NCBI RefSeq assembly: GCF_044704955.1
Contig: NC_091999.1
Location: 47,864,001 to 47,928,000, forward strand
Length of the DNA: 64,000 bases
Reading direction: 5' to 3'
Origin: Pristiophorus japonicus
Lineage: Eukaryota
In this document: in pieces, positions 1 to 64,000 of the stretch
Numbering within the stretch: position 1 is the stretch's first letter
How the letters are laid out: every line of letters begins with the position of its first letter
The notes under the pieces: model-generated
The model's input: the letters and a program-made list of their open reading frames with translations, nothing else
Databases searched by the model: none
What the model was told of the DNA's origin: nothing
Program-made: the position numbers and the translations under genes

Positions 1-1243
1 AAAGTGAAATCATGCTTGACGAATCTTTGAGAATTTTGTGAGGATGTAACTAGTAGAGCGGACAAGGGAGAACCAATGGATGTGGTGTAGTGGGAATTTC
101 AAAAGACTTTTGACAAGGTCCCACACAAGAGGTTGGTGTGCAAAATTAAAGCACATGGCATTGGAGGTAATGTATTGATGTGGATAGAGAACTGGTTGAC
201 AGAGTCGGGATAAACGGGTCCTTTTCACAATGGCAGGCAGTGAGTAGTTGGGTGCCGCAGGGCTCAGTGCTGGGACCCCAGCAATTTACAATATATATCA
301 ATGACTTAGATGAAGGAATTGTGTATAATATCTCTAATTTTGCAGGTGACATTATGCTGGATGGCGGTGTGAAATGTGAGGAGGATGCTAAGATGCTGCA
401 GGGTGACGTGGACAGGTCAGGTGAGTGGGCAATTGCGTGGCAGATGTCGTGTAATAACGATAAATGTGAGGTTATGCACTTTGGTGGCAAAAACACGAAG
501 GCAGAATATTATCTGAATGGCGGCAGATTAGGCAAAGGGGAAGTGCAACGAGATCCGGGTGTCATGGTACATCAGTCATTGAAGGTTGGCATGCAGGTGC
601 AGCAGACAGAAAGAAGGCAAATAGCATGTTGGCCCCATATCTTGGGGATTTGAATATAGCAGCAGGGCGGTCTTGCTGCAGCTGTACAGGGCCTTGCTGA
701 TGCCTCACCTGGAATACTGTGTTCAGTTTTGTACTAATCTGAGGAAGGACGTTCTTGCTATTGAGGGAGTGCAGCGAAGGTTCACCAGACTGATTTCCGG
801 GATGGGAGGACATATGAGAAGAGACAGGATCGACTGGGCCTGTATTCACTGGAGTTTAGAAGAATGAGAGGGGACCTCAGAAACATTCTGACGGGACTGG
901 GCAGGTTAGATGCACGAAGAATGTTCCCGATGTTGGGGAAGTCCAGAACAAGTGGCCAGTGTCTGAGGACAAGGGATAAGCCATTTAGGACCGAGATGAG
1001 GAGAAACCTCTTCACTCAGAGAGTTGTTAACCTGTCGAATTCTCTTCCGCAGAATGTTGTTGATGCCAGTTCATCAGATATATTCAAGAGGGAGTTGGAT
1101 ATAGCCCTTAAGGTAAAGGGATCAAGGGGTGTGGAGCGAAAGCAGGAAAGGGGTACTGAGGTGAATGATCTTATTGAATGTTGGTGCAGGCTCGAAGGGG
1201 CGAATGGCCTATTCCTGCAACCTTTTTCTATGTTTCTGTGTTT
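1..1243 (+). mobile_element. CR1-clade LINE, 3' part of ORF2 (RT), degenerate
   Basis: Frameshifted RT motifs (FQKTFDKVPH, GSVLGP, PHLEYCVQF, MRRNLFTQRVVNL); ends in a TTTCTATG-type tail at ~1225-1243. Confidence 0.93.
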
Positions 1244-4200
1244 CAGGGTGCATGCATCTAATGGCCCAGTGTGTTGTTCCATTTCTTTCAACTGAGTACT
1301 ATTTATTGAATCTGTAACTCGCCCGGTTTGTATCTGATCCATATTGTGTCTCACCTGACCAATCATCCATCTCCCATAGGCATGACATGTGTCTCTTTTC
1401 CTGTCCTCGGCATCGTCCTCTCAATTCCTGCTTATTTTGCTCGTTAATTGTTCGTGCATGGCCTTCCAATCCGGATACACCCTCTAGCATTTGTTTGGAT
1501 GTTTTAGATCCTAACTGTGAAGATTGTATCTCAATCCTGGTCTGTTTCCTGATTAGTAACTCCGTTGTTCCCCTCAAACGATCTACACCTGCATGGATCG
1601 CCTGTATATCTGGTGCATCTACTAGAGATGTCCCTGTAAAGTTAATACGTCATTCGCTGTGAATCTCCTCTGTCTTCCTTCTTTGTGTCTCAGCTTCTTG
1701 TGTTACTCCCTTGCTCCTGATGTGTCACTAGCTATTCTCAGGATTGTGTCTAGCAATCCTATTTACAAAGCTTTAGTCTTGTGGCTATTTTTTTCTGGCA
1801 GGTATAGGGCTGATTAATTTATGCTCACAGGTAACATTTCATGCTGCACATTGTCAAATAACAACATTACTTCTGTTCCAGGTTTAACTACCACGCAATT
1901 TCCCAAGGTTAATTCCCCTGGTTTACAATATTCAGGTAACATTTTTTACACACTTATCTTATGGCTTCAAGACAAACGCTCCGGACACTTAGATGCCGCC
2001 CCCTAGAGGCTGCTTTACGTAGTTGTTGTACCCTCCGCTGTGGTAAAATGCTTCTGGGCCCCCTCGGGGCGGCCTTGTAGCTTGTCCTTTTTTGAATCGG
2101 AAGGACGGTGATGATCACGTTTATATTCTGTTGATAAAACACGTCCTGGATATTCCAGGTTTTAGTTAGACTCTTACCATTTCCATTTCAACCGGATTTT
2201 CCTTTCACTAGCCATTGTATTGGTTCTGCAATTGCTGTGGTTAGGCACAAAATTCCTACAATAGCTAACGAACCCCAGTTCCTTACACACCCCTCAGGCT
2301 GGTTTTGGTCGGGGCATAATTCTAATGTCCTCCTTCCTGTCATTGGACATGGTCCGAGTTCCTTGAGATATTTCGTGTCCCAGGTACTGTACCACAGGTT
2401 GTCCGATTTGTGCCTGTTTGGGATTTACTTTAAATCCTGCTTTCCGTTATCTCAAATGTATTTTTCATAACGAGAACAGAGTCTAGCACGGAGGCTTTGA
2501 TAGCTGCTTTCTGTTATCTCAAATGTTCCAGTTTCAAAGCCTTTACGTCTCAGTTTCTGTGGTTCTTCAACCACTGTATCTTAAGTCACAAGTTCAACTT
2601 ATATTTTCCTTTGTTCTAAACTGCTAAAGCCTGCCGTTTTAACTTTTATTTTTTTTCAAAATTCATTTTACACTTTCGCAGATAGCTCCCCACTTGCCCA
2701 GGAGTTTGACCTGATCCCTGAAGGTATTTCTACATTGTTTCCAAACATTATAGTTTTATTTCTTTTTTTTAAGAGATCAGATTTAAATTTTTATGTTAAA
2801 TGTTGTTGTGTATTTTCTTAAAGAGTGGTACTTGAAATATTCACAACAAAATTAACTCTTCACTGCTCCCATCCTAATTTCTGCTCCCCTTTTGTAGTAT
2901 TTGTATTCATTGTTGGATTATGAAATGTCAAATATGGTAATACTGTTTTTTAATCGGACTTATCATTTATGCTTATAGTGATTCACAGATCACAGAATGC
3001 AAAGTACTTGTTTTATAATTATGTGCCTGACTTCTGTTTTAGAAGCTGAACATCAAAAACTCTAATCTTTTGCGCTGTAACTTCAATTTTGTGATACAGT
3101 ATCTCATAATTTTAATCTTTTTAAGCTTCAGCTTCAGACGCAATATGTTTACTTTTATTAAAAGTCTTCCAAACCCAAGATTTTCCAATACAACCAAAAT
3201 GTTTATCAAGGAGAATCACCAGAAATATCTCAAAATCCCAATTCAAATATCGTATTGCCAATCTTTTATTTAAAAATCTTTTTACTGAGGTAGAAGCTTT
3301 CGCATCAAGATTTTACACAAAGGAATATGGGGGCGTATTTCCCCAGCCCACAGCCTTGAGACACCCACGCAGGCTTCTTTTTTTAAGGCATTACAATTTC
3401 CCTTCTCCGTTCTTTATTTCATTCCTAGATTAAATGTATTGTCTTTCAACAAAATGTAATCAATGCATACGTGTTTTCTTTTGACAAGTGAGCGTGTCAA
3501 AACATTTTTTTTAAAACCATCGGGACCACACATTTTTTATCTTTTGCTCAACAAACCTATCCTTTGTGCATTTCCTAGCTCCATAACATATCATCTGAAT
3601 AAATCCACACCTGCGTTTCTAAATTAAAATGTAATTCAATTCTAGGTTTACACTTTCTTAAAACTTCCCTCATACAGGACAACACTGCAAAGGGTTAAAA
3701 CAAATTCACTCTGTCTGAAAAAGTGGGTGGGGCCATAACAACAGACAGCTCTACCACTTCTGAAGCAGGCTTTCAGACACCTGAAAAATTCATTAATTCC
3801 CACCTCAAATATTCCGAAGTTAAAAATCACACAAGCACTTTCATTCAAAGACAGACATTCACAAAAATCTCTCTTCATTCAACAAAGCTTATTGTTTGGC
3901 CGGCGCTATTTTTGTATCCATACTTCACTTAAGATAGTCACGAACAGTTTTTGTTATGGACTTCCGAAAAATATCTACTAAGCGAGCCTTCTGGCCCCCA
4001 ATCAATCCTTCATTTTCATCAGGTCCTAATCATAACCCTGTTAGTGGGGGATACAAATTTGGGCCAAATTCCTCTGTCTATTCCCTTCAGTCATCTATAT
4101 CTATTTTTATACTTACATCCTGTTGTCTTTTGTCACTTTCTCTGTCCATCTCACCTTCGGGTATCTTTTTATTCATCTTTCCGGCTGTTAAAATTATCTT

Positions 4201-4662
4201 TTTCCCTTCATCATATCCTGCCTTAACCATCTTCATGACCTTTTCAGATTTATCTCTCAGAAACTCTTCTGGTAGTTTATACATCAGCCCTCCAAGGGCC
4301 TTGGCAGATTCCTTTGCCATTTCATACATTGGGGCTTTTTCCCCAGTTCCTGTTTTACCATCTTTACTTAAGCAGAACTTTTTAAACCAAGGCTTTTTAC
4401 CTAGTGCTGTTTTTCCGCCTTTACTTATGCGGAACTATTTACACTGAGGCTTTTTCCCCGATATCCCGTATACGTACTTATTGTACCGACACTTACAGTA
4501 TTTATTTACATTGTCCTGACGAACCCTTACTGGCTGCATGGACTCTACCTCAGATTCGTTGGATCTCTGGTTACTTTGCGAGGAGAATTTCTCAAGGTAA
4601 TTCTCTACTCACTCGTTATTCGGTTGGTTTGGCTGTTTGAGTCTAATCTGCCCGTCCATGAG

Positions 4663-4680
4663 ATCCTGCTGACTGCGCCA
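4663..4680 (-). promoter_or_regulatory. Primer-binding site, tRNA-Ser(AGA)-like
   Basis: + strand ATCCTGCTGACTGCGCCA matches 16/18 with the vertebrate tRNA-Ser 3' end ATCCTGCCGACTACGCCA; 3 nt from the LTR edge. Confidence 0.8.
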
Positions 4681-4683
4681 AGT

Positions 4684-5127
4684 TGTTAGAGTTAACTTCA
4701 AACCACCACTCGGAGATACAAGCTGGCAGGTGAGCTATCCTTGAATGAATGCTCAGAGAAACTGCCAGAGACATCTTATTTTATACAGTTTCAGATTATC
4801 GTCTTACTTAATTACGCAAGTTACAATTCATATGTGCTGATTGATTAATACATGATTATCTGGTAGGTTGCTTCCTCCAATCTGGCCTCTATATACTTTA
4901 ATTAGTAATTCAGGATACGTGTTGTTATGATTCCTTTTATTTAACTTGTATCTTATTACAGAATTCAAGTTCTATGTTATCTGTGTCTGTGCCCAGCTCC
5001 CAAGGCCTTTGGTCTATGAATTGAAACATCTGACCCTCTGCGGAAGGCATCCCACACATGCTTCCCACATTCTGAAAAACAGGCTGTGGGATCTATTTTA
5101 AAAATCTGTTAACTCCATTTTAAAACA
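4684..5127 (-). repeat. 5' LTR of ERV A (right boundary approximate)
   Basis: Starts TGTT beside the PBS; candidate end ...AAAACA; minus-strand TATAAAATAA near 4777-4786. Confidence 0.6.
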
Positions 5128-5164
5128 TCCCAATTATTATTATTAATTGTAATTACAATTTGTG

Positions 5165-6720
5165 ATCTGCCCTTTCAGTCTATTATGGGGTATCTTATCG
5201 AAGGCCTTTCGAAATCTAGATACATTACATCTACTACATTACGTTAGTTTACGCTATCTGTTACTTCTTCGAAAAATTCAAAGAATTTGGTCAATTCAAG
5301 ACTTTCCCTTTATAATCCATGCTGACTATTCATTTTTGGTTTCTAGTTGTTCTTCCACTTTCTCCTTTAGTAGGGAATCCATTATTTTTCCTCCCAACGA
5401 CGTTAAGTTGACCTGACTATAGTTCCTCAGACACGTTCTACCTCGCTTCTTAAAAATAGTTATTACATTAGGTATTTGCCAATCCTCCAGCACTGCACTT
5501 TAGTCTAACGAAATATTAAATATGTTTATTAATGCCTCTGCTATCTCTTCCCTCGATGTAATTTGTCCGAAGCCGGCATTTTATCCATTTTCGGTTTGAT
5601 TAGTTTATATAATATTTTCCCTCTTGTTATTTTAAATGCAGTTATTTCATTTCTAATATCATCCAATGTCATGTCCACCTGTGTTGACTCCCTGATAAAT
5701 ACTGATGCAAAGTAATTGTTTAATATTTCTTCCTATCTCTGCCTGTGGACAACCTTCTGAGCCACGTACCTTGGTATGTATTGTGGATGTCCTCCACGCA
5801 ATCTTTATCCTTATCGTTGGGCAGGAGCAGTATCTCATTCTCAGCCTCTCCTCAATTCTCGCTACACGGCACCCAATCAGACACGGACTTTCCTGAACCT
5901 GCGTTTTTCTGTGGGATGTGACTGTTTTCTGGATTAAATTACTTCTCCTGTGTGTTTCAGAGTGTGTCGAACTCGCACTCCAGCCCAATTACCCTGAGCC
6001 AGAGAGAATAAAGCAGAGACATTTCCTGCAGATGTGGGAATGTGGGACAGATTTGATGTCCACAAACTCACACACATTAATGTCTCGACTCATTGCCTGC
6101 CCTGCCATCTTTAGTTATTTTTTATAAATGTATTTGCTTATTTACACACTGAATTGATTTAATTACTTAGTTTTTATTTAATGGTTATTTATAATGATAT
6201 TAATTAATTAGTAATTATAGTTAAATTATTAATTTAATAAAGTATTGTATTGCTCCCAGGTCTTAGTGTGGACCAAGCTTCGAGAAAAAAGGTAATACTC
6301 ACAAACGTTCATCTACCTGCTGTATTTTGGAGGCCAAAGCAGCACCTCCTTCAACCACTGTCCCATTCAAACTCTCACCAAATTCCGTTTAATATCACTG
6401 TGCAGAACACACTGTGAGTCAGCAGTTAGTGTTTAGTTTTATACCTTTGGAGCCACACACAAGTTACAAGTGCTGTCTCAGCTCCATGCCCATTGCTCGC
6501 AGTAATTAGCACATATTTAAGACTAACACTTACAGCTGACTGATAGTTAACTACCACTAACAGGCAGTTTCTGCTAACTTCTGTTTTTAAAGTTCTAAGT
6601 TCAATTCAAAACGTTAAACTAAATTTCCCTTCTTACAGCTAATACTCAGCCAGACTCACCACGGACTTACCACTGAATCTCACCTTTCTCTACGTTCCCA
6701 AGTTTACCACTCTCTTTGTG
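5165..6720 (-). mobile_element. Internally deleted CR1 LINE (5' region, ORF1 zinc-finger/leucine-zipper start, RT fragment)
   Basis: Minus strand MAGQAM...SHICRKCL...WLRV..LE motif at ~5900-6110; DFRKAFDK-type RT motif at ~5190-5225; outer boundaries approximate. Confidence 0.7.
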
Positions 6721-8683
6721 CACTCTGTTTAAGATCAGGATGTGAAGATCGAGTAAGCTCTGGCATGCTCTGCTGGGCCGAAAGGGTCGGGGTGGGGAAG
6801 GTCGCTCTGTAAATTTGCAGTCCACAGGCAGACGGGCTGCTAACTCCCAGCACCCCCAGGGAAACCTCAGGGGAACGCCTCAGACCAGTTTGCAGCCGCG
6901 AGCACCGAATGGCCTATTTCTGTGCTGCAGACATTAAGTAACTCTATGTAAGGTGATGTGTGAAGGAGCTGGGATGTCTGAAATGCGATTCTGAGTCAGC
7001 CACAGACCAGGGCGTGGTCAGAATGGCAGGTCTGTGATGTCACAATGCTCAGGCACAGTGTCATGGGGGTTTCACCGCTGTATTACTTCACAGGTACAGC
7101 AATACCTAGTAAAAAAGCTCGTTACCACCCTCCCTGAACACTGCATATTATGGGCTATGTTGAGCTCGGAGATTTTACACAGAGTGAGGAGGAGCTGAGT
7201 TTAATGCGTGTCGAGTGTGTGCGGGGAACACTTCATCCTGCAGATCACCGCATTGTTCAGGCAAACTTACAAATGAACGTTATAGTGGTGAATGTCACTG
7301 GAATATACTCCGTCTGCAGGAGACCCTTTAATCCCAAAGGTAGATTATCTGAAACAAGGATACGCCGCTATCACCAGGCGTTGGAGCTGCTCAGGTGAAA
7401 CCCCACTGGGAGAAAAACACAAGGAGCCTGCAAAAGGATGAAAGCACTGACCTTTGAGCCTTTGAAACCTTCCCTCTCTGGCTGTTGTTTGGTCCCAGGC
7501 CATTTCCCCCCAGCTTTTCCTGGGAGTGCTGGGGACTGAGCGGCCCGCCCATGGACGGAAAAGTAACAGAGCCACCTTCCCCGTGCCGCTCCCTTTGGGT
7601 AAACACATCCGACACGAGCCTGGCGGTCGGGAGCTTTATAAATCCGTCCCAGGCCGCAGCAGACGTCTTAGCGGGGATAAAACCTGCTGGAGTCCAGCGG
7701 GACTGATCTCCGTGGACTTCCTCACCTCTATCAGTTTTGTTAGTCGCTGAATCCGCGCGGTGAAAGATGAAAACAGGCCTCACTGTGTGTGTATAACAGA
7801 GAAGAGCGGATTGGGCAGAATACACGCCCAAAACATTGTGTGATTCTTATTATTTAATACATTTAACAATTACAGTAAAGGGATATTTCACCACATTCTT
7901 CAACTCCTCTCTGAATTTCGTCTGGGTCACGGCATAAATACATGTGTTGGTGCAGCAACTCAGGAGCTGAAGCATAAATCCCATTTCCTGTACATATTTA
8001 GGTAGATATACAGGAATAACGTTTAACCAATACAATCGTGTAACCACAGAATATAACAGAAACACTGCCCATAACAGGATAAAATTGCCGGATATAACAA
8101 ACAGTTAAATGATGGATTTCCTTCGTTTCTCCATCTCTGGGTCACTGGGACTCTCCCCACTGCTGTGGGCCCGGAGTCTCCTGCGGGCTCTGCTCGATAC
8201 TAAAACCTGTCTGACAGTTAAAGTATTGAGCAGAAGGATCAGAACAAATGGAATAAACGGTTTTTATAATATAATGAAGGAATTCAATTACTGCCCATGA
8301 TAGTGACTCAGAGACTTCCCATCTAACAAAACAAAACCAGGGATTATTGTAAATCTGATACATACCTCCATACATAAAGTACCAGAAAGTGTTCTTTACA
8401 CAGAACAGCGCAGTCACTGTTCCCATCGCCACAGTCGCCGTTTCCTCGGTGCAATATTTGGTTTTGAGCTTCTGACAACAAATGGCTATACATCGATCAA
8501 AGGTAAAAGCAACTGTGAACCAGACGGAACAGTCTGTGACTGCGTAAAGCAGGATGGCATGGACATTACAAACATTAATCTTCCACATGAACTCAAACAC
8601 GGTTGAATAAAGAATAGGAATCTGCCTGGATATCAGGTCGAGGATAACGACCAGTAGATCTGCCGCTGCCATTGCCACCAGGT

Positions 8684-10193
8684 TTTCCAACATTCCATTG
8701 ACTCTGGATCAGTTCCTATGGAGTGGAGGGTAGCCAATGTAACCCCACTTTTTAAAAAAGGAGGGAGAGAGAAAACAGGGAATTATAGACCGGTCAGCCT
8801 GACCTCAGTAGTGGGTAAAATGATGGAATCAATTATTAAGGATGTCATAGCAGTGCATCTGGAAAATGGTGACATGATAGGTCCAAGTCAGCATGGATTT
8901 GTGAAAGGGAAATCATGCTTGACAAATCTTCTGGAATTTTTTGAGGATGTTTCCAGTAAAGTGGACAAAGGAGAACCAGTTGATGTGGTATATTTGGACT
9001 TTCAGAAGGCTTTCGACAAGGTCCCACACAAGAGATTAATGTGCAAAGTTAAAGCACATGGGATTGGGGGTAGTGTGCTGACGTGGATTGAGAACTGGTT
9101 GTCAGACAGGAAGCAAAGAGTAGGAGTAAACGGGTACTTTTCAGAATGGCAGGCAGTGACTAGTGGAGTGCCGCAAGGTTCTGTGCTGGGGCCTCAGCTG
9201 TTTACATTGTACATTAATGATTTAGACGAGGGGATTAAATGCAGTATCTCCAAATTTGCGGATGATACTAAGTTGGGTGGCAGTGTGAGCTGCGAGGAGG
9301 ATGCTATTAGGCTGCAGAGTGACTTGGATAGGTTAGGTGAGTGGGCAAATGCATGGCAGATGAAGTATAATGTGGATAAATGTGAGGTTATCCACTTTGG
9401 TGGTAAAAACAGAGAGACAGACTATTATCTGAATGGTGACAGATTAGGAAAAGGGAAGGTGCAACGAGACCTGGGTGTCATGGTACATCAGTCATTGAAG
9501 GTTGGCATGCAGGTACAGCAGGCGGTTAAGAAAGCAAATGGCATGTTGGCCTTCATAGCGAGGGGATTTGAATACAGGGGCAGGGAGGTGTTGCTACAGT
9601 TGTACAGGGCCTTGGTGAGGCCACACCTGGAGTATTGTGTACAGTTTTGGTCTCCTAACTTGAGGAAGGACATTCTTGCTATTGAGGGAGTGCAGCGAAG
9701 GTTCACCAGACTGATTCCCGGGATGGCGGGACTGACCTATCAAGAAAGATTGGATCAATTGGGCTTGTATTCACTGGAGTTCAGAAGAATGAGAGGGGAC
9801 CTCATAGAAACGTTTAAAATTCTGACGGGTTTAGACAGGTTAGATGCAGAAAGAATGTTCCCAATGTTGGGGAAGTCCAGAACCAGGGGTCACAGTCTGA
9901 GGATAAGGGGTAAGCCATTTAGGACCGAGATGAGGAGAAACTTCTTCACCCAGAGAGTGGTGAACCTGTGGAATTCTCTACCACAGAAAGTAGTTGAGGC
10001 CAATTCACTAAATATATTCAAAAGGGAGTTAGATGAAGTCCTTACTACTCGGGGGATCAAGGGTTATGGCGAGAAAGCAGGAAGGGGGTACTGAAGTTTC
10101 ATGTTCAGCCATGAACTCATTGAATGGCGGTGCAGGCTAGAAGGGCTGAATGGCCTGCTCCTGCACCTATTTTCTATGTTTCTATGTTTCTAT
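8684..10193 (+). mobile_element. 5'-truncated young CR1 LINE inserted in GPCR exon 2
   Basis: Uninterrupted 458-aa RT ORF (8718-10094; NYRPVSLTS, FQKAFDKV, FADDTK, DLGVMVHQS), 3' UTR and (TTTCTATG)3 tail. Confidence 0.96.
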
Positions 10194-10357
10194 GACACAC
10201 TTGGAGAGACCGCACCTTCCTCGAGACAGGATCATTATCGTCACTAAGTTCACTGCAAGAAAGAGAAAAACAGGGAATTTATATTTCAGATTGAGAGCAA
10301 CATCAGCTGTCTCAAAGAATTATGTGTGAAATGTGTCAGGATTAAATGAACCATCCA

Positions 10358-10870
10358 ATGGGACGTGTGGTGTTTGGGTCAGGACTGATTACACCAGCGG
10401 ATGGGACGTGTGGTGTTTGGGTCAGGACTGATGACACCAGCGGATGGGTCGTGTGGTGTTTGGGACAGGACTGATTACACCAGCGGATGGGTCGTGTGGT
10501 GATTGGGACAGGACTGATTACACCAGCGGATGGGTCGTGTGGTGTTTGGGTCAGGACTGATTACACCAGTGGATGGGTCGTGTGGTGTTTGGGTCAGGAC
10601 TGATTACACCAGCGGATGGGTCGTGTGGTGTTTGGGTCAGGACTGATTACACCAGCGGATGGGTCGTGTGGTGTTTGGGTCAGGTATTGAAAGAACCAAT
10701 ATATGGGACGTGTGGCTGTCGGGGCAAGGACTGAATGTACCAATGGATGGAACGTGTGGGTGTTGGCTCTGGACTGAATGTACCAGTGGATGGGATGTTT
10801 GGGTGTTGTGACAGGGAGTGAGTGAAGCGGTGGATGTGATGTGTGGTTGCTGGGTCATGACTGAAAGAAT
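10358..10870. repeat. 43-bp minisatellite, ~7.5 near-perfect copies then degenerate
   Basis: Unit GATGGGTCGTGTGGTGTTTGGGTCAGGACTGATTACACCAGCG; AGGACTGA recurs at 10381, 10424, 10467... Confidence 0.92.
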
Positions 10871-11019
10871 TAATGTGTTGGACTTTTGCCGGGATGTTAA
10901 AGCGCTGAATGAGACTAATATATAACGCCATATCCAAGTCAGAGTGAGCAATAATTCAGCACAAGAAGCCGCGAGTTTGTCAATAACCTGTGTCCATTGA
11001 GGGGAAAAGAGTCATTGTC

Positions 11020-11220
11020 CAGGGATGGGAATGTAGTCTGGGGACAGCGAGGGGAATGGAATCTGTGTCCAGGGAGGAGAATGGAGTTGTGGGCCAAGGG
11101 AGGAATGGAGTCTGTGGCCTAGAAAAGGAATGGAGTCTGTACAGGGAGGGGAATGGAGTCTGTGGCCAAGGTGGGGAATGAAATTTGTTGCCAGAGAGGG
11201 GAATGGAGTCTTTGGCGAGA
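11020..11220. repeat. Degenerate ~25-30 bp tandem repeat
   Basis: GGAATGGAGTCTGT recurs ~7 times. Confidence 0.75.
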
Positions 11221-12037
11221 TTATGGCGGTTGTGTCGAAGGCTGAAGAAGGTGAATTGAATTGCGTTATGTATCGAAATCAGAACCTTTCCAACCATTGT
11301 ATTGAAAGTACACTTTGTAACTGGCTTAAGCTGACTTTCCAAGAATATTGCAAATAATCTTTCAAGAAGGGACTGTCGCTTTACAATAGACTAATGATAA
11401 CCCATGTTGTATGATGTCACAGAGGATTTTCGAACGTGTAAGTTTACAACTGGAACTGTGTCAACCAACTTCCTTTCACCTGGTGTGAGAAAGTTACAGA
11501 CTTCCAGTTGACAGAGAGAGTTTGAGACTGGAAATATCAAAATATTTCACAATATAGTGCTCCATTTTGAATAGTTGCTACCGTGCGGCCAACACCGAGC
11601 TCTCCTGAACTGTGGCTGAAGAAGGGAAATAAATCAATTCAAACACAACTGAACAAACATTTTACTGGAAGACGTATTGCAGTTTTAACCCTGTCCTGAC
11701 CATCTGGAATTCGTGACTGTGAGGCAGAGCGGGAGGCAGTGGAAATTACGACAACTGTCTATAGCTGAATCATTCGTGGATAATGTCTCATATCTCAGTG
11801 TATTTGTGAAGGATCTCTCAACGGTGATTTCCACAGAGCAGTGTCATTAACAATAACCAGCGGTCCTTAAAACACTTGTTACCGCTGAACACCTATTTAT
11901 TATCCAACACTGGGCATCAGTGCAGAAAGCTGACTGCAAGCTGTTCAATAATATAATCGTTCACTAACATATCTTGTGTCAATAAAATCAAATTTCTGTT
12001 AAATCCTGTAAACCGCTATCACTGAAACAAGTTGCGG

Positions 12038-12369
12038 AAACAACACACTATTTATTGAACTGGGAGCAGTGAGTCAGCAAATGAGCAAACATTACATGAC
12101 AGAAACTTCTGTGCATTGCCAGACTCAGAACAAGAGGTTTAAATTGTGAAAACAACATTCTGTTCATTGAACTGGGAGCAGCGAATCAGCAAATGATCAA
12201 ACATTACATGACAGAAACTTCCGTGCATTGCCTGACACAGAAAACAGGTTTAAATTGTGAAAACAACATACTGTTCATTGAACTGGGAGCAGCAAATTAA
12301 CAAATGATCAAACATTACATGACAGAAACTTCTTTGCATTGCCAGACACAGAACAAGAGGTTTAAATTG
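12038..12369. repeat. ~111-bp unit x3 in the GPCR intron
   Basis: GAACTGGGAGCAG...CAAACATTACATGACAGAAACTT at 12057, 12169, 12280. Confidence 0.9.
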
Positions 12370-13008
12370 AATACAATTAATAACTAGAACTAAAGGACAA
12401 GGACAGAAAATACAGAGAAACATGCGTTACATAATTAATTGCAGATGAAGGACTCACCAGGAACACCAACAGCAGCGAGGAGCGGGTAATAAATACGTTC
12501 CACATTTAAAAGTGCCCACACGATCCTAAGCTCAGTTGGAATCTCCCAGAACATGATTTGACTTTCTGTGACCTCCAATGAGAACTGTTCGTTTTAGACA
12601 ACAACTTCAGTCAAACATTGCTATACAGGCTGAAAAAAAATCCCGATTTATAGCCTGAGTGAACTCTCCAGTGAGACAATTAAACTGCACACTGAAGGAT
12701 AGTAATCACAGTCACTGAATAAACAAGTTTTCAGAACCTTTTCTTTGCATCACTTTCAATTGCAAAATATCTTAAAAGCAACGTGGCTTTCAGATCAAAT
12801 AACTTTATCCAAAACCAAGCACTATTGGTAAAAGCAGAAATAGTTAAGTCCACAGAATCACAGCATGCATGTGAAGGGAGCAGCTTCATTTATGGAGTTT
12901 CTATTATTACTGAGATATAAAATAACTCTGTAATTTCAGATTTTCAATTCACTTCTCGGCGTAACACAAGTGAAATAAAACAAATGGAAGGATAGATTTC
13001 TAAGTGAA

Positions 13009-13553
13009 GGTCAGTAACATACATGGGGACTGACAGTACAGTGCTAAGTAAGGATACATTGGCACTGATAATACAATGGTCAGTAAAGATATATGACGAC
13101 TGATCACACAATGGTCAGTAAAGATACATGAGGACTGATAATACAATGGTCAGTAAGGATACATGGGGACTGATAATACAGTGTTCAGTAAGGGTACATG
13201 AGGACTGATAATACAATGGTCAGTAAGGGTACATGGGGACTGATAATACAGTGGTCAGTAAGGCTACCTGAGCACTGATAATACAATGGTCAGTAAGGGT
13301 ACATGGTGACTGTTAATATAATGGCGAGTAAGGATACATGGGACTGATAATACAGTGGTCACTAAGTGTACATGCGGATAGATAATACAGTCGTCAATTA
13401 GGATACATGGTGACAGATAATACAATGGTCAGTAAGGGTACATGGGGACTGATAATACAGTGGTCAGTAAGGGTACATGGGGACTGATAATACAGTGGTC
13501 AGTAAGGGTACATGGGTACTGATAATACAATGGTCAGTAAGGATTCATGGCGA
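13009..13553. repeat. 35-bp minisatellite, ~15 copies
   Basis: Unit GGTCAGTAAGGGTACATGGGGACTGATAATACAAT. Confidence 0.92.
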
Positions 13554-13599
13554 CCTATGCTATGCAGATAGTCACACGCCATGCTATCGTTTATTTTAC

Positions 13600-15699
13600 T
13601 CAGAGCATGGAATGGAGAGACTGGAGGTGAGGAAAGGCGATGAAAGGAGCAGAGAGGTGAGGAGGGGAGAAGAGAGAGGACAGGAGGCGGGAGGGGAGTA
13701 GGCGAGAGTAGATGAGTGTGGAGGTGAGGAGAGGAGGGGAATAGGAGAGCAGAGGTGAGGGGAGGAGATGAGTGGAGTGGAGAAGACAGCAGAGCAGAGT
13801 AGAGGATAGGAGGTGAGAGGAGAGGTTGGAGGAGGTAAGAGAGAAGATGAGCAGGAAGGGGAGGAGGGTTTAGTGGAGGAGAGGATAGAGGAGAGAAGAA
13901 GTAGAGAGGAGAGCAGAGCAGAGATGAGTAGAGGAATGGAGAGGAGAGTTGATAAGAGATAAGGAGAGGACAAGTGAGGAGAAAAGAGGGCAGAGGAGAA
14001 GATAGGAGAGGGGAAGAGAGGAGAGGAGGGGAATGGAGATGAGAGTGTAGGGGAGACGGTAGGAGAGGAGAGTGGAATAGAGGTGGGGAGAAGGTAGGGG
14101 AGAGAAGAGAGATGAGAGGGGAGAGGAGGAGAGGAGCGGAACGCAGAAGGGTGGAATGGAGTGAAGTAGAGAGGGGAGAGAGGATGCGAGGGAAGGAGAG
14201 TAGAGCAGAGGAGAGGGGAAGGGCGGCGGGAGAGTAGAGGAGAGACCATCAGAGGAGAAGAGAGGAAGAGAGTGGGGAGAGCAGGGGCGAGAAGAGATGA
14301 GAAGGGAGGGGAGGAGAGGGGAGAAGAGAGGGGAAGTGGGGAGGAGAATGGAGGGGAGAAGAGCTGTTGAGAGTCGAGCAACGGAGAGGAGAGTAGAGGA
14401 GATGAGAGGAGAGGAGAGAAAAGAAGAAAAGGAGAGAGGAGGGTAGTAGATTAGAGGAGAGGAGAGAATGCGACATGGGACAAGAGAGGAGAGTAGAAAA
14501 GAGGGCAGGAGAGGAAAGAAGAGTGGGTAGTGGAGAGGTGAGTAGAGGTGAATGGAAAAGAGGGGTGGTGAAGTTAGGGGAGAGGAGAGGAGAGAGAAGA
14601 CAATGAATGAGAGGAGGAGGTAAAAAGAGGGTAGAGGAAAGGAGAGCAGATGGAAGGAGAGGGTAGGAGGGCAAGGAGAGGAGTGGAGAAGAGAGGAGTG
14701 GAGAGGGTACAGGAGAGCAGAGGGAACGAGAGGAGCGGGAAGGAGAAGAGAGGGGAGAACATCAGAGGACACAAGTTGAGGAGAGGAGTTAAAATGAAAG
14801 GGGAGAAGAGGTGAGACGCAGGGGAGAGGGGAGAGGAGAAGAGGGGAGAATTTAGGGCAGCGGAGTAGAGATGATTGGAGTGGAGAGGAGAGTAGTGATA
14901 GAAGCGACTTGAAAACAGGGGGGAGGAGAGGATAGGGGAGGAGAGGAGATGATTGGAGATGAGAGAGCAGAGGAGAGGAAATGAGAGGAGATGAGAGGAG
15001 AATGGAGGAGAGGAAAGGGGAGGAGAAGAGGGTCGGGGTGAGGGGAGAATGGAATAGAGGCATGGAGAATGTAGGCGAGAGGGGAGAAAATGAGGACATA
15101 AGAGAGTTGAGAGAACAGCTGAAAGGGGAGGAGAGTTGTGGAAAGGCGGGGAGATGGGAGAGGAGAGAGGAGAGAACGGGAAAACAGCTGAGGAGAGAAG
15201 TGGAGAGGAGAGAGGAGCAGATGGGAGAAGGGATGAGCCGAGTGGAGAGGATAGAGGAGGAGAGGGGAGAGGAGGAGAGAAGATGAAAGGAAAAGGAGGT
15301 GAGCAGAGGAGAGAGGAGATGAGAGGAGTGTGGAGGAGAGGGGAGGCGAGAGGAGGAGAGTTGTGGAGAGGGGAGGAAAAGAGGGACGAGCGGCGAGAGG
15401 AGGATAGAGATGAGCAGGGAGGGGACGAGAGTGTAGGGGAGGAGAGGTGACAAGAAAGCAGAGCAGGGGAGAGTAGAGGAATGGAGAGTAGATGTGATGA
15501 GAGGAGAGGAGAGGTAATTGGAGTGAAGAGGGGAGGGGATTAGCGGAGAGGGCTGGGCAGGGGAGAGGAGAGGGTAGGGGCGAGGGTAGGAGAGGAGAAT
15601 AGAGTAGAGGAGGGGAGAAGGCAGGGGAGAGGAGAGGAGACGAGCATAGAAGAGATGTGAGGAGAGAGGAGAGGAGAGGGGAGGGGTGAGGAGGGGAGG
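13600..15699 (+). repeat. ~2.1 kb polypurine, degenerate (GGAGA)n low-complexity tract
   Basis: Almost entirely G/A on the + strand; source of spurious Leu/Ser/Pro and Glu/Arg/Gly ORFs. Confidence 0.95.
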
Positions 15700-16297
15700 T
15701 GTTGGGGTAAAAAGGAGGCTTCTCTCCTTTAAGGTGGACTAACTTATGTAGTTAAATGACATCTCGCCCAGCTTCCCACTGTATAACGACCAAGGAAGTA
15801 AACAAACGAAACCTCAGGTTTATTGGTTTTATTACGAGCAATGCACGGGAAGGTTCAATCTTGGAACCTCTGAAATAGAAGCGTTTTCAAGAATTATTTA
15901 TACAGGTGTTGGAGAGGAGCTAACCTCCTGCAAAATCATCGATAGTTCTATTGCTATTAGCGAAGTTACATTGATTTGTTGACTCTTATCAGACGGGCTC
16001 TGAGTGGTACATGCAACTGCCCATCTCTCATCTTTGTTTTGTTCCATTTTGCCCTCTACCCCAGTATATCCGATGCCTCGTATGGTTGTCCTGGTTTCTT
16101 TATCTCTTCTCAGGGACTTGTAAAGAAAACTGCTGATTTTGGCTGATTAAGTCTTACTAAGGTTAAGCTATAATATACTGCGTATAAGCGTGTTTTCCCT
16201 TTATAAGCAAGTGTTACATACATAGGTAATTGATAAGTTCACAACCTTCAGCATAATGCTGACCCCATATCTAGAACCTTACTATTTATCCCTTACA
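15700..16297 (-). repeat. 3' LTR of ERV B
   Basis: TGTTGGGG...CCCTTACA, homologous to 23515-24112; GGGGGTAAT purine tract precedes it on the minus strand. Confidence 0.9.
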
Positions 16298-16499
16298 ATT
16301 ACCCCCAAATGGCCCTTGGCTATATGCCCAAGATAGGTCATTTCGCAATTAATTCCACATGGGTGAGCTTCCAGGGGTGACCTTTTACTTGGGTAGTGCT
16401 ACTTCCCGAGCTCCTAGATCTATCTGTTGGTTTTCCCATCAAGGTTATACTATGTATGTCCTTTCTGCCGGACAGTCTGATTTCCCTTTCTTCAATGTT

Positions 16500-18450
16500 T
16501 TATCCATAGTACGGACTAGGGCCTGCCTCTTACGTCGGTTACAGCTTTTTAAAGGATAATACTAGCAAGGTGAGTTCCATTGCACTACAACCAGTACAAT
16601 GAGTCCAGCATAGTTCGTGTATAAGTCCTTTCTAGCCAATATTTTCTCGGTGTTCGAATTATGCCCCGCCTGGGGTATACTCTCTTTCTTCTATTTTTCC
16701 TCCACTTGGGGTCTTCTCTATTCTACCGAATTCTTGCCCTGCCTGGAGTATCCTCTATGTTGTCGAATGGTGTCCAATTCAGTCCAGTTTGTTTCTCTTT
16801 CAATTCGAGTATCGGTTTTCCTTGTTGTCCGATGGCCTTCGCATAACCTCCTCAGGTAATGTCCATCATTGTCCCATCGATCATTCCTCCTTTAGCTCAG
16901 GGGTTATAATAAACCCATTTACATCTGTCTCGTTAAGTGGAGTAAAGCAGAAGTCAATATCCATAATGGTGCATGAGGTGTTCCTTTCTTCATTTCAGTT
17001 GCCGTGATGCTCACACATGAATCTCCATAACCTCGTGAAACAGCGATAATTTTGTAGTCCTGTGTTAGTGGGGGTGATACTCAAGATGCACCCGTCCACT
17101 TGATTATATCCACAGTCATCTTTGATCATTCGTAGTGGATCTCGACATAAAGCAACTTGGTTATTTTTATAACAATCTACATATGCTGAGACTCTTAGTA
17201 CTGTTGTTCTCTTCAATTAAATTTCTGTTTTTTCATCGTACCGCACACGAGTTTGATTCCTTTTTACTCCTACATTGTTTGGTGTAGAGTATCTACCATT
17301 GTCACATCATACTGTCCTTTTGATAATAAAAAATCTATTTAATGTGCGGTTACACAGCAGGCCTTTGAAACCCAAGCATGACTGTTTCTCTGCACCTCGC
17401 AGGCATGAGTCATGTTTTTTCTAAGGTCCAGTTGGTAAATATATCAAGTGTTATCCAACCGGCACCTTTCTATTCTGAAGCTGTTCAATGTTATGTTGTA
17501 TTCCATTCAGCAACCATACTCCATATCCTATACATAATAGTTCTGTCTGTATGGTTTTACTTAAGTTCGTTTCTGCTCTATTCATTTTTAGTTCTGGCGT
17601 GGTCTCGCAATGTGTGGGCCACTTTAATAATTCCCTTTCTGCGCCATTACCCAGTTGTGTCTGTAACTTTTCATGATCCTCATCCCTTTCCAGCAATCCC
17701 TGTAAGGTTTGTGTTTGGGCGTTAACTCGATCATCTATCGTGTCTGGCCCTATAGTGTTCCAACTCCCGCAACGTATCCCACCGTGTGCCATTTCTAGCA
17801 TCCCTCATTTTCCCCTGTCCCGTTTTTTACCTGACCCTCTTTCGACAATAAATTTCATGGCTTTTGATTGAGGGCCTTTAAGTGCTCGCAGGGTCAAGTT
17901 TCTATACAGTCTTATACTGTTTAACCTGCAGATGTTGGTGTTAGTTATATTGTTTAAATTTACGAATACAGTAATTATTCGCTGACGTACCCTGACGTGT
18001 ATCTTATCCTTGGTCTGCCATAGCAATTTCTCTTTTGCCCCAGTGTTTACAGTTGGACACGTTTGTGGCGCTGGGCGTGTGATGGTCGAGGTCCTGGTAA
18101 TGCTCACTGTTGCTAAACTAGTGGATGGGGCCGTGTTGGTGGGTCTATCTCTGGAGATATCCCTCCACCACCATTCATAGATGTTGAGTGAAATCTGCAC
18201 CCACTTCCCCGGGTGCAGTATGTTTGACCCTCCTGATTATAAAACACACCGCGGTCTTATTCCCACTAATTATGGTCCCGTATTATTGACACATCCCCAA
18301 TGTTGTTTCGTTTCCTTGTTACGTTGTTTTATGCCCGTTATTTAACTCTACTGTTGTTCCGTCCTTCACCATCAGTGTTTTTGATGTTTTATTAAACTAA
18401 TGTCGCCCAAGTTCCTGTAATACAGGCCTTGCCATCCCTCAGTCTGTTGT
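16500..18450 (-). pseudogene. env: ERV B env remnant (class I fusion protein, F-protein-like Cys pattern)
   Basis: Basic cleavage region GKKRDRGK (~17810), fusion-peptide/heptad region (ORF 17451-17801), DCYKNNQVALCRDPLRMIKDDCGYNQVDGC, GYGDSCVSIT, CTIMDIDFCFTP, hydrophobic TM remnant ~16560-16620; many stops and frameshifts. Confidence 0.75.
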
Positions 18451-18544
18451 CCCTGATATGAGGCTGCGTTACTCCACGTTATTTCCACGAGCTCTTGAGT
18501 CCTGCAAAAAGCAATATTTTCCGGTCGTCACTGGTTAGTTAGTG

Positions 18545-20900
18545 TCATGCTTTTTTAACTGGATCCAGTGTTTCCACTTGCCGATACTCCTTATAAGTAC
18601 CATAATTTACCATGATTACCTGATAGAGACCGATCCATTTGGATGCGATCCCGACCCTCTCTGGGGTAATCTCTTGACTGCCTATTTGGGGTGTTTGGAA
18701 CTTCTGTTTCTTAGTGTCGTTCTCTAAATCCATCACCAGCATCTGGATATCGAGCTTATCATGTTGGTTCTACCTGTATGCACATACCCGTGGTATAAAT
18801 TTAATAGGCTCCCCTGGATGCATTCCGGGGCCACCACATTCCCATCTTTTCTCCATATCCCGTCGGTCCCTTGTTTGGCCCTCTCTGCTTCCACTCCTCC
18901 TGTTCCTGCGGAGTGGCCTCTCCCTGTACCTCAAGCATATTTACTTCCTCAGGCCCAATTGTACATGCTCTGCCTTGGGCTTCCCCGGCCAGTGTACCTG
19001 CCACTCGCTTTGCTGCTTCATCTGTCCATGCATTCCCCTGTTCATACTGATCATTATTTTTTACGTGTGCTTTGATCTTTATTATCGCACACTCCTGGGG
19101 TAGGAAGGAGGCTTCCACTAGATGTTTCCCAATCTCCTCATGTTTAATCGGTCCTCCTCCTGAGGTCGTGTATCACCGTCTGCTCCAGGCTATCATATAA
19201 TCATGCTCTACTCCGATAGCATATCGACAGTCTGTATAGATATTTACTCATTTTGCCCTCGCAAGCCTCAGAGCCTCAGTGAGAACCACAAATTCAACCA
19301 CTTGAGCTGATAGATTGTCTTCTAACCGTCCTTCCCCTTTGACCTGACCGCTGCTATCTACCACGACCCATTCCGTCTGTGGTGTCCCATTGATATAGCG
19401 CCGAAACTCATCTACATGTAGATCCATGTCTGCCTCCTCAAGCAGGGTTTCACTTGCCTGACTACTTCCCTCATCTTCTGTTGTGCTACAATGATGCTCC
19501 TCTCCCTCTGTAATGATCCACCCTGCAGGCGTCTTTTATTATTGTTACCGTCCTGTTGAGTGGGGCGGGGGGCGTGGTGGGGGGTGGCGGGAGAGGAGGG
19601 GGGAGAACATTATTTACCACCTCGCCATTTGTGCATCGAATACATTTTTAGCCTTCCAGTTTTAAGTAATTCTACTAAGGTACGCTGGGTTTGTAGAATA
19701 ATGCATCCTGACATTATTATTGGTTCGTTAACTCTGATGGCCCAAGCCGCACAGTCGAGGGCAGCAACGCACCTGGACAGTCCTGCAGCTGCAGATTGCG
19801 GTTTATCTGAGTAATATGCCACGGTCTATGCCTGTCTCCATGTAATTGAATCATCACCGCGTTATAATGATGGTTAATATGGTAGGTATAGACGTGAAAG
19901 GGCCTATTCTGGTCTGGTAGTCCCAGGGCTGGATGACTTGTGAGAGTTTGTTTTAACCGCACACATGCAGTTTCTTGATCTAGGCCCAAGTTTACTGGCT
20001 CTTAGGAGGGGTCCCATCCTTTGACCTGTTTCTGTATAGGTTAGGCCACCTTGGCATATTCGGGAATAACATTTCTGCAGTAGTTTAATAGCCCGAGTAC
20101 CTGCCTGACCCCTTTCACGGTTCCTGGTCTGGGGATTGATTGAATTGTTCCTTACTGTCCTCGGGCATCTGTTTCTTCCCTTACGATATTATGTATCCCA
20201 GATATGTTACTTCGCTCCTTCTTTCTCCTAAGTCTACTGGTTCCAAAATCCCTGACAATATTCGATGAAGTATGCTCCAGCTGTTATTGAATCCCAGTGG
20301 TACCTTCGCCCATGTGTTTTGTTATCCATTTACCTTGAAGACAAATTTTCCTTGAGACTCTTTGGCTAAGGGAATGGTCCAGGTTCCATTCATTATATCC
20401 AGCACGGTGAATATCTTATGATCTGGATCCAGGCGATTAAAAATTGTGGCTGGACTTGCCACTATTGGGTGTTCTCCGGAAGTCACCTTATTCAGGGTGG
20501 TATAATCGATAGTCAATCGGTAAGACCTGTCGGGTTTCTTCATCAGCCACACAGGTGAATTAATAGAGGCTATTACATGTTTCAATATACTTTGCTCCTC
20601 TAATTCATGCACTATCTGACAGACCGCTGCCTCAGCTTCGGGTGTTAATTGGAACTGTCGGTGAGCTTTGTGTTCGGGTCCAGGAATTTTGATGGGTGAT
20701 ATCTCGGCTAATCCATAATCTTGTTTGCATTGTGCCCACAGAGTCGGGTATAATTGGCACACGCTACCCCATACACCCTTTGTTTCCCACTCGGGTTGGA
20801 TTATGTTTGTTCCTACCACTCGTTGCTGCTGGTGTCCCGGGTTTTCGAACTTAATTCGGTTTCGTGCTTATCTCCCAAAATTATCCGATTACGCTGAAGA
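18545..20900 (-). pseudogene. pol: ERV B pol remnant (RT, tether, RNase H, partial integrase)
   Basis: RT NSPVWLMKKPDRSYRLTIDY..LNK, FTVLDI.NG.W; thumb KGVRQVLGLLNYCRN; tether LGLPDQNRPFH/AYYS; RNase H SAQVVE..VNIYTD..KIKAH..GNAWTDEAAK; integrase LYHGYVHTG and KWIGLYQV. The YxDD segment, protease and integrase core appear deleted. Confidence 0.88.
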
Positions 20901-20999
20901 ACTATCAGTACCCCTCTCTCCCGAAATGTATCGCTGCCTTCTGTATGCCTTCTTTATGTTGTCTTCTGTATTCTGACAGCACCTAAACTGAGCAGGTAG

Positions 21000-22210
21000 C
21001 ATTAACCCTGTACTTCGACAACACCATCTCACTTCGGGTTGCTTTCTGATATCCCCCACTCTCTCCTTGTATGTTGATGGTCCTATGGGTCAGGGGCAAA
21101 TCTAAGTTGGTTATTGGGTGTTCTCGGGTTGGGGCGGTGGTGGCAGTGGTACCAGTGGTGCTGGTACCTGTCTGAGCATGTCCATCAGATCTTCCCTGGT
21201 TAATGGTATTCCCTTCTTTGCCTGTTTGTGGTCTCGCCATCCAGCGCCTTCCTCATAACTCCAGCAATCTTTGGCCAAATGTCCAAGTTTACCACAATTT
21301 TGACATGTCCCTTTAGAATTGCTGTAACGTCTGCTTTTCTGCAGGCAATCCCTACTGAAGTTACCTTCCTGATTGCAGTTTAAACATATCAGTGGAGCTG
21401 CGCGGGAGTGTGTCTCTTCCTCCTTCGTCTCTGCTGCTAACGCTGTTGCTGCTATTTTTGCTCATTTTTCCCTTGTTCTAACTTTAACCACTCTACATGT
21501 TCTGCCCATTCCAAAGTTTTATCATAATCATCTCCTGTCTTAAATACTCACTTAATTATCTTTTGATGTGCCTTTCCTAGTCCATCCTTAAACATTTTCA
21601 AGAATGCTGCATCATTTCTGTTGCGGTCATCAGCCCCAGAGTGGTTTTTGTATTCAATCCACTTTCGTTCCCCGTACTCCCCAACCCTTTTCCCTGCCTT
21701 TTGAGTCACAGTATTCTACTCCAGTCTTTTGTCAGAGTTCTGTATCTCTACTATTTTGCTTTAGCGGGTGGTAACTTATTCAATAGAATTTGTCTCCTGT
21801 GGGCTGAGGGGCACCTCCTGTATGGCAATGTGGGCTGCTCTACATCCGCTGGAGCGAATGGTGGTCGTGCGTATCCGTGCCACTGATAAATAGCCATTAT
21901 CATGTGCCGGGGCCACCTCTACTCCAAACTCATTATCCCTGTCTGATTGACTGTTAGGTTGGGGTTGTGGACTGCACTTACCCACCTTGGGGTACATTAT
22001 CTCTATTACCGTAGGTGATGGTGCTATGGCTGTGCTCTGCGCTATCTATCTGATCCTGTCTTTTTCTCTGCCAGCTTATTTATCTTAGCTTCTAACTCTT
22101 GAATTTGATGTGTTTAAATATCTAAATGTCCTCTGTAGCAGGTGATTATTATTACATAGGCTTTCTTCGTTTTGTTTTCATTCTGAATATCCCCACATTT
22201 CTTCTGTCTG
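21000..22210 (-). pseudogene. gag: ERV B gag remnant
   Basis: Coiled-coil QIQELEAKINKLAEKK (~22060-22115) and zinc knuckle CQNCGKLGHLAKDC (~21265-21306). Confidence 0.82.
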
Positions 22211-23494
22211 TCAGGTGAGTCTTTTTTCTTTTATTAAGAAATCCAAACTAATAATGTCCAGTATAAAACATCTTTCAATGGAAAGGGTTAACTCCACTAC
22301 AGGTTTGTAAGAAGGTTTGGCGTCATTACGTGACTTCGGGTATCCATCTGAAAATATTACCCCAAGTCTTTGTGCTTTCAAAACTTGATAAGAAATTAGG
22401 AATCCGTTAAAATAGCAGAAATTATTGGTAAAGTTGTCAAAATAAAACTTTCTCAGCGGGAAAGGCAGCATTTTAGATTAAACTCCAATTTCTCTACACA
22501 CCCAATTCAAATACGTGCCAACGAGTTTTTCATTGATTTAAAGCGAGACCACACATTTTAATAGCTATTTTGTTTACAGAAATCCAATTTCCACGCAAGC
22601 TATATACATTCCAGCATTTTGTTTTTTTATGGTCCCGTTCACTGAGCAAATCTTGTGTTTTATTTTCACTCGGCACAAAATCTAAACTTCTGTGCCGGTC
22701 CATCTTTTTAAGAATCCTGTAATTCCCAGTTTTTTCTTTCTGTGCTGAGTTCACATAACTTAGATCTTTCCCCCCTTTTGAATCTGAACTTAATCATTTT
22801 TTGATGACATTACTCCAGTCCATAGTTAAACATCTTTGTTTCTCTTCCTCGGCACAAAGCCTTGTCGGGTTTAACTCATAAGTTTTTATATTTCAACCAA
22901 TATGCTTTTCACAGCCAATTTAAATCTCGTTTCTTGAAATTAGGTTTAGTATTTTGATGATCTTCCTCCAGTCCATTTTGCTCAACATCTTTGTTTCTCT
23001 GCAGCTTTCAAAGTCAAATTTCTATCTTTTGATAAAAACAAACTGTCCTTTGTAAATTCAATTTGATATCCAACATTTTTCTTTTCTTTTATTAATTTTC
23101 CATTTATCTCAGCGAGCATTTTATCCCACTGGCATAGGATCCTGGGGTCCCACCCCACGGTTTAGGTTGTATTCCTTCTTGTTTGCACCGCACACGATCA
23201 ATACCAGCTTCACTGTGTGATTACCACGTCATGCTTCAGGACATACGCCTTATATTTCCTCTAACAATCGCTGGGGTCCACTCCCCATGCGGTTGCATTC
23301 CTTCTTTTTCAGGCATACACCTATCCCACCCTTGGTTTTCAACCATCTGTGGTTCGTTATAAGTTGTCCTGCAGCTGACCCCTTCAAATTCTTTATACAA
23401 ATTAGCTCCTTCCCCGTCAATGCTACAGCTGCATGTGGTAAAAAACATGCTCACTCCCATTTAGCTGTCACGTGATCCAGGTCGGAAGGTCTGC

Positions 23495-23512
23495 ATCCGG
23501 TTCATGACGCCA
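23495..23512 (-). promoter_or_regulatory. Primer-binding site, tRNA-Ser(CGA)-like
   Basis: + strand ATCCGGTTCATGACGCCA matches 16/18 with ATCCTGTTCGTGACGCCA; 2 nt from the LTR. Confidence 0.8.
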
Positions 23513-23514
23513 AA

Positions 23515-24112
23515 TGTTGGGGTTAAAAAGGAGGCTTCTTTTCTTCGACGTGGACTAACTGATATAGTTCATCGACACCTCACCTTTCTCCCACTGTATA
23601 ACGACCACGGATGTGAACACACGAAATCCCACGATCAACTGGCTTTTATTACCAGCAATTGCAAGGGAAGGTTCAGTCCTGGAACCTCCGAAATACAAGA
23701 GTTTTCAAGCATAACTTATACAGGTTTTGGAGAGGAGCTATCCTCCTGCAAAATCATCGACAGGTCTATTGATATCAGCGAAGTTACATTGATTTGTCGA
23801 CTCTTATCCGACGGGCTCTGAGTGCTAAATGCAACAGTCCATCTCTCATCATTGTTTTGTTCCATTTTTCCCTCTACCCCAGTCTATCCGACGGTTAGAG
23901 TGGCTGTACTTGCTTATTTATCTCTTCCTCAGGGACGTAAAAATACTGCTGACCGGCTGTTTAAGTATTACAGAGGTTACGGATTCAGTTCAATGCGTTA
24001 TACATTTGCGCTGTACCTACATAAGCAAGTGTTACCTACATAGCAATTATAAGTTCATAACCTTCATCATAATTCTGAGCTCCTATTTGCAACCTTATAA
24101 TTTATCCCTTGA
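23515..24112 (-). repeat. 5' LTR of ERV B
   Basis: Colinear with 15700-16297, roughly 80-85% identical by eye; terminal ACA altered (CCCTTGA). Confidence 0.9.
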
Positions 24113-25487
24113 TGGGGTCGATGCAAAGCCTCCATCATTGTTCCCCATGAGTCATCTCATTGTTTGGTGAGACGGTTATTCTCTCTGCTTAGATCTTCTT
24201 TTTAAATCTCAAGATTTCCTAATTGTTTACATTGCAGCCCCTACGTGAATTGCATTGATACTCTGCTGTTGCATTACTGCAGTAGCTGAGGCAAATTGAC
24301 TCTGCAAATTCACAATTTTCTGTTTAATGTCTGAATCTATTTTCTGCAATTCTTCATTCTTAGCCGAATTTTTTTTTCCAGTTCTGATATTTTATCCTCT
24401 AATTCTTTCTTGACCTTTGATTGACGTCCTGCGAAGTACGAAGCTGCACAGGTGACTTAACTCATCGCCTTACCCAGCTTCCATTTCTTAGCTTTAATCT
24501 GTTCATCAATAAAAGTGACCGTATCCTGAAGGGATACATTCGGAATCTTCCCGAGGCAATCTAGCAACAGTGTCTGCACTTGCGTTTCGTCACATCTTTT
24601 TTCTAACTTTTCCAAGAGACTCTTCCAAGAGACACTCCTCCGGCATCTGAAAATTAATTATTTTTAAGTAAGCTTCCTTAATGAAGATAACAGTCACTAG
24701 CAGTTGACGTAAATCAACCTTACACAAGATTTGATCTGCCTTGCATCTGCTGGTGACACACAAGAACTTGTTTTCAAATAGAGAGAAAAAATTACAAGAG
24801 TTCCCAATTAACTTGATTATTGAGTATATTGCATTTTGTTCAATATCTCTTTGTTTTGTTCCTTCGTGGTCGCCAGATGTAGTTTTTAACCAATGAGCAG
24901 CTTTTTGCCGCTTTGCTAACTATAGCAATTCAGCTATTTCCAGGGTATATAATTAATTCAAACTGGGAGACTCTTGTTCAGATCATACCAAATACGTGTA
25001 ATACAGGTATAGTGAGTAAAAACAGTGTTTTATCAAGTAAATTACATTCTGTTACAAAAAGTAATACTTAACAAATTATAGTCACAGTCTAATTCTCGAT
25101 AGCGTCCTCTCGAGCTGACCGTGGTGCCGACTCCTTATCTCCTGTTCGCTTGATTCGCACTGCCTTCTGAGTAGAAGAGCTGTTACTTTATACCATTTTT
25201 CTCCCATTCAAAAGCTGTGAAAATTTACAGCTGTTGTAGCCTTACAGTAGTTCATATTATCTACTGCCTTTGACTTTCTATGTTATCTCTATCTCCCTCC
25301 CTCTCTGTGGCAGGAATCACTTCTCTGAGAACAATTATACAGACCATGGTCACACAGAATTCATTACTGAGGTTGGCTTTACAAAAATATGACAAGAACT
25401 GGTACGCAATGTATACCTTTATGTTATTGATTAATAATTTTGGCCTTGATCTTTGTATTTCTAAATGAAGCTTTATCAGCAGTTACA
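24113..25487 (-). mobile_element. Endogenous retrovirus C fragment (5' LTR from 24878, tRNA-Arg PBS 24860-24875, gag N-terminus)
   Basis: Minus-strand PBS TGGCGACCACGAAGG (tRNA-Arg 3' end); gag-like ..IDEQIKAKKWKLGKA..KVKKELEDKISELEKK; LTR right edge uncertain. Confidence 0.7.
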
Positions 25488-25539
25488 AAAATGGATAAAA
25501 TAATAATGACTCAATTTTAAAATTATGCTTTGTTCATGT

Positions 25540-26300
25540 TTGTAAATGTATATGTGGTTATGTCGAAATGTTTGTTTATGTTGAGGTGTAAGTGTGTGTG
25601 AGTTTTCGTGTAACATTGTGTTCACATGTAAGTGTGTGTGTGTGTGTGTTTTGTGTTAGTTTGTGTTTGGATTTATAGGCATGTCAATGCTTGTGTAATT
25701 GTGTTGAGGTATGTGTTTTCCTGTAAGTGTATGGTTATGTCTCAATGTTGTTCATGTTTGGTGAGTGTTTGTGTGTGTATGTTTCGTGTAAGTGTGTGTT
25801 TTGATGTGTGTGTATAAGTGCAATAGTGTGTTTGCATGCAAGCGTGTGTGTGTTTTGTGTAAATCTGTATTTGATTTGATGCATTTGTTTACGAGTGTGT
25901 GTGTGTTTTGTGCAAGTCTGTGTGTGGATTGACGTGTTTATTTACCTGTGTGTAAGTCTGTTTTTGTGTTTTGTGTAAGTGTGTGTGTGGATTGATGTGT
26001 GTGTAAGTGTGTTTTTGCAAGTGTGTGTGTGGGTAGATGTGTGTGTTTTATTGTGTGTAAGTGTGTATAAATGTGTTTTGTGTAAGTGTGTGTGTGTGGA
26101 TTGATGTGTGTGTTTATGTGTGTGTAAGTGTGTGTGTGCTTTGTGTAAATGTGTGTGTAGATTGATATATGTGTTGATATGTGTGTAAATGTGTGTAAGT
26201 GTGTTTTGTGTATGCGTGTCTGGATTGATATGTGTGTCTATGCTTGTGTAAGTGTGTATAAGTTTCCGTTGTGTTAGTGTGCGTTTCGATTGACGTGTAT
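25540..26300. repeat. Degenerate TG-rich satellite (TGTGTAAGTG-type)
   Basis: Long imperfect (TG)n with recurring GTAAGTGTG and GATTGATGTG motifs. Confidence 0.9.
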
Positions 26301-27193
26301 TATTGTTTTGTTCAAAGTTTCAGAGAGTACCAATAACTGGATTTGACAATGATGGTTTTCATTATATTCTAGTTATGTATAATATTATGTTTCAGGTTGT
26401 TAGTATGTCTTTATATGTAAGTCTTTGTGTGTTCATGTGTAATTGTGCACTTACACAAAAACACAAACTTATACAAAATCATCAAAACACTTACATGTGA
26501 ACACACACAAACTCACTTTCACATGTATTCTCCTCCGCTCTGTGTAAATGTGTTCTGTGTGAGGCGCAATGTGACATCAGCCGAACGATTGCAACAATTC
26601 AACCGATGGGCTTCAGCAACATCAGGGACACAACTGTGAGAAACCCGCAGAGGATTCAGTCACCAGTTGAGACATGGCCCATTAGAATTCAACATGTTAG
26701 TTTACAATTAACATTGACTGTTGCACCCCCAACCCTATTTAAAAATATTACGTGAAATAAATAGTTATTTCAGAATATAATACTCATATGGCAAGTTTAA
26801 AATTTTTAGATCATGGGTTAGAATGTACGATGGCAACTTAGTGCATTAAAAAGAGAGTGGTTCACTTCCCATCTCCCTGCAGGAGGGGCAGTGGGGGTTA
26901 CATGAATTACACGTTTCCCTTTCTCCTCTCGCTGGTGCGTGTGAGAGGTACAGTGAGTTAAAATTACCCTTTACTCCCTCTCAGCTGAAGTTACCTTCAG
27001 GAATCCTGTAATGAGAGAACTCCACCCAGTTTCTAACTCATGCTGTATCTGAGCTGGGAGCGCTGGCTGTACAAGCCTTGGGACCAAGATCCGCAAACAC
27101 CCTACTTCAGATAAACAGCCCTCACATTGGTCAAAATAGGAAACATAATTAATTGAGCGGCTGTGTGTTTAACTCACGATGGAAGAAAAGCCC

Positions 27194-27250
27194 TTTATTG
27201 TTTTTTAGTTAAGAACTGAAATGCAATCGAGACATTCTCATTGACAAGAA
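27194..27250 (-). pseudogene. Distal end of IgM secretory tailpiece (SCQ-stop) and poly(A) signal
   Basis: Minus strand T TCT TGT CAA TGA (stop 27238-27240), AATAAA at 27194-27199; completes ...LMDTF at 48862+, matching the shark mu tail ...LMDTINSCQ. Confidence 0.85.
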
Positions 27251-28475
27251 CGACTAAGAAAGCAATAAAGGAAGGAAAGATAGATTACAAAGGTAAACTT
27301 GCGCAAAACATGATTACGGATAGTAAAAGCTTTTACCGATATGTAAAACGGAAAAGAGTTTCTAAAGTAAATGTTGGTCCCTTAGAGGATGAGAAGGGCG
27401 ATTTAATAATGGGAAATGTGGAAATTGCTGAGAGCTTAAACAATTATTTTGCTTCGGTCTTCACAGTGGAAGACACAAAAACCATGCCAGAAATTGCTGG
27501 TTAAAGGAATGTGGGAAGGGAGGACCTTGAGATAATCACTATCACTAGTGGGGTAGTGCTGGACAGGCTAATGGGACTCAAGGTAGAAAAGTCCCCCGGT
27601 CCTGATGAAATGCATCGCAGGGATAAAGAGATAGTGGAAGTTATAGCAGATGCATTCGTTAAAATCCACCAAAACTCTCTGGACTCTGGGGAGGTACCAG
27701 CGGATTGGAAAGCAGCTAATGTAACACCTCTGTTTAAAAAAGAGGGCAGGCAAAAGGCAGGTAACTAAAGGCCGGTTAGTTTAACATCTGTAGTGGGGAA
27801 AATGCTTGAAACTATCATTAAGGAAGAAAGAGCGGGATATCTAGATTTGAATAGTGCAATCAAGCAGACACAGCATGGATTCATGAAGGGGAAATCATGT
27901 TTAACTAATTTACTGGAATTCTTTGAGGATATAAAGAGCATGGTGGATACAGGTGTACCGATAGATGTGCTGTATTTAGATTTTCAAAAGGCATTCGATT
28001 AGGTGCCACACAAAAGGTTACTGCAGAAGATAAAGGCACGTGGAGTCAGAGGAAAAGTATTAGCATGGATAGAAAATTGGCTGGCTAACAGAAAGCAGAG
28101 AGTCGCGATAAATGGGTCCTTTTTGGGTCGGAAATCGCTGGTTAGTGGTGTGCCACAGGGATCGGGGCTGGGTCTACAACTGTTTACAATATATATAGAT
28201 GACCTGGAAGAGGGGACAGAGTATAGTGTAACACAATTTGCAGATGACACAAAGATTAGTGGGAAAACGGGTTGTGCAGAGGACACAGAGAGGCTGCAAA
28301 GAAATTTAGATAGGTTAGAGAATGGGCTAAGATTTGGCAGATGGAATTCAATGTCGGAAAGTGTGAGGTCATCCACCTTGAGGGAAAAAAAACAGCAAAA
28401 GGGAATATTATTTGAATGGGGAGAAATTATAAAATGCTGCGATGCAGAGGGACTTGGGGGTCCTTGTGCATGAAA
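27251..28475 (+). mobile_element. CR1 LINE, 5' segment (host of the Tx1 array)
   Basis: Degenerate ORF2: KSPGPD, ANVTPLFKK, QHGFMKGKSCLTNL, FADDTK, ending at RDLGVLVHE. Confidence 0.93.
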
Positions 28476-31400
28476 CTCTTTTAGGAGCAAACAAAAAACA
28501 TTAAGCCGTGCCCCCCGATCTGGGGGAAACACCAACATTTACAAGGTTTATTTTTGGCACAAAAGCATATTTTTTCTCCAAGTGCCCCCTATAAAAGGGG
28601 CGGGGGACACTAAAAGCACCGGCAATTAAAACAAATTAACTTAAAAATATGAAATCAAGTTAAAATTTGGTTGCCGGGCGTGATGATGCACTCCAGTCCC
28701 TCTGGTGACCACCTCTTGCGGAAGGCAACGAGTGTACCGGTGGACACCGCATGCTCCATCTCCAGGGACACCCTTGACCGGATGTATGCGCGGAAGAGAG
28801 GCAGGCAGTCTGGCTGAACGACCCCCTCGACCGCCTGCTGCCTGGACCGGCTGAGGGCCCCCTTGGCCGTGCCCAGGAGCAGTCCTACGAGGAGGCCCTC
28901 GGACCTACCCGCTCCCCTCCGCACAGGGTGCCCGAAGATCAGGAGAGTGGGACTGAAGTGCAGCCAGAATTTCAGGAGCAGCCCCTTTAAATAACAAAAC
29001 AGGGGCTGCAACCTCGTGCACTCAATAAAAACATGGAACACGGACTCTTCCAGACCGCAGAAATTGCAGGCGGCCTGGGAGCCCGTGAACCGGCTTAAAA
29101 ATTTATTGCTCGGCACTGCTCCGTGCATCACCCTCCAGGCCAAGTCCCCGGCAAATAGTGGGAGGAACCCTGCGTAGAGTGCCCTCCATCAGGATCCCCC
29201 GCCTCCTCTGGACGGCAAGATGGTACGCAATGGCGTGTCCAGACGGCAGGCAAGGATGGCAAAGTTGAGAGTGTGTAGGAGCAGCCCGTACAGGAAACCC
29301 CTCCGCGCGGAACTGAAAGGCACGGAGGGGATTTCCCCGAGGCGGCTCAAGTTGTGAGGCGCCGGCCCCGAGGGAGGTTCCGGGGTTTGGCGCCGATGAG
29401 GAATTCCGTCCGGACGGGGGTCAGTTCGGATGGGATCTCCCCGCATGCTTGAGCCTCCTCGATGCACCTAATGGAGTCGGGGCCCAGAGCTGTTTTTAGC
29501 GACTCGATGGCATCAGCCGCGCGGCGGACGTTGGCAGAATTTAGGCGCCACGCCAGCGTGTCTGGCGCCATCCAAGCCGCTCCTCCGCCATCGAGCAGGT
29601 CCCTGACCCTGGTCACCTCACCAGCCAAAGCCCTCTCATCCGACCGCCACCTAAAACCTCGGTCGTGGAGGTACGGATTCCCGAGCAGTGGCTTCTGCAG
29701 GACGGCCGCCACTCCAGCCGGTGGAGAGCTGCGTTTGGTGGAGACTTTGTTCCAGACCCTGATGAGTTCCTTGTAAAAGACAGGCAGCTCCCGGAGGGCG
29801 GTCCTGACGCCCCCCACACTCACAAACAGGAGCTGCATGTCGTAATTGAGGTCGCGCTGCTGGCGGAAGAAATACGTCGCCAGAGCACGCCATCTAGGAG
29901 GGGGCTCGACGTAAACGTATCTCTGCAGTGTCTGAAGATGGAAAGTAGCAAGCTGGGCGCTGACGCACACCAACGACTGACCGCCCTCCCCAAGCGGGAG
30001 ACTCAAGACCGCGGCAGAGACCCAGTGCTTCCTGTTGTTCCAGAAGAAGTCCACCAGCTTCTTCTGTATCTTGGCGACAAACGCAGGTGGAGCGGTCAAA
30101 GTGACCAGCCGGTACCACAACATGGCGGCCACAAGCTGGTTTATGACTAGCGCTCGACCCCTGCAGGACAGCACTCGGAGCAGTCCTGTCCAGCGCCCTA
30201 GGCGAGCGGCGACCTTGGCCTCCAGCTCCTGCCAGTTCGCCACCCACACTTCCTCGTCCGGGCTAAGGTAGACTCCCAGATAGAGGAGATGGGTCGTGCT
30301 CCAGGCAAAAGTCCTGAGCTCCTCCGGCAGGGAGTCCACCCGCCACTGACCCACCAGGAGTCCGGAACATTTCTCCCAGTTGATTCTGGCGGAGGATGCG
30401 GCCGAGTAAATCTCCTGGCACTCACGCATTCTCCGCAGGTCAGCGGGATCCTCTACCGTGAGGAGCACGTCATCGGCATAAGCCGAGAGGACGAACTCCA
30501 CGCACGGCCCTTGCAGAGCCAGTCCCGTCAACCTCGTCCGCAAGAGGCGCAGGAAAGGCTCCACGCAAACGGCGTATAACTGGCCGGACATGGGGCATCC
30601 CTGGCGCACCCCTCTCCCAAAGCGAAGGGGCGCCGTCAAGGACCCGTTAACATTAATCAGACACTCCGCGGCGGTGTACAAAAGTCGGATCCGGGCGACG
30701 AAATGCGTCCCGAAGCCGAAAGCGCGCAGAGTTCCGAGCAGATAGTCATGATCCACCCTGTCGAACGCCTTCTCTTGGTCGAGAGATAGGAAGGCGACCG
30801 ACAGACCAGCCTCCTTGGAATAATGGATGATGTCCCGGACCAGATGGATGTTATCCTGGATTGACGGCCCGGGACCGTGTAGGACTGGTCGGGATAGATC
30901 ATGTGGTCCAGCACGGCACCAAGACAAGCAGACATCGCCCTGGCGAAGATTTTGTAGTCCGTGCTGAGGAGGGAGACCGGGCACCAGTTCTTAAGGCAGC
31001 GGAGATCACCCTTCTTAGGCAGCAGGACGATGACTGCCCTGCGCCAAAAGAGGGGCATCTCCACGGTCGCCAGACTTTCCCCCACGACCCGCGCGTAGTC
31101 GCCCCCCAGGACGTCCCAGAACGCCCTGTGGAACTCCACGGTTAGCCCGTCCAGCCCCGGGGATTTTCCCCTCGAGAGCCGGTCGAGGGCGCCAGTCAGC
31201 TCCGCCAGGCTTAGCGGAGCTTCCAGATTTTCGGCGCCCTCCGGGCTGACCTTCGGCAGGTCCTCCCACAAAACTCTACGCGCTTCCTCACTGGACGGCT
31301 CCGGAGAGAACAGGGCACCGTAATATTCACGGGCCCTGTTGTTGACGCCCTCCGGATCCGAGATAGAGCCGTCGTCGGCCAGCAGCGTCAAGAGCTGCTT

Positions 31401-34400
31401 ACGGACACTCTGCCTTTTTTCCAGCGAGTAGAAGAAGGGGGAGTCGCGGTCCAGATCCCGCAGGAACCGGATCCGTGACCTCACGAACGCGCCTCGGGAC
31501 CCGACGAGCTGCAGGTCATTTAGCGGGGCCTTCTTCGCTTCGTACACCGTCCGCAGGGCCGGGTCCCCGACGACTTGACCGAGATGGGCTTCCAGGTCGA
31601 GCACCTCTTTTTCTAGACGCCCGACCCTGGCCGCCCGCCTCTTGGTCGAATCCCTCGCGTACTCTTGATAGAAGACGCGGACGTGAGCCTTGCCCACGTC
31701 CCACCATAGCCTCAAGGAGGGGAAGCCCCCCTGCCTCCTTCTCCAGTCGGACCAGAAACGACGGAACGAGTCCTGGAACCGCACGTCCTCCAGCAGCTGG
31801 TTGTTAAAGTGCCAGTACGCGGACCCCGTCCTCGCGCGGAGCGAAGCGAGCTCCGCCCACACCAAGTGGTGGTCCGAACACGGCACCAGCCGCATGGAGG
31901 CCGCCGGGACACAGGAAACGTACCCCCGAGACACGTAAAGGCGGTCGACTGTGGACCATCCAACTCCAAGCCTCACCCAAGTAAAGGCGCTGGGGTCGGG
32001 GTGGAGATTTCGCCAGACGTCCACCAAGTCGAAGGACCCGACCAGGTCCCACAACTTCTCCATCGCCGTCATGCACTGCGGGGCACCGGAGCCGTCCCTC
32101 GCCTCGAGGGTGCAGTTAAAATCCCCCCCGAGGACAATGCAGTCGCCGACGTCGACGGAGCCAAGAAGAGCGGACACCTCTTCGAAGAAGCGCGTTTGCT
32201 GCGGGCCGGGCTGAGGGGCGTACACGTTCACGAGATGGAGCGGCACGTCCCCCAGGCGAACCGTTACGTGCAGCAAGCGGCCTGGCATGGGCTCCTCGAC
32301 CCCCAAGATCTCCGGCTGAAAATGCGGGGCCAGCAAGATGGCCACCCCACTAGAAGTGGCAGTGAGGTGGCTCATCAGGACCTCTCCTTGCCATTCCAGG
32401 AGCCACGTGGCTTCGTCTCCCGGAAAGGTGTGGGTTTCTTGCAGGAAGCACACCGCATATTTCCCCTCCCGCAGGAGCGAAAAATTGTTAAATCTACGGC
32501 GTGCCTCTCTGCTGCCGTTGATGTTGAGGCTGGCTATGGTTATCTTCATGACAAAAGCATAGTGCAACCTCGACCTAACCTATTGTGGCGGGGGGAGTGG
32601 AGTCGTTTGTTGACCTCCACTCCTTCAGCAGCCCAGCGAGGAACCTTTTGAGCCGGCGCAGCTCAAGGCCTTGCGCCTTTAGTAAGGGCCCGCCCGCGGC
32701 CATGGTTTTAGTGGCGGTGCGGACGGAAGCGATGAGCAGCCCCAGCTCGGATCATCTTTCCCGGGCCAGATGGGTTTGGTTGCGGCGACCCTGGCTCTGG
32801 ACCAAAAAGTCCCGGAGTTCCTCTACGGGAATGACGGGGGAATCAGCGGCGGTCACGAGGAGATCCACCGCCTCACTGGCGATGGACTCGAGATCTTCAC
32901 CCGCGTCCCCCACCGAGTCCCCGTCCTCCTCCGGGAGGTCGCCGTCAGCAGCCGGCCCGTCGACCGCACGAGGTACGGCAAACGGCCCGGCCGCTCCATC
33001 TGGCCCCGGCTCTGCCCCGATCCCACCCCCAGGATCGTCGGCAGAGGAGTCCCCACTGGGCTCTTGTAAAATTGGTACTGGGTCGGGAAGCGACAGCGGA
33101 AGGGGTTCCTCCTCCGCCCCAGGAACCGGGGAACACGGAGAGACCTGGTCAAAGTAATGTTCCAGGTCCACCAAGTACCCCAGCTCCAAAGTAGGTGGCG
33201 AAGGTTGTTGTTCTTCCCCCTCCCCGCCGCCACCCCCCCGGCCCAGCGTGTACAGAATCGTTAAAATTAATCCATTTTCAGTTTCTTCCGGGCCGAGCGA
33301 CTCTAGGGGGCAGATAATTAATAGCTGGGCGGGCTCAGGTTCGGCCTGTTCGGCCCCGGCTGCCTCAGTCCCGGGCACGCTCGACCCGGCGGCTACGCAT
33401 TCCACCGCTGGCCCCACGCCCCCCACGACAGGCAGATCATTCACGCCATCCCCGGGAGGCAGAGGCCGGGCAGCCTCGACTGCCTCACCCTCCCCGGGTA
33501 CAGATTCCTCGCGCCTACAGCGCAATTTGGGGGCTCTGGTGGGGGACGCGGGACACGCGGCGGGCACCGACTCCTCCGCGGAGGGATGTTGTTCCCCCTC
33601 CGCCTCATTGGAGCCGCACCTCCTTTTGTTCCTGGGAGGGCGTGGAGGCAGGGAGACCTTCATGTCTGCCGAGGCCTCCCGCTCCACCCCCGCCTTTTTC
33701 TTTTCTTGCCCGCGCCCGAGCGCCTCTGTGATACTGGTCAAGGGCTCGGGCACGGGCTCAGGGCACCCCGCGCTCGCCGGTGACGGGGTTGGCCCGAGCG
33801 CGGTAAACAGATTGTCTGGCGCACTGAGGGGTCCCGCCTCTAGATGTTTCGTCTTCTTCCGTGCCTTCTTTCCGCTCGGACGCTCTCCCTCCCCCCCGCC
33901 GGAGGCCGTGAAAACAAAGGCCTCCGACGATTCCCGCGCACCTACGGCTCCCGGCACGTGGACGCTACTCGGGGGAGGGGTGGCGGCGGCACCAGCCTTT
34001 GCCGCCTTCGGTGGTTTGGCGGCTTTGGAGGCGGGGCAGTTCTTGCGAACGTGCCCCACCTCCCTGCAGGCATGGCACCGCACGCCGTCCGACGTCCAGA
34101 AGACGCGGTAGGCAGTCCCCTCGTGCACCACATTAAAATAGCCCTCCGTCGTCTCCTCCCGCGCCAGCCGGACAAAGAGCTGATGGCGGAAGGAGAACAC
34201 ATGGCGCAGGCTGTTCTCCCTGAGGCCGAGCGGTATGGGGTTGATCCCCGGCCTTACCTCCCCCAGTTGGTGTAGGTGAGGAAGGAGGAGCTCAGCGGCA
34301 ACAAAGGGCGGGACGTTTGAAATGATGACCCTCTGCGCGGTGGCCTCGAGAGGATGCACCGGCAGGAACGTCCCGCCCACCGTGAGCCCCTTTTCAATGG

Positions 34401-35620
34401 CCAGGGACACCGCTCGCTCTGACCCCAGGAAGAACACGGCCTTCCCAGACATCTTGGAGGCTGCAACAATGGCCGAGTGGCCGACTACCCCAGCCATCGC
34501 CCGCACGCACTGCTCGATGCTCATTGTGGGGTGAGTGTAGCTCTTGACCCCGTGTTTCTTGGCTATAAGTCTGAATGGTGGCAGGGCAGCAGGAGGCACA
34601 GGAGGTGCCGTGGAAGCGGTTGCCACCTGCGCATATGTCCTCGCTGGCCCTGCCACCGGCGTGGATGGGGTCGCCATCACAGGGTCCCTTTAAGGCCTAC
34701 ACCCACCCCAAAGTCACAGGCCTTAATGGTCTTAAATGGCCTCGTTTAAGTATTTGAACAGAGGGAGCTCTGAAAGAGGCACACCTCTGCCCTAGTTGGC
34801 AATTGGGGAGGGGCCTTGCTCCCTCTGCTCAGTTGTCTTAATTGTTCTTGTCTTTTTTTCCCAATTGGGAGGAAAGGCTCTCAGAGAGAGAGGGGAGAGA
34901 CAGAGAAAGAGTGAAAGAGCCAGGCGACGTGGAAAAGAGGGAAGCTGCGAGGGCTGGTCTCCCCTCACAGCGATGGGTGGGTGCACTCCCCAGATGTCAA
35001 ACAAAACAGTCTTTGGGGTGGTCTTCGGGTGGGTGGAGAAGATGTCTTCACCTGGGACAGCTGGAGCCACACAGGTACACACTCCCAACGATGTTATTCA
35101 GGGTGATTGAGTTTCTTCAGCCAGGTAGCTCCAGCTATCCCAGGCTAGGCAATGGTGGAGGGGTGCTTCAGTGGTGTGTGGGCCTAGCTGTAGGCAAGAC
35201 CCCCACACACACTTCAACACACACACACACACACACACACACACCCCGCGATGTTCCGGCCCTCAATTGGTCTTCTTTCCTCCCCCCAACCGATAAAACA
35301 AAGTCTTTTTGGGGAATGCACCAAAACACACCCACCTCTGGTTGAAGAAGTCTTTCCCTCCTTCCACACTGGTAAGTTGTTGTTCTTTTTTTTTCCCCTC
35401 TCTCGAACTCTTCGTAGGAATAATAATGGTGTTGCAGTCTTCTGCTCTCCTCCTCTCACTCTGGATAAATGGTAATGAAGCTCCTTCCTTCCTCCTCCTA
35501 TTCCTGGTCTGTTCTCAGGGCTCAGTCAAGGCATCCCAGACAGGAGCAAAGCAGGGAGTTCCTTCTCTCTCAGCAGCACAGCTCCAAGTGAAGAGGCCAC
35601 GCCTCCAAAGCTCCACCATT
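28476..35620 (-). mobile_element. Tx1-clade non-LTR retrotransposon copy 1 (full length, ~7.1 kb)
   Basis: ~940-bp 5' UTR; ORF1 from 34677 with CHACREVGHVRKNC knuckle; ORF2 32549-28655 with APE endonuclease (IASLNING, GGDFN, SDH), RT (SLDQEKAFD, QGCPMS, YADD) and C-terminal CNFCG..ESVFHVFIEC; frameshifted. Confidence 0.93.
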
Positions 35621-35637
35621 GGTCTTTGTGCATCAAA

Positions 35638-38600
35638 CTCTTTTAGGAGTAAACAAAATAATTAAACCGTGCCCCCCGATCTGTGGGAAACACCAACATT
35701 TACAAGTCCCTTTTTTAAATTTTTTTTTTTTTTGGGGCACAGAATCAAATTTTTTTTCCAAGTGCCCCCTATAAAAGGGAAGGGGGACACTAAAAGCACC
35801 GGCAATTAAAACAAATTAACTTAAAAATATAAAATCAAGTTAAAATTTGGTTGCCGGGCGTGACGATGCACTCCAGTCCCTCTGGTGCCCACCTCTCGCG
35901 GAAGACCGCAAGCGTACCGGTGGACACCGCGTGCTCCATCTCCAAGGACACCCTGGACCGGATGTATGCGCAGAAGAGAGGCAGGAAGTATGGCTGAACG
36001 AACCCCTCGACCGCCTGCTGCCTGGACCGGCTGATGGCCCCCTTGGCCGTGCCCAGGAGCAGTCCTACGAGAAGGCCCTCGGACCTACCCGCTCCCCTCC
36101 GCACAGGGTGCCAGAAGATCAGGCGTGTGGGACTAAAGTGCAGCCAGAATTTCAGGAGCAGCCCCTTTAAATTACAGAACAGGGGCTGCAACCACGTGCA
36201 CTCAATAAAAACATGGAACACGGACTCTTCCAGACCGCAGAAATTACAGGCGGCCTGGGAGCGCGTGAACCGGCTTAAAAATTTATTGCACGGCACTGCT
36301 CCGTGCACCACCCTCCAGGCCAAGTCCCCGACAAATAGTGGGAGGACCCCTGCGTAGAGTGCCCTCCATCGAGGACCCCCGCCTCCTCCGCACGGCAAGA
36401 TGGTACGCCATGGCGTGTAAGGACAGCAGGCGAGGATGACAAAGTTGAGAGTGTGCAGGAGCAGCCCGTACAGGAAACCCCTCTGCGTGGAACTGAAAGG
36501 CATGGAGGGGATTTCCCCGAGGCGGCTCAAGTTGTGAGGCGCCGGCCCCCGAGGGAGGTTCCGGGGTTTGGCGCCGATGAGGAATTCCGTCTGGACGGGG
36601 GTCAGTTCGGACGGGATCTCCCCACGTGCTTGAGCCTCCTCGATGCACCTAAAGGAGTCGGGGCCCAGAGCTGTTTTTAGCGACTCGATGGCATCGGCCG
36701 CGTGGCGGACATTGGCAGAATTTAGGCGCCGCGCCAGCGTGTCTGGCGCCATCCAGCCCGCTCCTCCGCCATCGAGCAGGTCACTGACCCTGGTCACCTC
36801 ACCAGCCACAGCCCTCTCGTCCGACCGCCACCTAAAACCTCGGCCGTGGAGGTACGGATTCCCGAGCAGCGGCTCCTGCAGGACGGCCGCCACTCCAGCC
36901 GGCGGAGAGCTGCGCTTGGTGGAGACTTTGTTCCAGACCCTGATGAGTTCCTTGTAAAAGACAGGCAGCTCCCGGCGGGCTGTCCTGACGCCCCCCACAC
37001 TCACAAACAGGAGCTGCGTGTCGTAGTTGAGGCTGTGCTACTCGCGGAAGAAATACCTCGCCAGAGCACACCACCTAGGAGGGGGCTCGACGTAAAGGTA
37101 TCTCTTCAGGGTCTGAAGATGGAAATTCGCAAGCTGGGCGCTGACGCACACCAACGACTGACCGCCCTCCTCAAGCGGGAGACTCAAGACCGCGGCAGAG
37201 ACCCAGTGCTTCCTGTTGTTCCAGAAGAAGTCCACCAGCTTCTTCTGTATCTTGGTGGCAAACGCAGGGGAAGGGGTCAAAGTGACCAGCAGGTACCACA
37301 GCATTGCGGCCACCAGCTGGTTTATGACTAGCGCTCGACCCCTGTAGGGCAGCACTCGGAGCAGTCCTGTCCAGCGCCCTAGGCGAGCGGCGACCTTGGC
37401 CTCCAGCTCCTGCCAGTTCGCCGGCCAGGCTCCCTCGTCGGGGCGAAGGTAGTCTCCCCGGTAGAGGAGATGGGTCGTGCTCCAGGCAAAAGGCCTGAGC
37501 TCCTCCGGCAGGGAGTCCACCCGCCACTGACCCACCAGGAACCAGGAATATTTCTCCCAGTTGATTCTGGCGGAGGATGCAGCCGAGTAAATCTCTTGGC
37601 ACTCACGCATCCTCCGCAGGTCAGCGGGATCCTCTACCGCGAGGAGCACGTCATCGGCGTAAGCCGAGAGGACGACTTCCACGCCCGGCCCTTGCAGAGC
37701 CAGTCCCGTCAACCTCGTCCGCAAGAGGCGCAGGAAAGGCTCCACGCAGACGGCGTATAAATGGCCAGACATGGGGCATCCCTGGATCACCCCTCTCCTA
37801 AAGCGAAGGGGCGCCGTCAAGGACCCGTTAACCTTAATCACACACTCCACGGCGGCGTACAAAAGTCGGATCCGGGCGACGAAATGCGTCCCGAAGCCGA
37901 AAGCGCGCAGAGTTCCGAGCAGATAGTCGTGATCCACCCTGTCGAACGCCTTCTCTTGGTCGAGGGATAGGAAGGCGACCGTCAGACCAGCCTCCTGGAA
38001 ATGATGGATGAGGTCCCGGACCAGATGGATGTTAGCGTGGATTGTCCGGCCCGGGACCGTGCAGGACTGGTCGGGGTGGATCATGTGGTCCAGCACGGCA
38101 CCAAGGCGAGCAGACATCGCCCTGGCAAAGATTTTGTAGTCCGTGCTGAGGAGGGAGACCGGGCGCCAGTTTTTAAGGAGGCGGAGATCGCCCTTCTTAG
38201 GCAGCAGGACGATGACTGCCCTGCGCCAAGAGAGGGGCATCTCCCCGGTCGCCAGACTTTCCCCCAGGACCCGCGCGTAGTCGCTCCCCAGGACGTCCCA
38301 GAACGCCCTGTGGAACTCCACGGTCTGCCCGTCCAGCCCCGGGGATATTCCCCTCGAGAGCCGGTCGAGGGCACCGGTCAGCTCCGCCAGGCTTAGCGGA
38401 GCTTCCAGATTTTCGGCGCCCTCCGGGCTGACCTTCGGCAGGTCCTCCCACAAAACTCTATGCACTTCCTCGCTGGACGGATCCGGAGAGAACAGAGCCC
38501 CGTAATATTCACGGGCCATGTTGTTGACGCCCTCCGGATCCGAGATAGAGAGCCGTCGTCGGCCAGCAGCGTCAAGCGCTGCTTACCGACACCCTCTCTT

Positions 38601-41600
38601 TTTTCCAGCGAGTAGAAGAAAGGCGGAGTCACGGTCCAGATCCCGCAGGAACCGGATCCGCGACCTCACGAACGCGCCTCGGGACCCGACGAGCTGCAGA
38701 TCCTTCAGCGCGGCCGTCTTCGCTTCGTACACCATCCGCAGGGCCGGGTCCTGGAAGACTTGACCGAGACGGGCTCCAGTTCGAGCACCTCTTTTTCCAG
38801 GCGCCCGACCCTGGCCGCCCGCCTCTTGGTCGAGCCGCTCGCGTATTCTTGACAGAAGACGCGGACGTGAGCCTTGCCCACGTCCCACCATAGCCTCAAG
38901 GAGGGGAAGCCACCCTGCTTCCTTCTCCTGTCGGCCCAGAAACGTCCTCCAGCAGCTGGTTGATAAAATACCACTATGCGGACCCCGTTCTCGTGCGGAG
39001 CGAAGCGAGCTCCGCCCAGACCAGGTGGTGGTCCGAACATGGCACCGGCCGCATGGAGGCCGCCAGGACGCAGGAAACGTCTGCCCGAGACACGTAAACG
39101 CGGTCGACTGTGGACCATCCTACTCCAGGCCTCACCCAAGTAAAGGCGCTGGAGTCGGGATGGAGATTTCGCCAGACGTCCACCAAGTCGAAGGACCCGA
39201 CCAGGTCCCTCAACTTCTCCATCACCGTCATGCTCTGCGGGGCACTGGAGCGGTCCATCGCCTCGAGGGTGCAGTTAAAATCCCCCCCCCCCGAGGATAA
39301 TGCAGTCGCCGACGTCGACGGAGCCAAGAAGAGCGAACACTTCTTCGAAGAAGCGCACTTGCTGCGGGCCGGGCTGACGGGCGTACACGTTCACGAGATG
39401 GAGTGGCACGTCCCCCAGGCGAACCTTTACGTGCAGCAAGCGGCCTGGAACGAGATCCTCGACCCCCAAGATCTCCGGCTGAAAATGCGGGGCCAACAAG
39501 ATGGCCACCCCACTAGAAGTGGTAGTGATGTGCCTCATGCGGACCTCTCCTTGCCATTCCAGGAGCCACGTGGCTTCATCTCCCGGAACGGTGTAGGTTT
39601 CTTGCAGGAAGCACACCGCATATTTCCCCTCCCGCATGAGCGAAAAATTGTCAAATCTACGGCGTGCCTCTCTGCCGCCGTTGATGTTGAGGCTGGCTAT
39701 GGTTATCTTCATGACTAGAGCATAGTGCAACCTCTACCTAACCTATTGTGGGAGGGGGAGTGGAGTCGTTTGTTGACCTCCACTCCTTCAGCAGCCCAGC
39801 GAGGAACTTTTGGAGCCGGCTCATCTCAAAGCCTTGAGCCTTTGATAAGGGCCCACCCGCGGCCATGGTTTTAGTGGCGGCGTGGACGGAAGCGATGAGC
39901 AACACCGGCTCAGACCATCTTTCCAGGGCCAGTCAGGTTTGGTCGCGGCGACCCCGGCACTGGACCAAAAAGTCCCAGAGTTCTTTTGCAGGAATGAGGA
40001 GGGTCTCAGCGGCGGCCGCGAGCAGAACCACCTCCTCACAGGCGATGCACTCGAGATCTTCACCCGCGGCCCCCACCGAGTCCCCGTCCCCCTCCGGGAG
40101 GTTGCCAATAGCAGCCGGCCCGTCGACCGCACTAGATACGGCAAACGGCCCGGCCGCTCCATCTGGCCCTGGCTCTGTTCCGATCCCACCCCCAGAATCG
40201 TCAGCAGAGGTGTCCCCACTGGGCTCTTCTAAAATTGGTGCTGGGTCGGGAAGCTTCAGCGGAAGGGGTTCCTCCTCCGCCCCAGGATCCGGGGAACATG
40301 GAGAGACCTGGTTTAGGAAATTCTCCAGGTCCATCAAGTCCCTCAGCTCCAAAGTAGGGGGCGAGCTTTGTTGTTCTTCCCCCTCCCCACCGCCAACCCC
40401 GGCCCAGCGTGTGGATGTATATTACAGTTGTCTGCAGTGTCAGTTTCTGCCGAGTCGAGCAAATCCCGGGGGAAGTTGGGTATTGGCTGAGCGGGCTCTG
40501 GTTTGGCCTTTTCGGCCCCGCCCGCCTCAGTCCCCGAGACGCTCGATCCAGCGGCTACACATTCTTCCGCTGGCCCCACGCCCCCCACGACAGGCAGATC
40601 TTTCACGCCATCCCCGGGAGGCAGCGGCTGGGCAGCCTCGAATGTCTCACCCTCCCCGGGGACAGACTCCTCTCGCCTACAGCGCAGCTTGGGGGCGCTG
40701 GTGGGGGACGCGGGACACGCGGCGGGCACCGACTTCTCCACGGAGGGATGTTGTTCCCCCTCCGCCTCATTGGAGCGGCGCCTCCTTTTGTTCCTGGGAG
40801 TGAGCGGAGGCAAGGAGACCCCCATGTCTGCCGAGGCCTCCTGCTCCACTCCCCCCTTTTCCTTATCATGCCCGCGCCCGAACACCTCTGCGGTATTGAT
40901 CGAGGGCTCGGGCACGGGCTCAGGGCACCCCGCGCTCGCCGGTGACGGGGTTGGGCTGAGCGTGATAAACAGATTGTCTGGCGCACCGAAGGGACCCGCC
41001 TCGAGATGTTTCGTCTTCTTCCGCGCCTTCCTTCCGGCCGGACGCTCTCCCTCCCCCCCGCCGGAGGCCCTGAAAACAAAGGCCCCCGACGATGCCCGCG
41101 CACCGACGGCTTCCGGCACGCGAATGCAACTAGGGGGAGGGGTGGTGGCGGCGCCAGCCTTGGCCGCCTTCGGTGGTTTGGCGGCTTTGGAGGCGGGGCA
41201 GTTCTTGCGAACGTGTCCCACCTCCCTACAGGCATGGCAACGCACGCCGTCCGACGTCCAGAAGACGCGGTAGGCAGTCCCCTCATGCCCCACATTAAAA
41301 TTGCCCTCTGTTGTCTCCTCCCGCGGCAGCCGGACAAAGAGCTGGCGGCGGAAGGAGATCACATGGCGCAGGCTGTTCTCCCTGAGGCCGAGCGGTATGG
41401 GGTTGATCCCCGACCTTACCTCCCCCAGTTGGTGTAGGTGAGGGAGGAGTAGCTCAGCGGGAACAAAGGGCGGGACGTTCGATAGAATGACCCTCTGCGC
41501 GGTGGCCTCGAGAGGGTCTACCGGCAGAAACGTCCTGCCCACCGTGAGCCCCTTTTCGACGGCCAGGGACACCGCCCGCTCCGACCCCAGGAAGAACACG

Positions 41601-42753
41601 GCCTTCCCAGACATCTTGGAGGCTGCGACAATGGTCGAGGTGCCGACTACCCCAGCCATCGCACGCACGCACTGCTCGATGCTCATTGTGGGGTGAGTGT
41701 AGCTCTTGACCCCGTGTTTTTTAGTTATCAGTCTGAATGGTGGCAGGCAGCAGGAGACGCAGGAGGTGCCGTGGAAGCGCTTGCCACCTGCGCATATGGC
41801 CTAGCTGGCCCTGCCACCGGCGTGGATGCGGTCGCCTTCACGGGGTCCCTTTAACGGCTACACCCACCCCAAAGTCACAGGCCTTAATGGTCTTAAATGG
41901 CCTCGTTTAAATATTTGAAGAGAGGGAGCTCTGAAAGAGGCACACCTCTCCCCTAGTTGGCAATTGGGGAGTGGCCTTGCTCCCTCTGCTCAGTTGTCTT
42001 AATTGTTTGTTTTTTTTTAATTAGGAGGAAAGGGCTCTCAGAGAGAGAGGGGAGAGACAGAGCGAGATAGATAGAGGAAGAGGGGGGATGGGAAAGAGGG
42101 AAGCTGCGAGCGCAGGTCTCCCCTCACAGCAGTGGGTGGGTGCACTCCCAGATGTCAAACAAAAGAGTCTTTGGGGTGGTCTTCGGGTGGGTGGAGAAGA
42201 TGTCTTCACCTGGGGCAGCTGGAGCCACACAGTTACACACTCCCAACCATGTTAATTAGGGTGATTGACTTTCTTCAGCCTGGTAGCTCCAGCTATCCCA
42301 GGCTAGGAAATGGGGGAGGGGTGCTTCAGTGGAGTGTGGGCCTAGCTGTAGGCAAGACCCCCACACACACTTCCACACACACACACACACCCTCCGCGAT
42401 GTTCCGGCCCTCGATAGGTCTTCTTTCCTCCCCCCACCGATACAACAAAGTCTATTGGGGAATGCACCAAAACACACCCACATCTGGTTGAAGAAGTCTT
42501 TCCCTCCTTCCACACAGTTGTTTTTTCCCCCTTTCTCCAAATCTTTGTAGAATTAATCAAGTTGTTGCAGTCTTCTGCTCTCCTCCTATCCCTCTGGAAG
42601 AATGGTAATATAGCCCCTTCCTTCCTCCTCCTATTCCTGGGCTGGTCTCAGGGCTCACTCAAGGCCTCCCAGACAGGAGCAAAGCAGGGAGTTCCTTCTC
42701 TCTCAGCAGCACAGCTCCAAGTGAATAGGCCACGCCTCCAAAGCGCCACCATT
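35638..42753 (-). mobile_element. Tx1-clade retrotransposon copy 2 (full length, multiple frameshifts)
   Basis: Same architecture; ORF1 pieces 39821-41686, ORF2 pieces 39712-35835. Confidence 0.93.
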
Positions 42754-42769
42754 GTTCCTTGTGCATAAA

Positions 42770-45700
42770 CTCCTTTAGGAGTAAACAAAAAACATTAAAC
42801 CGTGCCCCCGATCTGGGGGAAACGCCAACATTTACAATGTCCTTTTTTTTTTGGGCACAGAATTGAATTTTTATCCAAGTGCCCCCTACAAAAGGGGAGG
42901 GGGACACGAAAAGCACCGGCAATTAAACACCTAAAGTCAAATTAAAACTTGGTTGCCGGGCGTGATGATGCACTCCAGTCCCTCCGGTGCCCACCTCTCG
43001 TGGAAGGCCGCGAGCGTACCGGTGGACACCGCGTGCTCCATCTCCAAGGACAGCTTGGACTGGATGTAAGAGCGGAAGAGAGGCAGGCAGTCTGGCTGAA
43101 CGACCCCCACGACCGCCCGCTGCCTGGACCGGCTGATGGCTCCCTTGGCCGTGCCCAGGAGCCGTCCAACGAGGAGGCCCTCGGACCAACCCGCTCCCCT
43201 CCGCACAGGGTGCCCGAAGATCAGGAGTGTGGGACTGAAGTGCAGCCAGAATTTCAGGAGCAGCCCCTTTAAATAACAAAACAGGGACTGCAAACTCGTG
43301 CACTCAATAAAAACATGGAACACGGACTCTTTTAGACCGCAGAAATTGAAGGCGGCCTGGGAGTCCGTGAACCGGCTTAATAATTTATTGCACGGGACTG
43401 CTCCGTGCACCACCCTCCAGGCCAAGTCCCCGATAAATACTGGGAGGACGCCTGCGTAGAGTGCCCTCCATCGGTGACCCGCGCCTCTTCCGGACGGCAA
43501 GATGGTACGCCATGGCGTGTCCGGACGGCAGGCGAGGTTGGCAAAGTTGAGAGTGTGCAGGAGCAGCCCGTACAGGAAACCCCTCCGCGCGGAACTGAAA
43601 GGCACGGAGGGGATTTCCCCGAGGCGGCTCCAGTTGTGAGGCGCCGGCCCCCGAGGGAGGTTCCGGGGTTTGGCGCCAATGAGGAATTCTGTCCGGACGG
43701 GGGTCAGTTCGGACGGGATCTCCCCACGTGCTTGAGCCTCCTCGATGCACCAAACGGAGTCGGGGACCAGAGCTCTTTTTAGCGACTCGATGGCATCGGC
43801 CGCATTGCGGACGTTGGCAGAATTTAGGCGCCGTGCCAGCGTGTCTGGCGCCATCCAGCCCGCTCCTCCGCCATCGAGCAGGTCCCTGACTCTGGTCACC
43901 TCACCAGCCACAGCCCTCTCATCCGACCGCCACAAAAAACCTCGGCCGTGGAGTTACGGATTCCCGAGCAGCGGCTCCTGCAGGACGGCCGCCACTCCAG
44001 CCGGTGCAGAGCTGGGATTGCTGGAGACTTTGTTCCAGACCCTGATGAGTTCCTTGTAAAAGACAGGCAGCTCCCGGAGGGCGGTCCTGACGCCCCCACA
44101 CTCACAAACAGGAGCTGCGTGTTGTTGTTGAGGCCGTGCTGCTGGCGAAATAAATACATTGCCAGAGCAGGCCACCTAGGAGGAGGCTCGACGTAAAGAT
44201 ATCTCTGCAGGGTCTGAAGATGGAAAGTCGCGAGCTGGGCGCTGACGCACAACAACGACTGACCACCCTACCCAAGCGGGAGACTCAAGACCGCGGCAGA
44301 GACCCAGTGCTTCCTGTTGTTCCAGAAGAAGTCCACCAGCTTCTTCTGTATCTTGGCGACAAACGCAGGGGGAGGGCTCAAAGTGACCAGCCGGTACCAC
44401 AACATGGCTGCCACCAGCTGGTTTATGACTAGCGCTCGACCCCTGTAGGACAGCACTCGGAGCAGTCCTGTCCAGCGGCCTAGGCGAGCGGCGACCTTGG
44501 CCTCCAGCTCCTGCCAGTTCGCCACCCACACTTCCTCGTCGGGGCTAAGGTAGACTTCCAGATAGAGGAGATGGGTCGTGCTCCAGGCAAAAAGCCTGAG
44601 CTCCTCCGGCAGGGAGTCCACCCGCCACTGACCCACCAGGAGTCCGGAACATTTCTCCCAATTGATTCTGGCGGAGGACGCGGTCGAATAAATCTCCTGG
44701 CACTCACACATCCTCCGCAGGTCAGCGGGATCCTCTACCGCGAGGAGCACGTCATCGGCGTAAGCCGAGAGGACGACTTCCACGCCCGGCCCTTGCAGAG
44801 CCAGTCCCGTCAACCTCGTCCGCAAGAGGCGCAGGAAAGGCTCCACCGCATATTTCCCCTCCCGCAGGAGCGAAAAATTGTCAAATCTACGGCGTGCCCC
44901 TCTGCCGCCGTTGATGTTGAGGCTGGCTATGGTTATCTTCATGACTAGAGCATAGTGCAACCTCTACCTAACCTATTGTGGGGGGGGAGTGGAGTCGTTT
45001 GTTGACCTCCACTCCTTCAGCAGCCCAGCGAGGAACTTTTTGTAGCCGGCGCAGCTCAAGGCATTGCGCCTTTGATAAGGGCCCGCCCGCGGCCATGCTT
45101 TTAGCTGCGGTGCGGACGGAAGCGACGAGCAACACTGGCTCAGACCATCTTTCCCGGGCCAGACGTGCTTGGTCGCGGCGACCCCGGCACTGGACCAAAA
45201 AGTCCCGGAGTTCCTTTACAGGAATGAGGAGGGTCTCAGCGGCGGCCGCGAGCAGATCCACCGCCTCACTGGCGATGGTCTCTAGATCTTCTCCTGCGTC
45301 CCCCACCGAGTCTCCGTCCCCCTCCGGGAGGTCGCCGCCAGCAGCCGGCCCATCGACCGCACGAGATACGGCAAACGGCCCGGCCGCTCCATCTGGCCCT
45401 GGCTCTGCCCAGATCCCACCCCCACGATCGTCGGCAGAGGAGTCCCCACTGAGCATTTTTAAAAGTGGTGCTGGGTCGGGAAGCGACAGCGGAAGGGGTT
45501 CCTCCTCCGCCCCAGGAGCCGGGGAACACGGAGAGACCTGGTTGAGGAAATTCTCCAGGTCCACCAAGTATCCCAGCTCCAAAGTAGGGGGTGAGGGTTG
45601 TTGTTCTTCCCCCTCCCCGCCGCCTCCCACCGGCCCAGCGTGTGGATGTATATTACAGTTGTCTGCAGTGTCAGCTTCTGCCGAGTCGAGCAAATCCCGG

Positions 45701-47956
45701 GGGAAGTTGGGTATTGGCTGGGCGGCCTCAGGTTCGGCCTTTTCGGCCTCGCCCGCCTCAGTCCCCGGGACGCTCGACCCGGCGGCTACCGATTCTTCCG
45801 CTGGCCCCACGCCCCCCACGACAGGCAGATCTTCCACATCATCCCCGGGAGGCAGCGGCTGGGCAGCCTCGACTGCCTCACCCTCCCCGGGGACAGATTC
45901 CTCACGCCTACAGCGCAGTTCGGGGGCGATGGTGGGGGACGCGGGACACGCGACGGGCACCGACTCCTCCGCGGAGGGATGTTGTTCTCCCTCCACCTCA
46001 TTGGAGCGGCGCCTCCTTTTTTTCCTGGGGGTGCGCGGAGGCAGGGAGACCCCCATGTCTGCCGAGGCCTCCCGCTCCACTCCCCCCTTTTTCTTGTCTT
46101 GCCCACGCCCGAACCCCTCGGTGATACTAGTCAAGGGCTCGGGCACGGGCTCAGGGCACCCCGCGCTCGCCGGTGACGGGGTTTGGCCGAGCGCGGTAAA
46201 CAAGTTGTTTGGCGCACCGAGGGGATGTTTCGCCTTCTTCCGCGCCTTCTTTCCGGCCGTGAAAACAAAGGCCCCCGATGATGCCCGCGCACCTATGGCT
46301 CCCGGCAAGTGGACGCTACTAGGGGGAGGGGTGGCGGCGGCGCCAGCCTTGGACGCCCTCGGTGGTTTGGCAGCCTTGTTGGCGGGGCAGTTCTTGCGAA
46401 CATGCCCCACCTCCCTACAGGCATGGCACCGCACGCCGTTCGACGTCCAGAAGACGCGGTAGGCAGTCCCCTCGTGCACCACATTAAAATAGCCCTCCGT
46501 CTTCTCCTCCCGCGCCAGCCGGACAAAGAGCTGGCGGCGGAAGGAGAACACATGGCAGAGGCTGGTCTCCCTGAGGCCGAGCGGTATGAGGTTGATCCCC
46601 GACCTTACCTCCCCCAGTTGGTGTAGGTGAGGGAGGAGGAGCTCAGCGGGAACAAAGGGCGGGACGTTTGAAATGATGACCCTCTGCGTGGTGACCTCGA
46701 GAGGGTCCACTGGCAGGAAAGTCCCGCCCACCGTGAGCCCCTTTTCAAGGGCCAGGGACACCGGTCGCTCCGACCCCAGGAAGAACACGGCCTTCCCAGA
46801 CATCTTGGAGGCTGCGACAATGGCCCAGGGGCCGACTACCCCAGCCATCGCCCGCGCGCACTCCTCAATGCTCATTGTGGGGTGAGTGTAGCCCTTGACC
46901 CCGTGTTTTTTAGTTATCAGTCTTAATGGTGGCAGGGCAACAGGAGGCGCAGGAGGCGCCGTGGATGTGGACGCCGCCTGCGCATAATTCCTAGCTGGCC
47001 CTGCCACCAGCGTGGATGGGGTCGCCATCACGGGGTCCCTTTAAGGGCGACATCCACCCCAAAGTCACAGGCCTTAATGGTCTTAACTGGCCTCGTTTAA
47101 GTTTTTAACAGCGGGAGCTCTGAAAGAGGCACTCCTCTCCCCTAGTTTGCAATTGGGGAGGGGCCTTGCTCCCTCTGCTCAGTTGTCTTAATTGTTCTTG
47201 TCTTTTTTTCCCAATTGGGAGGAAAGGCTCTCAGAGAGAGAGGGGGGAGACAGAGAGAGAGACAGAGTGATGGGGTGTGGGAAAGAGGGAGGCTGCAAGG
47301 GCAGGTCTCCCTTCACAGTAATGGGTGGGTGCACTCCACAGATGGCAAACAAAACAGTCTTTGGGGTGATCTTCGGCTGGGGGGAGAAGATGTCTTCACC
47401 TGGGGCAGCTGGAGCCACACAGGTATACACTCCCAACGATGTTAATTAGGGTGATTCAGTTTCTTCAGCCTGGTAGCTCCAGCTATCCCAGGCTAGGCAA
47501 TTGGGTGAGGGGTGTTCAGTGGTGTGTGGGCCTAGCTGTAGGCAAGACCCCCACACACACTTCCACACACACACCCCCCCCCCCCCCCGCGGTGTTCTGG
47601 CCCTCGATTGGTCTTCTTTCCTCCCCCCACCGATACAACAAAGTATTTTTGGTGAATGCACCAAAACACACCCACCTTTGGCTGAAGAAGTCTTTCCCTC
47701 CTTCCACACTGGTAAGTTGTTGTTCTTTTTTCCACCTCTTTCCAACTCTTTGTTGAAATAATGAAGGTGTTGCAGTCTTCTGCTCTCCTCCTCTCCCTCG
47801 AGATGAATGGTAATGAAGCCCCTTCCTACCTCCTGTTCCTGGGCTGGTCTCAGGGCTCACTCCAGGCCTTCCAGACAGAAGCTAAAGCAGGGAGTTCCTT
47901 CTCTCACAGCAGCCAGGCTCCAAGTGCATAGGCCACGCCTCCAAAGCTCCATCATT
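42770..47956 (-). mobile_element. Tx1-clade retrotransposon copy 3 (intact ORF1, ~1.9 kb internal ORF2 deletion)
   Basis: ORF1 open; ORF2 reads GKYAV|EPFLRLL, joining the EN start to mid-RT at 44844-44846. Confidence 0.93.
44968..47028 (-). CDS. Tx1 ORF1 protein (nucleic-acid binding, CCHC knuckle), open frame
   Basis: Uninterrupted ~686 aa; homologous to the frameshifted ORF1s of copies 1 and 2. Confidence 0.8.
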   Translation of the reverse strand: MATPSTLVAGPARNYAQAASTSTAPPAPPVALPPLRLITKKHGVKGYTHPTMSIEECARAMAGVVGPWAIVAASKMSGKAVFFLGSERPVSLALEKGLTVGGTFLPVDPLEVTTQRVIISNVPPFVPAELLLPHLHQLGEVRSGINLIPLGLRETSLCHVFSFRRQLFVRLAREEKTEGYFNVVHEGTAYRVFWTSNGVRCHACREVGHVRKNCPANKAAKPPRASKAGAAATPPPSSVHLPGAIGARASSGAFVFTAGKKARKKAKHPLGAPNNLFTALGQTPSPASAGCPEPVPEPLTSITEGFGRGQDKKKGGVEREASADMGVSLPPRTPRKKRRRRSNEVEGEQHPSAEESVPVACPASPTIAPELRCRREESVPGEGEAVEAAQPLPPGDDVEDLPVVGGVGPAEESVAAGSSVPGTEAGEAEKAEPEAAQPIPNFPRDLLDSAEADTADNCNIHPHAGPVGGGGEGEEQQPSPPTLELGYLVDLENFLNQVSPCSPAPGAEEEPLPLSLPDPAPLLKMLSGDSSADDRGGGIWAEPGPDGAAGPFAVSRAVDGPAAGGDLPEGDGDSVGDAGEDLETIASEAVDLLAAAAETLLIPVKELRDFLVQCRGRRDQARLARERWSEPVLLVASVRTAAKSMAAGGPLSKAQCLELRRLQKVPRWAAEGVEVNKRLHSPPTIG

Positions 47957-47973
47957 GGTCCTTGTGCATGAAA

Positions 47974-48167
47974 CTCTTTTTGGGAGTAAACAAAAAACAT
48001 TAAACCGTACCCCCCCCCCCCCGGGTCTGGGGGAAATACCAAACATTTACAGGCCCTTTTATTTTTGGTGGTATTTTTTGGGGGTTTTTTTTGGGCACAA
48101 AAACATATTTTTTCTCCAAGTGCCCCCTATAAAAGGGGAGGGGGACACTAAAAGCACCGGCAATTAA
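47974..48167 (-). mobile_element. Tx1 copy 4: 3' UTR stub only
   Basis: Same 3' UTR as copies 1-3 (…GTGCCCCCTATAAAAGGGG.GGGGGACAC…GCACCGGCAATTAA), joined directly to CR1. Confidence 0.88.
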
Positions 48168-48861
48168 TGTTAGTTTGCAGGTGCAGCAGGTAATCAGGAA
48201 GGCGAATGGAATGTTGACATTCATTGCCAGAGAGATGGAGTACAAAAGCAGGGAGGTCCTTCTGCAACTGTATAGGGTATTGGTGAGGCCGCACCTGGAG
48301 TACTGTGTGCTGTTTTGGTCACCTTACTTAAGGAAGGATATACTAGCTTTGGAGGGGGTACAGAGACGATTCACGAGGCTGATTCAGGAGATGATAGGGT
48401 TACCTTATGATGATAGATTGAGTAGACTGGGTCTTTACTCGTTGGAGTTCAGAAGGATGAGGGTTGATCGATAGAAACATTTAAAACAATGAAAGGCATA
48501 GACAAGATAGAGCAGAGAGGTTGTTTCCACTGCTCGGGGAGACTATAACTAGAGGGCACAGCCTCAAAATACAGGGGAGCCAATTTAAAACTCAGTTGAG
48601 AAGGAATTTCTTCTCCCACAGAGTTGTGAATCGGTGGAATTATCTGCAAAGGGGAGGAATTGAGGATAGCTCATTGAATGTATTCAATTCACAGAAAGAT
48701 AGATTTTTAACCAATAAGGGAATTAAGAGTTATGGGGAGCGGGCGGGTAAGTGGAGCTGAATCCACGGCCAGATCAGCCATGATCTTGTTGAATGGCGGA
48801 GCAGGCTCCAGATGCAAGATGGCCTACTCCTGTTCCTAATTCTTATGTTCTTATGTTCTTA
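48168..48861 (+). mobile_element. CR1 LINE, 3' segment (continuation of 27251-28475)
   Basis: Resumes VSLQVQQVIRKANGML, the sequence that follows DLGVLVHE in CR1 RT; (TTCTTATG)3 tail. Confidence 0.93.
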
Positions 48862-49222
48862 TGAAGGTGTCCATCAGAACAAGGAAAATGCTTTACCACT
48901 GGATTTATTGACGGTTCTGTTGGTGATTATCAAGGAGATCGCTTCATGTCCCACCACACAGGTGTGAGAGGCGTCGCTGGCCCATACCTCGGCTGCAATG
49001 GATAGCAGGCTGTACATGAAGAAGGAGCTGCTACCGTTCTCCGCCATCACCTCGGTGTTCTTGCAGTTGCGGGAATCCACCGGCTTGTCATTGACGGTCC
49101 ATTTGACGAAGATCTCTCGGGGGGAGAACCTCTCACTAAGCAGGTGAGGCTGACCAACCTCTGAGCAGAGACTTCTGCTGAGGGCAGGAGGACAGACACG
49201 GCTGGTTCCCGCGGATCTTTCG
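48862..49222 (-). pseudogene. IGHM: IgM CH4 exon (48897-49222) plus proximal secretory tail
   Basis: [53 protein letters not shown]; AG acceptor; frameshift; tail partly deleted. Confidence 0.93.
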
Positions 49223-50114
49223 CTGTAGAACAGTAACAACAAAGGCCAATGAACTGGATAGTTCCAGAGACAATGGGGGAATTTCAACCCAATACAGCGG
49301 GCGGGTTTTGGGCGTGGAGGTTGTTAAATTGGTAAAAATTAGAATCCCTACCTCAACTCGCCTACTTCCAGTTGTAATATTATATTTGAGTAATATATTT
49401 AAATGAGACTTGAATCCTCTATTTTAACCACCATTTGGTGTTTAACAGTCGTTGGTCCGGTTTGAAACACTGTGTAAATCTCAGCAGTTACAGCAAGGTG
49501 GGGATTGCTGCTCCCAGGTGGTAATTGCCCTTACACCTACCTCCTGGATCCAGGATCCGCGACCTCCTCACTCGGCTTCCAATCCTCCCGTTTTCACTGG
49601 TGGCCTGTGAGACCAACGCCCACAACTCGCCTTCCTCATTTAAATTCAGCCAATTTCCGGTGGTTAGATGTGAGAGAAATGGACACCGCGTTGAATTTTG
49701 ACGCTTTTCCTTTTCCCCTCTGTTGCCTCTCTGGTTTTCCATCCCTTATCCGAGGGAACGTAATCTTTCTCTCTGAAATATTGAAGCATTGGACTGGAAA
49801 ATGACAAAGAATTTAATGCACAGAACGAGGAGATTTGGCCAACTGGTCGATGCCGGTGTTTATGATCCAAACAAGCCTCCTCCGAGACCACTTCATCTAA
49901 ACCTAATAATATACCGTTCTATTTCTTTCTCGCTCATGGACTTATCCAGTTTCCCCTAAAATACATAATGTCATGTCCCAGAGTGCTGAGTTGGTGGAAT
50001 TACCAACCTGAATTATCAGAGTAGCCATTAAACACTTTATATAATCAATTGGCCCTTGCACACGCATCGAAATTGTCGCAGTGTCGTACTTATTGCAACA
50101 ATCTCCCCGCTCAC

Positions 50115-50422
50115 CCTTTCCCTTGTGGATGGAATCTCTGAGAGCAGTCGGCATATCCTGATGGCTCACCACGCAGTAGAACTTATTCCCACTCAGCCAG
50201 TCTTGTGTCGAGATGTTTTAGTTGCTGATCACACTGTTGGGATCCTCTCCGGGTTGGACGGCAATCTCTGATTTCAAAGACTCGTTTTTTCGTGTCCAGG
50301 TCACGGTGAGCCCATAAGGAGCGTTAGACACGACGCACGTTAAGGTCACCGTCGCCTCCAGTAAAACCTGTTCCAGTGACGGTGGGCGAAGAGTGATTTT
50401 TAATCGCTGCATGGGACATCCA
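50115..50422 (-). pseudogene. IGHM: IgM CH3 exon
   Basis: [45 protein letters not shown]; AG/GT flanks; TAA at 50218-50220 and an early frameshift. Confidence 0.93.
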
Positions 50423-51124
50423 CTGCGAAACAGGAATGAAAGTCAGGAAAAGCCGCATCTTCAGAATCAGGACACCAATAATTAGCCTTAACTCTTTCAA
50501 GGAGAATAACTCACTTTTGAGATATCAACCTCTCGCTATTGCTTGAACACCGTCGTTATGGAAGGACAATGAATTGGCAACGATTCCGGGGAATCTGTAA
50601 TATTTCCTGTGTATTTGAGCCAGAGCTACCTGTAATGGCCTGTGAAGCAAATACCTGGCGTAAAATGGGAATACATTGGGACGCAGTTGTTAAAGGCACT
50701 GAATAGCGCTCTTCCTGAAATCCCTTGCTCCTTTACGCCCGTCTATAGATTCTTGCACCCAAGTGCATCTCCACTGGTTATAATAGCTGAAGCCCGAATA
50801 TCCCCAAGTTCAAGAGGTCTACACCAGCATTACACTGGTTCAAAACCAGTGTCAAATTAATTTCAGGATTTATGGGACAACAGGAAACAAAGTTAAGTTT
50901 CTAGTCTTTTGCTGCTATTTTTGTTGCGATGAAAATGTGCAGGAACCAGTCACATCCGCCGTCAGAGGAGAAGTGCAAGGTCCGGAGAATGGAGTTGCAA
51001 GGAATCTTTTGTGGTGGGGCATCATTTGTAATGATGTGAGGTAGTTTGTTAATATCTGTAATTACTGAACATTTATCATGTCTGGTGAGAGAGATTCAGA
51101 AAGCACTATGACCTCAGGGCATTA

Positions 51125-51650
51125 ATAGCAACATAGGAATAGGAGAAGGCCATTCAGCCCATCCATCCTGTCCCGCCATCCAGTTAGATCATGGCTGATC
51201 AACACTCAACACCATCTTCACGCCTTGGTTATGTAACCCATGATAAACTTGCCGAACAAAAATCTATCAATTTCAGTTTTCAACTTTTCAATTGAAAGCA
51301 AGTGTCAGCAGCTTTTGGGGAGGGAAATCCCGAATTGCAATATTCTTCCTGTTAGAAAATCCTTTCTGACATCACCTCTGCACGGCCTAACTCTAATGTT
51401 AAGGTTCTGCTACTTGTTCTGGACTCTCCCATCAAACTAAATACATGTTTCTATATCTACTCGATACAATTCCATTTATCAACTTAAACACGTCAATTGG
51501 ACCATCTCTTAACGTTCTATTCTCACCACCTGATCATTTTACATTATTAGCCCCGGTATAATTCGGGTAAACCTGCAGTTCAACACCTCCACGTATATCC
51601 TTCCTCAGGTGCGGAGCCCAGAATTGGGCTCAGTACTCTGAATATGGTAG
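51125..51650 (-). mobile_element. Degenerate CR1 3' fragment
   Basis: Reverse complement of CR1 3' UTR (AGGCCATTCAGCCC...ATCATGGCTGATC) and EY.AQFW motif. Confidence 0.75.
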
Positions 51651-51834
51651 ATGCCCATTCTTGCAGTGGGTTCCTGGACAGTCAGCAGTGAAGGATTCCA
51701 GACTCCTATTGCCATTCCGTATATGATCAGCTAACTCAGGATATACCTGAGACGAAGGACACTTCACTCACTGCCTGGCACCAGAGCAAGGGGAAAGCTT
51801 CTTTGGCGAGGTTAATAAATCCTGAGCAATGAGG

Positions 51835-52260
51835 AATCCTGAACCAAAAGATCGTGGGTTGAAGTCCCACTCCAGATATTTGATCACAATATGTAAGCTG
51901 AGTCTCTCAGTGCAGTACTGGGGGCGTGGTGCTTTGTCGGAGGTGCCGTATTTCGGATCATGTGTTAAACCAAGAATCCGTCTAGCCTCTCAGGTGGAGG
52001 TAAAAGTTCCCCTGGAATTATTTCAATGAAAAGCAGAGGAGTTCTCCCTGGTGGCCTGGGAATATTAATCCCTCAAGAAATAACACTAAACAAAAAAAAT
52101 GGTCGTTATCACACTGCTGTTTGTGGGAGCTTGTTGAGCACTAAATGACTACAGCACTTAGTACATTACAACTGTGACCACATTTCACAACTTAATTCAT
52201 TGCCTGGCAAGCGCTTTGGTTCAATCTGTGGTCGCTGAAGGCGCTGTTTCAAGGCAAGAT
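51835..52260 (+). mobile_element. Deu-domain SINE (SacSINE1-like)
   Basis: B-box-like GGGTTGAAGTCCC, then Deu-like core TGTCGGAGGTGCCGT..TTCGGAT..GTTAAACC..GTAAAAG.TCCC..GGAGTTCTCCC. Confidence 0.7.
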
Positions 52261-52394
52261 TTTATCACAAGAATACACAAACTGCATGATTGGGAATTAG
52301 GAATATTCCTCTGCTTTCTACTAATTTCAATCAAAGTTCTGACTGAGATCAGCGCTCAGAATGGTCTGGAACCTCGCCGGATTGTGCCTCTTAC

Positions 52395-52715
52395 CCTAAG
52401 ATCTGCTGAAGTTACGGCTTTGTGTGCCCCCTTCATGAGTGACCTGGCAGGTGCAGACCGAGCCGGTGAACCATTCCCTGTCGGGGAGTGTCAGACGACT
52501 GGCCGTCAAAACGTTTCCGTTCATCTCAAAGGCGGGAGAGGTGATGAAGCCCGAATCCAGGAGTTGTCCACTCTTCAGCCAATTCACGGTCAGTGACTTT
52601 GGCCTTAATTCGATGATTGAACACATGGCGCTTACATATCTGCTGCAGATGATTTGTTCAGTGGAACTTAGCAAGAGGAGAACAATTGGAGGAACGATGA
52701 TCCGTTCAGGACGTT
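52395..52715 (-). pseudogene. IGHM: IgM CH2 exon
   Basis: PPIVLLLLSS..CSII..LTVNWLKSGQ..SGFITSP..SRLT..EWF..CQVTHEGGTQSRN; terminal TAG stop; acceptor appears mutated AG>TG. Confidence 0.92.
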
Positions 52716-52834
52716 CACGAGAAGGCATTTTATTGACATTGCTTGCAAAATAAATGATTAAGAAAGGCAAAGTCTCCTTATATTTTAACAAGTTCTTTGC
52801 TGTCAGATCCACACTAACCTGGCATTTGCAGAGA

Positions 52835-53165
52835 GCAAAATTGTGCGCAGTATACTCAGTGTAATATGCAGACCAGAACTGTGCATATTATTGTAAGTGC
52901 GATATGGGGACCAGAACCATGCACAGTATTCTAAGTGTGATATGGAGAGCAGAGCTGTGCATACTATTCTAAGTATGATATGGAGAACAGAACTTTACAC
53001 AGTATTCTAAGTATGAGATGGAAACCAGAATTGTAAACTAAAACCTAAATGTGATAAGGAAACTAGAACTGTGCACAGTATTCTAAGTATTATATGGAGA
53101 CCAGAACTATGCACAGTACTCTAAGTGTTGTCTAAACAAGTTTCTATACAAGTTGAACATAACTT
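52835..53165 (-). repeat. 38-bp minisatellite x~8 derived from a CR1 RT fragment
   Basis: Unit AGAACTGTGCACAGTATTCTAAGTGTGATATGGAGACC with 38-bp period (52873, 52911 ... 53101). Confidence 0.85.
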
Positions 53166-53206
53166 CTCACCTTATCACAGTTTGCCCTGTATCCCACATC
53201 ATTAAC

Positions 53207-53505
53207 CTGATATTGTGATGTTCCACAGCGACCCACCACGTCGAACTTCGCAGCAGATTGTGCTGCTCCCCACCTCGGACTCGGTGATGGTTAATTGGCT
53301 GCTCAGGGTGTTGGTTCAATTCTTTTTGAGCAATGACGGGTAGGTCTTCAATCCAGTCGTGGTCGGCTCTTTATCTTCCTTCCAGAAAAGGCTGATGATG
53401 TCAGGGGAGTCGTCCATCACCAAACAGCCCTACGTGATGGAGCCATCGGTGCTGGGCTGTTCACAGGAGGAGAGCAGGGCGCAGACGATGGGGGAGACGG
53501 TGTTA
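53207..53505 (-). pseudogene. IGHM: IgM CH1 exon
   Basis: [52 protein letters not shown], close to horn-shark mu CH1 as I recall it; two stops and a frameshift. Confidence 0.93.
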
Positions 53506-54269
53506 CTGGGAAGGATTGGCCCATTGAACAAGTTAGACTCTGTAATCCGTGCTTATAAAAGAAATAAACAAATCGAAATTTGACTGCAGAATAAACTAAT
53601 TCCACCATTTCTCCATCAAAGGCTACACGGGCATTTGAGCTTCTGTCAGTTCTATCGTAAGCACCTGTCAATGCGCTGGTCAGGAACGCACCACTCTATC
53701 ACAGAGCTCTGTCACATTACACAAGAAGAACCTTTACACAACTCGTCAATAAAGAAGCCTTCATTGGATCGTGCAATAGCAGAACAGAGACGTGTTCCTG
53801 TTATTTCGGCCTGCATTTATTTCTCAATGAGCACCATTTCTTGTCCTTTATTTAATTGCAGTTTGGGGAAATTTGCTCTGTGCACATTGCCTGTGGTGTA
53901 TCCCTACAAAACAACAGTGACTGCACTTCAAAGGAGCAGCGGAATTCCTGCTTAGGACGTTAGCAAAATACCCTCCAAACTTGCCTACCACATAATTCAA
54001 CAGGTAGCATTTCCATAGTCTAGTTTCTAAGATGCATGTTGTAAATGAACCGCGATTGAGACGAATGTCTTCCTTATTTTCTCAGCATTTGAGTGAGAGC
54101 GATGTCCTTCAGCGCACTGTGATCTGAGCACTATTCCATTCAATTATATGCATGTCTCTTGAGTAGCCTGCTTCCTGCCACTCCATTAATAATCCGAATA
54201 AAATACCATTCCAAAATCCGGTTAATTTGAAGTTTACTTCTTAAATGGCCCGTTTCAATTCCCATTGTT

Positions 54270-55175
54270 GTTCTTGTTATATAACAATAACATGGACTTG
54301 GTTACAGGGAATACAATTTCGAAGTTCGAAAATGATGCAAAACCTTGCAACGTAGCCAATAGTGAGCATGATAGCAGCAGACTCCATGAGAAGACAGATG
54401 GACCAGTGAAATAGGCTGGGACATGGCAATTGCAATTAAATGCGAATCATTGAGAAGCGATGCACATTGGGTGGAAGTTGGAGAGGCAGTATAATCTAAA
54501 TAGTATTGTTTTGAGGGGATGCACGAATAGAGAGATCTGGATGTACATATTCACAAATCTTTGAAGAGGGCAGGGCAAACTGGTAAGGCTGTTAGGAAAG
54601 CGTATGGGATACTTGACTTTGTAAATGGGGCATTGACTACAAAAACAAGGCGGTTATGCTAAGCTTACAGATCACGTGTTAGGCCTCAGCTGGACTATTG
54701 CGTACAATTTTGTCACCACAATGTAGGAAGGATGTCAAGCCCTTGGGGAGCGTAGAGGGGAGACTTTTACCTGGATGATGCCAGGGATGGGGTCATCAGT
54801 TGTGTGGCGAGATTGGAGAAGCTAGAATATTCTCCTTAGAGCAGAGGTTAAGAGGAGACCTAAGAGAGATATTCAACATTATGTAAGGTTTTGATATACT
54901 AAGTCGGGAGAAATTATTCCGCTGGAAAGTAGGTGGGTAACCAAATGTCGCCGTTTTAAAATAATTGTGAAAAGATCAGAAGGTGAAATTAAGGTGATTT
55001 TTTTCACACAGAGGGTTGGTAATTTCAGGAATGCACAAGGCAGTATCTCCAGTACGTCAGGAGGATTCATTTGCACGTTAAATTCTGGGGAGTTGGACTA
55101 AATTGGACAGCTCTTTCAGAGCCGGCACAGGCACGATGCCTGAATGGCCTCTTCCAATGCTGTGAGATGCTATCA
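54270..55175 (+). mobile_element. Old degenerate CR1 fragment in the J-C intron
   Basis: Remnants of TISKF.DD, RPQLDYCVQF and FFTQRV; 3' TGAATGGCCT tail. Confidence 0.8.
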
Positions 55176-55804
55176 GTCTACACGAGTCAGTGGGAATAGT
55201 TCTTCTAGATTTCATGGAAGGAAACACTTCATATTTTGGACACCTATACCAGATCTATTTTTATTGTTCGTTATAATAAAAGAGGATATTTAAAATAAAG
55301 GGATCTTATAAATCTGACGCAAATTAGTCAATCACATGCTGTTAGAAAGGCTTAAATTCATTGCGAATGATGACTTATTGCAGGTTGACTCTCTCTCTTT
55401 AAATGTTTCACAGTATTGCAGCTCAGTGACTGTGTGCCTTGTGCTGTGACCCAGGCCAATAGCTGCATCTCGTCACAGTTTGTCCCTGCCTTTAACCTTC
55501 TCAGGAAGACTTGGACAACATAATTTTTCTAAACATGAGGTCCCCATGATGGTTATTTGAAGTGGGAGTCTCGATATTCTCTATTTTAATTGTGGAAATA
55601 ACTTGTAACCTCCCATCAGATCAGAACAGGCGCTGCTTTCTGAAGCGTTATTCACTTCCTGAAACTGTTTGTTCTGAAAGTGAGCTGAGGATCAGGCCAA
55701 TCATGTTCATTAGTAATCTGATGCTCAAAATGTTCAAACATTAATAACTCATTAAAAATTGAGCAGTTTATCTGCTATCTGTTAGACGCTGATAACGGTG
55801 CCGA

Positions 55805-56330
55805 GAACACTGCCTGACCAAGCACTCTCAGGTCAGATACAGCACGGATAAGAGAGCAAAGCTCCCGCTATGCTGCCGTGTGGGTCAGGACAGGTATAGC
55901 AAGTGTTGCACACAGAGTAATATATTATCTATACTATCCCGTCAAACATTCCCAGCTCAAGTACTGCAGAGATGTGCTACGAAATGTCTCCCCATAAAAT
56001 GCGTTATCAAATTGACCGATTAATTAAGCACAATTATGACGAGTACAATGAAAAGCTTCCAAAACACTGTCCCATTAAAGCGCACCACCCCTCCAAAGCT
56101 CTGATTAAATAGAAGATCATTCTATATTGAAGGACCCAATTAAATTCCACGTCCTTTTAAAGAAAAGGTTAAAGACTGATTAAAGCTATCTCTGCAATTT
56201 CCCATCAAGCATTGGCAGATAAGATAACGCACGGGTTAGTTGCAGAGTAAAGCTGTCATATCAAACACTGTCAGGGCAGGTACAACCGGGTTAGAAACTG
56301 ATTAAAACTCCTTCGACTGTCTCCCCGTGG
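55805..56330. repeat. Degenerate ~60-70 bp satellite
   Basis: Recurrent CCCATCAAACACT..CAGGTCAGGTACAGCACGGGTTAG..CAGAGTAAAGCT-like motifs. Confidence 0.6.
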
Positions 56331-57818
56331 TGTTTCGGAACTGCTCCTTCTGACTGTCACAATCTGGATTACTGATCTCATCTCTACAGCGACTCCTCAA
56401 CCTTAAAGTCAATCTTTCCCGTTTCTCACATATACCAGTTTCTTAAATAACTGAATTAAGTGACACTGCCCGCAATACAGGATCACAATCCAGAAGGTTT
56501 ACAACCCGTCAGGAGGACTCCTGATTCTCACCCAGTGAGCAGGCGCACAGAAACAGAACAGACACAAACGGTGCAACAAGGGTGCTCCAGGCAGAGAGAG
56601 ACCAGTTCAATCTGTTAATTTCAATGAAGCTGTTTGATTTCTAGTTTATTTCTTTTCAATTTCCAACCACCTCAACGCTGCAGATTCTTTGAAATTAATC
56701 TGATATTAATTTGAGAGACTCTTCAACATCCAGCCATTTCCCCATTTCTGTCAACTATCTGGTAAACCGTGTAAAAATTAACTTCCCTGAAAGCAAGTAT
56801 CTGGAAATAATTCACATTCCACGGGAATTTGCTGCCTGTCACACGGGACTCGGTGACAGAGTAAGAATGTCACAATCCAGGAGACATATCCAGTGATACC
56901 TAATCACCCACTGATTTTATATATTTTCATCAGTAAATATAACCTGTAAAATCATCGCGGAAAAACAGGAAATTAATTCACTAAAATCTGCAGCGACACC
57001 TTGTCGAACTCAGCACAGCCGAGTTATAAATGTATTGTTTTCTAAATTAATTTATGAATGAATTAAACATTATCTCCAACCCTTGAAATTTTGCAATAAT
57101 TGTAATACTGACCAGTATGCAACACAATTGTAAGGGCTCGCTTATGTTTTAATGAATTAGCACTGATGTTACATTCTAATTTAATGTTCATGTTAGCTGA
57201 ATATTGAAAATAATCTGAGTGCCAGTCTGGCCCTTCCTCCTCAGAAGCATACCTACCTGGAACTTTTGAAATTAAATTAACGTGCTTGAATTTCAGCCAT
57301 ACAAATACAAGTAATTATTAATAATTCTAAAACCTTTTCTGCCTGATAACTTGTGATATATTATGGTTTACTTAACTTACCATAACAATTAATCAATATT
57401 AAAATATTAAGCAGCATATTAATACATAACTACTCAGAAATATACCTTATTTTTACTTAAATGGAATCAAATTTGAATAATTGACAATAATCAGGCAGTT
57501 CTACTAATGTCCCGCTCTCGACCGACACCTTTTTAAACTCTGCATGTTTCTAATGTAGCATAAACTGCGTCTATTCGCAGAGAACATTTCACATGATGGA
57601 TTTGGGGGTGGTCTAATTTAAATAGTTCTCTGTCCAGCCGGGGTCACAACTCCGATGGGCTGTAAACCGCTTGTTTACTAATGCTGGAATCTCGAGCTGA
57701 AATATTCTCCTCAATCTTAAACCCCAAAAATGGTTTTATTAATTAAAATCCATCCTTGCAGTTTGCAGTCAGTAGCAGAGCCTCCGCTACTGAATAACAC
57801 AGACAATCTTTTAAAGTT

Positions 57819-57900
57819 CATAGAGACATAGAAAATAGCTGCAGGAGTAGGCCATTCGGCCCTTCGCGCCTGCACCGCCATTCAATGAGTTCATGGCTGA
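57819..57900 (-). mobile_element. CR1/HE1-type 3' tail fragment
   Basis: Reverse complement of the 3' end of the CR1 at ~10105-10193. Confidence 0.8.
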
Positions 57901-59959
57901 ATACTCCAGTTAGTCACAAAATGCCCGTAAGTTAATGATTAAATATATTCTGCTACTTCTTGAAAATAGTTTCCAGAATGGTCAGTGTAAAACTAGAGGA
58001 TAACAATTCATTCAGACCATCTGGGGCACTGAAACTGAATGAGCAAATGGAGGAGAGACATTGTTCATCAATTTAATATTAATAAGAATTAAACATAGCT
58101 CTCAGATATGATTTGTGCTTTGTCTACCGTTCTATTCCGCATACAGCAGCGTTTTGGGAGTTGAATTTTGTTTTAAATTCAAAATAAGATGAACCTTTTG
58201 TAAGTAAATTAATCTGCTTGAATTTCAATGGATTATTTGCTGTCTCCAGCCATACGCAGTCGGAACCTGCCTTGAATTTCAATATAATTACATGAACAAT
58301 TCTTTGACTGCCAGCGACGCCTGTCTTTCAGCTTTGGTTCTTGCAAAGTGTTCAAGATTAACTTAGTGATAATTCTATCAAACAACACACAATATTGATT
58401 CAATAACAAATTTCTGCTACACAGTGAGAATGTCATACCCCGGCAGATATATTAAATTGATAAAATGGAATTTGCAACACGGCTTTAAGTTATAATTAAT
58501 TGCACTCAGTCATTCATCTGTGTAAACAGGAGGTAGCAAGTAATTGAACTCCCGACTCAAACTGAACACAGCGGTGGAATCAGTATGTTGTTAATGAAAT
58601 AATTGCAGGCATAATTAATAACTGTATCCAGCCTCTAAAAGTTTCTGCTTGCCTTAATGGTGCCCAGTGTCGAGCAGGATTTTTGAAGGCGAATAATATT
58701 AAGTAAATGAACATTGGACTTATAGCATATTTGAATAACATTCAGAGATATTATTGCATTATAATCGGTTGGTTAATAGTAATTTAATCCAACTACAACC
58801 TGAATAAGTTAATTATGTAGATGGCAACTAGTTACATTTCACATATTAATATACCAGCATCGTCAACATTGATTAATAGTTGAATATATAATTATCACTT
58901 CAATAATTGTGATGTTAAAATACCTTTCAATAATTTCTGATGTCTAAACCCGTCCTGTTCTTTGCCTACCGACTGTTTTCAAACAGTTTCAAAATACATA
59001 TCGTGTTTGGATTCGATCAGAAACCTGCTGCTGTCACCGATATTAAACATTGTAGAAACGCCAAACAGTTTCACAAATTCTAGGTATTCTGAGTAACACA
59101 GGCACAAACTCTCCTCAGCAGATCAACACTAAATCACATCGCTGAGGGGCGGAATCCCTCGACAGAACCTTTCATGGAGCAGATCCGTAATTCTATAAAC
59201 CCTTTCAGCAGAATCAAATGTATCATTGCAAAAAATCTCATTACACAATCATCAAACCCGCCTAACACTGAAATAACGAAAGATTGAATTCAACAGAAAT
59301 ATAAAATACTGACAGAGAATTGTGATTGGACGGATCATGTTAAATACATTAATTTTGATATTATAGCGTATTTCAATAATAATCGGTGATATTACTACGT
59401 TATAATAATGTTAATTTAAATGTGTTCCAGCTGGAAATATGTTAATTTGTCAGTTCTTAATTACAACTCACGTATTGAATCTGATCATTCGGGAACATTC
59501 GGTCAGTAGATGACAATGTAATTTTCATGAAAAAACTTAAATGACCTTAAGGTTATTTACTGACCTCTAAGCTTTCTGTTTTGTGCCTACAATGTTCTTT
59601 TAAACACATTCAAACACAATGTTTGCATTCGATCAGAAAAACTCCAGCAATCAGAGGTCACCAAGATTAAACATTGCAGAAACGTCAAACAGTGTAATGA
59701 TCATAAGGTATTTAAAGTAACCTCGACACACAGTCTCGTCAGCAAATAAATACCAAATCACATCAGCAACATTTTCTGTGGAGAAACAGTTGAATTTTAT
59801 AATCACTTTGCAGCAGAATCACATTGATAATTGCAAAAAAATCTCAAAACAAAATCCACCGGACCCAAGTTTCAGTGAACGAAATAATTATTAAAATAAA
59901 CAGAAATATAAAATAAAGACACAAATACAAGTGTTACTGAATCAGTGAATGCTCCTTAC

Positions 59960-60009
59960 CTGCAGTCACCGTCACCATGGTCCCTTGTCCCCAGTAGCCA
60001 ATTGCGTAA
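59960..60009 (-). pseudogene. IGHJ: JH segment, apparently pre-joined to D2
   Basis: YAIGYWGQGTMVTVTA|GTAAG; preceded by a 12-spacer RSS rather than the 22/23-spacer RSS expected for JH. Confidence 0.9.
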
Positions 60010-60037
60010 CAGAGTGAGACACGTTGTGTCAAATACT
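60010..60037 (+). other. 12-bp-spacer RSS with mutated heptamer
   Basis: CAGAGTG + AGACACGTTGTG (12) + TCAAATACT. Confidence 0.7.
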
Positions 60038-60243
60038 CCGGCGGACTGTTAACTGTAAAATACAGAGATTAAATTCCACCCAGCTCTAAAAACCCGATTC
60101 CGACTATCGTAAGAGTGAATCAGCGAGATATTTCATTTTGTACCGTTCATTATATTTACAAAAATGATTGGAATACTTCTGAAGCATCTGTGCATGTTCA
60201 ACATGGCAATCAATAGTAATAAAGAAGAAAACTGTTATACATT

Positions 60244-60246
<3 letters not shown>

Positions 60247-60275
<29 letters not shown>
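60247..60275. repeat. (AT)n microsatellite
   Basis: ~14 AT units between the two RSSs. Confidence 0.95.
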
Positions 60276-60366
60276 ACTTATTTCTAATTATTTTTATTTA
60301 AGCCTCAGTTCCTTCGACGCTCCTGGCGTGGTAATGGTCGCAGGTTTGAGCAAACTCCCTGTCTGG

Positions 60367-60404
60367 GGTTTTTGTATGGAGAGCTCGCTCTGTATTGCAC
60401 CGTG
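60367..60404 (-). other. 22-bp-spacer RSS 3' of D1
   Basis: CACGGTG + 22 bp + ACAAAAACC (canonical nonamer). Confidence 0.92.
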
Positions 60405-60724
60405 ACCCACTCCCATAGTCCTTCCTTGCACAGTAATAGATGGCGGTGTCTTCGCTCCTCATGTTCTTCATGTCCAACGTGAAGATGTTGTTTGAAGTGT
60501 CTTTGGATGCAGTAAATCGGCTCTCAATCCCTGGGACGTTATTGTTGCTCGCTGGAGTGTAGTAGCAAACCAGCCAATCCAGCCCCTGTCCGGGAACCTG
60601 GCGGACCCAGTTCATACCATAGCCGCTAAGATCGAACCCGCTGGTTTACAGGTCAGTCTCAGGGAGCCTCAGGAAATCCTGGTCTTTGCCTCGGGCTGAG
60701 TCAACACCACATCCGACTGGACAC
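60405..60724 (-). pseudogene. IGHV: IgM VH exon fused to a D1-like segment
   Basis: [62 protein letters not shown] then GACTATGGGAGTGGGT and the RSS; one stop, one frameshift. Confidence 0.93.
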
Positions 60725-60852
60725 CTGTAAAAATAATCAAAATACCCCGAGGATCAATCCTCGAGAAATGATTCCTGACTCTGTAAAATTCCATAGAGAG
60801 ACTATCACTGAGACAGTAACAATGAGAGAATTGGACAATAAAAACGACTCAC

Positions 60853-60898
60853 GGGAAAGTAAAGCCAGCAACAAAACGAAAGCAATCGCCGACCTCAT
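60853..60898 (-). pseudogene. VH leader exon
   Basis: 46 bp, MRSAIAFVLLLALLS + GTGAGT donor; 128-bp intron to the V exon. Confidence 0.92.
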
Positions 60899-60990
60899 CC
60901 TCCTGGCAATGTGTGGTGACTGGTTCTGGCAAGAACTCACTGAGCAAACCCACTCCCAGACTGTTGTATTGCGCTCCCAGTGGCCGGCAG

Positions 60991-61073
60991 CTAAATACCC
61001 GGGAGATGGGGGCGAGGTTAAAGGCGCCACCCATTGATTCCCTGATAGAAGCGGTTTCTGTATCCACGTCACT
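60991..61073 (-). promoter_or_regulatory. Putative VH promoter: CRE-like AGTGACGT and TATA-like TATTTAG
   Basis: AGTGACGT at 61066-61073, TATTTAG at 60991-60997; no octamer seen. Confidence 0.55.
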
Positions 61074-62615
61074 CTTTCCACATCACCAACAGAATGGACT
61101 CACATCTGGACTGTAAATTAAATCCCTTTATTCCTCACTCTTTCACAGGGGATGTAAATCTTTGAGATTGAATTACATTATCAGGATCTAAACACACGGC
61201 CAGTTTGTGCTTTTACATCTCCCGCTATCTATCCATGCAACTGTACCAGTAAAGTATCCCCTATAATCTGAATTGATATCACTCTATGTACCCGAGTGCG
61301 GTAGATGGGTAATGTGATTCTATTTACAGTGTACTTGGCTGAAGCTACACTTTTGTTCTGGAGATGATATCATACTCCTCACATTATACAATTGTCTCTC
61401 ACTGCATTTCACTAATGCCCCTGAGTCTGTGACTCTAAGACAGCCGTTTAGCTGTAAAATTTAGCTGTAAAATAAGTCCACTTGTCTGATGATTAAGGAG
61501 TGAGTTGACGAAGACACATAAGAAAGTGGGGCCCGCCCGCTTCAGACCAGCGTTTTATGAGAGAAGCTGGTGAATCAGAATCGATAATGTGATCAGCAAA
61601 CCTCGACATCCAAATCCTTGCAGCTAACTTTAATAGCGACCGAATGTGTAACAGACACGGGTAACAGGAACACGGTCTATCAGGACATAGTGATATGTTA
61701 CAGAATATCACAGGAATAAATGCTTCATCTCCAGCAGAAACAGATCACAATCTGGGCCTTTCACCACCCACTGGTAGCCGGGCTGTGAGAGGGCTTGTTC
61801 AGCGATCCAAATCAGTTCAAATTACACTGCACACTGCGCGGCTACTGATCACGAATAATGGAGACATTAGTTTAGACCAGGCGCAAAATTCTGTGAGAAT
61901 ATTAAAGAAGTGCAGCTGGCACTTCTCTGTGAGAATATTCAAGGCACTTCAACCTGTTTTAGTTGCTTTGCGAATCCCACTCATCTCATTACAGTGTGGG
62001 GTGAGGACATTAAACCTCTCTCCAGCACTTCATGCTGTACTGAATAAATCGACTGAAAGATTTAGAATGGTCTTTATTTGGAAATAGTTTTCATTAGGTA
62101 CTGTGTGTATCAATTCATTATTTTCCGATCCTGTTTTGTAATATTGTGAGCATGCAATTTACGTAAAATCATTCTTGAGATGTTATACGATGTAAAATGT
62201 TTCTTATTTTAAAAGTTCGACTGAATAATGTAATATTTAAATAGTTAAATACCATCTTTCTCTCATTCTTGTTCACGCTAATCTGACCCGCACAATATTT
62301 GGCAGTAACCCAACCGACTGCCGTCAGCGAGCCTCGAACACCAGTGTCATTTTCAGGAAGCATCTGGGGTTCTGTGCACTCCATCAAAGGTCAGTTTTCT
62401 CTCTACTGACCGCATGCCTGGAAGCCAACTTCAAAACATTTACGTTGTGAAAAGACCTATTTATATACACATCTACCCAATAACAGAACTGGTGTTAAGT
62501 AAAATGTTTTCGTTGTGTAAATGTGTGTAACTATTCACATATTGCAGGAAAGGAAATATATCCAAAGTCTCAGACATCATGTCATTAGCAGCAGTCAGCT
62601 GGTGTATCAGTACTG

Positions 62616-62956
62616 NNNNNNNNNNNNNNNNNNNNNNNNNNNNNNNNNNNNNNNNNNNNNNNNNNNNNNNNNNNNNNNNNNNNNNNNNNNNNNNNNNNNN
62701 NNNNNNNNNNNNNNNNNNNNNNNNNNNNNNNNNNNNNNNNNNNNNNNNNNNNNNNNNNNNNNNNNNNNNNNNNNNNNNNNNNNNNNNNNNNNNNNNNNNN
62801 NNNNNNNNNNNNNNNNNNNNNNNNNNNNNNNNNNNNNNNNNNNNNNNNNNNNNNNNNNNNNNNNNNNNNNNNNNNNNNNNNNNNNNNNNNNNNNNNNNNN
62901 NNNNNNNNNNNNNNNNNNNNNNNNNNNNNNNNNNNNNNNNNNNNNNNNNNNNNNNN
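62616..62956. other. Assembly gap
   Basis: 341 consecutive N. Confidence 1.
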
Positions 62957-63570
62957 AAAGGTCAGTGCTGGGTCCACTATTGTTCACAACTTATATTAAC
63001 AATTTAGATTTTGGAGTCAAACACACAATATCTAAATTTTACCAATGCACTTGGGGCGGGCGGGTTGGCGTTTAAATACTGTGGAACACTGCAACTAATT
63101 AAAAGAATACACGGACTGACTAATTAATTTCAACACAGACAAGTATGAGTTATTACAGTTTGGTGAGAAAAATAAGGAGGTCACTTATCACGTTTAAAAT
63201 AAGAATCTATGTGGGATGGAGGAACACAGGTCTCTGAGAATGCAAATACACACATCACTAAAGGTAGCGACGCAGGTTAATAATGCTATAAAAAGAAGAA
63301 CACCTACACTCGGGTTTATTTCTAGAGGGATCGAATTGAAACGTGAAATAGTTATGCTAAACATGGTTAGACCACACTTGACGTACTTTGTATAATTGAC
63401 CAATCCCCCGCCATTTCCCTGAAGCCCTGCATATGTTTCCATTAAGATATGTGGATAGTGCAGGGAAGGGGAGTTGAGGTAGAAGAGCAGCCATGATCCC
63501 GTTGAATGACGGAACAGGCTCGCTGAATCATATGGCCTACTCCTGCTCCCAATTCTTATGTTCTTATGTT
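62957..63570 (+). mobile_element. Degenerate CR1 fragment
   Basis: SVLGPLLFTTYINNLD..ISKF; TTCTTATG tail. Confidence 0.82.
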
Positions 63571-63654
63571 GTGATTTCCGAGGAAATATGGACATTAGAT
63601 ACTCAATCTCTCCTGATAGAACAGCCTCACGCCCCCGCCGCCGTCCCAGGAATC

Positions 63655-64000
63655 AGATCAGTCTGATGAACCTGAGATGCACTCCCTCCAAGGCAAGTGC
63701 ATCCTTCCTTAGATAAGGAGAACAAAACTGTACACGATACATCAGGTGTAGTCTCAGCAGAGCCCTATATAAGTGCATGAAGGCTTCTTTTTTCTAATAT
63801 TCCAATCCCTTTGCAATAAAATGTTGCTTACCATTTGCTTTCCTAATTGCTCACTTTGGCTCCATGTTAGCTTTCTGTGATTCGTGTACAAGGCCATCCA
63901 GGTGTTTCTGAATAACAATATTACCCAGTTTCTCAGCATTTAAAAAATTTTCTGCGTCTCTATTTGTCCTACCAAAGTGCGTAACTTCACACTTCTCCAC
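63655..64000 (-). mobile_element. Degenerate CR1 fragment
   Basis: Reverse-complement RT motifs (KCEVTHFGR, LYRALLRLHLMYRVQF, EGVHLRFIRLI). Confidence 0.8.

Follow-up and report, generated by a model that had tools for sequence, protein, structure and literature searches.

The snakehead retrovirus (SnRV) clade, or clade Huo, has been treated in several studies (PMC4422223, PMC6001957, PMC12193657). It is broad and found in all major vertebrate lineages (PMC6001957), and SnRV-like endogenous retroviruses (ERVs) were reported earlier in the elephant shark as CmiERV lineage I (PMC4422223). Lokiretroviruses were found in none of the six chondrichthyan genomes (0/6) in the survey of Wang and Han (PMC7947760, Fig. 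S1), their RNase H groups with that of foamy viruses as group I, and all retroviruses carry a tether plus a second RNase H (PMC7947760). The same study left open, among four scenarios, whether env entered retroviruses in a single event or repeatedly, and independent origins were preferred in another (PMC9040795). Our literature search found no F-like Env reported for the SnRV clade, and Calcraft et al. 2024 (Cell) may discuss F-like Envs of fish retroviruses.

Here we analyzed a provirus in a 64,000-nucleotide stretch of Pristiophorus japonicus DNA (the window), which an initial annotation had taken for a lokiretrovirus that might extend the host range of that lineage. We consider it highly probable that the element is a dead shark-type ERV, likely of the SnRV (clade Huo) group of canonical retroviruses, from a family with an Env of predicted F fold, F being the fusion protein of RSV and measles-type viruses.

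RESULTS

Anatomy and state of the provirus

The ERV occupies positions 15700-24113 on the minus strand in the order LTR-PBS-gag-pol-env-PPT-LTR (Table 1), and its LTRs are 83% identical over 587 ungapped columns (K2P 0.19). The provirus is dead, as deletions and stops leave every enzyme broken. About 166 bp deleted near 21116 removed the gag/pol junction, the protease N-terminus and the DTG active site (no DTG occurs in any minus frame of this copy), ~138 bp deleted near 20222 included the YXDD motif, and ~581 bp of the integrase core were lost near 18731. The initial annotation had passed over these three losses in protease, RT and integrase. Much of the initial annotation was borne out here: Pfam finds RVT_1, RT_RNaseH_2 and RNase_H in the minus frames, matching the RT, tether and second RNase H described, and the tRNA-Ser primer-binding site agrees with a tRNA-Ser(CGA) gene that this genome carries. 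The CCHC knuckle claimed for gag is also present (zf-CCHC), but there are two knuckles, not one; in a relative's Gag, the knuckles alone were detected by Pfam. Two dispersed subfamily copies have a leader of equal length. No target-site duplication was recognizable at the window copy, and no Rfam families or tRNA genes were found in the window.

Table 1. Features of the window provirus (positions within the window).
Feature	Position	Strand	Evidence or remark
5' LTR	23515..24113	-	outer end degraded, inner end ...CCCCAACA; aligned to 3' LTR
Primer-binding site, tRNA-Ser(CGA)	23495..23512	-	16/18 bases match
Long leader, without notable open frame	22300..23494	-	gag boundary approximate
gag, stops and frameshifts	21180..22300	-	start approximate; tblastn with relative's Gag maps 22221-21180
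gag CCHC knuckles	21345-21386 (degraded, His lost); 21264-21305	-	Pfam zf-CCHC
Protease remnant	20870..21116	-	three-way alignment with dispersed copies
RT and tether, frameshifted	19640..20867	-	Pfam RVT_1, RT_RNaseH_2
Second RNase H of MLV/SnRV type, interrupted by stops (group III in PMC7947760)	18990..19430	-	bounds approximate; Pfam RNase_H E 4e-13
Integrase remnants: zinc-finger start and C-terminal tail	18550..18897	-	relative comparison
env, stops and frameshifts	16440..18540	-	ends approximate; tblastn with relative's Env maps 18176-16887 at 38%
env cleavage-site region	near 17805-17816	-	
Degraded polypurine tract	16298..16322	-	compared with relatives' tracts
3' LTR	15700..16297	-	TG...CA ends intact

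Copies in the genome

The window copy lies within a block present ~70 times on one contig (C23). Three of the four copies checked there share both flanks at 93-99.9%, and the fourth shares one flank. An infection would have brought the window copy into the germ line, where it would have decayed and been multiplied passively by segmental duplication, not by retrotransposition of its own. Better-kept relatives carry a single in-frame TAG at the gag-pol junction (2/2 cleanly read copies) and clear 5-bp target-site duplications (3/5 copies). Judging from these relatives in the same genome, the window element would have used tRNA-Ser priming, produced Pol when ribosomes read through the one in-frame TAG that follows gag, and generated 5-bp target-site duplications on integration. 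We rejected an LTR age based on the K2P distance: it came to ~44 My or ~440 My depending on which of two substitution rates quoted in PMC4422223 was used, and transversions are in excess in this copy. No RNA dataset was listed as carrying the window sequence. Contigs of one DNA run cover 30/30 window bins at 98% or more, but the window sequence may itself derive from that run, so this is not independent support.

Pol resembles SnRV in its RT and RNase H motifs

SnRV and lokiretrovirus motifs were read off the alignment rows of PMC7947760. [LV]PQG[FI]HxSPxIFH is present in 7/9 relatives and GxLEGxxSAQVAELVAL in 4/9, both matching the SnRV rows; the RNase H is of group III, its SnRV-type motif being exact in 4/9 relatives, and the window copy keeps the RT and RNase H motifs in degraded form. 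None of four lokiretrovirus RT/RNase H motifs was found in any of ten copies (the window copy and nine relatives), and the exact back-translated lokiretrovirus RT motif had 0 matches across the whole genome. Counted by eye, the RT core of one relative (L029) agreed with the SnRV row in ~113/250 columns (~45%) and with the Loki-Lca row in ~86/249 (~35%). Against the PDB, the window RNase H scored 66.7 bits with MLV/XMRV and 14.8 bits with 2lsn, which we take to be a foamy virus RNase H. Similarly, a relative's Pol aligned with that of MLV across RT, tether and RNase H (374 bits), whereas its alignment with foamy Pol was confined to RT and stopped before RNase H (207 bits); Ty3 scored lower than both.

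The nearest Pols are uncharacterized shark and teleost records (47-62% identity), and class I Pol homologues are 33-42% identical by blastp. A quick RT tree, built from 62 rows after 66 of 128 available ones had been set aside, had long outgroup branches. It grouped the window with five copies from its own genome (SH-aLRT 99), then with shark and other Pols (95), and separated a 22-row group including the window (94) from 37 gamma/epsilon-type rows (92), with gypsy rows placed far off. This tree contains no named SnRV, lokiretrovirus or foamy sequence; the SnRV assignment rests on the motifs and the by-eye count. A class I (gamma/epsilon) ERV was rejected on its RT identity and on the branch apart from the 37 class I-type rows, and Ty3/Gypsy (Metaviridae) on the dual RNase H, the Ty3 score and the position of the gypsy rows. 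A homologue search with the longer Pols for named SnRV or lokiretrovirus Gag-Pol gave 1 unrelated match among 1099 candidates; IMG/VR scans returned no match with Pol and one unrelated GC-rich contig only with the lokiretrovirus RT pattern.

An env family with a predicted F-like fold

The cysteine spacing C-x8-C-x10-C-x7-C (17088-17174; 0 matches in 300 base shuffles), G.G..CV (17012-17032) and FCF.P (16938-16952) are all in env exactly as first described, and the gamma-type CX6CC, said to be missing, is absent from the window env region and from an uninterrupted relative's Env. The window env matches the family profile (hhalign P 99.8%), and its pieces are 41-58% identical to a related copy's Env. 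Relatives have an RxKR site and a fusion-peptide-like segment. A HMMER search with env recovered 41 homologues; among the 20 looked up, 16 come from sharks or a skate and 3 from frogs, the closest being a shark record 96% identical to the related copy's env, in line with the cartilaginous-fish host initially proposed. At 18-28% identity, members of the family occur in sharks, one skate and frogs of three genera, suggesting an old association. No SnRV Env appeared by name among the 41 homologues (20 looked up) or among the 50 BFVD matches listed (3 without names), and a word-based homologue search with env gave 0/7995 candidates.

Sequence and profile searches of the PDB with env gave no significant match to F, and Pfam found no convincing F match in the env family (Fusion_gly E 0.12 in 1/43 members; Baculo_F E 0.001 in one homologue only). 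A first env fold from six near-identical rows was discarded (pLDDT 27). The Env of a related copy, not the window's own, gave a model with pLDDT 67.6 and pTM 0.57, whose top Foldseek matches in the PDB were all F proteins of RSV or paramyxoviruses (best E 4.6e-12), with TM-scores of just 0.3-0.5 and large rmsd. VIA gave Z 10.9 to NDV F over 287 residues and 9.3-10.9 for nine F chains, compared with 7.3-7.5 for foamy Env and 6.4 for the best unrelated structure. In BFVD, the model matched the predicted Envs of WDSV and WEHV (E 2e-10 and 2e-7). The envelope of the window's family is thus predicted to be paramyxo/pneumovirus F-like in fold. The comparison with F proposed in the initial annotation was positive for this relative's predicted fold and negative for sequence and profile searches. 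By analogy with the relatives, Env would be cut at RxKR into F2-like and F1-like parts, and the cut protein would fuse membranes in the manner of class Ib fusogens.

DISCUSSION

The reading of this element as a lokiretrovirus, and hence of the lineage as extended to cartilaginous fish, is already largely refuted, and we give it very little credence. The F-like fold of the relative's Env, the RxKR site with its fusion-peptide-like segment, and the tether plus second RNase H would all suit a lokiretrovirus, and the lack of chondrichthyans in the original host list, tentatively stated in the initial annotation, proved correct (PMC7947760, Fig. S1). However, none of the ten copies has a lokiretrovirus motif, nor does any exact match to the RT motif exist in the genome; the RNase H belongs to the MLV/SnRV type, whereas that of lokiretroviruses groups with foamy; and the dual RNase H is shared by all retroviruses. 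The initial annotation had named an RT within established retroviral genera or Ty3/Gypsy, together with an env without F similarity, as findings that would speak against it: the RT does point to canonical retroviruses, and F similarity is present in env. That similarity is not diagnostic of lokiretroviruses, because walleye epsilonretrovirus and foamy Envs also match the model. The proposed host-range extension fails as well, since SnRV-like ERVs are already known from a chimaera, the elephant shark (PMC4422223). Taken as a locus, this is an unremarkable dead ERV, its group having been recorded in cartilaginous fish before.

Two further explanations concern the SnRV assignment itself. The element could belong to a separate, unnamed lineage of canonical fish and shark retroviruses beside SnRV and class III, outside the SnRV clade. 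An RT identity to SnRV of just ~45% by eye, nearest Pols that are uncharacterized, a Ser primer, and the missing SnRV Env among named env homologues are consistent with this, but the RNase H and RT motifs held in common with SnRV and the breadth of clade Huo, which reaches every major vertebrate lineage (PMC6001957), make it unlikely. Somewhat less improbable, though still doubtful, is a recombinant that joined an SnRV-like pol to an F-type env captured from a loki-like or other donor, SnRV proper having no such Env. Retroviral domain swaps are frequent (PMC7947760), and SnRV Env itself was not recovered in the env homologue or BFVD matches; against this, env homologues of low identity occur across sharks, skate and frogs, and the fold finds matches in the walleye and foamy Envs too. 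The recombinant reading is about where env came from and does not conflict with an SnRV-type placement of pol. We favor an SnRV-like canonical retrovirus, of a family with a predicted F-type Env, as the probable origin of the window element.

An F-like env is no hallmark of lokiretroviruses, as a canonical SnRV-like family carries one by prediction; used as the sole criterion, it would mislabel fish and shark ERVs as lokiretroviruses. Such a family also bears on the number of retroviral env gains. It is possible, although we lean slightly against it, that the F-type (class Ib) Env is ancestral in retroviruses and has persisted in four places, namely lokiretroviruses, foamy viruses, the walleye epsilonretroviruses and, by the prediction made here, a widespread SnRV-like shark/frog lineage, the gamma/beta/lenti type being later. 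If true, a single early env gain would be favored over independent origins, and the window's env family would fill in an orthoretroviral branch that the F superfamily has lacked.

Comparison with known systems

With SnRV and clade Huo, these elements share RT and RNase H motifs, a group III RNase H, presence in cartilaginous fish and the highest RT identity of the rows counted (by eye). They differ in that no accessory ORFs were seen, the relatives' Env tail is ~35 aa beyond the membrane anchor compared with 136 aa predicted for SnRV, and the window copy is dead.

Lokiretroviruses likewise have gag-pol-env between LTRs, a tether plus second RNase H, and an F-related Env with an RxKR site. Our elements differ from them in RT and RNase H motifs throughout, in an RNase H outside the foamy/loki group, in two CCHC knuckles (none by eye in one lokiretrovirus Gag), and in an extra N-terminal part of Env, ~180 aa before the F core. 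The SMC-like gene, optional in lokiretroviruses, had no Pfam match in the degraded provirus's three minus frames or in a relative's Gag. Lokiretroviruses are further marked by an RT clade sister to the sampled retroviruses, an Env related to Mononegavirales F (PF00523) and an integrase close to CGIN1; the window copy has lost its integrase core.

Foamy viruses differ in RNase H type, in CCHC knuckles and in the in-frame gag-TAG-pol junction seen here; to our knowledge, foamy Gag lacks CCHC knuckles. Their Env core is likewise class Ib, or F-type (PMC11468914), and is matched by the Env model at the Z-scores given above. The epsilonretroviruses WDSV and WEHV share the group III RNase H and have predicted Envs matched by the Env model; however, the RT of our elements shows just 33-42% identity to class I Pols and falls on a separate branch, and the walleye virus Envs are much longer, at 1159-1317 aa.

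RESULTS

Anatomy and decay of the provirus

The LTR pair of the window copy (see table) is 83% identical over 587 columns (K2P 0.19), and the primer site lies two bases beyond the 5′ LTR. The primer-site pattern had a single match in the genome, identified by ARAGORN as tRNA-Ser(CGA), which agrees with the window site at 16 of 18 bases, in line with the tRNA-Ser primer site of the initial annotation; the CCHC knuckle, RT, tether, and RNase H that it listed were all recovered by Pfam. Three deletions emerged when the window copy was compared with two dispersed members of its subfamily. The first, ~166 bp near 21116, takes out the gag/pol junction and the active site of the protease; the second, near 20222 (~138 bp), the YXDD region; and the third, near 18731 (~581 bp), the integrase core. 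Single frames contain 6 stops in env, 3 in RT, and 6 in RNase H, partly frameshift-derived. The window copy is incapable of replication.

Features of the window, with positions in nucleotides
Feature	Position	Strand	Remark
5′ LTR	23515-24113	minus	alignment to 3′ LTR
3′ LTR	15700-16297	minus	alignment to 5′ LTR
C-x8-C-x10-C-x7-C	17088-17174	minus	env motif, present
G.G..CV	17012-17032	minus	env motif, present
FCF.P	16938-16952	minus	env motif, present
Non-LTR retrotransposon tandem array	28459-48167	minus	~2.7 copies of a 7.1-kb GC-rich unit
Repeats/GA-, GT-rich tracts	10280-10860, 12958-13620, 13600-15699, 25550-26450, 52831-53134

A GA-rich tract adjoins the provirus, and the window also holds long degenerate GA- and GT-rich tracts and 43-, 35-, and 38-bp tandem repeats. 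The units of the non-LTR array are 88-92% identical, encode an APE endonuclease and RT, and resemble the Tx1 clade.

Related copies and duplication

Using the window's RT piece as query, 150 copies were scored among 23,994 candidates; of these, 77 were 85-100% identical (71 on C23, the window's contig, and 6 on small contigs), and the remainder were mostly dispersed, at 65-81% identity. Both flanks are common to the window and three of the four C23 copies checked (93-99.9%), with one flank in the fourth, and thus the C23 copies represent segmental duplication of a block. Dozens of duplicates of this block, in both orientations, lie at ~14-67 Mb of G000:C23, some of them 99.7-99.9% identical across the 13 kb checked.

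The dispersed relatives are better preserved than the window copy, with the pol order PR-RT-tether-RNase H-integrase, two CCHC knuckles, Ser primer sites, and LTR pairs at 95-99% identity. The two copies with a clean reading have one in-frame TAG at the gag/pol boundary, and 5-bp target-site duplications were clear in three of five copies of the younger subfamily. Two dispersed subfamily copies (within L025-L028) carry non-LTR retrotransposon sequence inserted in pol. Private changes numbered 582 in the window copy (292 transitions, 290 transversions) and 255 and 325 in two dispersed copies (ratio 2.4-2.8), and transversions exceeded transitions in 11 of 12 comparisons of C23 duplicates (L004-L012, L064, L065, L067). 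Divergence this rich in transversions may reflect a regional mutational process on C23 or errors in its assembly.

Envelope sequence and predicted fold

The three env motifs noted initially are all present, and the cysteine spacing never occurred in 300 shuffles. In a related copy whose env frame is uninterrupted, an RxKR site lies at 269 and a membrane anchor near 670-700; the frame includes a cysteine-rich region but no CX6CC, in line with the non-gamma-type env described initially. The family conserves two single cysteines, one ahead of the cleavage site and one past the first long helix, together with the four-cysteine motif, G.G.YCV, and FC; the window env matched the family profile with a probability of 99.8%. 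Four full-length members of 675-749 aa, from a bamboo shark and from frogs (P0131, P0146, P0152, P0156), are candidate co-opted env genes; the N-terminus of P0152 gives a faint V-set Ig match, and P0131 bears an Ig-like label.

An AlphaFold2 model was built from 43 rows for residues 180-668 of the Env of L040, a related copy rather than the window's own (pLDDT 67.6, pTM 0.57). All 45 PDB matches listed by Foldseek were paramyxo- or pneumovirus F proteins (best E 4.6e-12, TM 0.3-0.5), and the independent aligner VIA placed nine F chains on top (Z 9.3-10.9, 268-287 residues). BFVD matches listed included lispi-, paramyxo-, baculo-, and chuvirus glycoproteins, with an unnamed top match. No sequence-level link between env and F was found. 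The F-like Env of the initial annotation holds at the level of predicted structure, and the family's Env is predicted to adopt an F-type fold.

DISCUSSION

A host among cartilaginous fish, as first proposed, is well supported because the env homologues are mostly from sharks or skate (16 of the 20 looked up among 41 from a profile search, with 3 from frogs and 1 unnamed) and the nearest named Pols are of shark and teleost origin. The closest env homologue is 96% identical to the env of a related copy.

The initial annotation read this provirus as lokiretrovirus-like and as a possible extension of the host range, stating correctly that chondrichthyans were not on the host list, as PMC7947760 gives 0 of 6 chondrichthyan genomes as positive. 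Its lokiretroviral identity is largely refuted. Using group motifs from the PMC7947760 supplementary alignments, none of four lokiretrovirus motifs was found in the window copy or nine relatives, while the snakehead retrovirus (SnRV)-type RT and RNase H motifs occurred in seven and four of the nine, respectively, and in degraded form in the window copy. Among 120 Pol homologues, the same SnRV-type motifs were present in only 2 and 0. By-eye counts against two rows of that supplement gave ~113/250 columns for the RT of L029, a related copy, with SnRV vs ~86/249 with Loki-Lca. Lokiretrovirus RNase H groups with foamy virus (PMC7947760).

A relative's Pol matched MLV in the PDB through RNase H (374 bits) and foamy Pol over RT only (207 bits). 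The window RNase H is MLV-type, not foamy-type, scoring 66.7 bits with MLV/XMRV vs 14.8 with 2lsn, which we take to be the foamy RNase H domain. The window's short RT piece alone scored slightly higher with foamy virus (48.8) than with MLV (42.2), scores that do not separate the groups. The RT tree (quick method, 62 of 128 rows) joined the window to own-genome copies (support 99). These fell in a group of 22 shark, teleost, and unnamed rows (94), which was separated from 37 rows of class I type (92). The main weakness of this placement is that no named lokiretrovirus, SnRV, or foamy virus is among the rows. An exact lokiretrovirus RT pattern had no match across the whole genome, which is weak evidence that true lokiretroviruses are rare or absent there. 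Taken together, it is highly improbable that the provirus is a lokiretrovirus; it is likely a dead SnRV-like ERV of cartilaginous fish from a group already known. A CmiERV lineage of elephant shark clusters with SnRV (PMC4422223), the SnRV-related clade Huo occurs in all major vertebrate lineages (PMC6001957), PMC4977317 and PMC12193657 are consistent with this, and no chondrichthyan lokiretrovirus record was found in passages of PMC12440569, PMC11089739, or PMC10435555.

The ancestral virus would have been primed by tRNA-Ser, have read through the TAG to make Pol, and have carried an Env cut by furin before class Ib fusion; the window copy may have passed from germ-line infection through decay to passive amplification.

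The interest lies in a canonical retrovirus lineage with an Env predicted to be F-like. In the literature searched, seen in part and mostly outside subscription journals, we found no statement of such an Env in SnRV or epsilon-type retroviruses. The F core is contained in foamy Env (PMC11468914) and in many Ty3/gypsy elements (bioRxiv 10.1101/2023.10.26.564294), further F-type cases in Retroviridae are expected (PMC12583693), and lokiretrovirus and canonical Envs are considered unrelated, with independent origins preferred (PMC9040795). Foamy Env matches the same L040 model below the F chains (Z 7.5 and 7.3 by VIA, the best unrelated chain being 6.4). The BFVD matches listed also included feline foamy Env (1.1e-5) and the predicted Envs of the walleye epsilonretroviruses WEHV-1 (2.4e-10) and WDSV (2.2e-7), the walleye entries being Q9WHI8 and A4GTG3.

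Follow-up and report, generated by a model that had tools for sequence, protein, structure and literature searches.

Head-to-tail copies of a Tx1-type LINE within a CR1 element of Pristiophorus japonicus and their probable origin by insertion at a re-created target

Structure of the locus

The window, a stretch of 64 kb from Pristiophorus japonicus, contains a CR1 element whose reverse transcriptase (RT)-coding region is interrupted by an array of a second LINE, with all array copies on the minus strand and antisense to the host (Table 1). No other fragments of the inserted element were found outside the array in the 64-kb window. Four Tx1 copies had been counted in the preliminary description; three of them are long, and the fourth turned out to be a 5'-truncated piece of 3'UTR only.

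Table 1. Coordinates of the host element, the motif copies and the inserted copies in the window
Feature	Position	Strand	Length	Description
Host CR1, left part	27295..28475	+		RT-coding; ends in RDLGVLVHE codons
Motif copy 1	28459..28475	+	17 nt	GGTCCTTGTGCATGAAA; native CR1 target, from CR1-frame read and uninterrupted contig of organism B
Copy A	28476..35620	-	7145 bp	Full length
Copy A, 3'UTR	28476..28657	-
Copy A, ORF2	28658..32567	-
Copy A, ORF1	32644..34680	-
Copy A, 5'UTR	34681..35620	-
Motif copy 2	35621..35637	+	17 nt	GGTCTTTGTGCATCAAA; 2 substitutions; between A 5' end and B 3' end
Copy B	35638..42753	-	7116 bp	Full length
Motif copy 3	42754..42769	+	16 nt	GTTCCTTGTGCAT-AAA; 1 substitution and 1 deletion
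Copy C	42770..47956	-	5187 bp	Both termini complete
Motif copy 4	47957..47973	+	17 nt	GGTCCTTGTGCATGAAA; same as native copy
Copy D	47974..48167	-	194 bp	5'-truncated; 3'UTR only
Host CR1, right part	48168..48863	+		VSLQVQQVIRKANGML...; ends in octamer tail

The host is a CR1, an RT-coding LINE with an octamer tail. Similarity of its left part at the RT level is weak and starts at 27295, and similarity at the DNA level to a second CR1 copy extends over 27669-28471. The tail is (TTCTTATG)x3 at 48840-48863 and that of the second CR1 copy is (TTTCTATG)x3; CR1 elements characteristically end in short octamer microsatellites such as (ATTCTRTG)n. The insertion site lies about 0.7 kb from the 3' tail. 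Translated in frame with CR1, the left flank gives RDLGVLVHE, and the antisense placement in the DLGVLVHE codons proposed earlier is confirmed. An empty site, ...GAAAC/ACAAAAAGTTAGTATGCAGG, was found in a second organism (organism B), in which an uninterrupted CR1 contig (X5) crosses 28476. Elsewhere in the window, two CR1 copies that belong to a different subfamily carry a diverged site, GGTGTCATGGTACATCAGT, and are unoccupied.

The 17-nt CR1 motif GGTCCTTGTGCATGAAA was matched four times on the plus strand of the window with up to three mismatches, at 28459, 35621, 42754 and 47957, against 0.27 matches expected by chance, and none of 100 shuffles reached four; a fifth such site was not found in the 64-kb window. 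In all four junctions read, the motif runs straight into the 3' end of the element in reverse complement (CTCTTTTAGGAG...), and the reverse-complemented 5' end (...CCACCATT) stands directly before motifs 2-4, with A, B and C sharing their first nucleotide. Neighbouring copies are thus separated by spacers of 17, 16 and 17 nt, which are derived from CR1 and represent one target copy each. The fourfold occurrence of the motif at the 3' ends, as first described, is real and its junctions are identical; the description needs amendment in that the third motif is 16 nt long and the right end of the array has none. There, the 5' junction of D adjoins CR1, which restarts at 48168 with about 8 nt (CACAAAAA) missing relative to the empty site of organism B. 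Because the right end is without the motif, a two-sided duplication is not visible for the array as a whole.

The long copies are inactivated in different ways, in agreement with the differing indels and frameshifts first reported, and every stop and frameshift is private to one copy. Copy A has stops near 32754 and 29191 and frame changes near 32644, 30660 and 29350, as well as a scrambled, divergent patch at 33244-33332; inversion of B sequence was considered for this patch and rejected on comparison. Copy B has stops near 39935, 39277, 38585 and 37040 and frame changes near 41754, 40346 and 38772. Copy C has an open ORF1 (687 aa, 44968-47031); an internal deletion of 1897 bp at 44846/44847 has removed most of the apurinic-type endonuclease (APE) and part of the RT, and stops lie near 44270 and 43956.

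Encoded proteins and assignment of the element

ORF2 matches Exo_endo_phos (7.5e-11), RVT_1 (down to 6.4e-35) and zf-RVT in Pfam. Its best solved relative is human L1 ORF2p (PDB 8uw3, 8sxt; E = 7.6e-42), to which it is colinear over residues 8-570, including APE, linker and RT. Human L1 differs from the present element in its loose TTTT/A sites, its poly(A) end and its coiled-coil/RRM ORF1 lacking a zinc knuckle. ORF1 of the element contains a CX2CX4HX4C (CCHC) knuckle, CHACREVGHVRKNC, that is identical in all three long copies, with a zf-CCHC Pfam match at E = 0.003, under the gathering score; no RRM was detected in ORF1. Furthermore, an L1-EN chimera bearing the Tx1L hairpin (2v0r) scores about 6 bits above native L1-EN as a match to the endonuclease, and the element carries no poly(A) tail. 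A type-I-like ORF1 with a CCHC zinc knuckle is consistent with Tx1 in non-mammalian animals (PMC5203782), and in cartilaginous fishes Tx1 has been reported but no full-length L1 (PMC8455134). As for the target, the four 3' ends lie at one nucleotide and the same joint occurs in contigs from other loci. The element thus fits the Tx1 type by its features, namely an L1-group ORF2, a CCHC-type ORF1, the absence of poly(A) and target specificity.

Copies at other loci

Contigs assembled from public runs of the same organism contain 5'-truncated copies with cuts at 335, 1117 and 2418 bp before the 3' end. All of them join the start of the motif (28459-28462), which is followed by the 3' end of another copy; the joints run from 28810 to 28460, from 29592 to 28462 and from 30893 to 28459, with 1-5 filler bases, among the 12 of about 277 joint fillers listed. 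These truncated copies represent separate retrotransposition events into the same site at other loci. No loose end at 28475/28476 was present among the best-supported loose ends. The specificity for the CR1 site put forward in the preliminary description is supported by these copies joined to the motif and by the four 3' ends in the window at a single nucleotide. Insertion without sequence specificity, at a local hotspot or by chance, has in its favour no more than the common tendency of LINEs to nest where DNA is rich in repeats, and is contradicted by the four coincident 3' ends against 0.27 expected motif matches, the same joint at other loci and the lack of other copies in the 64 kb.

Repeated insertion or local duplication

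Copies A, B and C are equidistant, with pairwise identities of 92.1, 91.5 and 91.6%, and the 209, 204 and 215 private changes of the three form a star-like pattern. Zero stops or frameshifts are common to two of them; lesions in common had been named beforehand as the sign of a single insertion duplicated in place. Selection was examined with a test that conditions on the type of mutation and takes wrong reading frames as controls. In lineage A, 76 changes are non-synonymous where 92.7 are expected (z = -3.27), and z is -0.01 for lineage B and -1.73 for lineage C, with -0.03 and +1.94 in the wrong-frame controls. The private changes of lineage A show purifying selection, whereas those of B do not. 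A plain Nei-Gojobori dN/dS of 0.53-0.73 was not relied on, since it makes no correction for transition and CpG bias.

The most serious competing account starts from one or two site-specific insertions and has the unit of element plus 17 bp amplified locally at the DNA level, through unequal crossing-over or replication slippage, giving rise to two or three of A, B and C. The regular unit length and the same structure at every junction would follow from such amplification, and several letters rare in the family are common to the copies: among the 40 of 528 variant positions listed, 28934 and 28995 are common to A, B and C, and 28659, 28703 and 28836 to A and B. These letters fit a minor subfamily of common origin, or equally local kinship. 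B and C are moreover identical over 138 columns beside the deletion of C, so DNA-level exchange between members of the array has occurred, and the private changes of B are fully neutral, so that B and C could in principle be mutual DNA duplicates. However, the signature of local tandem duplication, that is, common inactivating lesions with all-neutral divergence, was not found: the distances are equal and star-like, no later homogenisation has taken place despite 7 kb of tandem homology, and the purifying selection on A is not obtainable by a dead in-situ duplicate. D, which is an independently truncated copy, ends differently from the others, and other loci have truncated copies joined to the motif and a next copy. 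Local amplification is therefore considered unlikely, and the evidence favours repeated insertion, with D-C-B-A the product of at least two, and probably four, separate events. The stacking by repeated insertion envisaged from the outset is supported by the absence of common lesions, the equal distances of about 92% identity, the selection on A and the independent truncation of D. Template switching between RNAs in one event was also considered; it does not account for the target-derived motif between neighbouring copies and was rejected on that ground.

In a further account, the element RNA itself carries the 17 nt, as 3' read-through or as a terminus that mimics the target, in place of a target-site duplication (TSD); insertion is then at the left edge of the motif, and a new motif arrives with every copy. 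Read-through priming is known in other site-specific LINEs, for example R1 and R2, and offers a precedent; the absence of poly(A), the exact 3' junction in 4/4 copies, and a motif number equal to the copy number with none at the right end would all accord with it. Yet the left motif is in frame and continuous with CR1, the uninterrupted CR1 contig crosses the motif, and a target deletion of 25 bp would be required at the right end, compared with 8 bp if the motif is a TSD. In addition, SINEU-3, which is mobilised by Tx1, makes true 16-bp TSDs (PMC4494074). An RNA-borne motif is thus very improbable, and still less credible than local amplification.

Proposed mechanism

The array was probably formed by a sequence-specific L1-group LINE with Tx1-type features that inserted into CR1 and stacked through re-creation of its own target. 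We infer where the strands are nicked, that the endonuclease recognises the motif, and in what order the events took place, as follows. In one CR1 subfamily, the APE endonuclease would nick the sense strand at ...GTGCATGAAA^C in the RDLGVLVHE codons, with the priming nick after A28475 or one base further, a position ambiguous by one base because the next base, C, is common to target and element. The freed 3'-OH would then prime reverse transcription of an element RNA without poly(A), and since it is the sense strand that primes, the element would come to lie antisense to CR1. The opposite strand would be cut 17 bp off, so that two copies of GGTCCTTGTGCATGAAA would flank a full insertion as a TSD. 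Each motif copy would again be a usable target, resulting in head-to-tail stacking with one motif between neighbours. The event that produced D would have been 5'-truncated and have ended in a small target deletion without duplication.

Comparison with known systems

DNA transposons and LTR elements are among the published targets of Tx1 families, and successive insertions have left tandem SINEU-3 copies with a 16-bp TSD between them (PMC4494074). The closest parallel is Tx1-Mar/SINEU-3 of crocodilians (Kojima 2015, PMC4494074), which shares with the present array the Tx1 type, fixed places inside a transposon family, a TSD of about 16 bp, a single TSD between tandem copies and sequential insertion. 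It differs in that its target is a Mariner DNA transposon rather than the RT-coding region of a CR1 LINE, and in that the stacked units are short SINEs rather than full-length, autonomous LINE copies of 7 kb. Tx1L of Xenopus laevis (Christensen et al. 2000, as summarised in PMC4494074) is likewise an L1-group LINE with APE-set specificity inside a transposon, but its target is Tx1D, a piggyBac-type DNA transposon, in place of CR1, and the clade placement of the present element is by features. Keno, Kibi and Koshi (Kojima and Fujiwara 2004, as summarised in PMC4494074) are also target-specific vertebrate LINEs of the Tx1 clade that occupy multicopy safe harbours; theirs are U2 snRNA genes and microsatellites, unlike the transposon coding sequence used here. 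The mechanism therefore has published Tx1 precedent, and what is new is the target class only.

Significance and relatives of the element

Published targets comprise snRNA, rRNA and tRNA genes, microsatellites, satellites, DNA transposons and LTR elements, and the targets of sequence-specific Tx1-type LINEs are here extended to the coding region of another LINE. At 0.7 kb from the 3' end of CR1, the target is kept by most 5'-truncated CR1 copies, which makes CR1 a large safe harbour. The element may be regarded as a hyperparasite that disables its hosts, with a putatively new endonuclease specificity; the endonuclease, a natural APE enzyme whose site is long and defined, would be a candidate for the study of targeted integration. 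Furthermore, stacking explains 7-kb "tandem repeats" in the genome that annotation could take for segmental duplications.

A wider proposition, for which the chances appear evenly balanced, is that a very abundant LINE family of one cartilaginous fish lives almost exclusively in one subfamily of another LINE and recognises at most about 17 bp of conserved CR1 RT-coding sequence. If true, the recognised sequence would be hard for CR1 to change, the endonuclease would be a natural long-site, strand-specific nickase, and the two elements would form a parasite-on-parasite pair with escape and pursuit at the subfamily level.

The exact 3'-junction pattern and a C-terminal piece of ORF2 were scanned against metagenomes with no match for either, matches in the protein atlas bear generic names only, and a same-species copy was not found in the ORF1 protein search. 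The ORF2 protein search returned turtle, sturgeon and shark proteins, with at most 68% identity for relatives of named source. A Heterodontus protein (P0043) is among the homologues of the element.

Array layout and junctions

The CR1 LINE serving as host is interrupted by four head-to-tail copies, A to D, of one Tx1-type LINE (the element). The 17-nt CR1 target in the RDLGVLVHE codons, GGTCCTTGTGCATGAAA, was found at 28459, 35621, 42754 and 47957 only (motifs 1 to 4, left to right) in a search of the whole 64 kb allowing up to 3 mismatches, with 0.27 matches expected by chance and four reached by no shuffle. Direct-repeat analysis gave three long units about 7.1-7.2 kb apart, the third one shorter. 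At the four junctions read, the element 3' end, the reverse complement of ...CTCCTAAAAGAG, directly follows each motif and lacks a poly(A) tail, while an identical element 5'-terminal nucleotide (AATGGTGG...) directly precedes motifs 2-4. The preliminary description, by which the same CR1 motif adjoins the 3' end of every copy, all copies lie antisense to the host CR1, and the copies differ in indels and frameshifts, is confirmed: the motif stands at all four junctions, A-D are all on the minus strand, and every stop and frameshift is private to one copy. A (CA)20 microsatellite lies in the 5'UTR of copy A (35204-35244).

Order of the array on the plus strand, between the two flanking parts of the host (CR1-left and CR1-right)
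Feature	Position	Strand	Placement	Basis
CR1-left			Starts the order; terminates in motif 1	Junction reading
Copy A	28476-35620	minus	Between motif 1 and motif 2	
Copy B	35638-42753	minus	Between motif 2 and motif 3	
Copy C	42770-47956	minus	Between motif 3 and motif 4	
Copy D	47974-48167	minus	Between motif 4 and CR1-right	
CR1-right	from 48168		Closes the order	Junction reading

Repeated insertion versus local duplication

Pairwise identities among A, B and C are 92.1, 91.5 and 91.6%, with 209, 204 and 215 private changes in the three copies, so that their relationship is a star in which no pair is closer than the others. Copy A is interrupted by two stops (near 32754 and 29191) and three frame changes (near 32644, 30660 and 29350). 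In copy B the stops lie near 39935, 39277, 38585 and 37040, and the frame changes near 41754, 40346 and 38772. Copy C has lost 1897 bp at 44846/44847 and has two stops, near 44270 and 43956. Shared lesions, named beforehand as part of the mark of a local tandem duplication, were not found among the three.

Private changes were also tested for selection, with expectations that allow for the type of mutation and its CpG context. Copy A shows 76 non-synonymous private changes against 92.7 expected (z = -3.27), with z = -0.01 for B, -1.73 for C and -2.81 combined; wrong-frame controls gave -0.03 and +1.94. The deficit means that A's lineage spent part of its history as a functional element; a dead copy made by duplication on the spot could not show it.

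Local DNA duplication as the origin of the copies would account for some family-rare letters common to A, B and C, and for a tract of 138 aligned columns, adjoining C's deletion, in which B and C do not differ (B 37608-37745, C 44709-44846) although about 10 differences are expected there. Against it stand the equal distances, the private stops and frameshifts, the deficit in A, and copy D, which is a separately truncated event. The 138-column tract does indicate that some DNA-level exchange has occurred within the array; it may reflect gene conversion or repair between neighbouring members, and B and C are not necessarily independent of each other. Repeated insertion at a regenerated target, by which the preliminary description had arrays build up, is supported by the star, the private lesions, A's selection signature and the truncated D, and that interpretation is supported overall.

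Host CR1 and target site

The left flank of the array reads ...RDLGVLVHE and the right flank VSLQVQQVIRKANGML..., and about 0.7 kb separate the target site from the 3' end of the CR1. The host tail is (TTCTTATG)x3 at 48840-48863 and that of a second copy (TTTCTATG)x3, an octamer tail which we take to be a CR1 hallmark. An empty site, ...CATGAAAC/ACAAAAAGTTAGTATGCAGG, was found in a contig of a second organism (run X5). Relative to it, CR1-right at 48168 (TGTTAGTTTGCAGG) is without about 8 nt, so that D's 5' junction carries a small target deletion; the right end of the whole array has no motif. The window also contains CR1 copies of a different subfamily at 6 to ~1300 and at 8687-10195, which share about 66-70% identity with the host; they read GGTGTCATGGTACATCAGT (MVHQS) at the homologous site, with no insertion. 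This small sample of only two unoccupied copies fits subfamily-specific targeting.

The same site at other loci

No further element fragments were found elsewhere in the 64-kb window. Logan contigs from three runs of the first organism, that of the window, and one of the second were aligned on 28300-34299. Each run of the first organism yielded 62,000 to 162,000 aligned contig pieces, so the family is very abundant, at a depth not convertible to copy number. At least three back-joints lead from a truncated copy through the motif into another copy's 3' end: among the rows listed, 28810 to 28460 (filler AGGTT), 29592 to 28462 (filler A) and 30893 to 28459 (filler GT) mark copies truncated 335, 1117 and 2418 bp from the 3' end. 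Such variable 5' truncation is the signature of separate target-primed events, and where a copy is truncated the 5' end of its RNA cannot have been the source of the motif. No loose ends at an element/CR1 boundary appeared among the best-supported ones listed, and the contig evidence for site specificity beyond this locus is real but thin. In X5, the empty CR1 site is accompanied by contigs that match copy A at 93-98% over as much as 1.2 kb; family and target are therefore common to at least two species.

Coding content and affiliation

Frame tracing with homologues places ORF1 (about 680 aa) and ORF2 (about 1300 aa) between a 5'UTR of about 0.93 kb and a 3'UTR of about 0.18 kb. Pfam detects a zinc knuckle in ORF1, CHACREVGHVRKNC, invariant across A, B and C; in ORF2 it detects Exo_endo_phos, RVT_1 and zf-RVT. 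Among solved structures the best match is human L1 ORF2p (E = 7.6e-42), with colinearity that runs from the APE into the RT domain, and the top endonuclease structure is 2v0r, an L1-EN chimera with the Tx1L hairpin. The closest named-source proteins, from horn shark (68% identity), sturgeon (54%) and turtles (about 50%), bear no informative name. The element is Tx1-type, as assigned by features, since the RRM/zf-CCHC variants of ORF1 in non-mammalian animals are described as consistent with Tx1 (PMC5203782), and Tx1 is reported to be present and full-length L1 absent in whale shark and Callorhinchus (PMC8455134).

In ORF1 of copy A, a patch of about 90 bp (33244-33332) holds roughly 30 private changes, many towards A/T. 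Inversion of B sequence was ruled out as its origin, and no other source was found in the window. The patch may be a hypervariable ORF1 segment, because public contigs of the family also show indels at 33233-33275.

Proposed mechanism and precedent

From the anatomy observed, we infer an enzymology in which the endonuclease would nick the CR1 sense strand after CATGAAA, a position ambiguous by one base because the next base, C, is common to target and element. The freed 3'-OH would prime reverse transcription, and a cut in the opposite strand 17 bp to the left would duplicate the target, leaving every motif copy open to another hit as the array grows.

The same sequential-insertion explanation was published for tandem copies of the crocodilian SINEU-3 sandwiching a 16-bp target-site duplication (PMC4494074), whose target is a Mariner transposon, whereas here it is a CR1 LINE. 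Tx1 targets listed there are DNA transposons and LTR retrotransposons, and no report that Tx1 elements target CR1, or another LINE of any kind, was found in the open literature outside Repbase. The target class is new and the mechanism already known. This window contributes an array of four members, the terminal one truncated and its junction marked by a target deletion. It also sets the occupied CR1 beside a CR1 subfamily that is not targeted, and yields an argument from selection that the copies arose independently.

Other features of the window

A run of repeats occupies 12038-15684, comprising a 111-bp unit in three copies (12038-12369), a 35-bp minisatellite of 15.7 copies (13009-13554) and a purine-rich, low-complexity tract about 2 kb long that resembles (GAGGA)n (13624-15684; GC skew 0.76). 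A stretch of 341 N at 62616-62956 is an assembly gap or masked.

Follow-up and report, generated by a model that had tools for sequence, protein, structure and literature searches.

A cluster of IgM heavy chain segments near the end of a 64-kb stretch of DNA from Pristiophorus japonicus (called the window here, at its full length of 64,000 nucleotides) raises the question of whether its segments were joined in the germ line and, if so, how much recombination is left to be done. An earlier note, made from the letters alone, took it for a near-functional VD-DJ cluster, brought to within one recombination step of completion by two RAG events in the germ line. Comparison with the other IgM clusters of the genome upholds the inherited joints and leads to another end point: we are highly confident that the window holds an inherited, partly pre-joined IgM cluster, likely the outcome of two germ-cell RAG events, which is now a pseudogene present in 26 copies.

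Layout of the cluster

From the leader exon to JH, the cluster comprises:

60853..60898, minus strand: leader exon MRSAIAFVLLLALLS, GT donor intact
60422..60724, minus strand: IgM VH exon, a pseudogene, 3' end fused to D1
60405..60421, minus strand: D1 at its full 17 nt, joined to V; length and start are those of the free D1 of paralogues
60367..60404, minus strand: D1 3' RSS with a 22-nt spacer, intact (CACGGTG / ACAAAAACC)
60038..60366, no strand: former D1-D2 spacer, 329 bp, containing a (TA)n run
60010..60037, plus strand: 12-spacer RSS from the 5' side of D2, heptamer CAGAGTG, nonamer TCAAATACT
60008..60009, minus strand: two extra bases, TT, between heptamer and J, which may be D2 remnant, P or N bases
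59960..60007, minus strand: JH, untrimmed, GT donor intact; 11 nt before TACTGG, like native J

On the minus strand, the V end TATTACTGTGCAAGGAA reads straight into D1 GGACTATGGGAGTGGGT (60421-60405) and the V RSS is absent, as the earlier note had seen; D1 merely starts one base earlier than was written there. The 22-RSS that it described after D1 is present (CACGGTG-22-ACAAAAACC, 60404-60367) and is the sole near-perfect 22/23-RSS in the 64-kb window, and 100 base shuffles did not produce any. Likewise, the 12-spacer signal (60037-60010), which had been placed about 330 bp further on, lies 329 bp past the 22-RSS and adjoins TTACGCAA-J. Leader, VH, D and JH are found within ~1-2 kb and are accompanied by their own Cmu1-4 and secretory tail, the organization of an elasmobranch IgM minicluster. 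The Cmu exons are located 6.5-11 kb downstream, give C1-set matches and are 87-94% identical to those of an intact cluster; we take the secretory tail and the domain order to be those of IgM, and the V family names are likewise our assumption. The J-C intron (~58950-59900) contains an internal duplicated stretch of ~350 bp with 68% identity, which is common across the V family. Elsewhere in the window, gag-pol fragments of LTR-type or retrovirus-like elements with stop codons are found at 18800-21500 on the minus strand (weak RVT_1 match, E 8e-4), and a piece of a 7TM receptor of the rhodopsin family, scoring below the Pfam cut-off and probably a pseudogene, at 8145-8708 on the same strand.

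IgM clusters of the genome

DNA searches of the genome, each scoring the best 40 of 75-90 candidates, yielded 104 loci corresponding to 79 distinct clusters. A J motif had 73 exact matches, all within these 79 clusters, six of which lack the motif. A Cmu4 motif had 79 matches, 25 of them, by reading of the coordinates, without a counted cluster. One of these 25 sites has a fully joined, in-frame VDJ upstream (L147), which brings the total to at least 80 clusters; at the other 24, V, D and J are all absent 7-17 kb upstream, and the nearer 7 kb, read for nine of the 24, holds C exons only. These 24 copies, found at 21 places on contig C23 (e.g. at 13.89, 25.93, 37.29 and 62.04 Mb) and on three small contigs, are likely orphan constant regions from partial duplications.

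The V family of the window accounts for 65 of the clusters found, 55 of them on C23, and falls into the following groups:

Group A: VD1-(12)TT-J, 26 copies, no open V; the group of the window
Group B: VD1-(12)J, nine copies (L030, L081, L083-L089; C23 and two small contigs), nine open V
Groups C and D: V-D1-(12)J, six and three copies, all with open V
Groups E to H: V plus a D-J joint, 20 copies
L147:3174-3543 on C1467: one in-frame VDJ of the main family, completely joined, which may be germline or somatic

Three group A copies differ by just 0.03-0.06%, and small contigs carry three of the 26; the true number may therefore be somewhat below 26. In L040-L046, L047-L049 and L051-L056, D1 and J are pre-joined as V-(12)DJ, and V is open in 15 of these 16 clusters.

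Neither a free D2 nor a 23-RSS on J is present in any of the 65 clusters found. A second, very divergent VH family (L060, L062-L074 and L078, on C27, C90, C3807 and others) comprises 15 Cmu-linked clusters, of which 12 are V-D1-D2-J, two V-DD-J and one V-(12)DJ; every cluster found with two free D segments belongs here. A 23-RSS-J pattern, for which the nonamer was loosened because the real one differs from the perfect nonamer, which matched nothing, had 31 matches; 12 of these are IgM J segments, all of the second family. Two further 23-RSS sites (C2:63993699 and C29:15537097) are followed by J-like sequence that is not of the IgM type and possibly represents T-cell receptor J segments. The V of the second family has what we take to be an IgW-like look, but assignment to IgW was rejected, as the constant exons of that family share 82-93% identity with Cmu of the C23 family and include the secretory tail and TM1. 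Since D2 is missing from the V family of the window, the second family, which is ~80% identical in the spacers, has to serve as outgroup.

The V-D1 joint

Free V segments end in GCAAG followed by GGAC(C), GTAC or GCAC, and the free D1 GGACTACAGCAGTGGGC of L027, L028 and L034-L039 is 17 nt long and starts with GGACT. The extended V end is not present in unrearranged paralogues; the comparison that the earlier note had proposed thus speaks for its reading, in that this end is not native. Set against the nine V-D1-(12)J paralogues, the window copy has lost the 23-RSS of V, the 12-RSS of D1 and the spacer between them. In L026, the most diverged group A copy, the joint reads GCAAG-GGA-GGACTA: V lacks 1-2 nt, D1 is whole and nothing has been added between them; the 25 other copies differ from it there by one G-to-A change. 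The joint has the same length in 25 of the 26 loci and is 1 nt shorter in L026. Trimmed ends and possible N nucleotides had been expected at both joints: V would indeed have been trimmed by 1-2 nt, whereas N nucleotides, judged from these alignments, are not needed at V-D1 and become superfluous once L026 is taken as the reference.

The sequenced tissue could have contributed B or T cells whose somatic joints entered the assembly, and VD-DJ is among the two-event somatic products that the available part of a study on nurse shark lymphocytes describes (PMC2435157). Group A copies, however, are 0-8.4% diverged from the window copy across 3.2 kb and form a clade of diverged loci that have the joint in common. 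The same V-D1 joint in 26 dispersed, diverged loci excludes a B-cell origin, and we regard somatic joints as having practically no chance of being the explanation; on the evidence of the assembled loci, the joints appear fixed in inherited DNA. Among the contigs listed from four runs of other organisms, no contig bridging the V-D1 joint was present.

The V-D1 joint of group B is a distinct one, made through a 4-nt GGAC overlap, and group B is separate from group A in the trees of V, of the J-C intron and of the spacer. The different joints and the separation in the trees indicate that V and D1 were joined at least twice independently.

The J-side joint and the loss of D2

The 12-RSS next to J had been interpreted as the mark of a D2-J joint. 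The 21 nt upstream of its heptamer match the 5' flank of D2 at 17-18 of 21 positions in four unrearranged clusters, while the match to the flank of J itself in the same four clusters is limited to 5-7 of 21-22 positions. Furthermore, the last 100 nt of the 329-bp spacer match unrearranged D1-D2 spacers in 79-81 of 101-102 columns. The 12-RSS of the 5' side of D2 has thus been retained, whereas the DNA from the 3' RSS of D2 to the 23-RSS of J has been deleted; in total, ~400 bp from D2 through the 23-RSS of J are missing. A 12-RSS native to J, which the earlier note had set against its own reading, was ruled out because the flank is that of D2. Nine paralogues with free V and free D1 (groups C and D) do carry the same 12-RSS on J, so that the signal goes back to the family as a whole, although it is a derived one.

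Little of D2 itself seems to have survived. J is untrimmed in 44 of 44 clusters that keep the D2-derived 12-RSS, and the gap between heptamer and J amounts to zero bases in 12 of them (groups B and D) and to TT or TA in the other 32, the window included. D2 starts with GTAC in this genome and with ATATAC in a relative, so that TT matches neither GT nor AT exactly and requires one substitution. As far as the letters tell, the D2 remnant on J comprises at most 2-4 nt. The D2 5' RSS on J agrees with the second joining event of the earlier note, but with nearly no D2 left, the 'DJ' of that note comes close to a J with a swapped signal.

Three mechanisms may account for this deletion. The first is a D2-J coding joint in which D2 was cut back to 2-4 nt, for which we see about even chances. 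D2 GTAC and J AC joined through their shared AC would give GT+ACG, one substitution away from the TT+ACG of the window. Retained 5' bases of D2 at other joints of the genome (GTACAG in L078, GTACA in L050 and, with an inferred assignment, GTACATTG in L040-L046) show that trimming of the 3' side of D2 does occur in germline joints. In a DNA run of a relative (X7), one contig links J to the D2 signal with ~6 more bases, which means that D2-J joints with a longer remnant exist, and resembles a coding joint of D2 and J.

The second is a RAG hybrid joint, in which the 12-RSS of the 5' side of D2 replaced the 23-RSS of J and D2 was wholly deleted, leaving a VD-J cluster; it is a serious possibility whose chances we put somewhat below even. 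It would explain why the heptamer meets J with zero bases in groups B and D and why J is untrimmed throughout. Both signals have the same orientation, in which the intervening DNA would be deleted, and the reciprocal product, D2 on the 23-RSS, would have been an excised circle that is gone from the genome. A germline hybrid joint with a 12/23 signal swap has also been proposed for clusters of the horned shark in the available part of PMC2193153. A hybrid joint fits less well with the two extra bases in the 32 other clusters, with the X7 contig, and with the single substitution by which a coding joint through AC would give TT+ACG.

The third, an ordinary repair deletion between identical CACTGTG heptamers ~400 bp apart, would do without RAG and account precisely for the absence of bases at the junction in groups B and D. 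Two nucleotides would have to have been inserted afterwards in 32 of 44 copies, however, and all other joints of the family are located at RSS boundaries with small trimming; we therefore consider it improbable. The two junction types (+0 and +2) map uncleanly on the spacer tree, which suggests exchange between clusters.

Run X15 carries the same species label and comes from another sample. One of its contigs (103 nt) spans J and the 12-RSS of L034 with eight differences, and another contains a leader spliced to a V of the window's family, 29 other bases and J; each observation is a single contig from a library of unrecorded type, compared with the intact cluster L034.

Decay of the window copy and its group

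Whether the cluster awaits a last recombination step depends on the state of its coding parts and signals. The VH exon is interrupted by a TGA at 60671-60669, in framework 1, and has lost one nucleotide from an A run shortly after it (60647-60645); the frame downstream still matches Pfam V-set with an E value of 2.4e-13. The constant exons are damaged as well:

53212..53503, minus strand: Cmu1, 1-nt deletion and two stop codons relative to an intact cluster
52396..52710, minus strand: Cmu2, the last of the compared codons is a stop; exon boundary putative
50116..50417, minus strand: Cmu3, 1-nt deletion and a stop codon relative to an intact cluster
48862..49220, minus strand: Cmu4 and secretory tail, deletions of 3, 1 and 13 nt

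The membrane exon TM1 is absent from the whole 64-kb window, so that the copy has neither the membrane exon nor the open reading frames of a functional gene. Three GC-rich copies of a non-LTR retrotransposon, with endonuclease and reverse transcriptase domains, lie one after another at 29100-46600, immediately downstream of Cmu4 and at the place expected for the membrane exon; they may be linked to its loss.

The 12-RSS heptamer is CAGAGTG in the window copy and CACAGTG in 34 of 44 comparable clusters, the lesion being a C>G change at 60012 that hits the third base of CAC. This trinucleotide is conserved as the cleavage motif of the RSS, according to the available part of PMC11281782. With a heptamer that begins with CAG, the 12/22 pair of the window copy, which the earlier note had called legal, is no longer a legal one, and the copy is likely unable to complete rearrangement. 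Even after recombination it would, on this reading of its exons, yield no antibody chain. Among the runs listed, none of RNA contained this stretch, a result that is neutral as to expression.

The earlier view of a live cluster, one legal 12/22 recombination away from an expressed heavy chain, draws on the intact 22-RSS, leader, J and splice sites of the window copy. It overlooked the broken V, Cmu1, Cmu2, Cmu3 and Cmu4 and the absent membrane exon; together with the CAG heptamer, the stop codon and frameshift in V and the lesions in four Cmu exons, these refute it for the window copy at the protein level and make it very unlikely overall. Instead of being frozen one recombination step from completion, the copy is a pseudogene whose heptamer has mutated. 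The description suits group B, in which V is open and both RSS heptamers are intact in all nine copies, the leader is intact in the five checked, and Cmu1-4 and TM1 are intact in the one checked. By sequence, group B thus qualifies as the real set of one-step clusters and matches the title of the earlier note better than the window copy does.

The decay extends to the whole of group A, in which V is open in 0 of 26 copies. A stop at Cmu1 codon 25 is common to the three copies checked (window, L019 and L026), which include the earliest branch, and TM1 is absent from all three. The broken V in 26 of 26 copies and the shared stop suggest that function was likely lost before the group expanded. 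The 12-RSS heptamer begins with CAG in 10 of the 26 copies, the window included, and the D1 heptamer with CAT in two further ones, while both heptamers start with CAC in 14; in groups B, C and D, both are kept in 18 of 18. Selection for the loss of the RSS was considered and ruled out: each of the 10 copies with CAG also has a second change ~11 nt away, and this complete linkage suggests that CAG arose once.

Proposed history

The two germline events of the earlier note correspond to the V-D1 joint and to the deletion that placed the 12-RSS of D2 on J; that RAG acted in germ cells is inferred from the position of the joints at RSS boundaries. In a first step, the ~400 bp from D2 to the 23-RSS of J would have been lost by one of the mechanisms discussed above, the deletion itself being visible in the alignments, giving V(23)-(12)D1(22)-(12)J, a configuration that persists in the nine open-V clusters of groups C and D. 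In a second step, V(23) would have been joined to (12)D1, presumably by RAG, with V trimmed by 1-2 nt, D1 by none and no N bases. This order is suggested by the clusters observed, among which V-D1-(12)J occurs and VD1-D2-J does not. In a third step, as the shared lesions indicate, function would have been lost, followed by segmental duplication along C23, and a later point change would have broken the 12-RSS heptamer in 10 of 26 copies, the window included. The trees of V, spacer and J-C intron conflict for several groups, and exchange between clusters would blur the order of events.

It is tempting to extend this history to the family as a whole: a germline hybrid joint might have moved the 12-RSS of D2 to J and made the whole main IgM family (65 of 65 found) single-D, later joints might have left most clusters one somatic step (VD-J twice and V-DJ several times), and the genome would hold a graded record of RAG activity in germ cells, with two-D diversity confined to the second, smaller V family. 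We regard this extension as tentative and rather doubtful. If the family-wide loss of D2 is true, the main IgM family should give shorter CDR3s that are one-D or pre-set.

Comparison with known systems

The window copy is a genuine germline arrangement, of a kind already known, and by itself matters little; the census of the family is more useful, with group B as the real one-step substrate. Partly germline-joined clusters have reportedly been described since 1988, by Kokubu in that year and also by Harding in 1990. As the earlier note had stated, such configurations in sharks and skates are in print: in their available parts, PMC2193153 gives germline 'V D1-D2J//C', 'V DD-J//C' and 'VDJ//C' IgH clusters for horned shark and little skate, and PMC5192425 gives 'VD-J, VD-DJ' germline layouts. 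Compared by description, the cluster of the window shares with these the IgM minicluster, the inherited joints and one remaining 12/22 pair. In contrast to them, the window copy is a pseudogene, with its heptamer broken and D2 down to 0-4 nt, and free D2 is missing from the whole V family (65 of 65 found). No report of a whole IgM family without free D2 was found in the literature searched, a weak negative, as primary heavy-chain papers and supplements lay outside its scope.

In the horned shark, as far as the available part of PMC2193153 goes, a segment has likewise gained an RSS of the other spacer class by a site-specific germline event; there it is an inversion between D1 and D2, whereas here a deletion gave J a 12-RSS. 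The NS4 (kappa) light-chain genes of the nurse shark, according to the accessible text of Lee et al. 2000 (PMC2193156), carry independent germline joints with little TdT activity. Like them, the clusters described here were joined in the germ line several times independently, starting from split genes, with little trimming and hardly any trace of TdT; unlike them, they are heavy-chain clusters with D segments, partial joints and an amplified dead copy. The same text notes that heavy-chain germline joints are hard to dissect, as joined and split genes have diverged too far; here, split, half-joined and joined clusters that are close relatives stand side by side, which makes trimming, short overlaps and the lack of N bases readable. 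Finally, the nurse shark IgM1gj is also a germline-rearranged IgM heavy chain; according to the available parts of PMC5192425 and PMC4279169, its segments are all joined, Cmu2 is lacking and neonates express it, whereas the cluster of the window is a dead one with four Cmu exons and partial joints.
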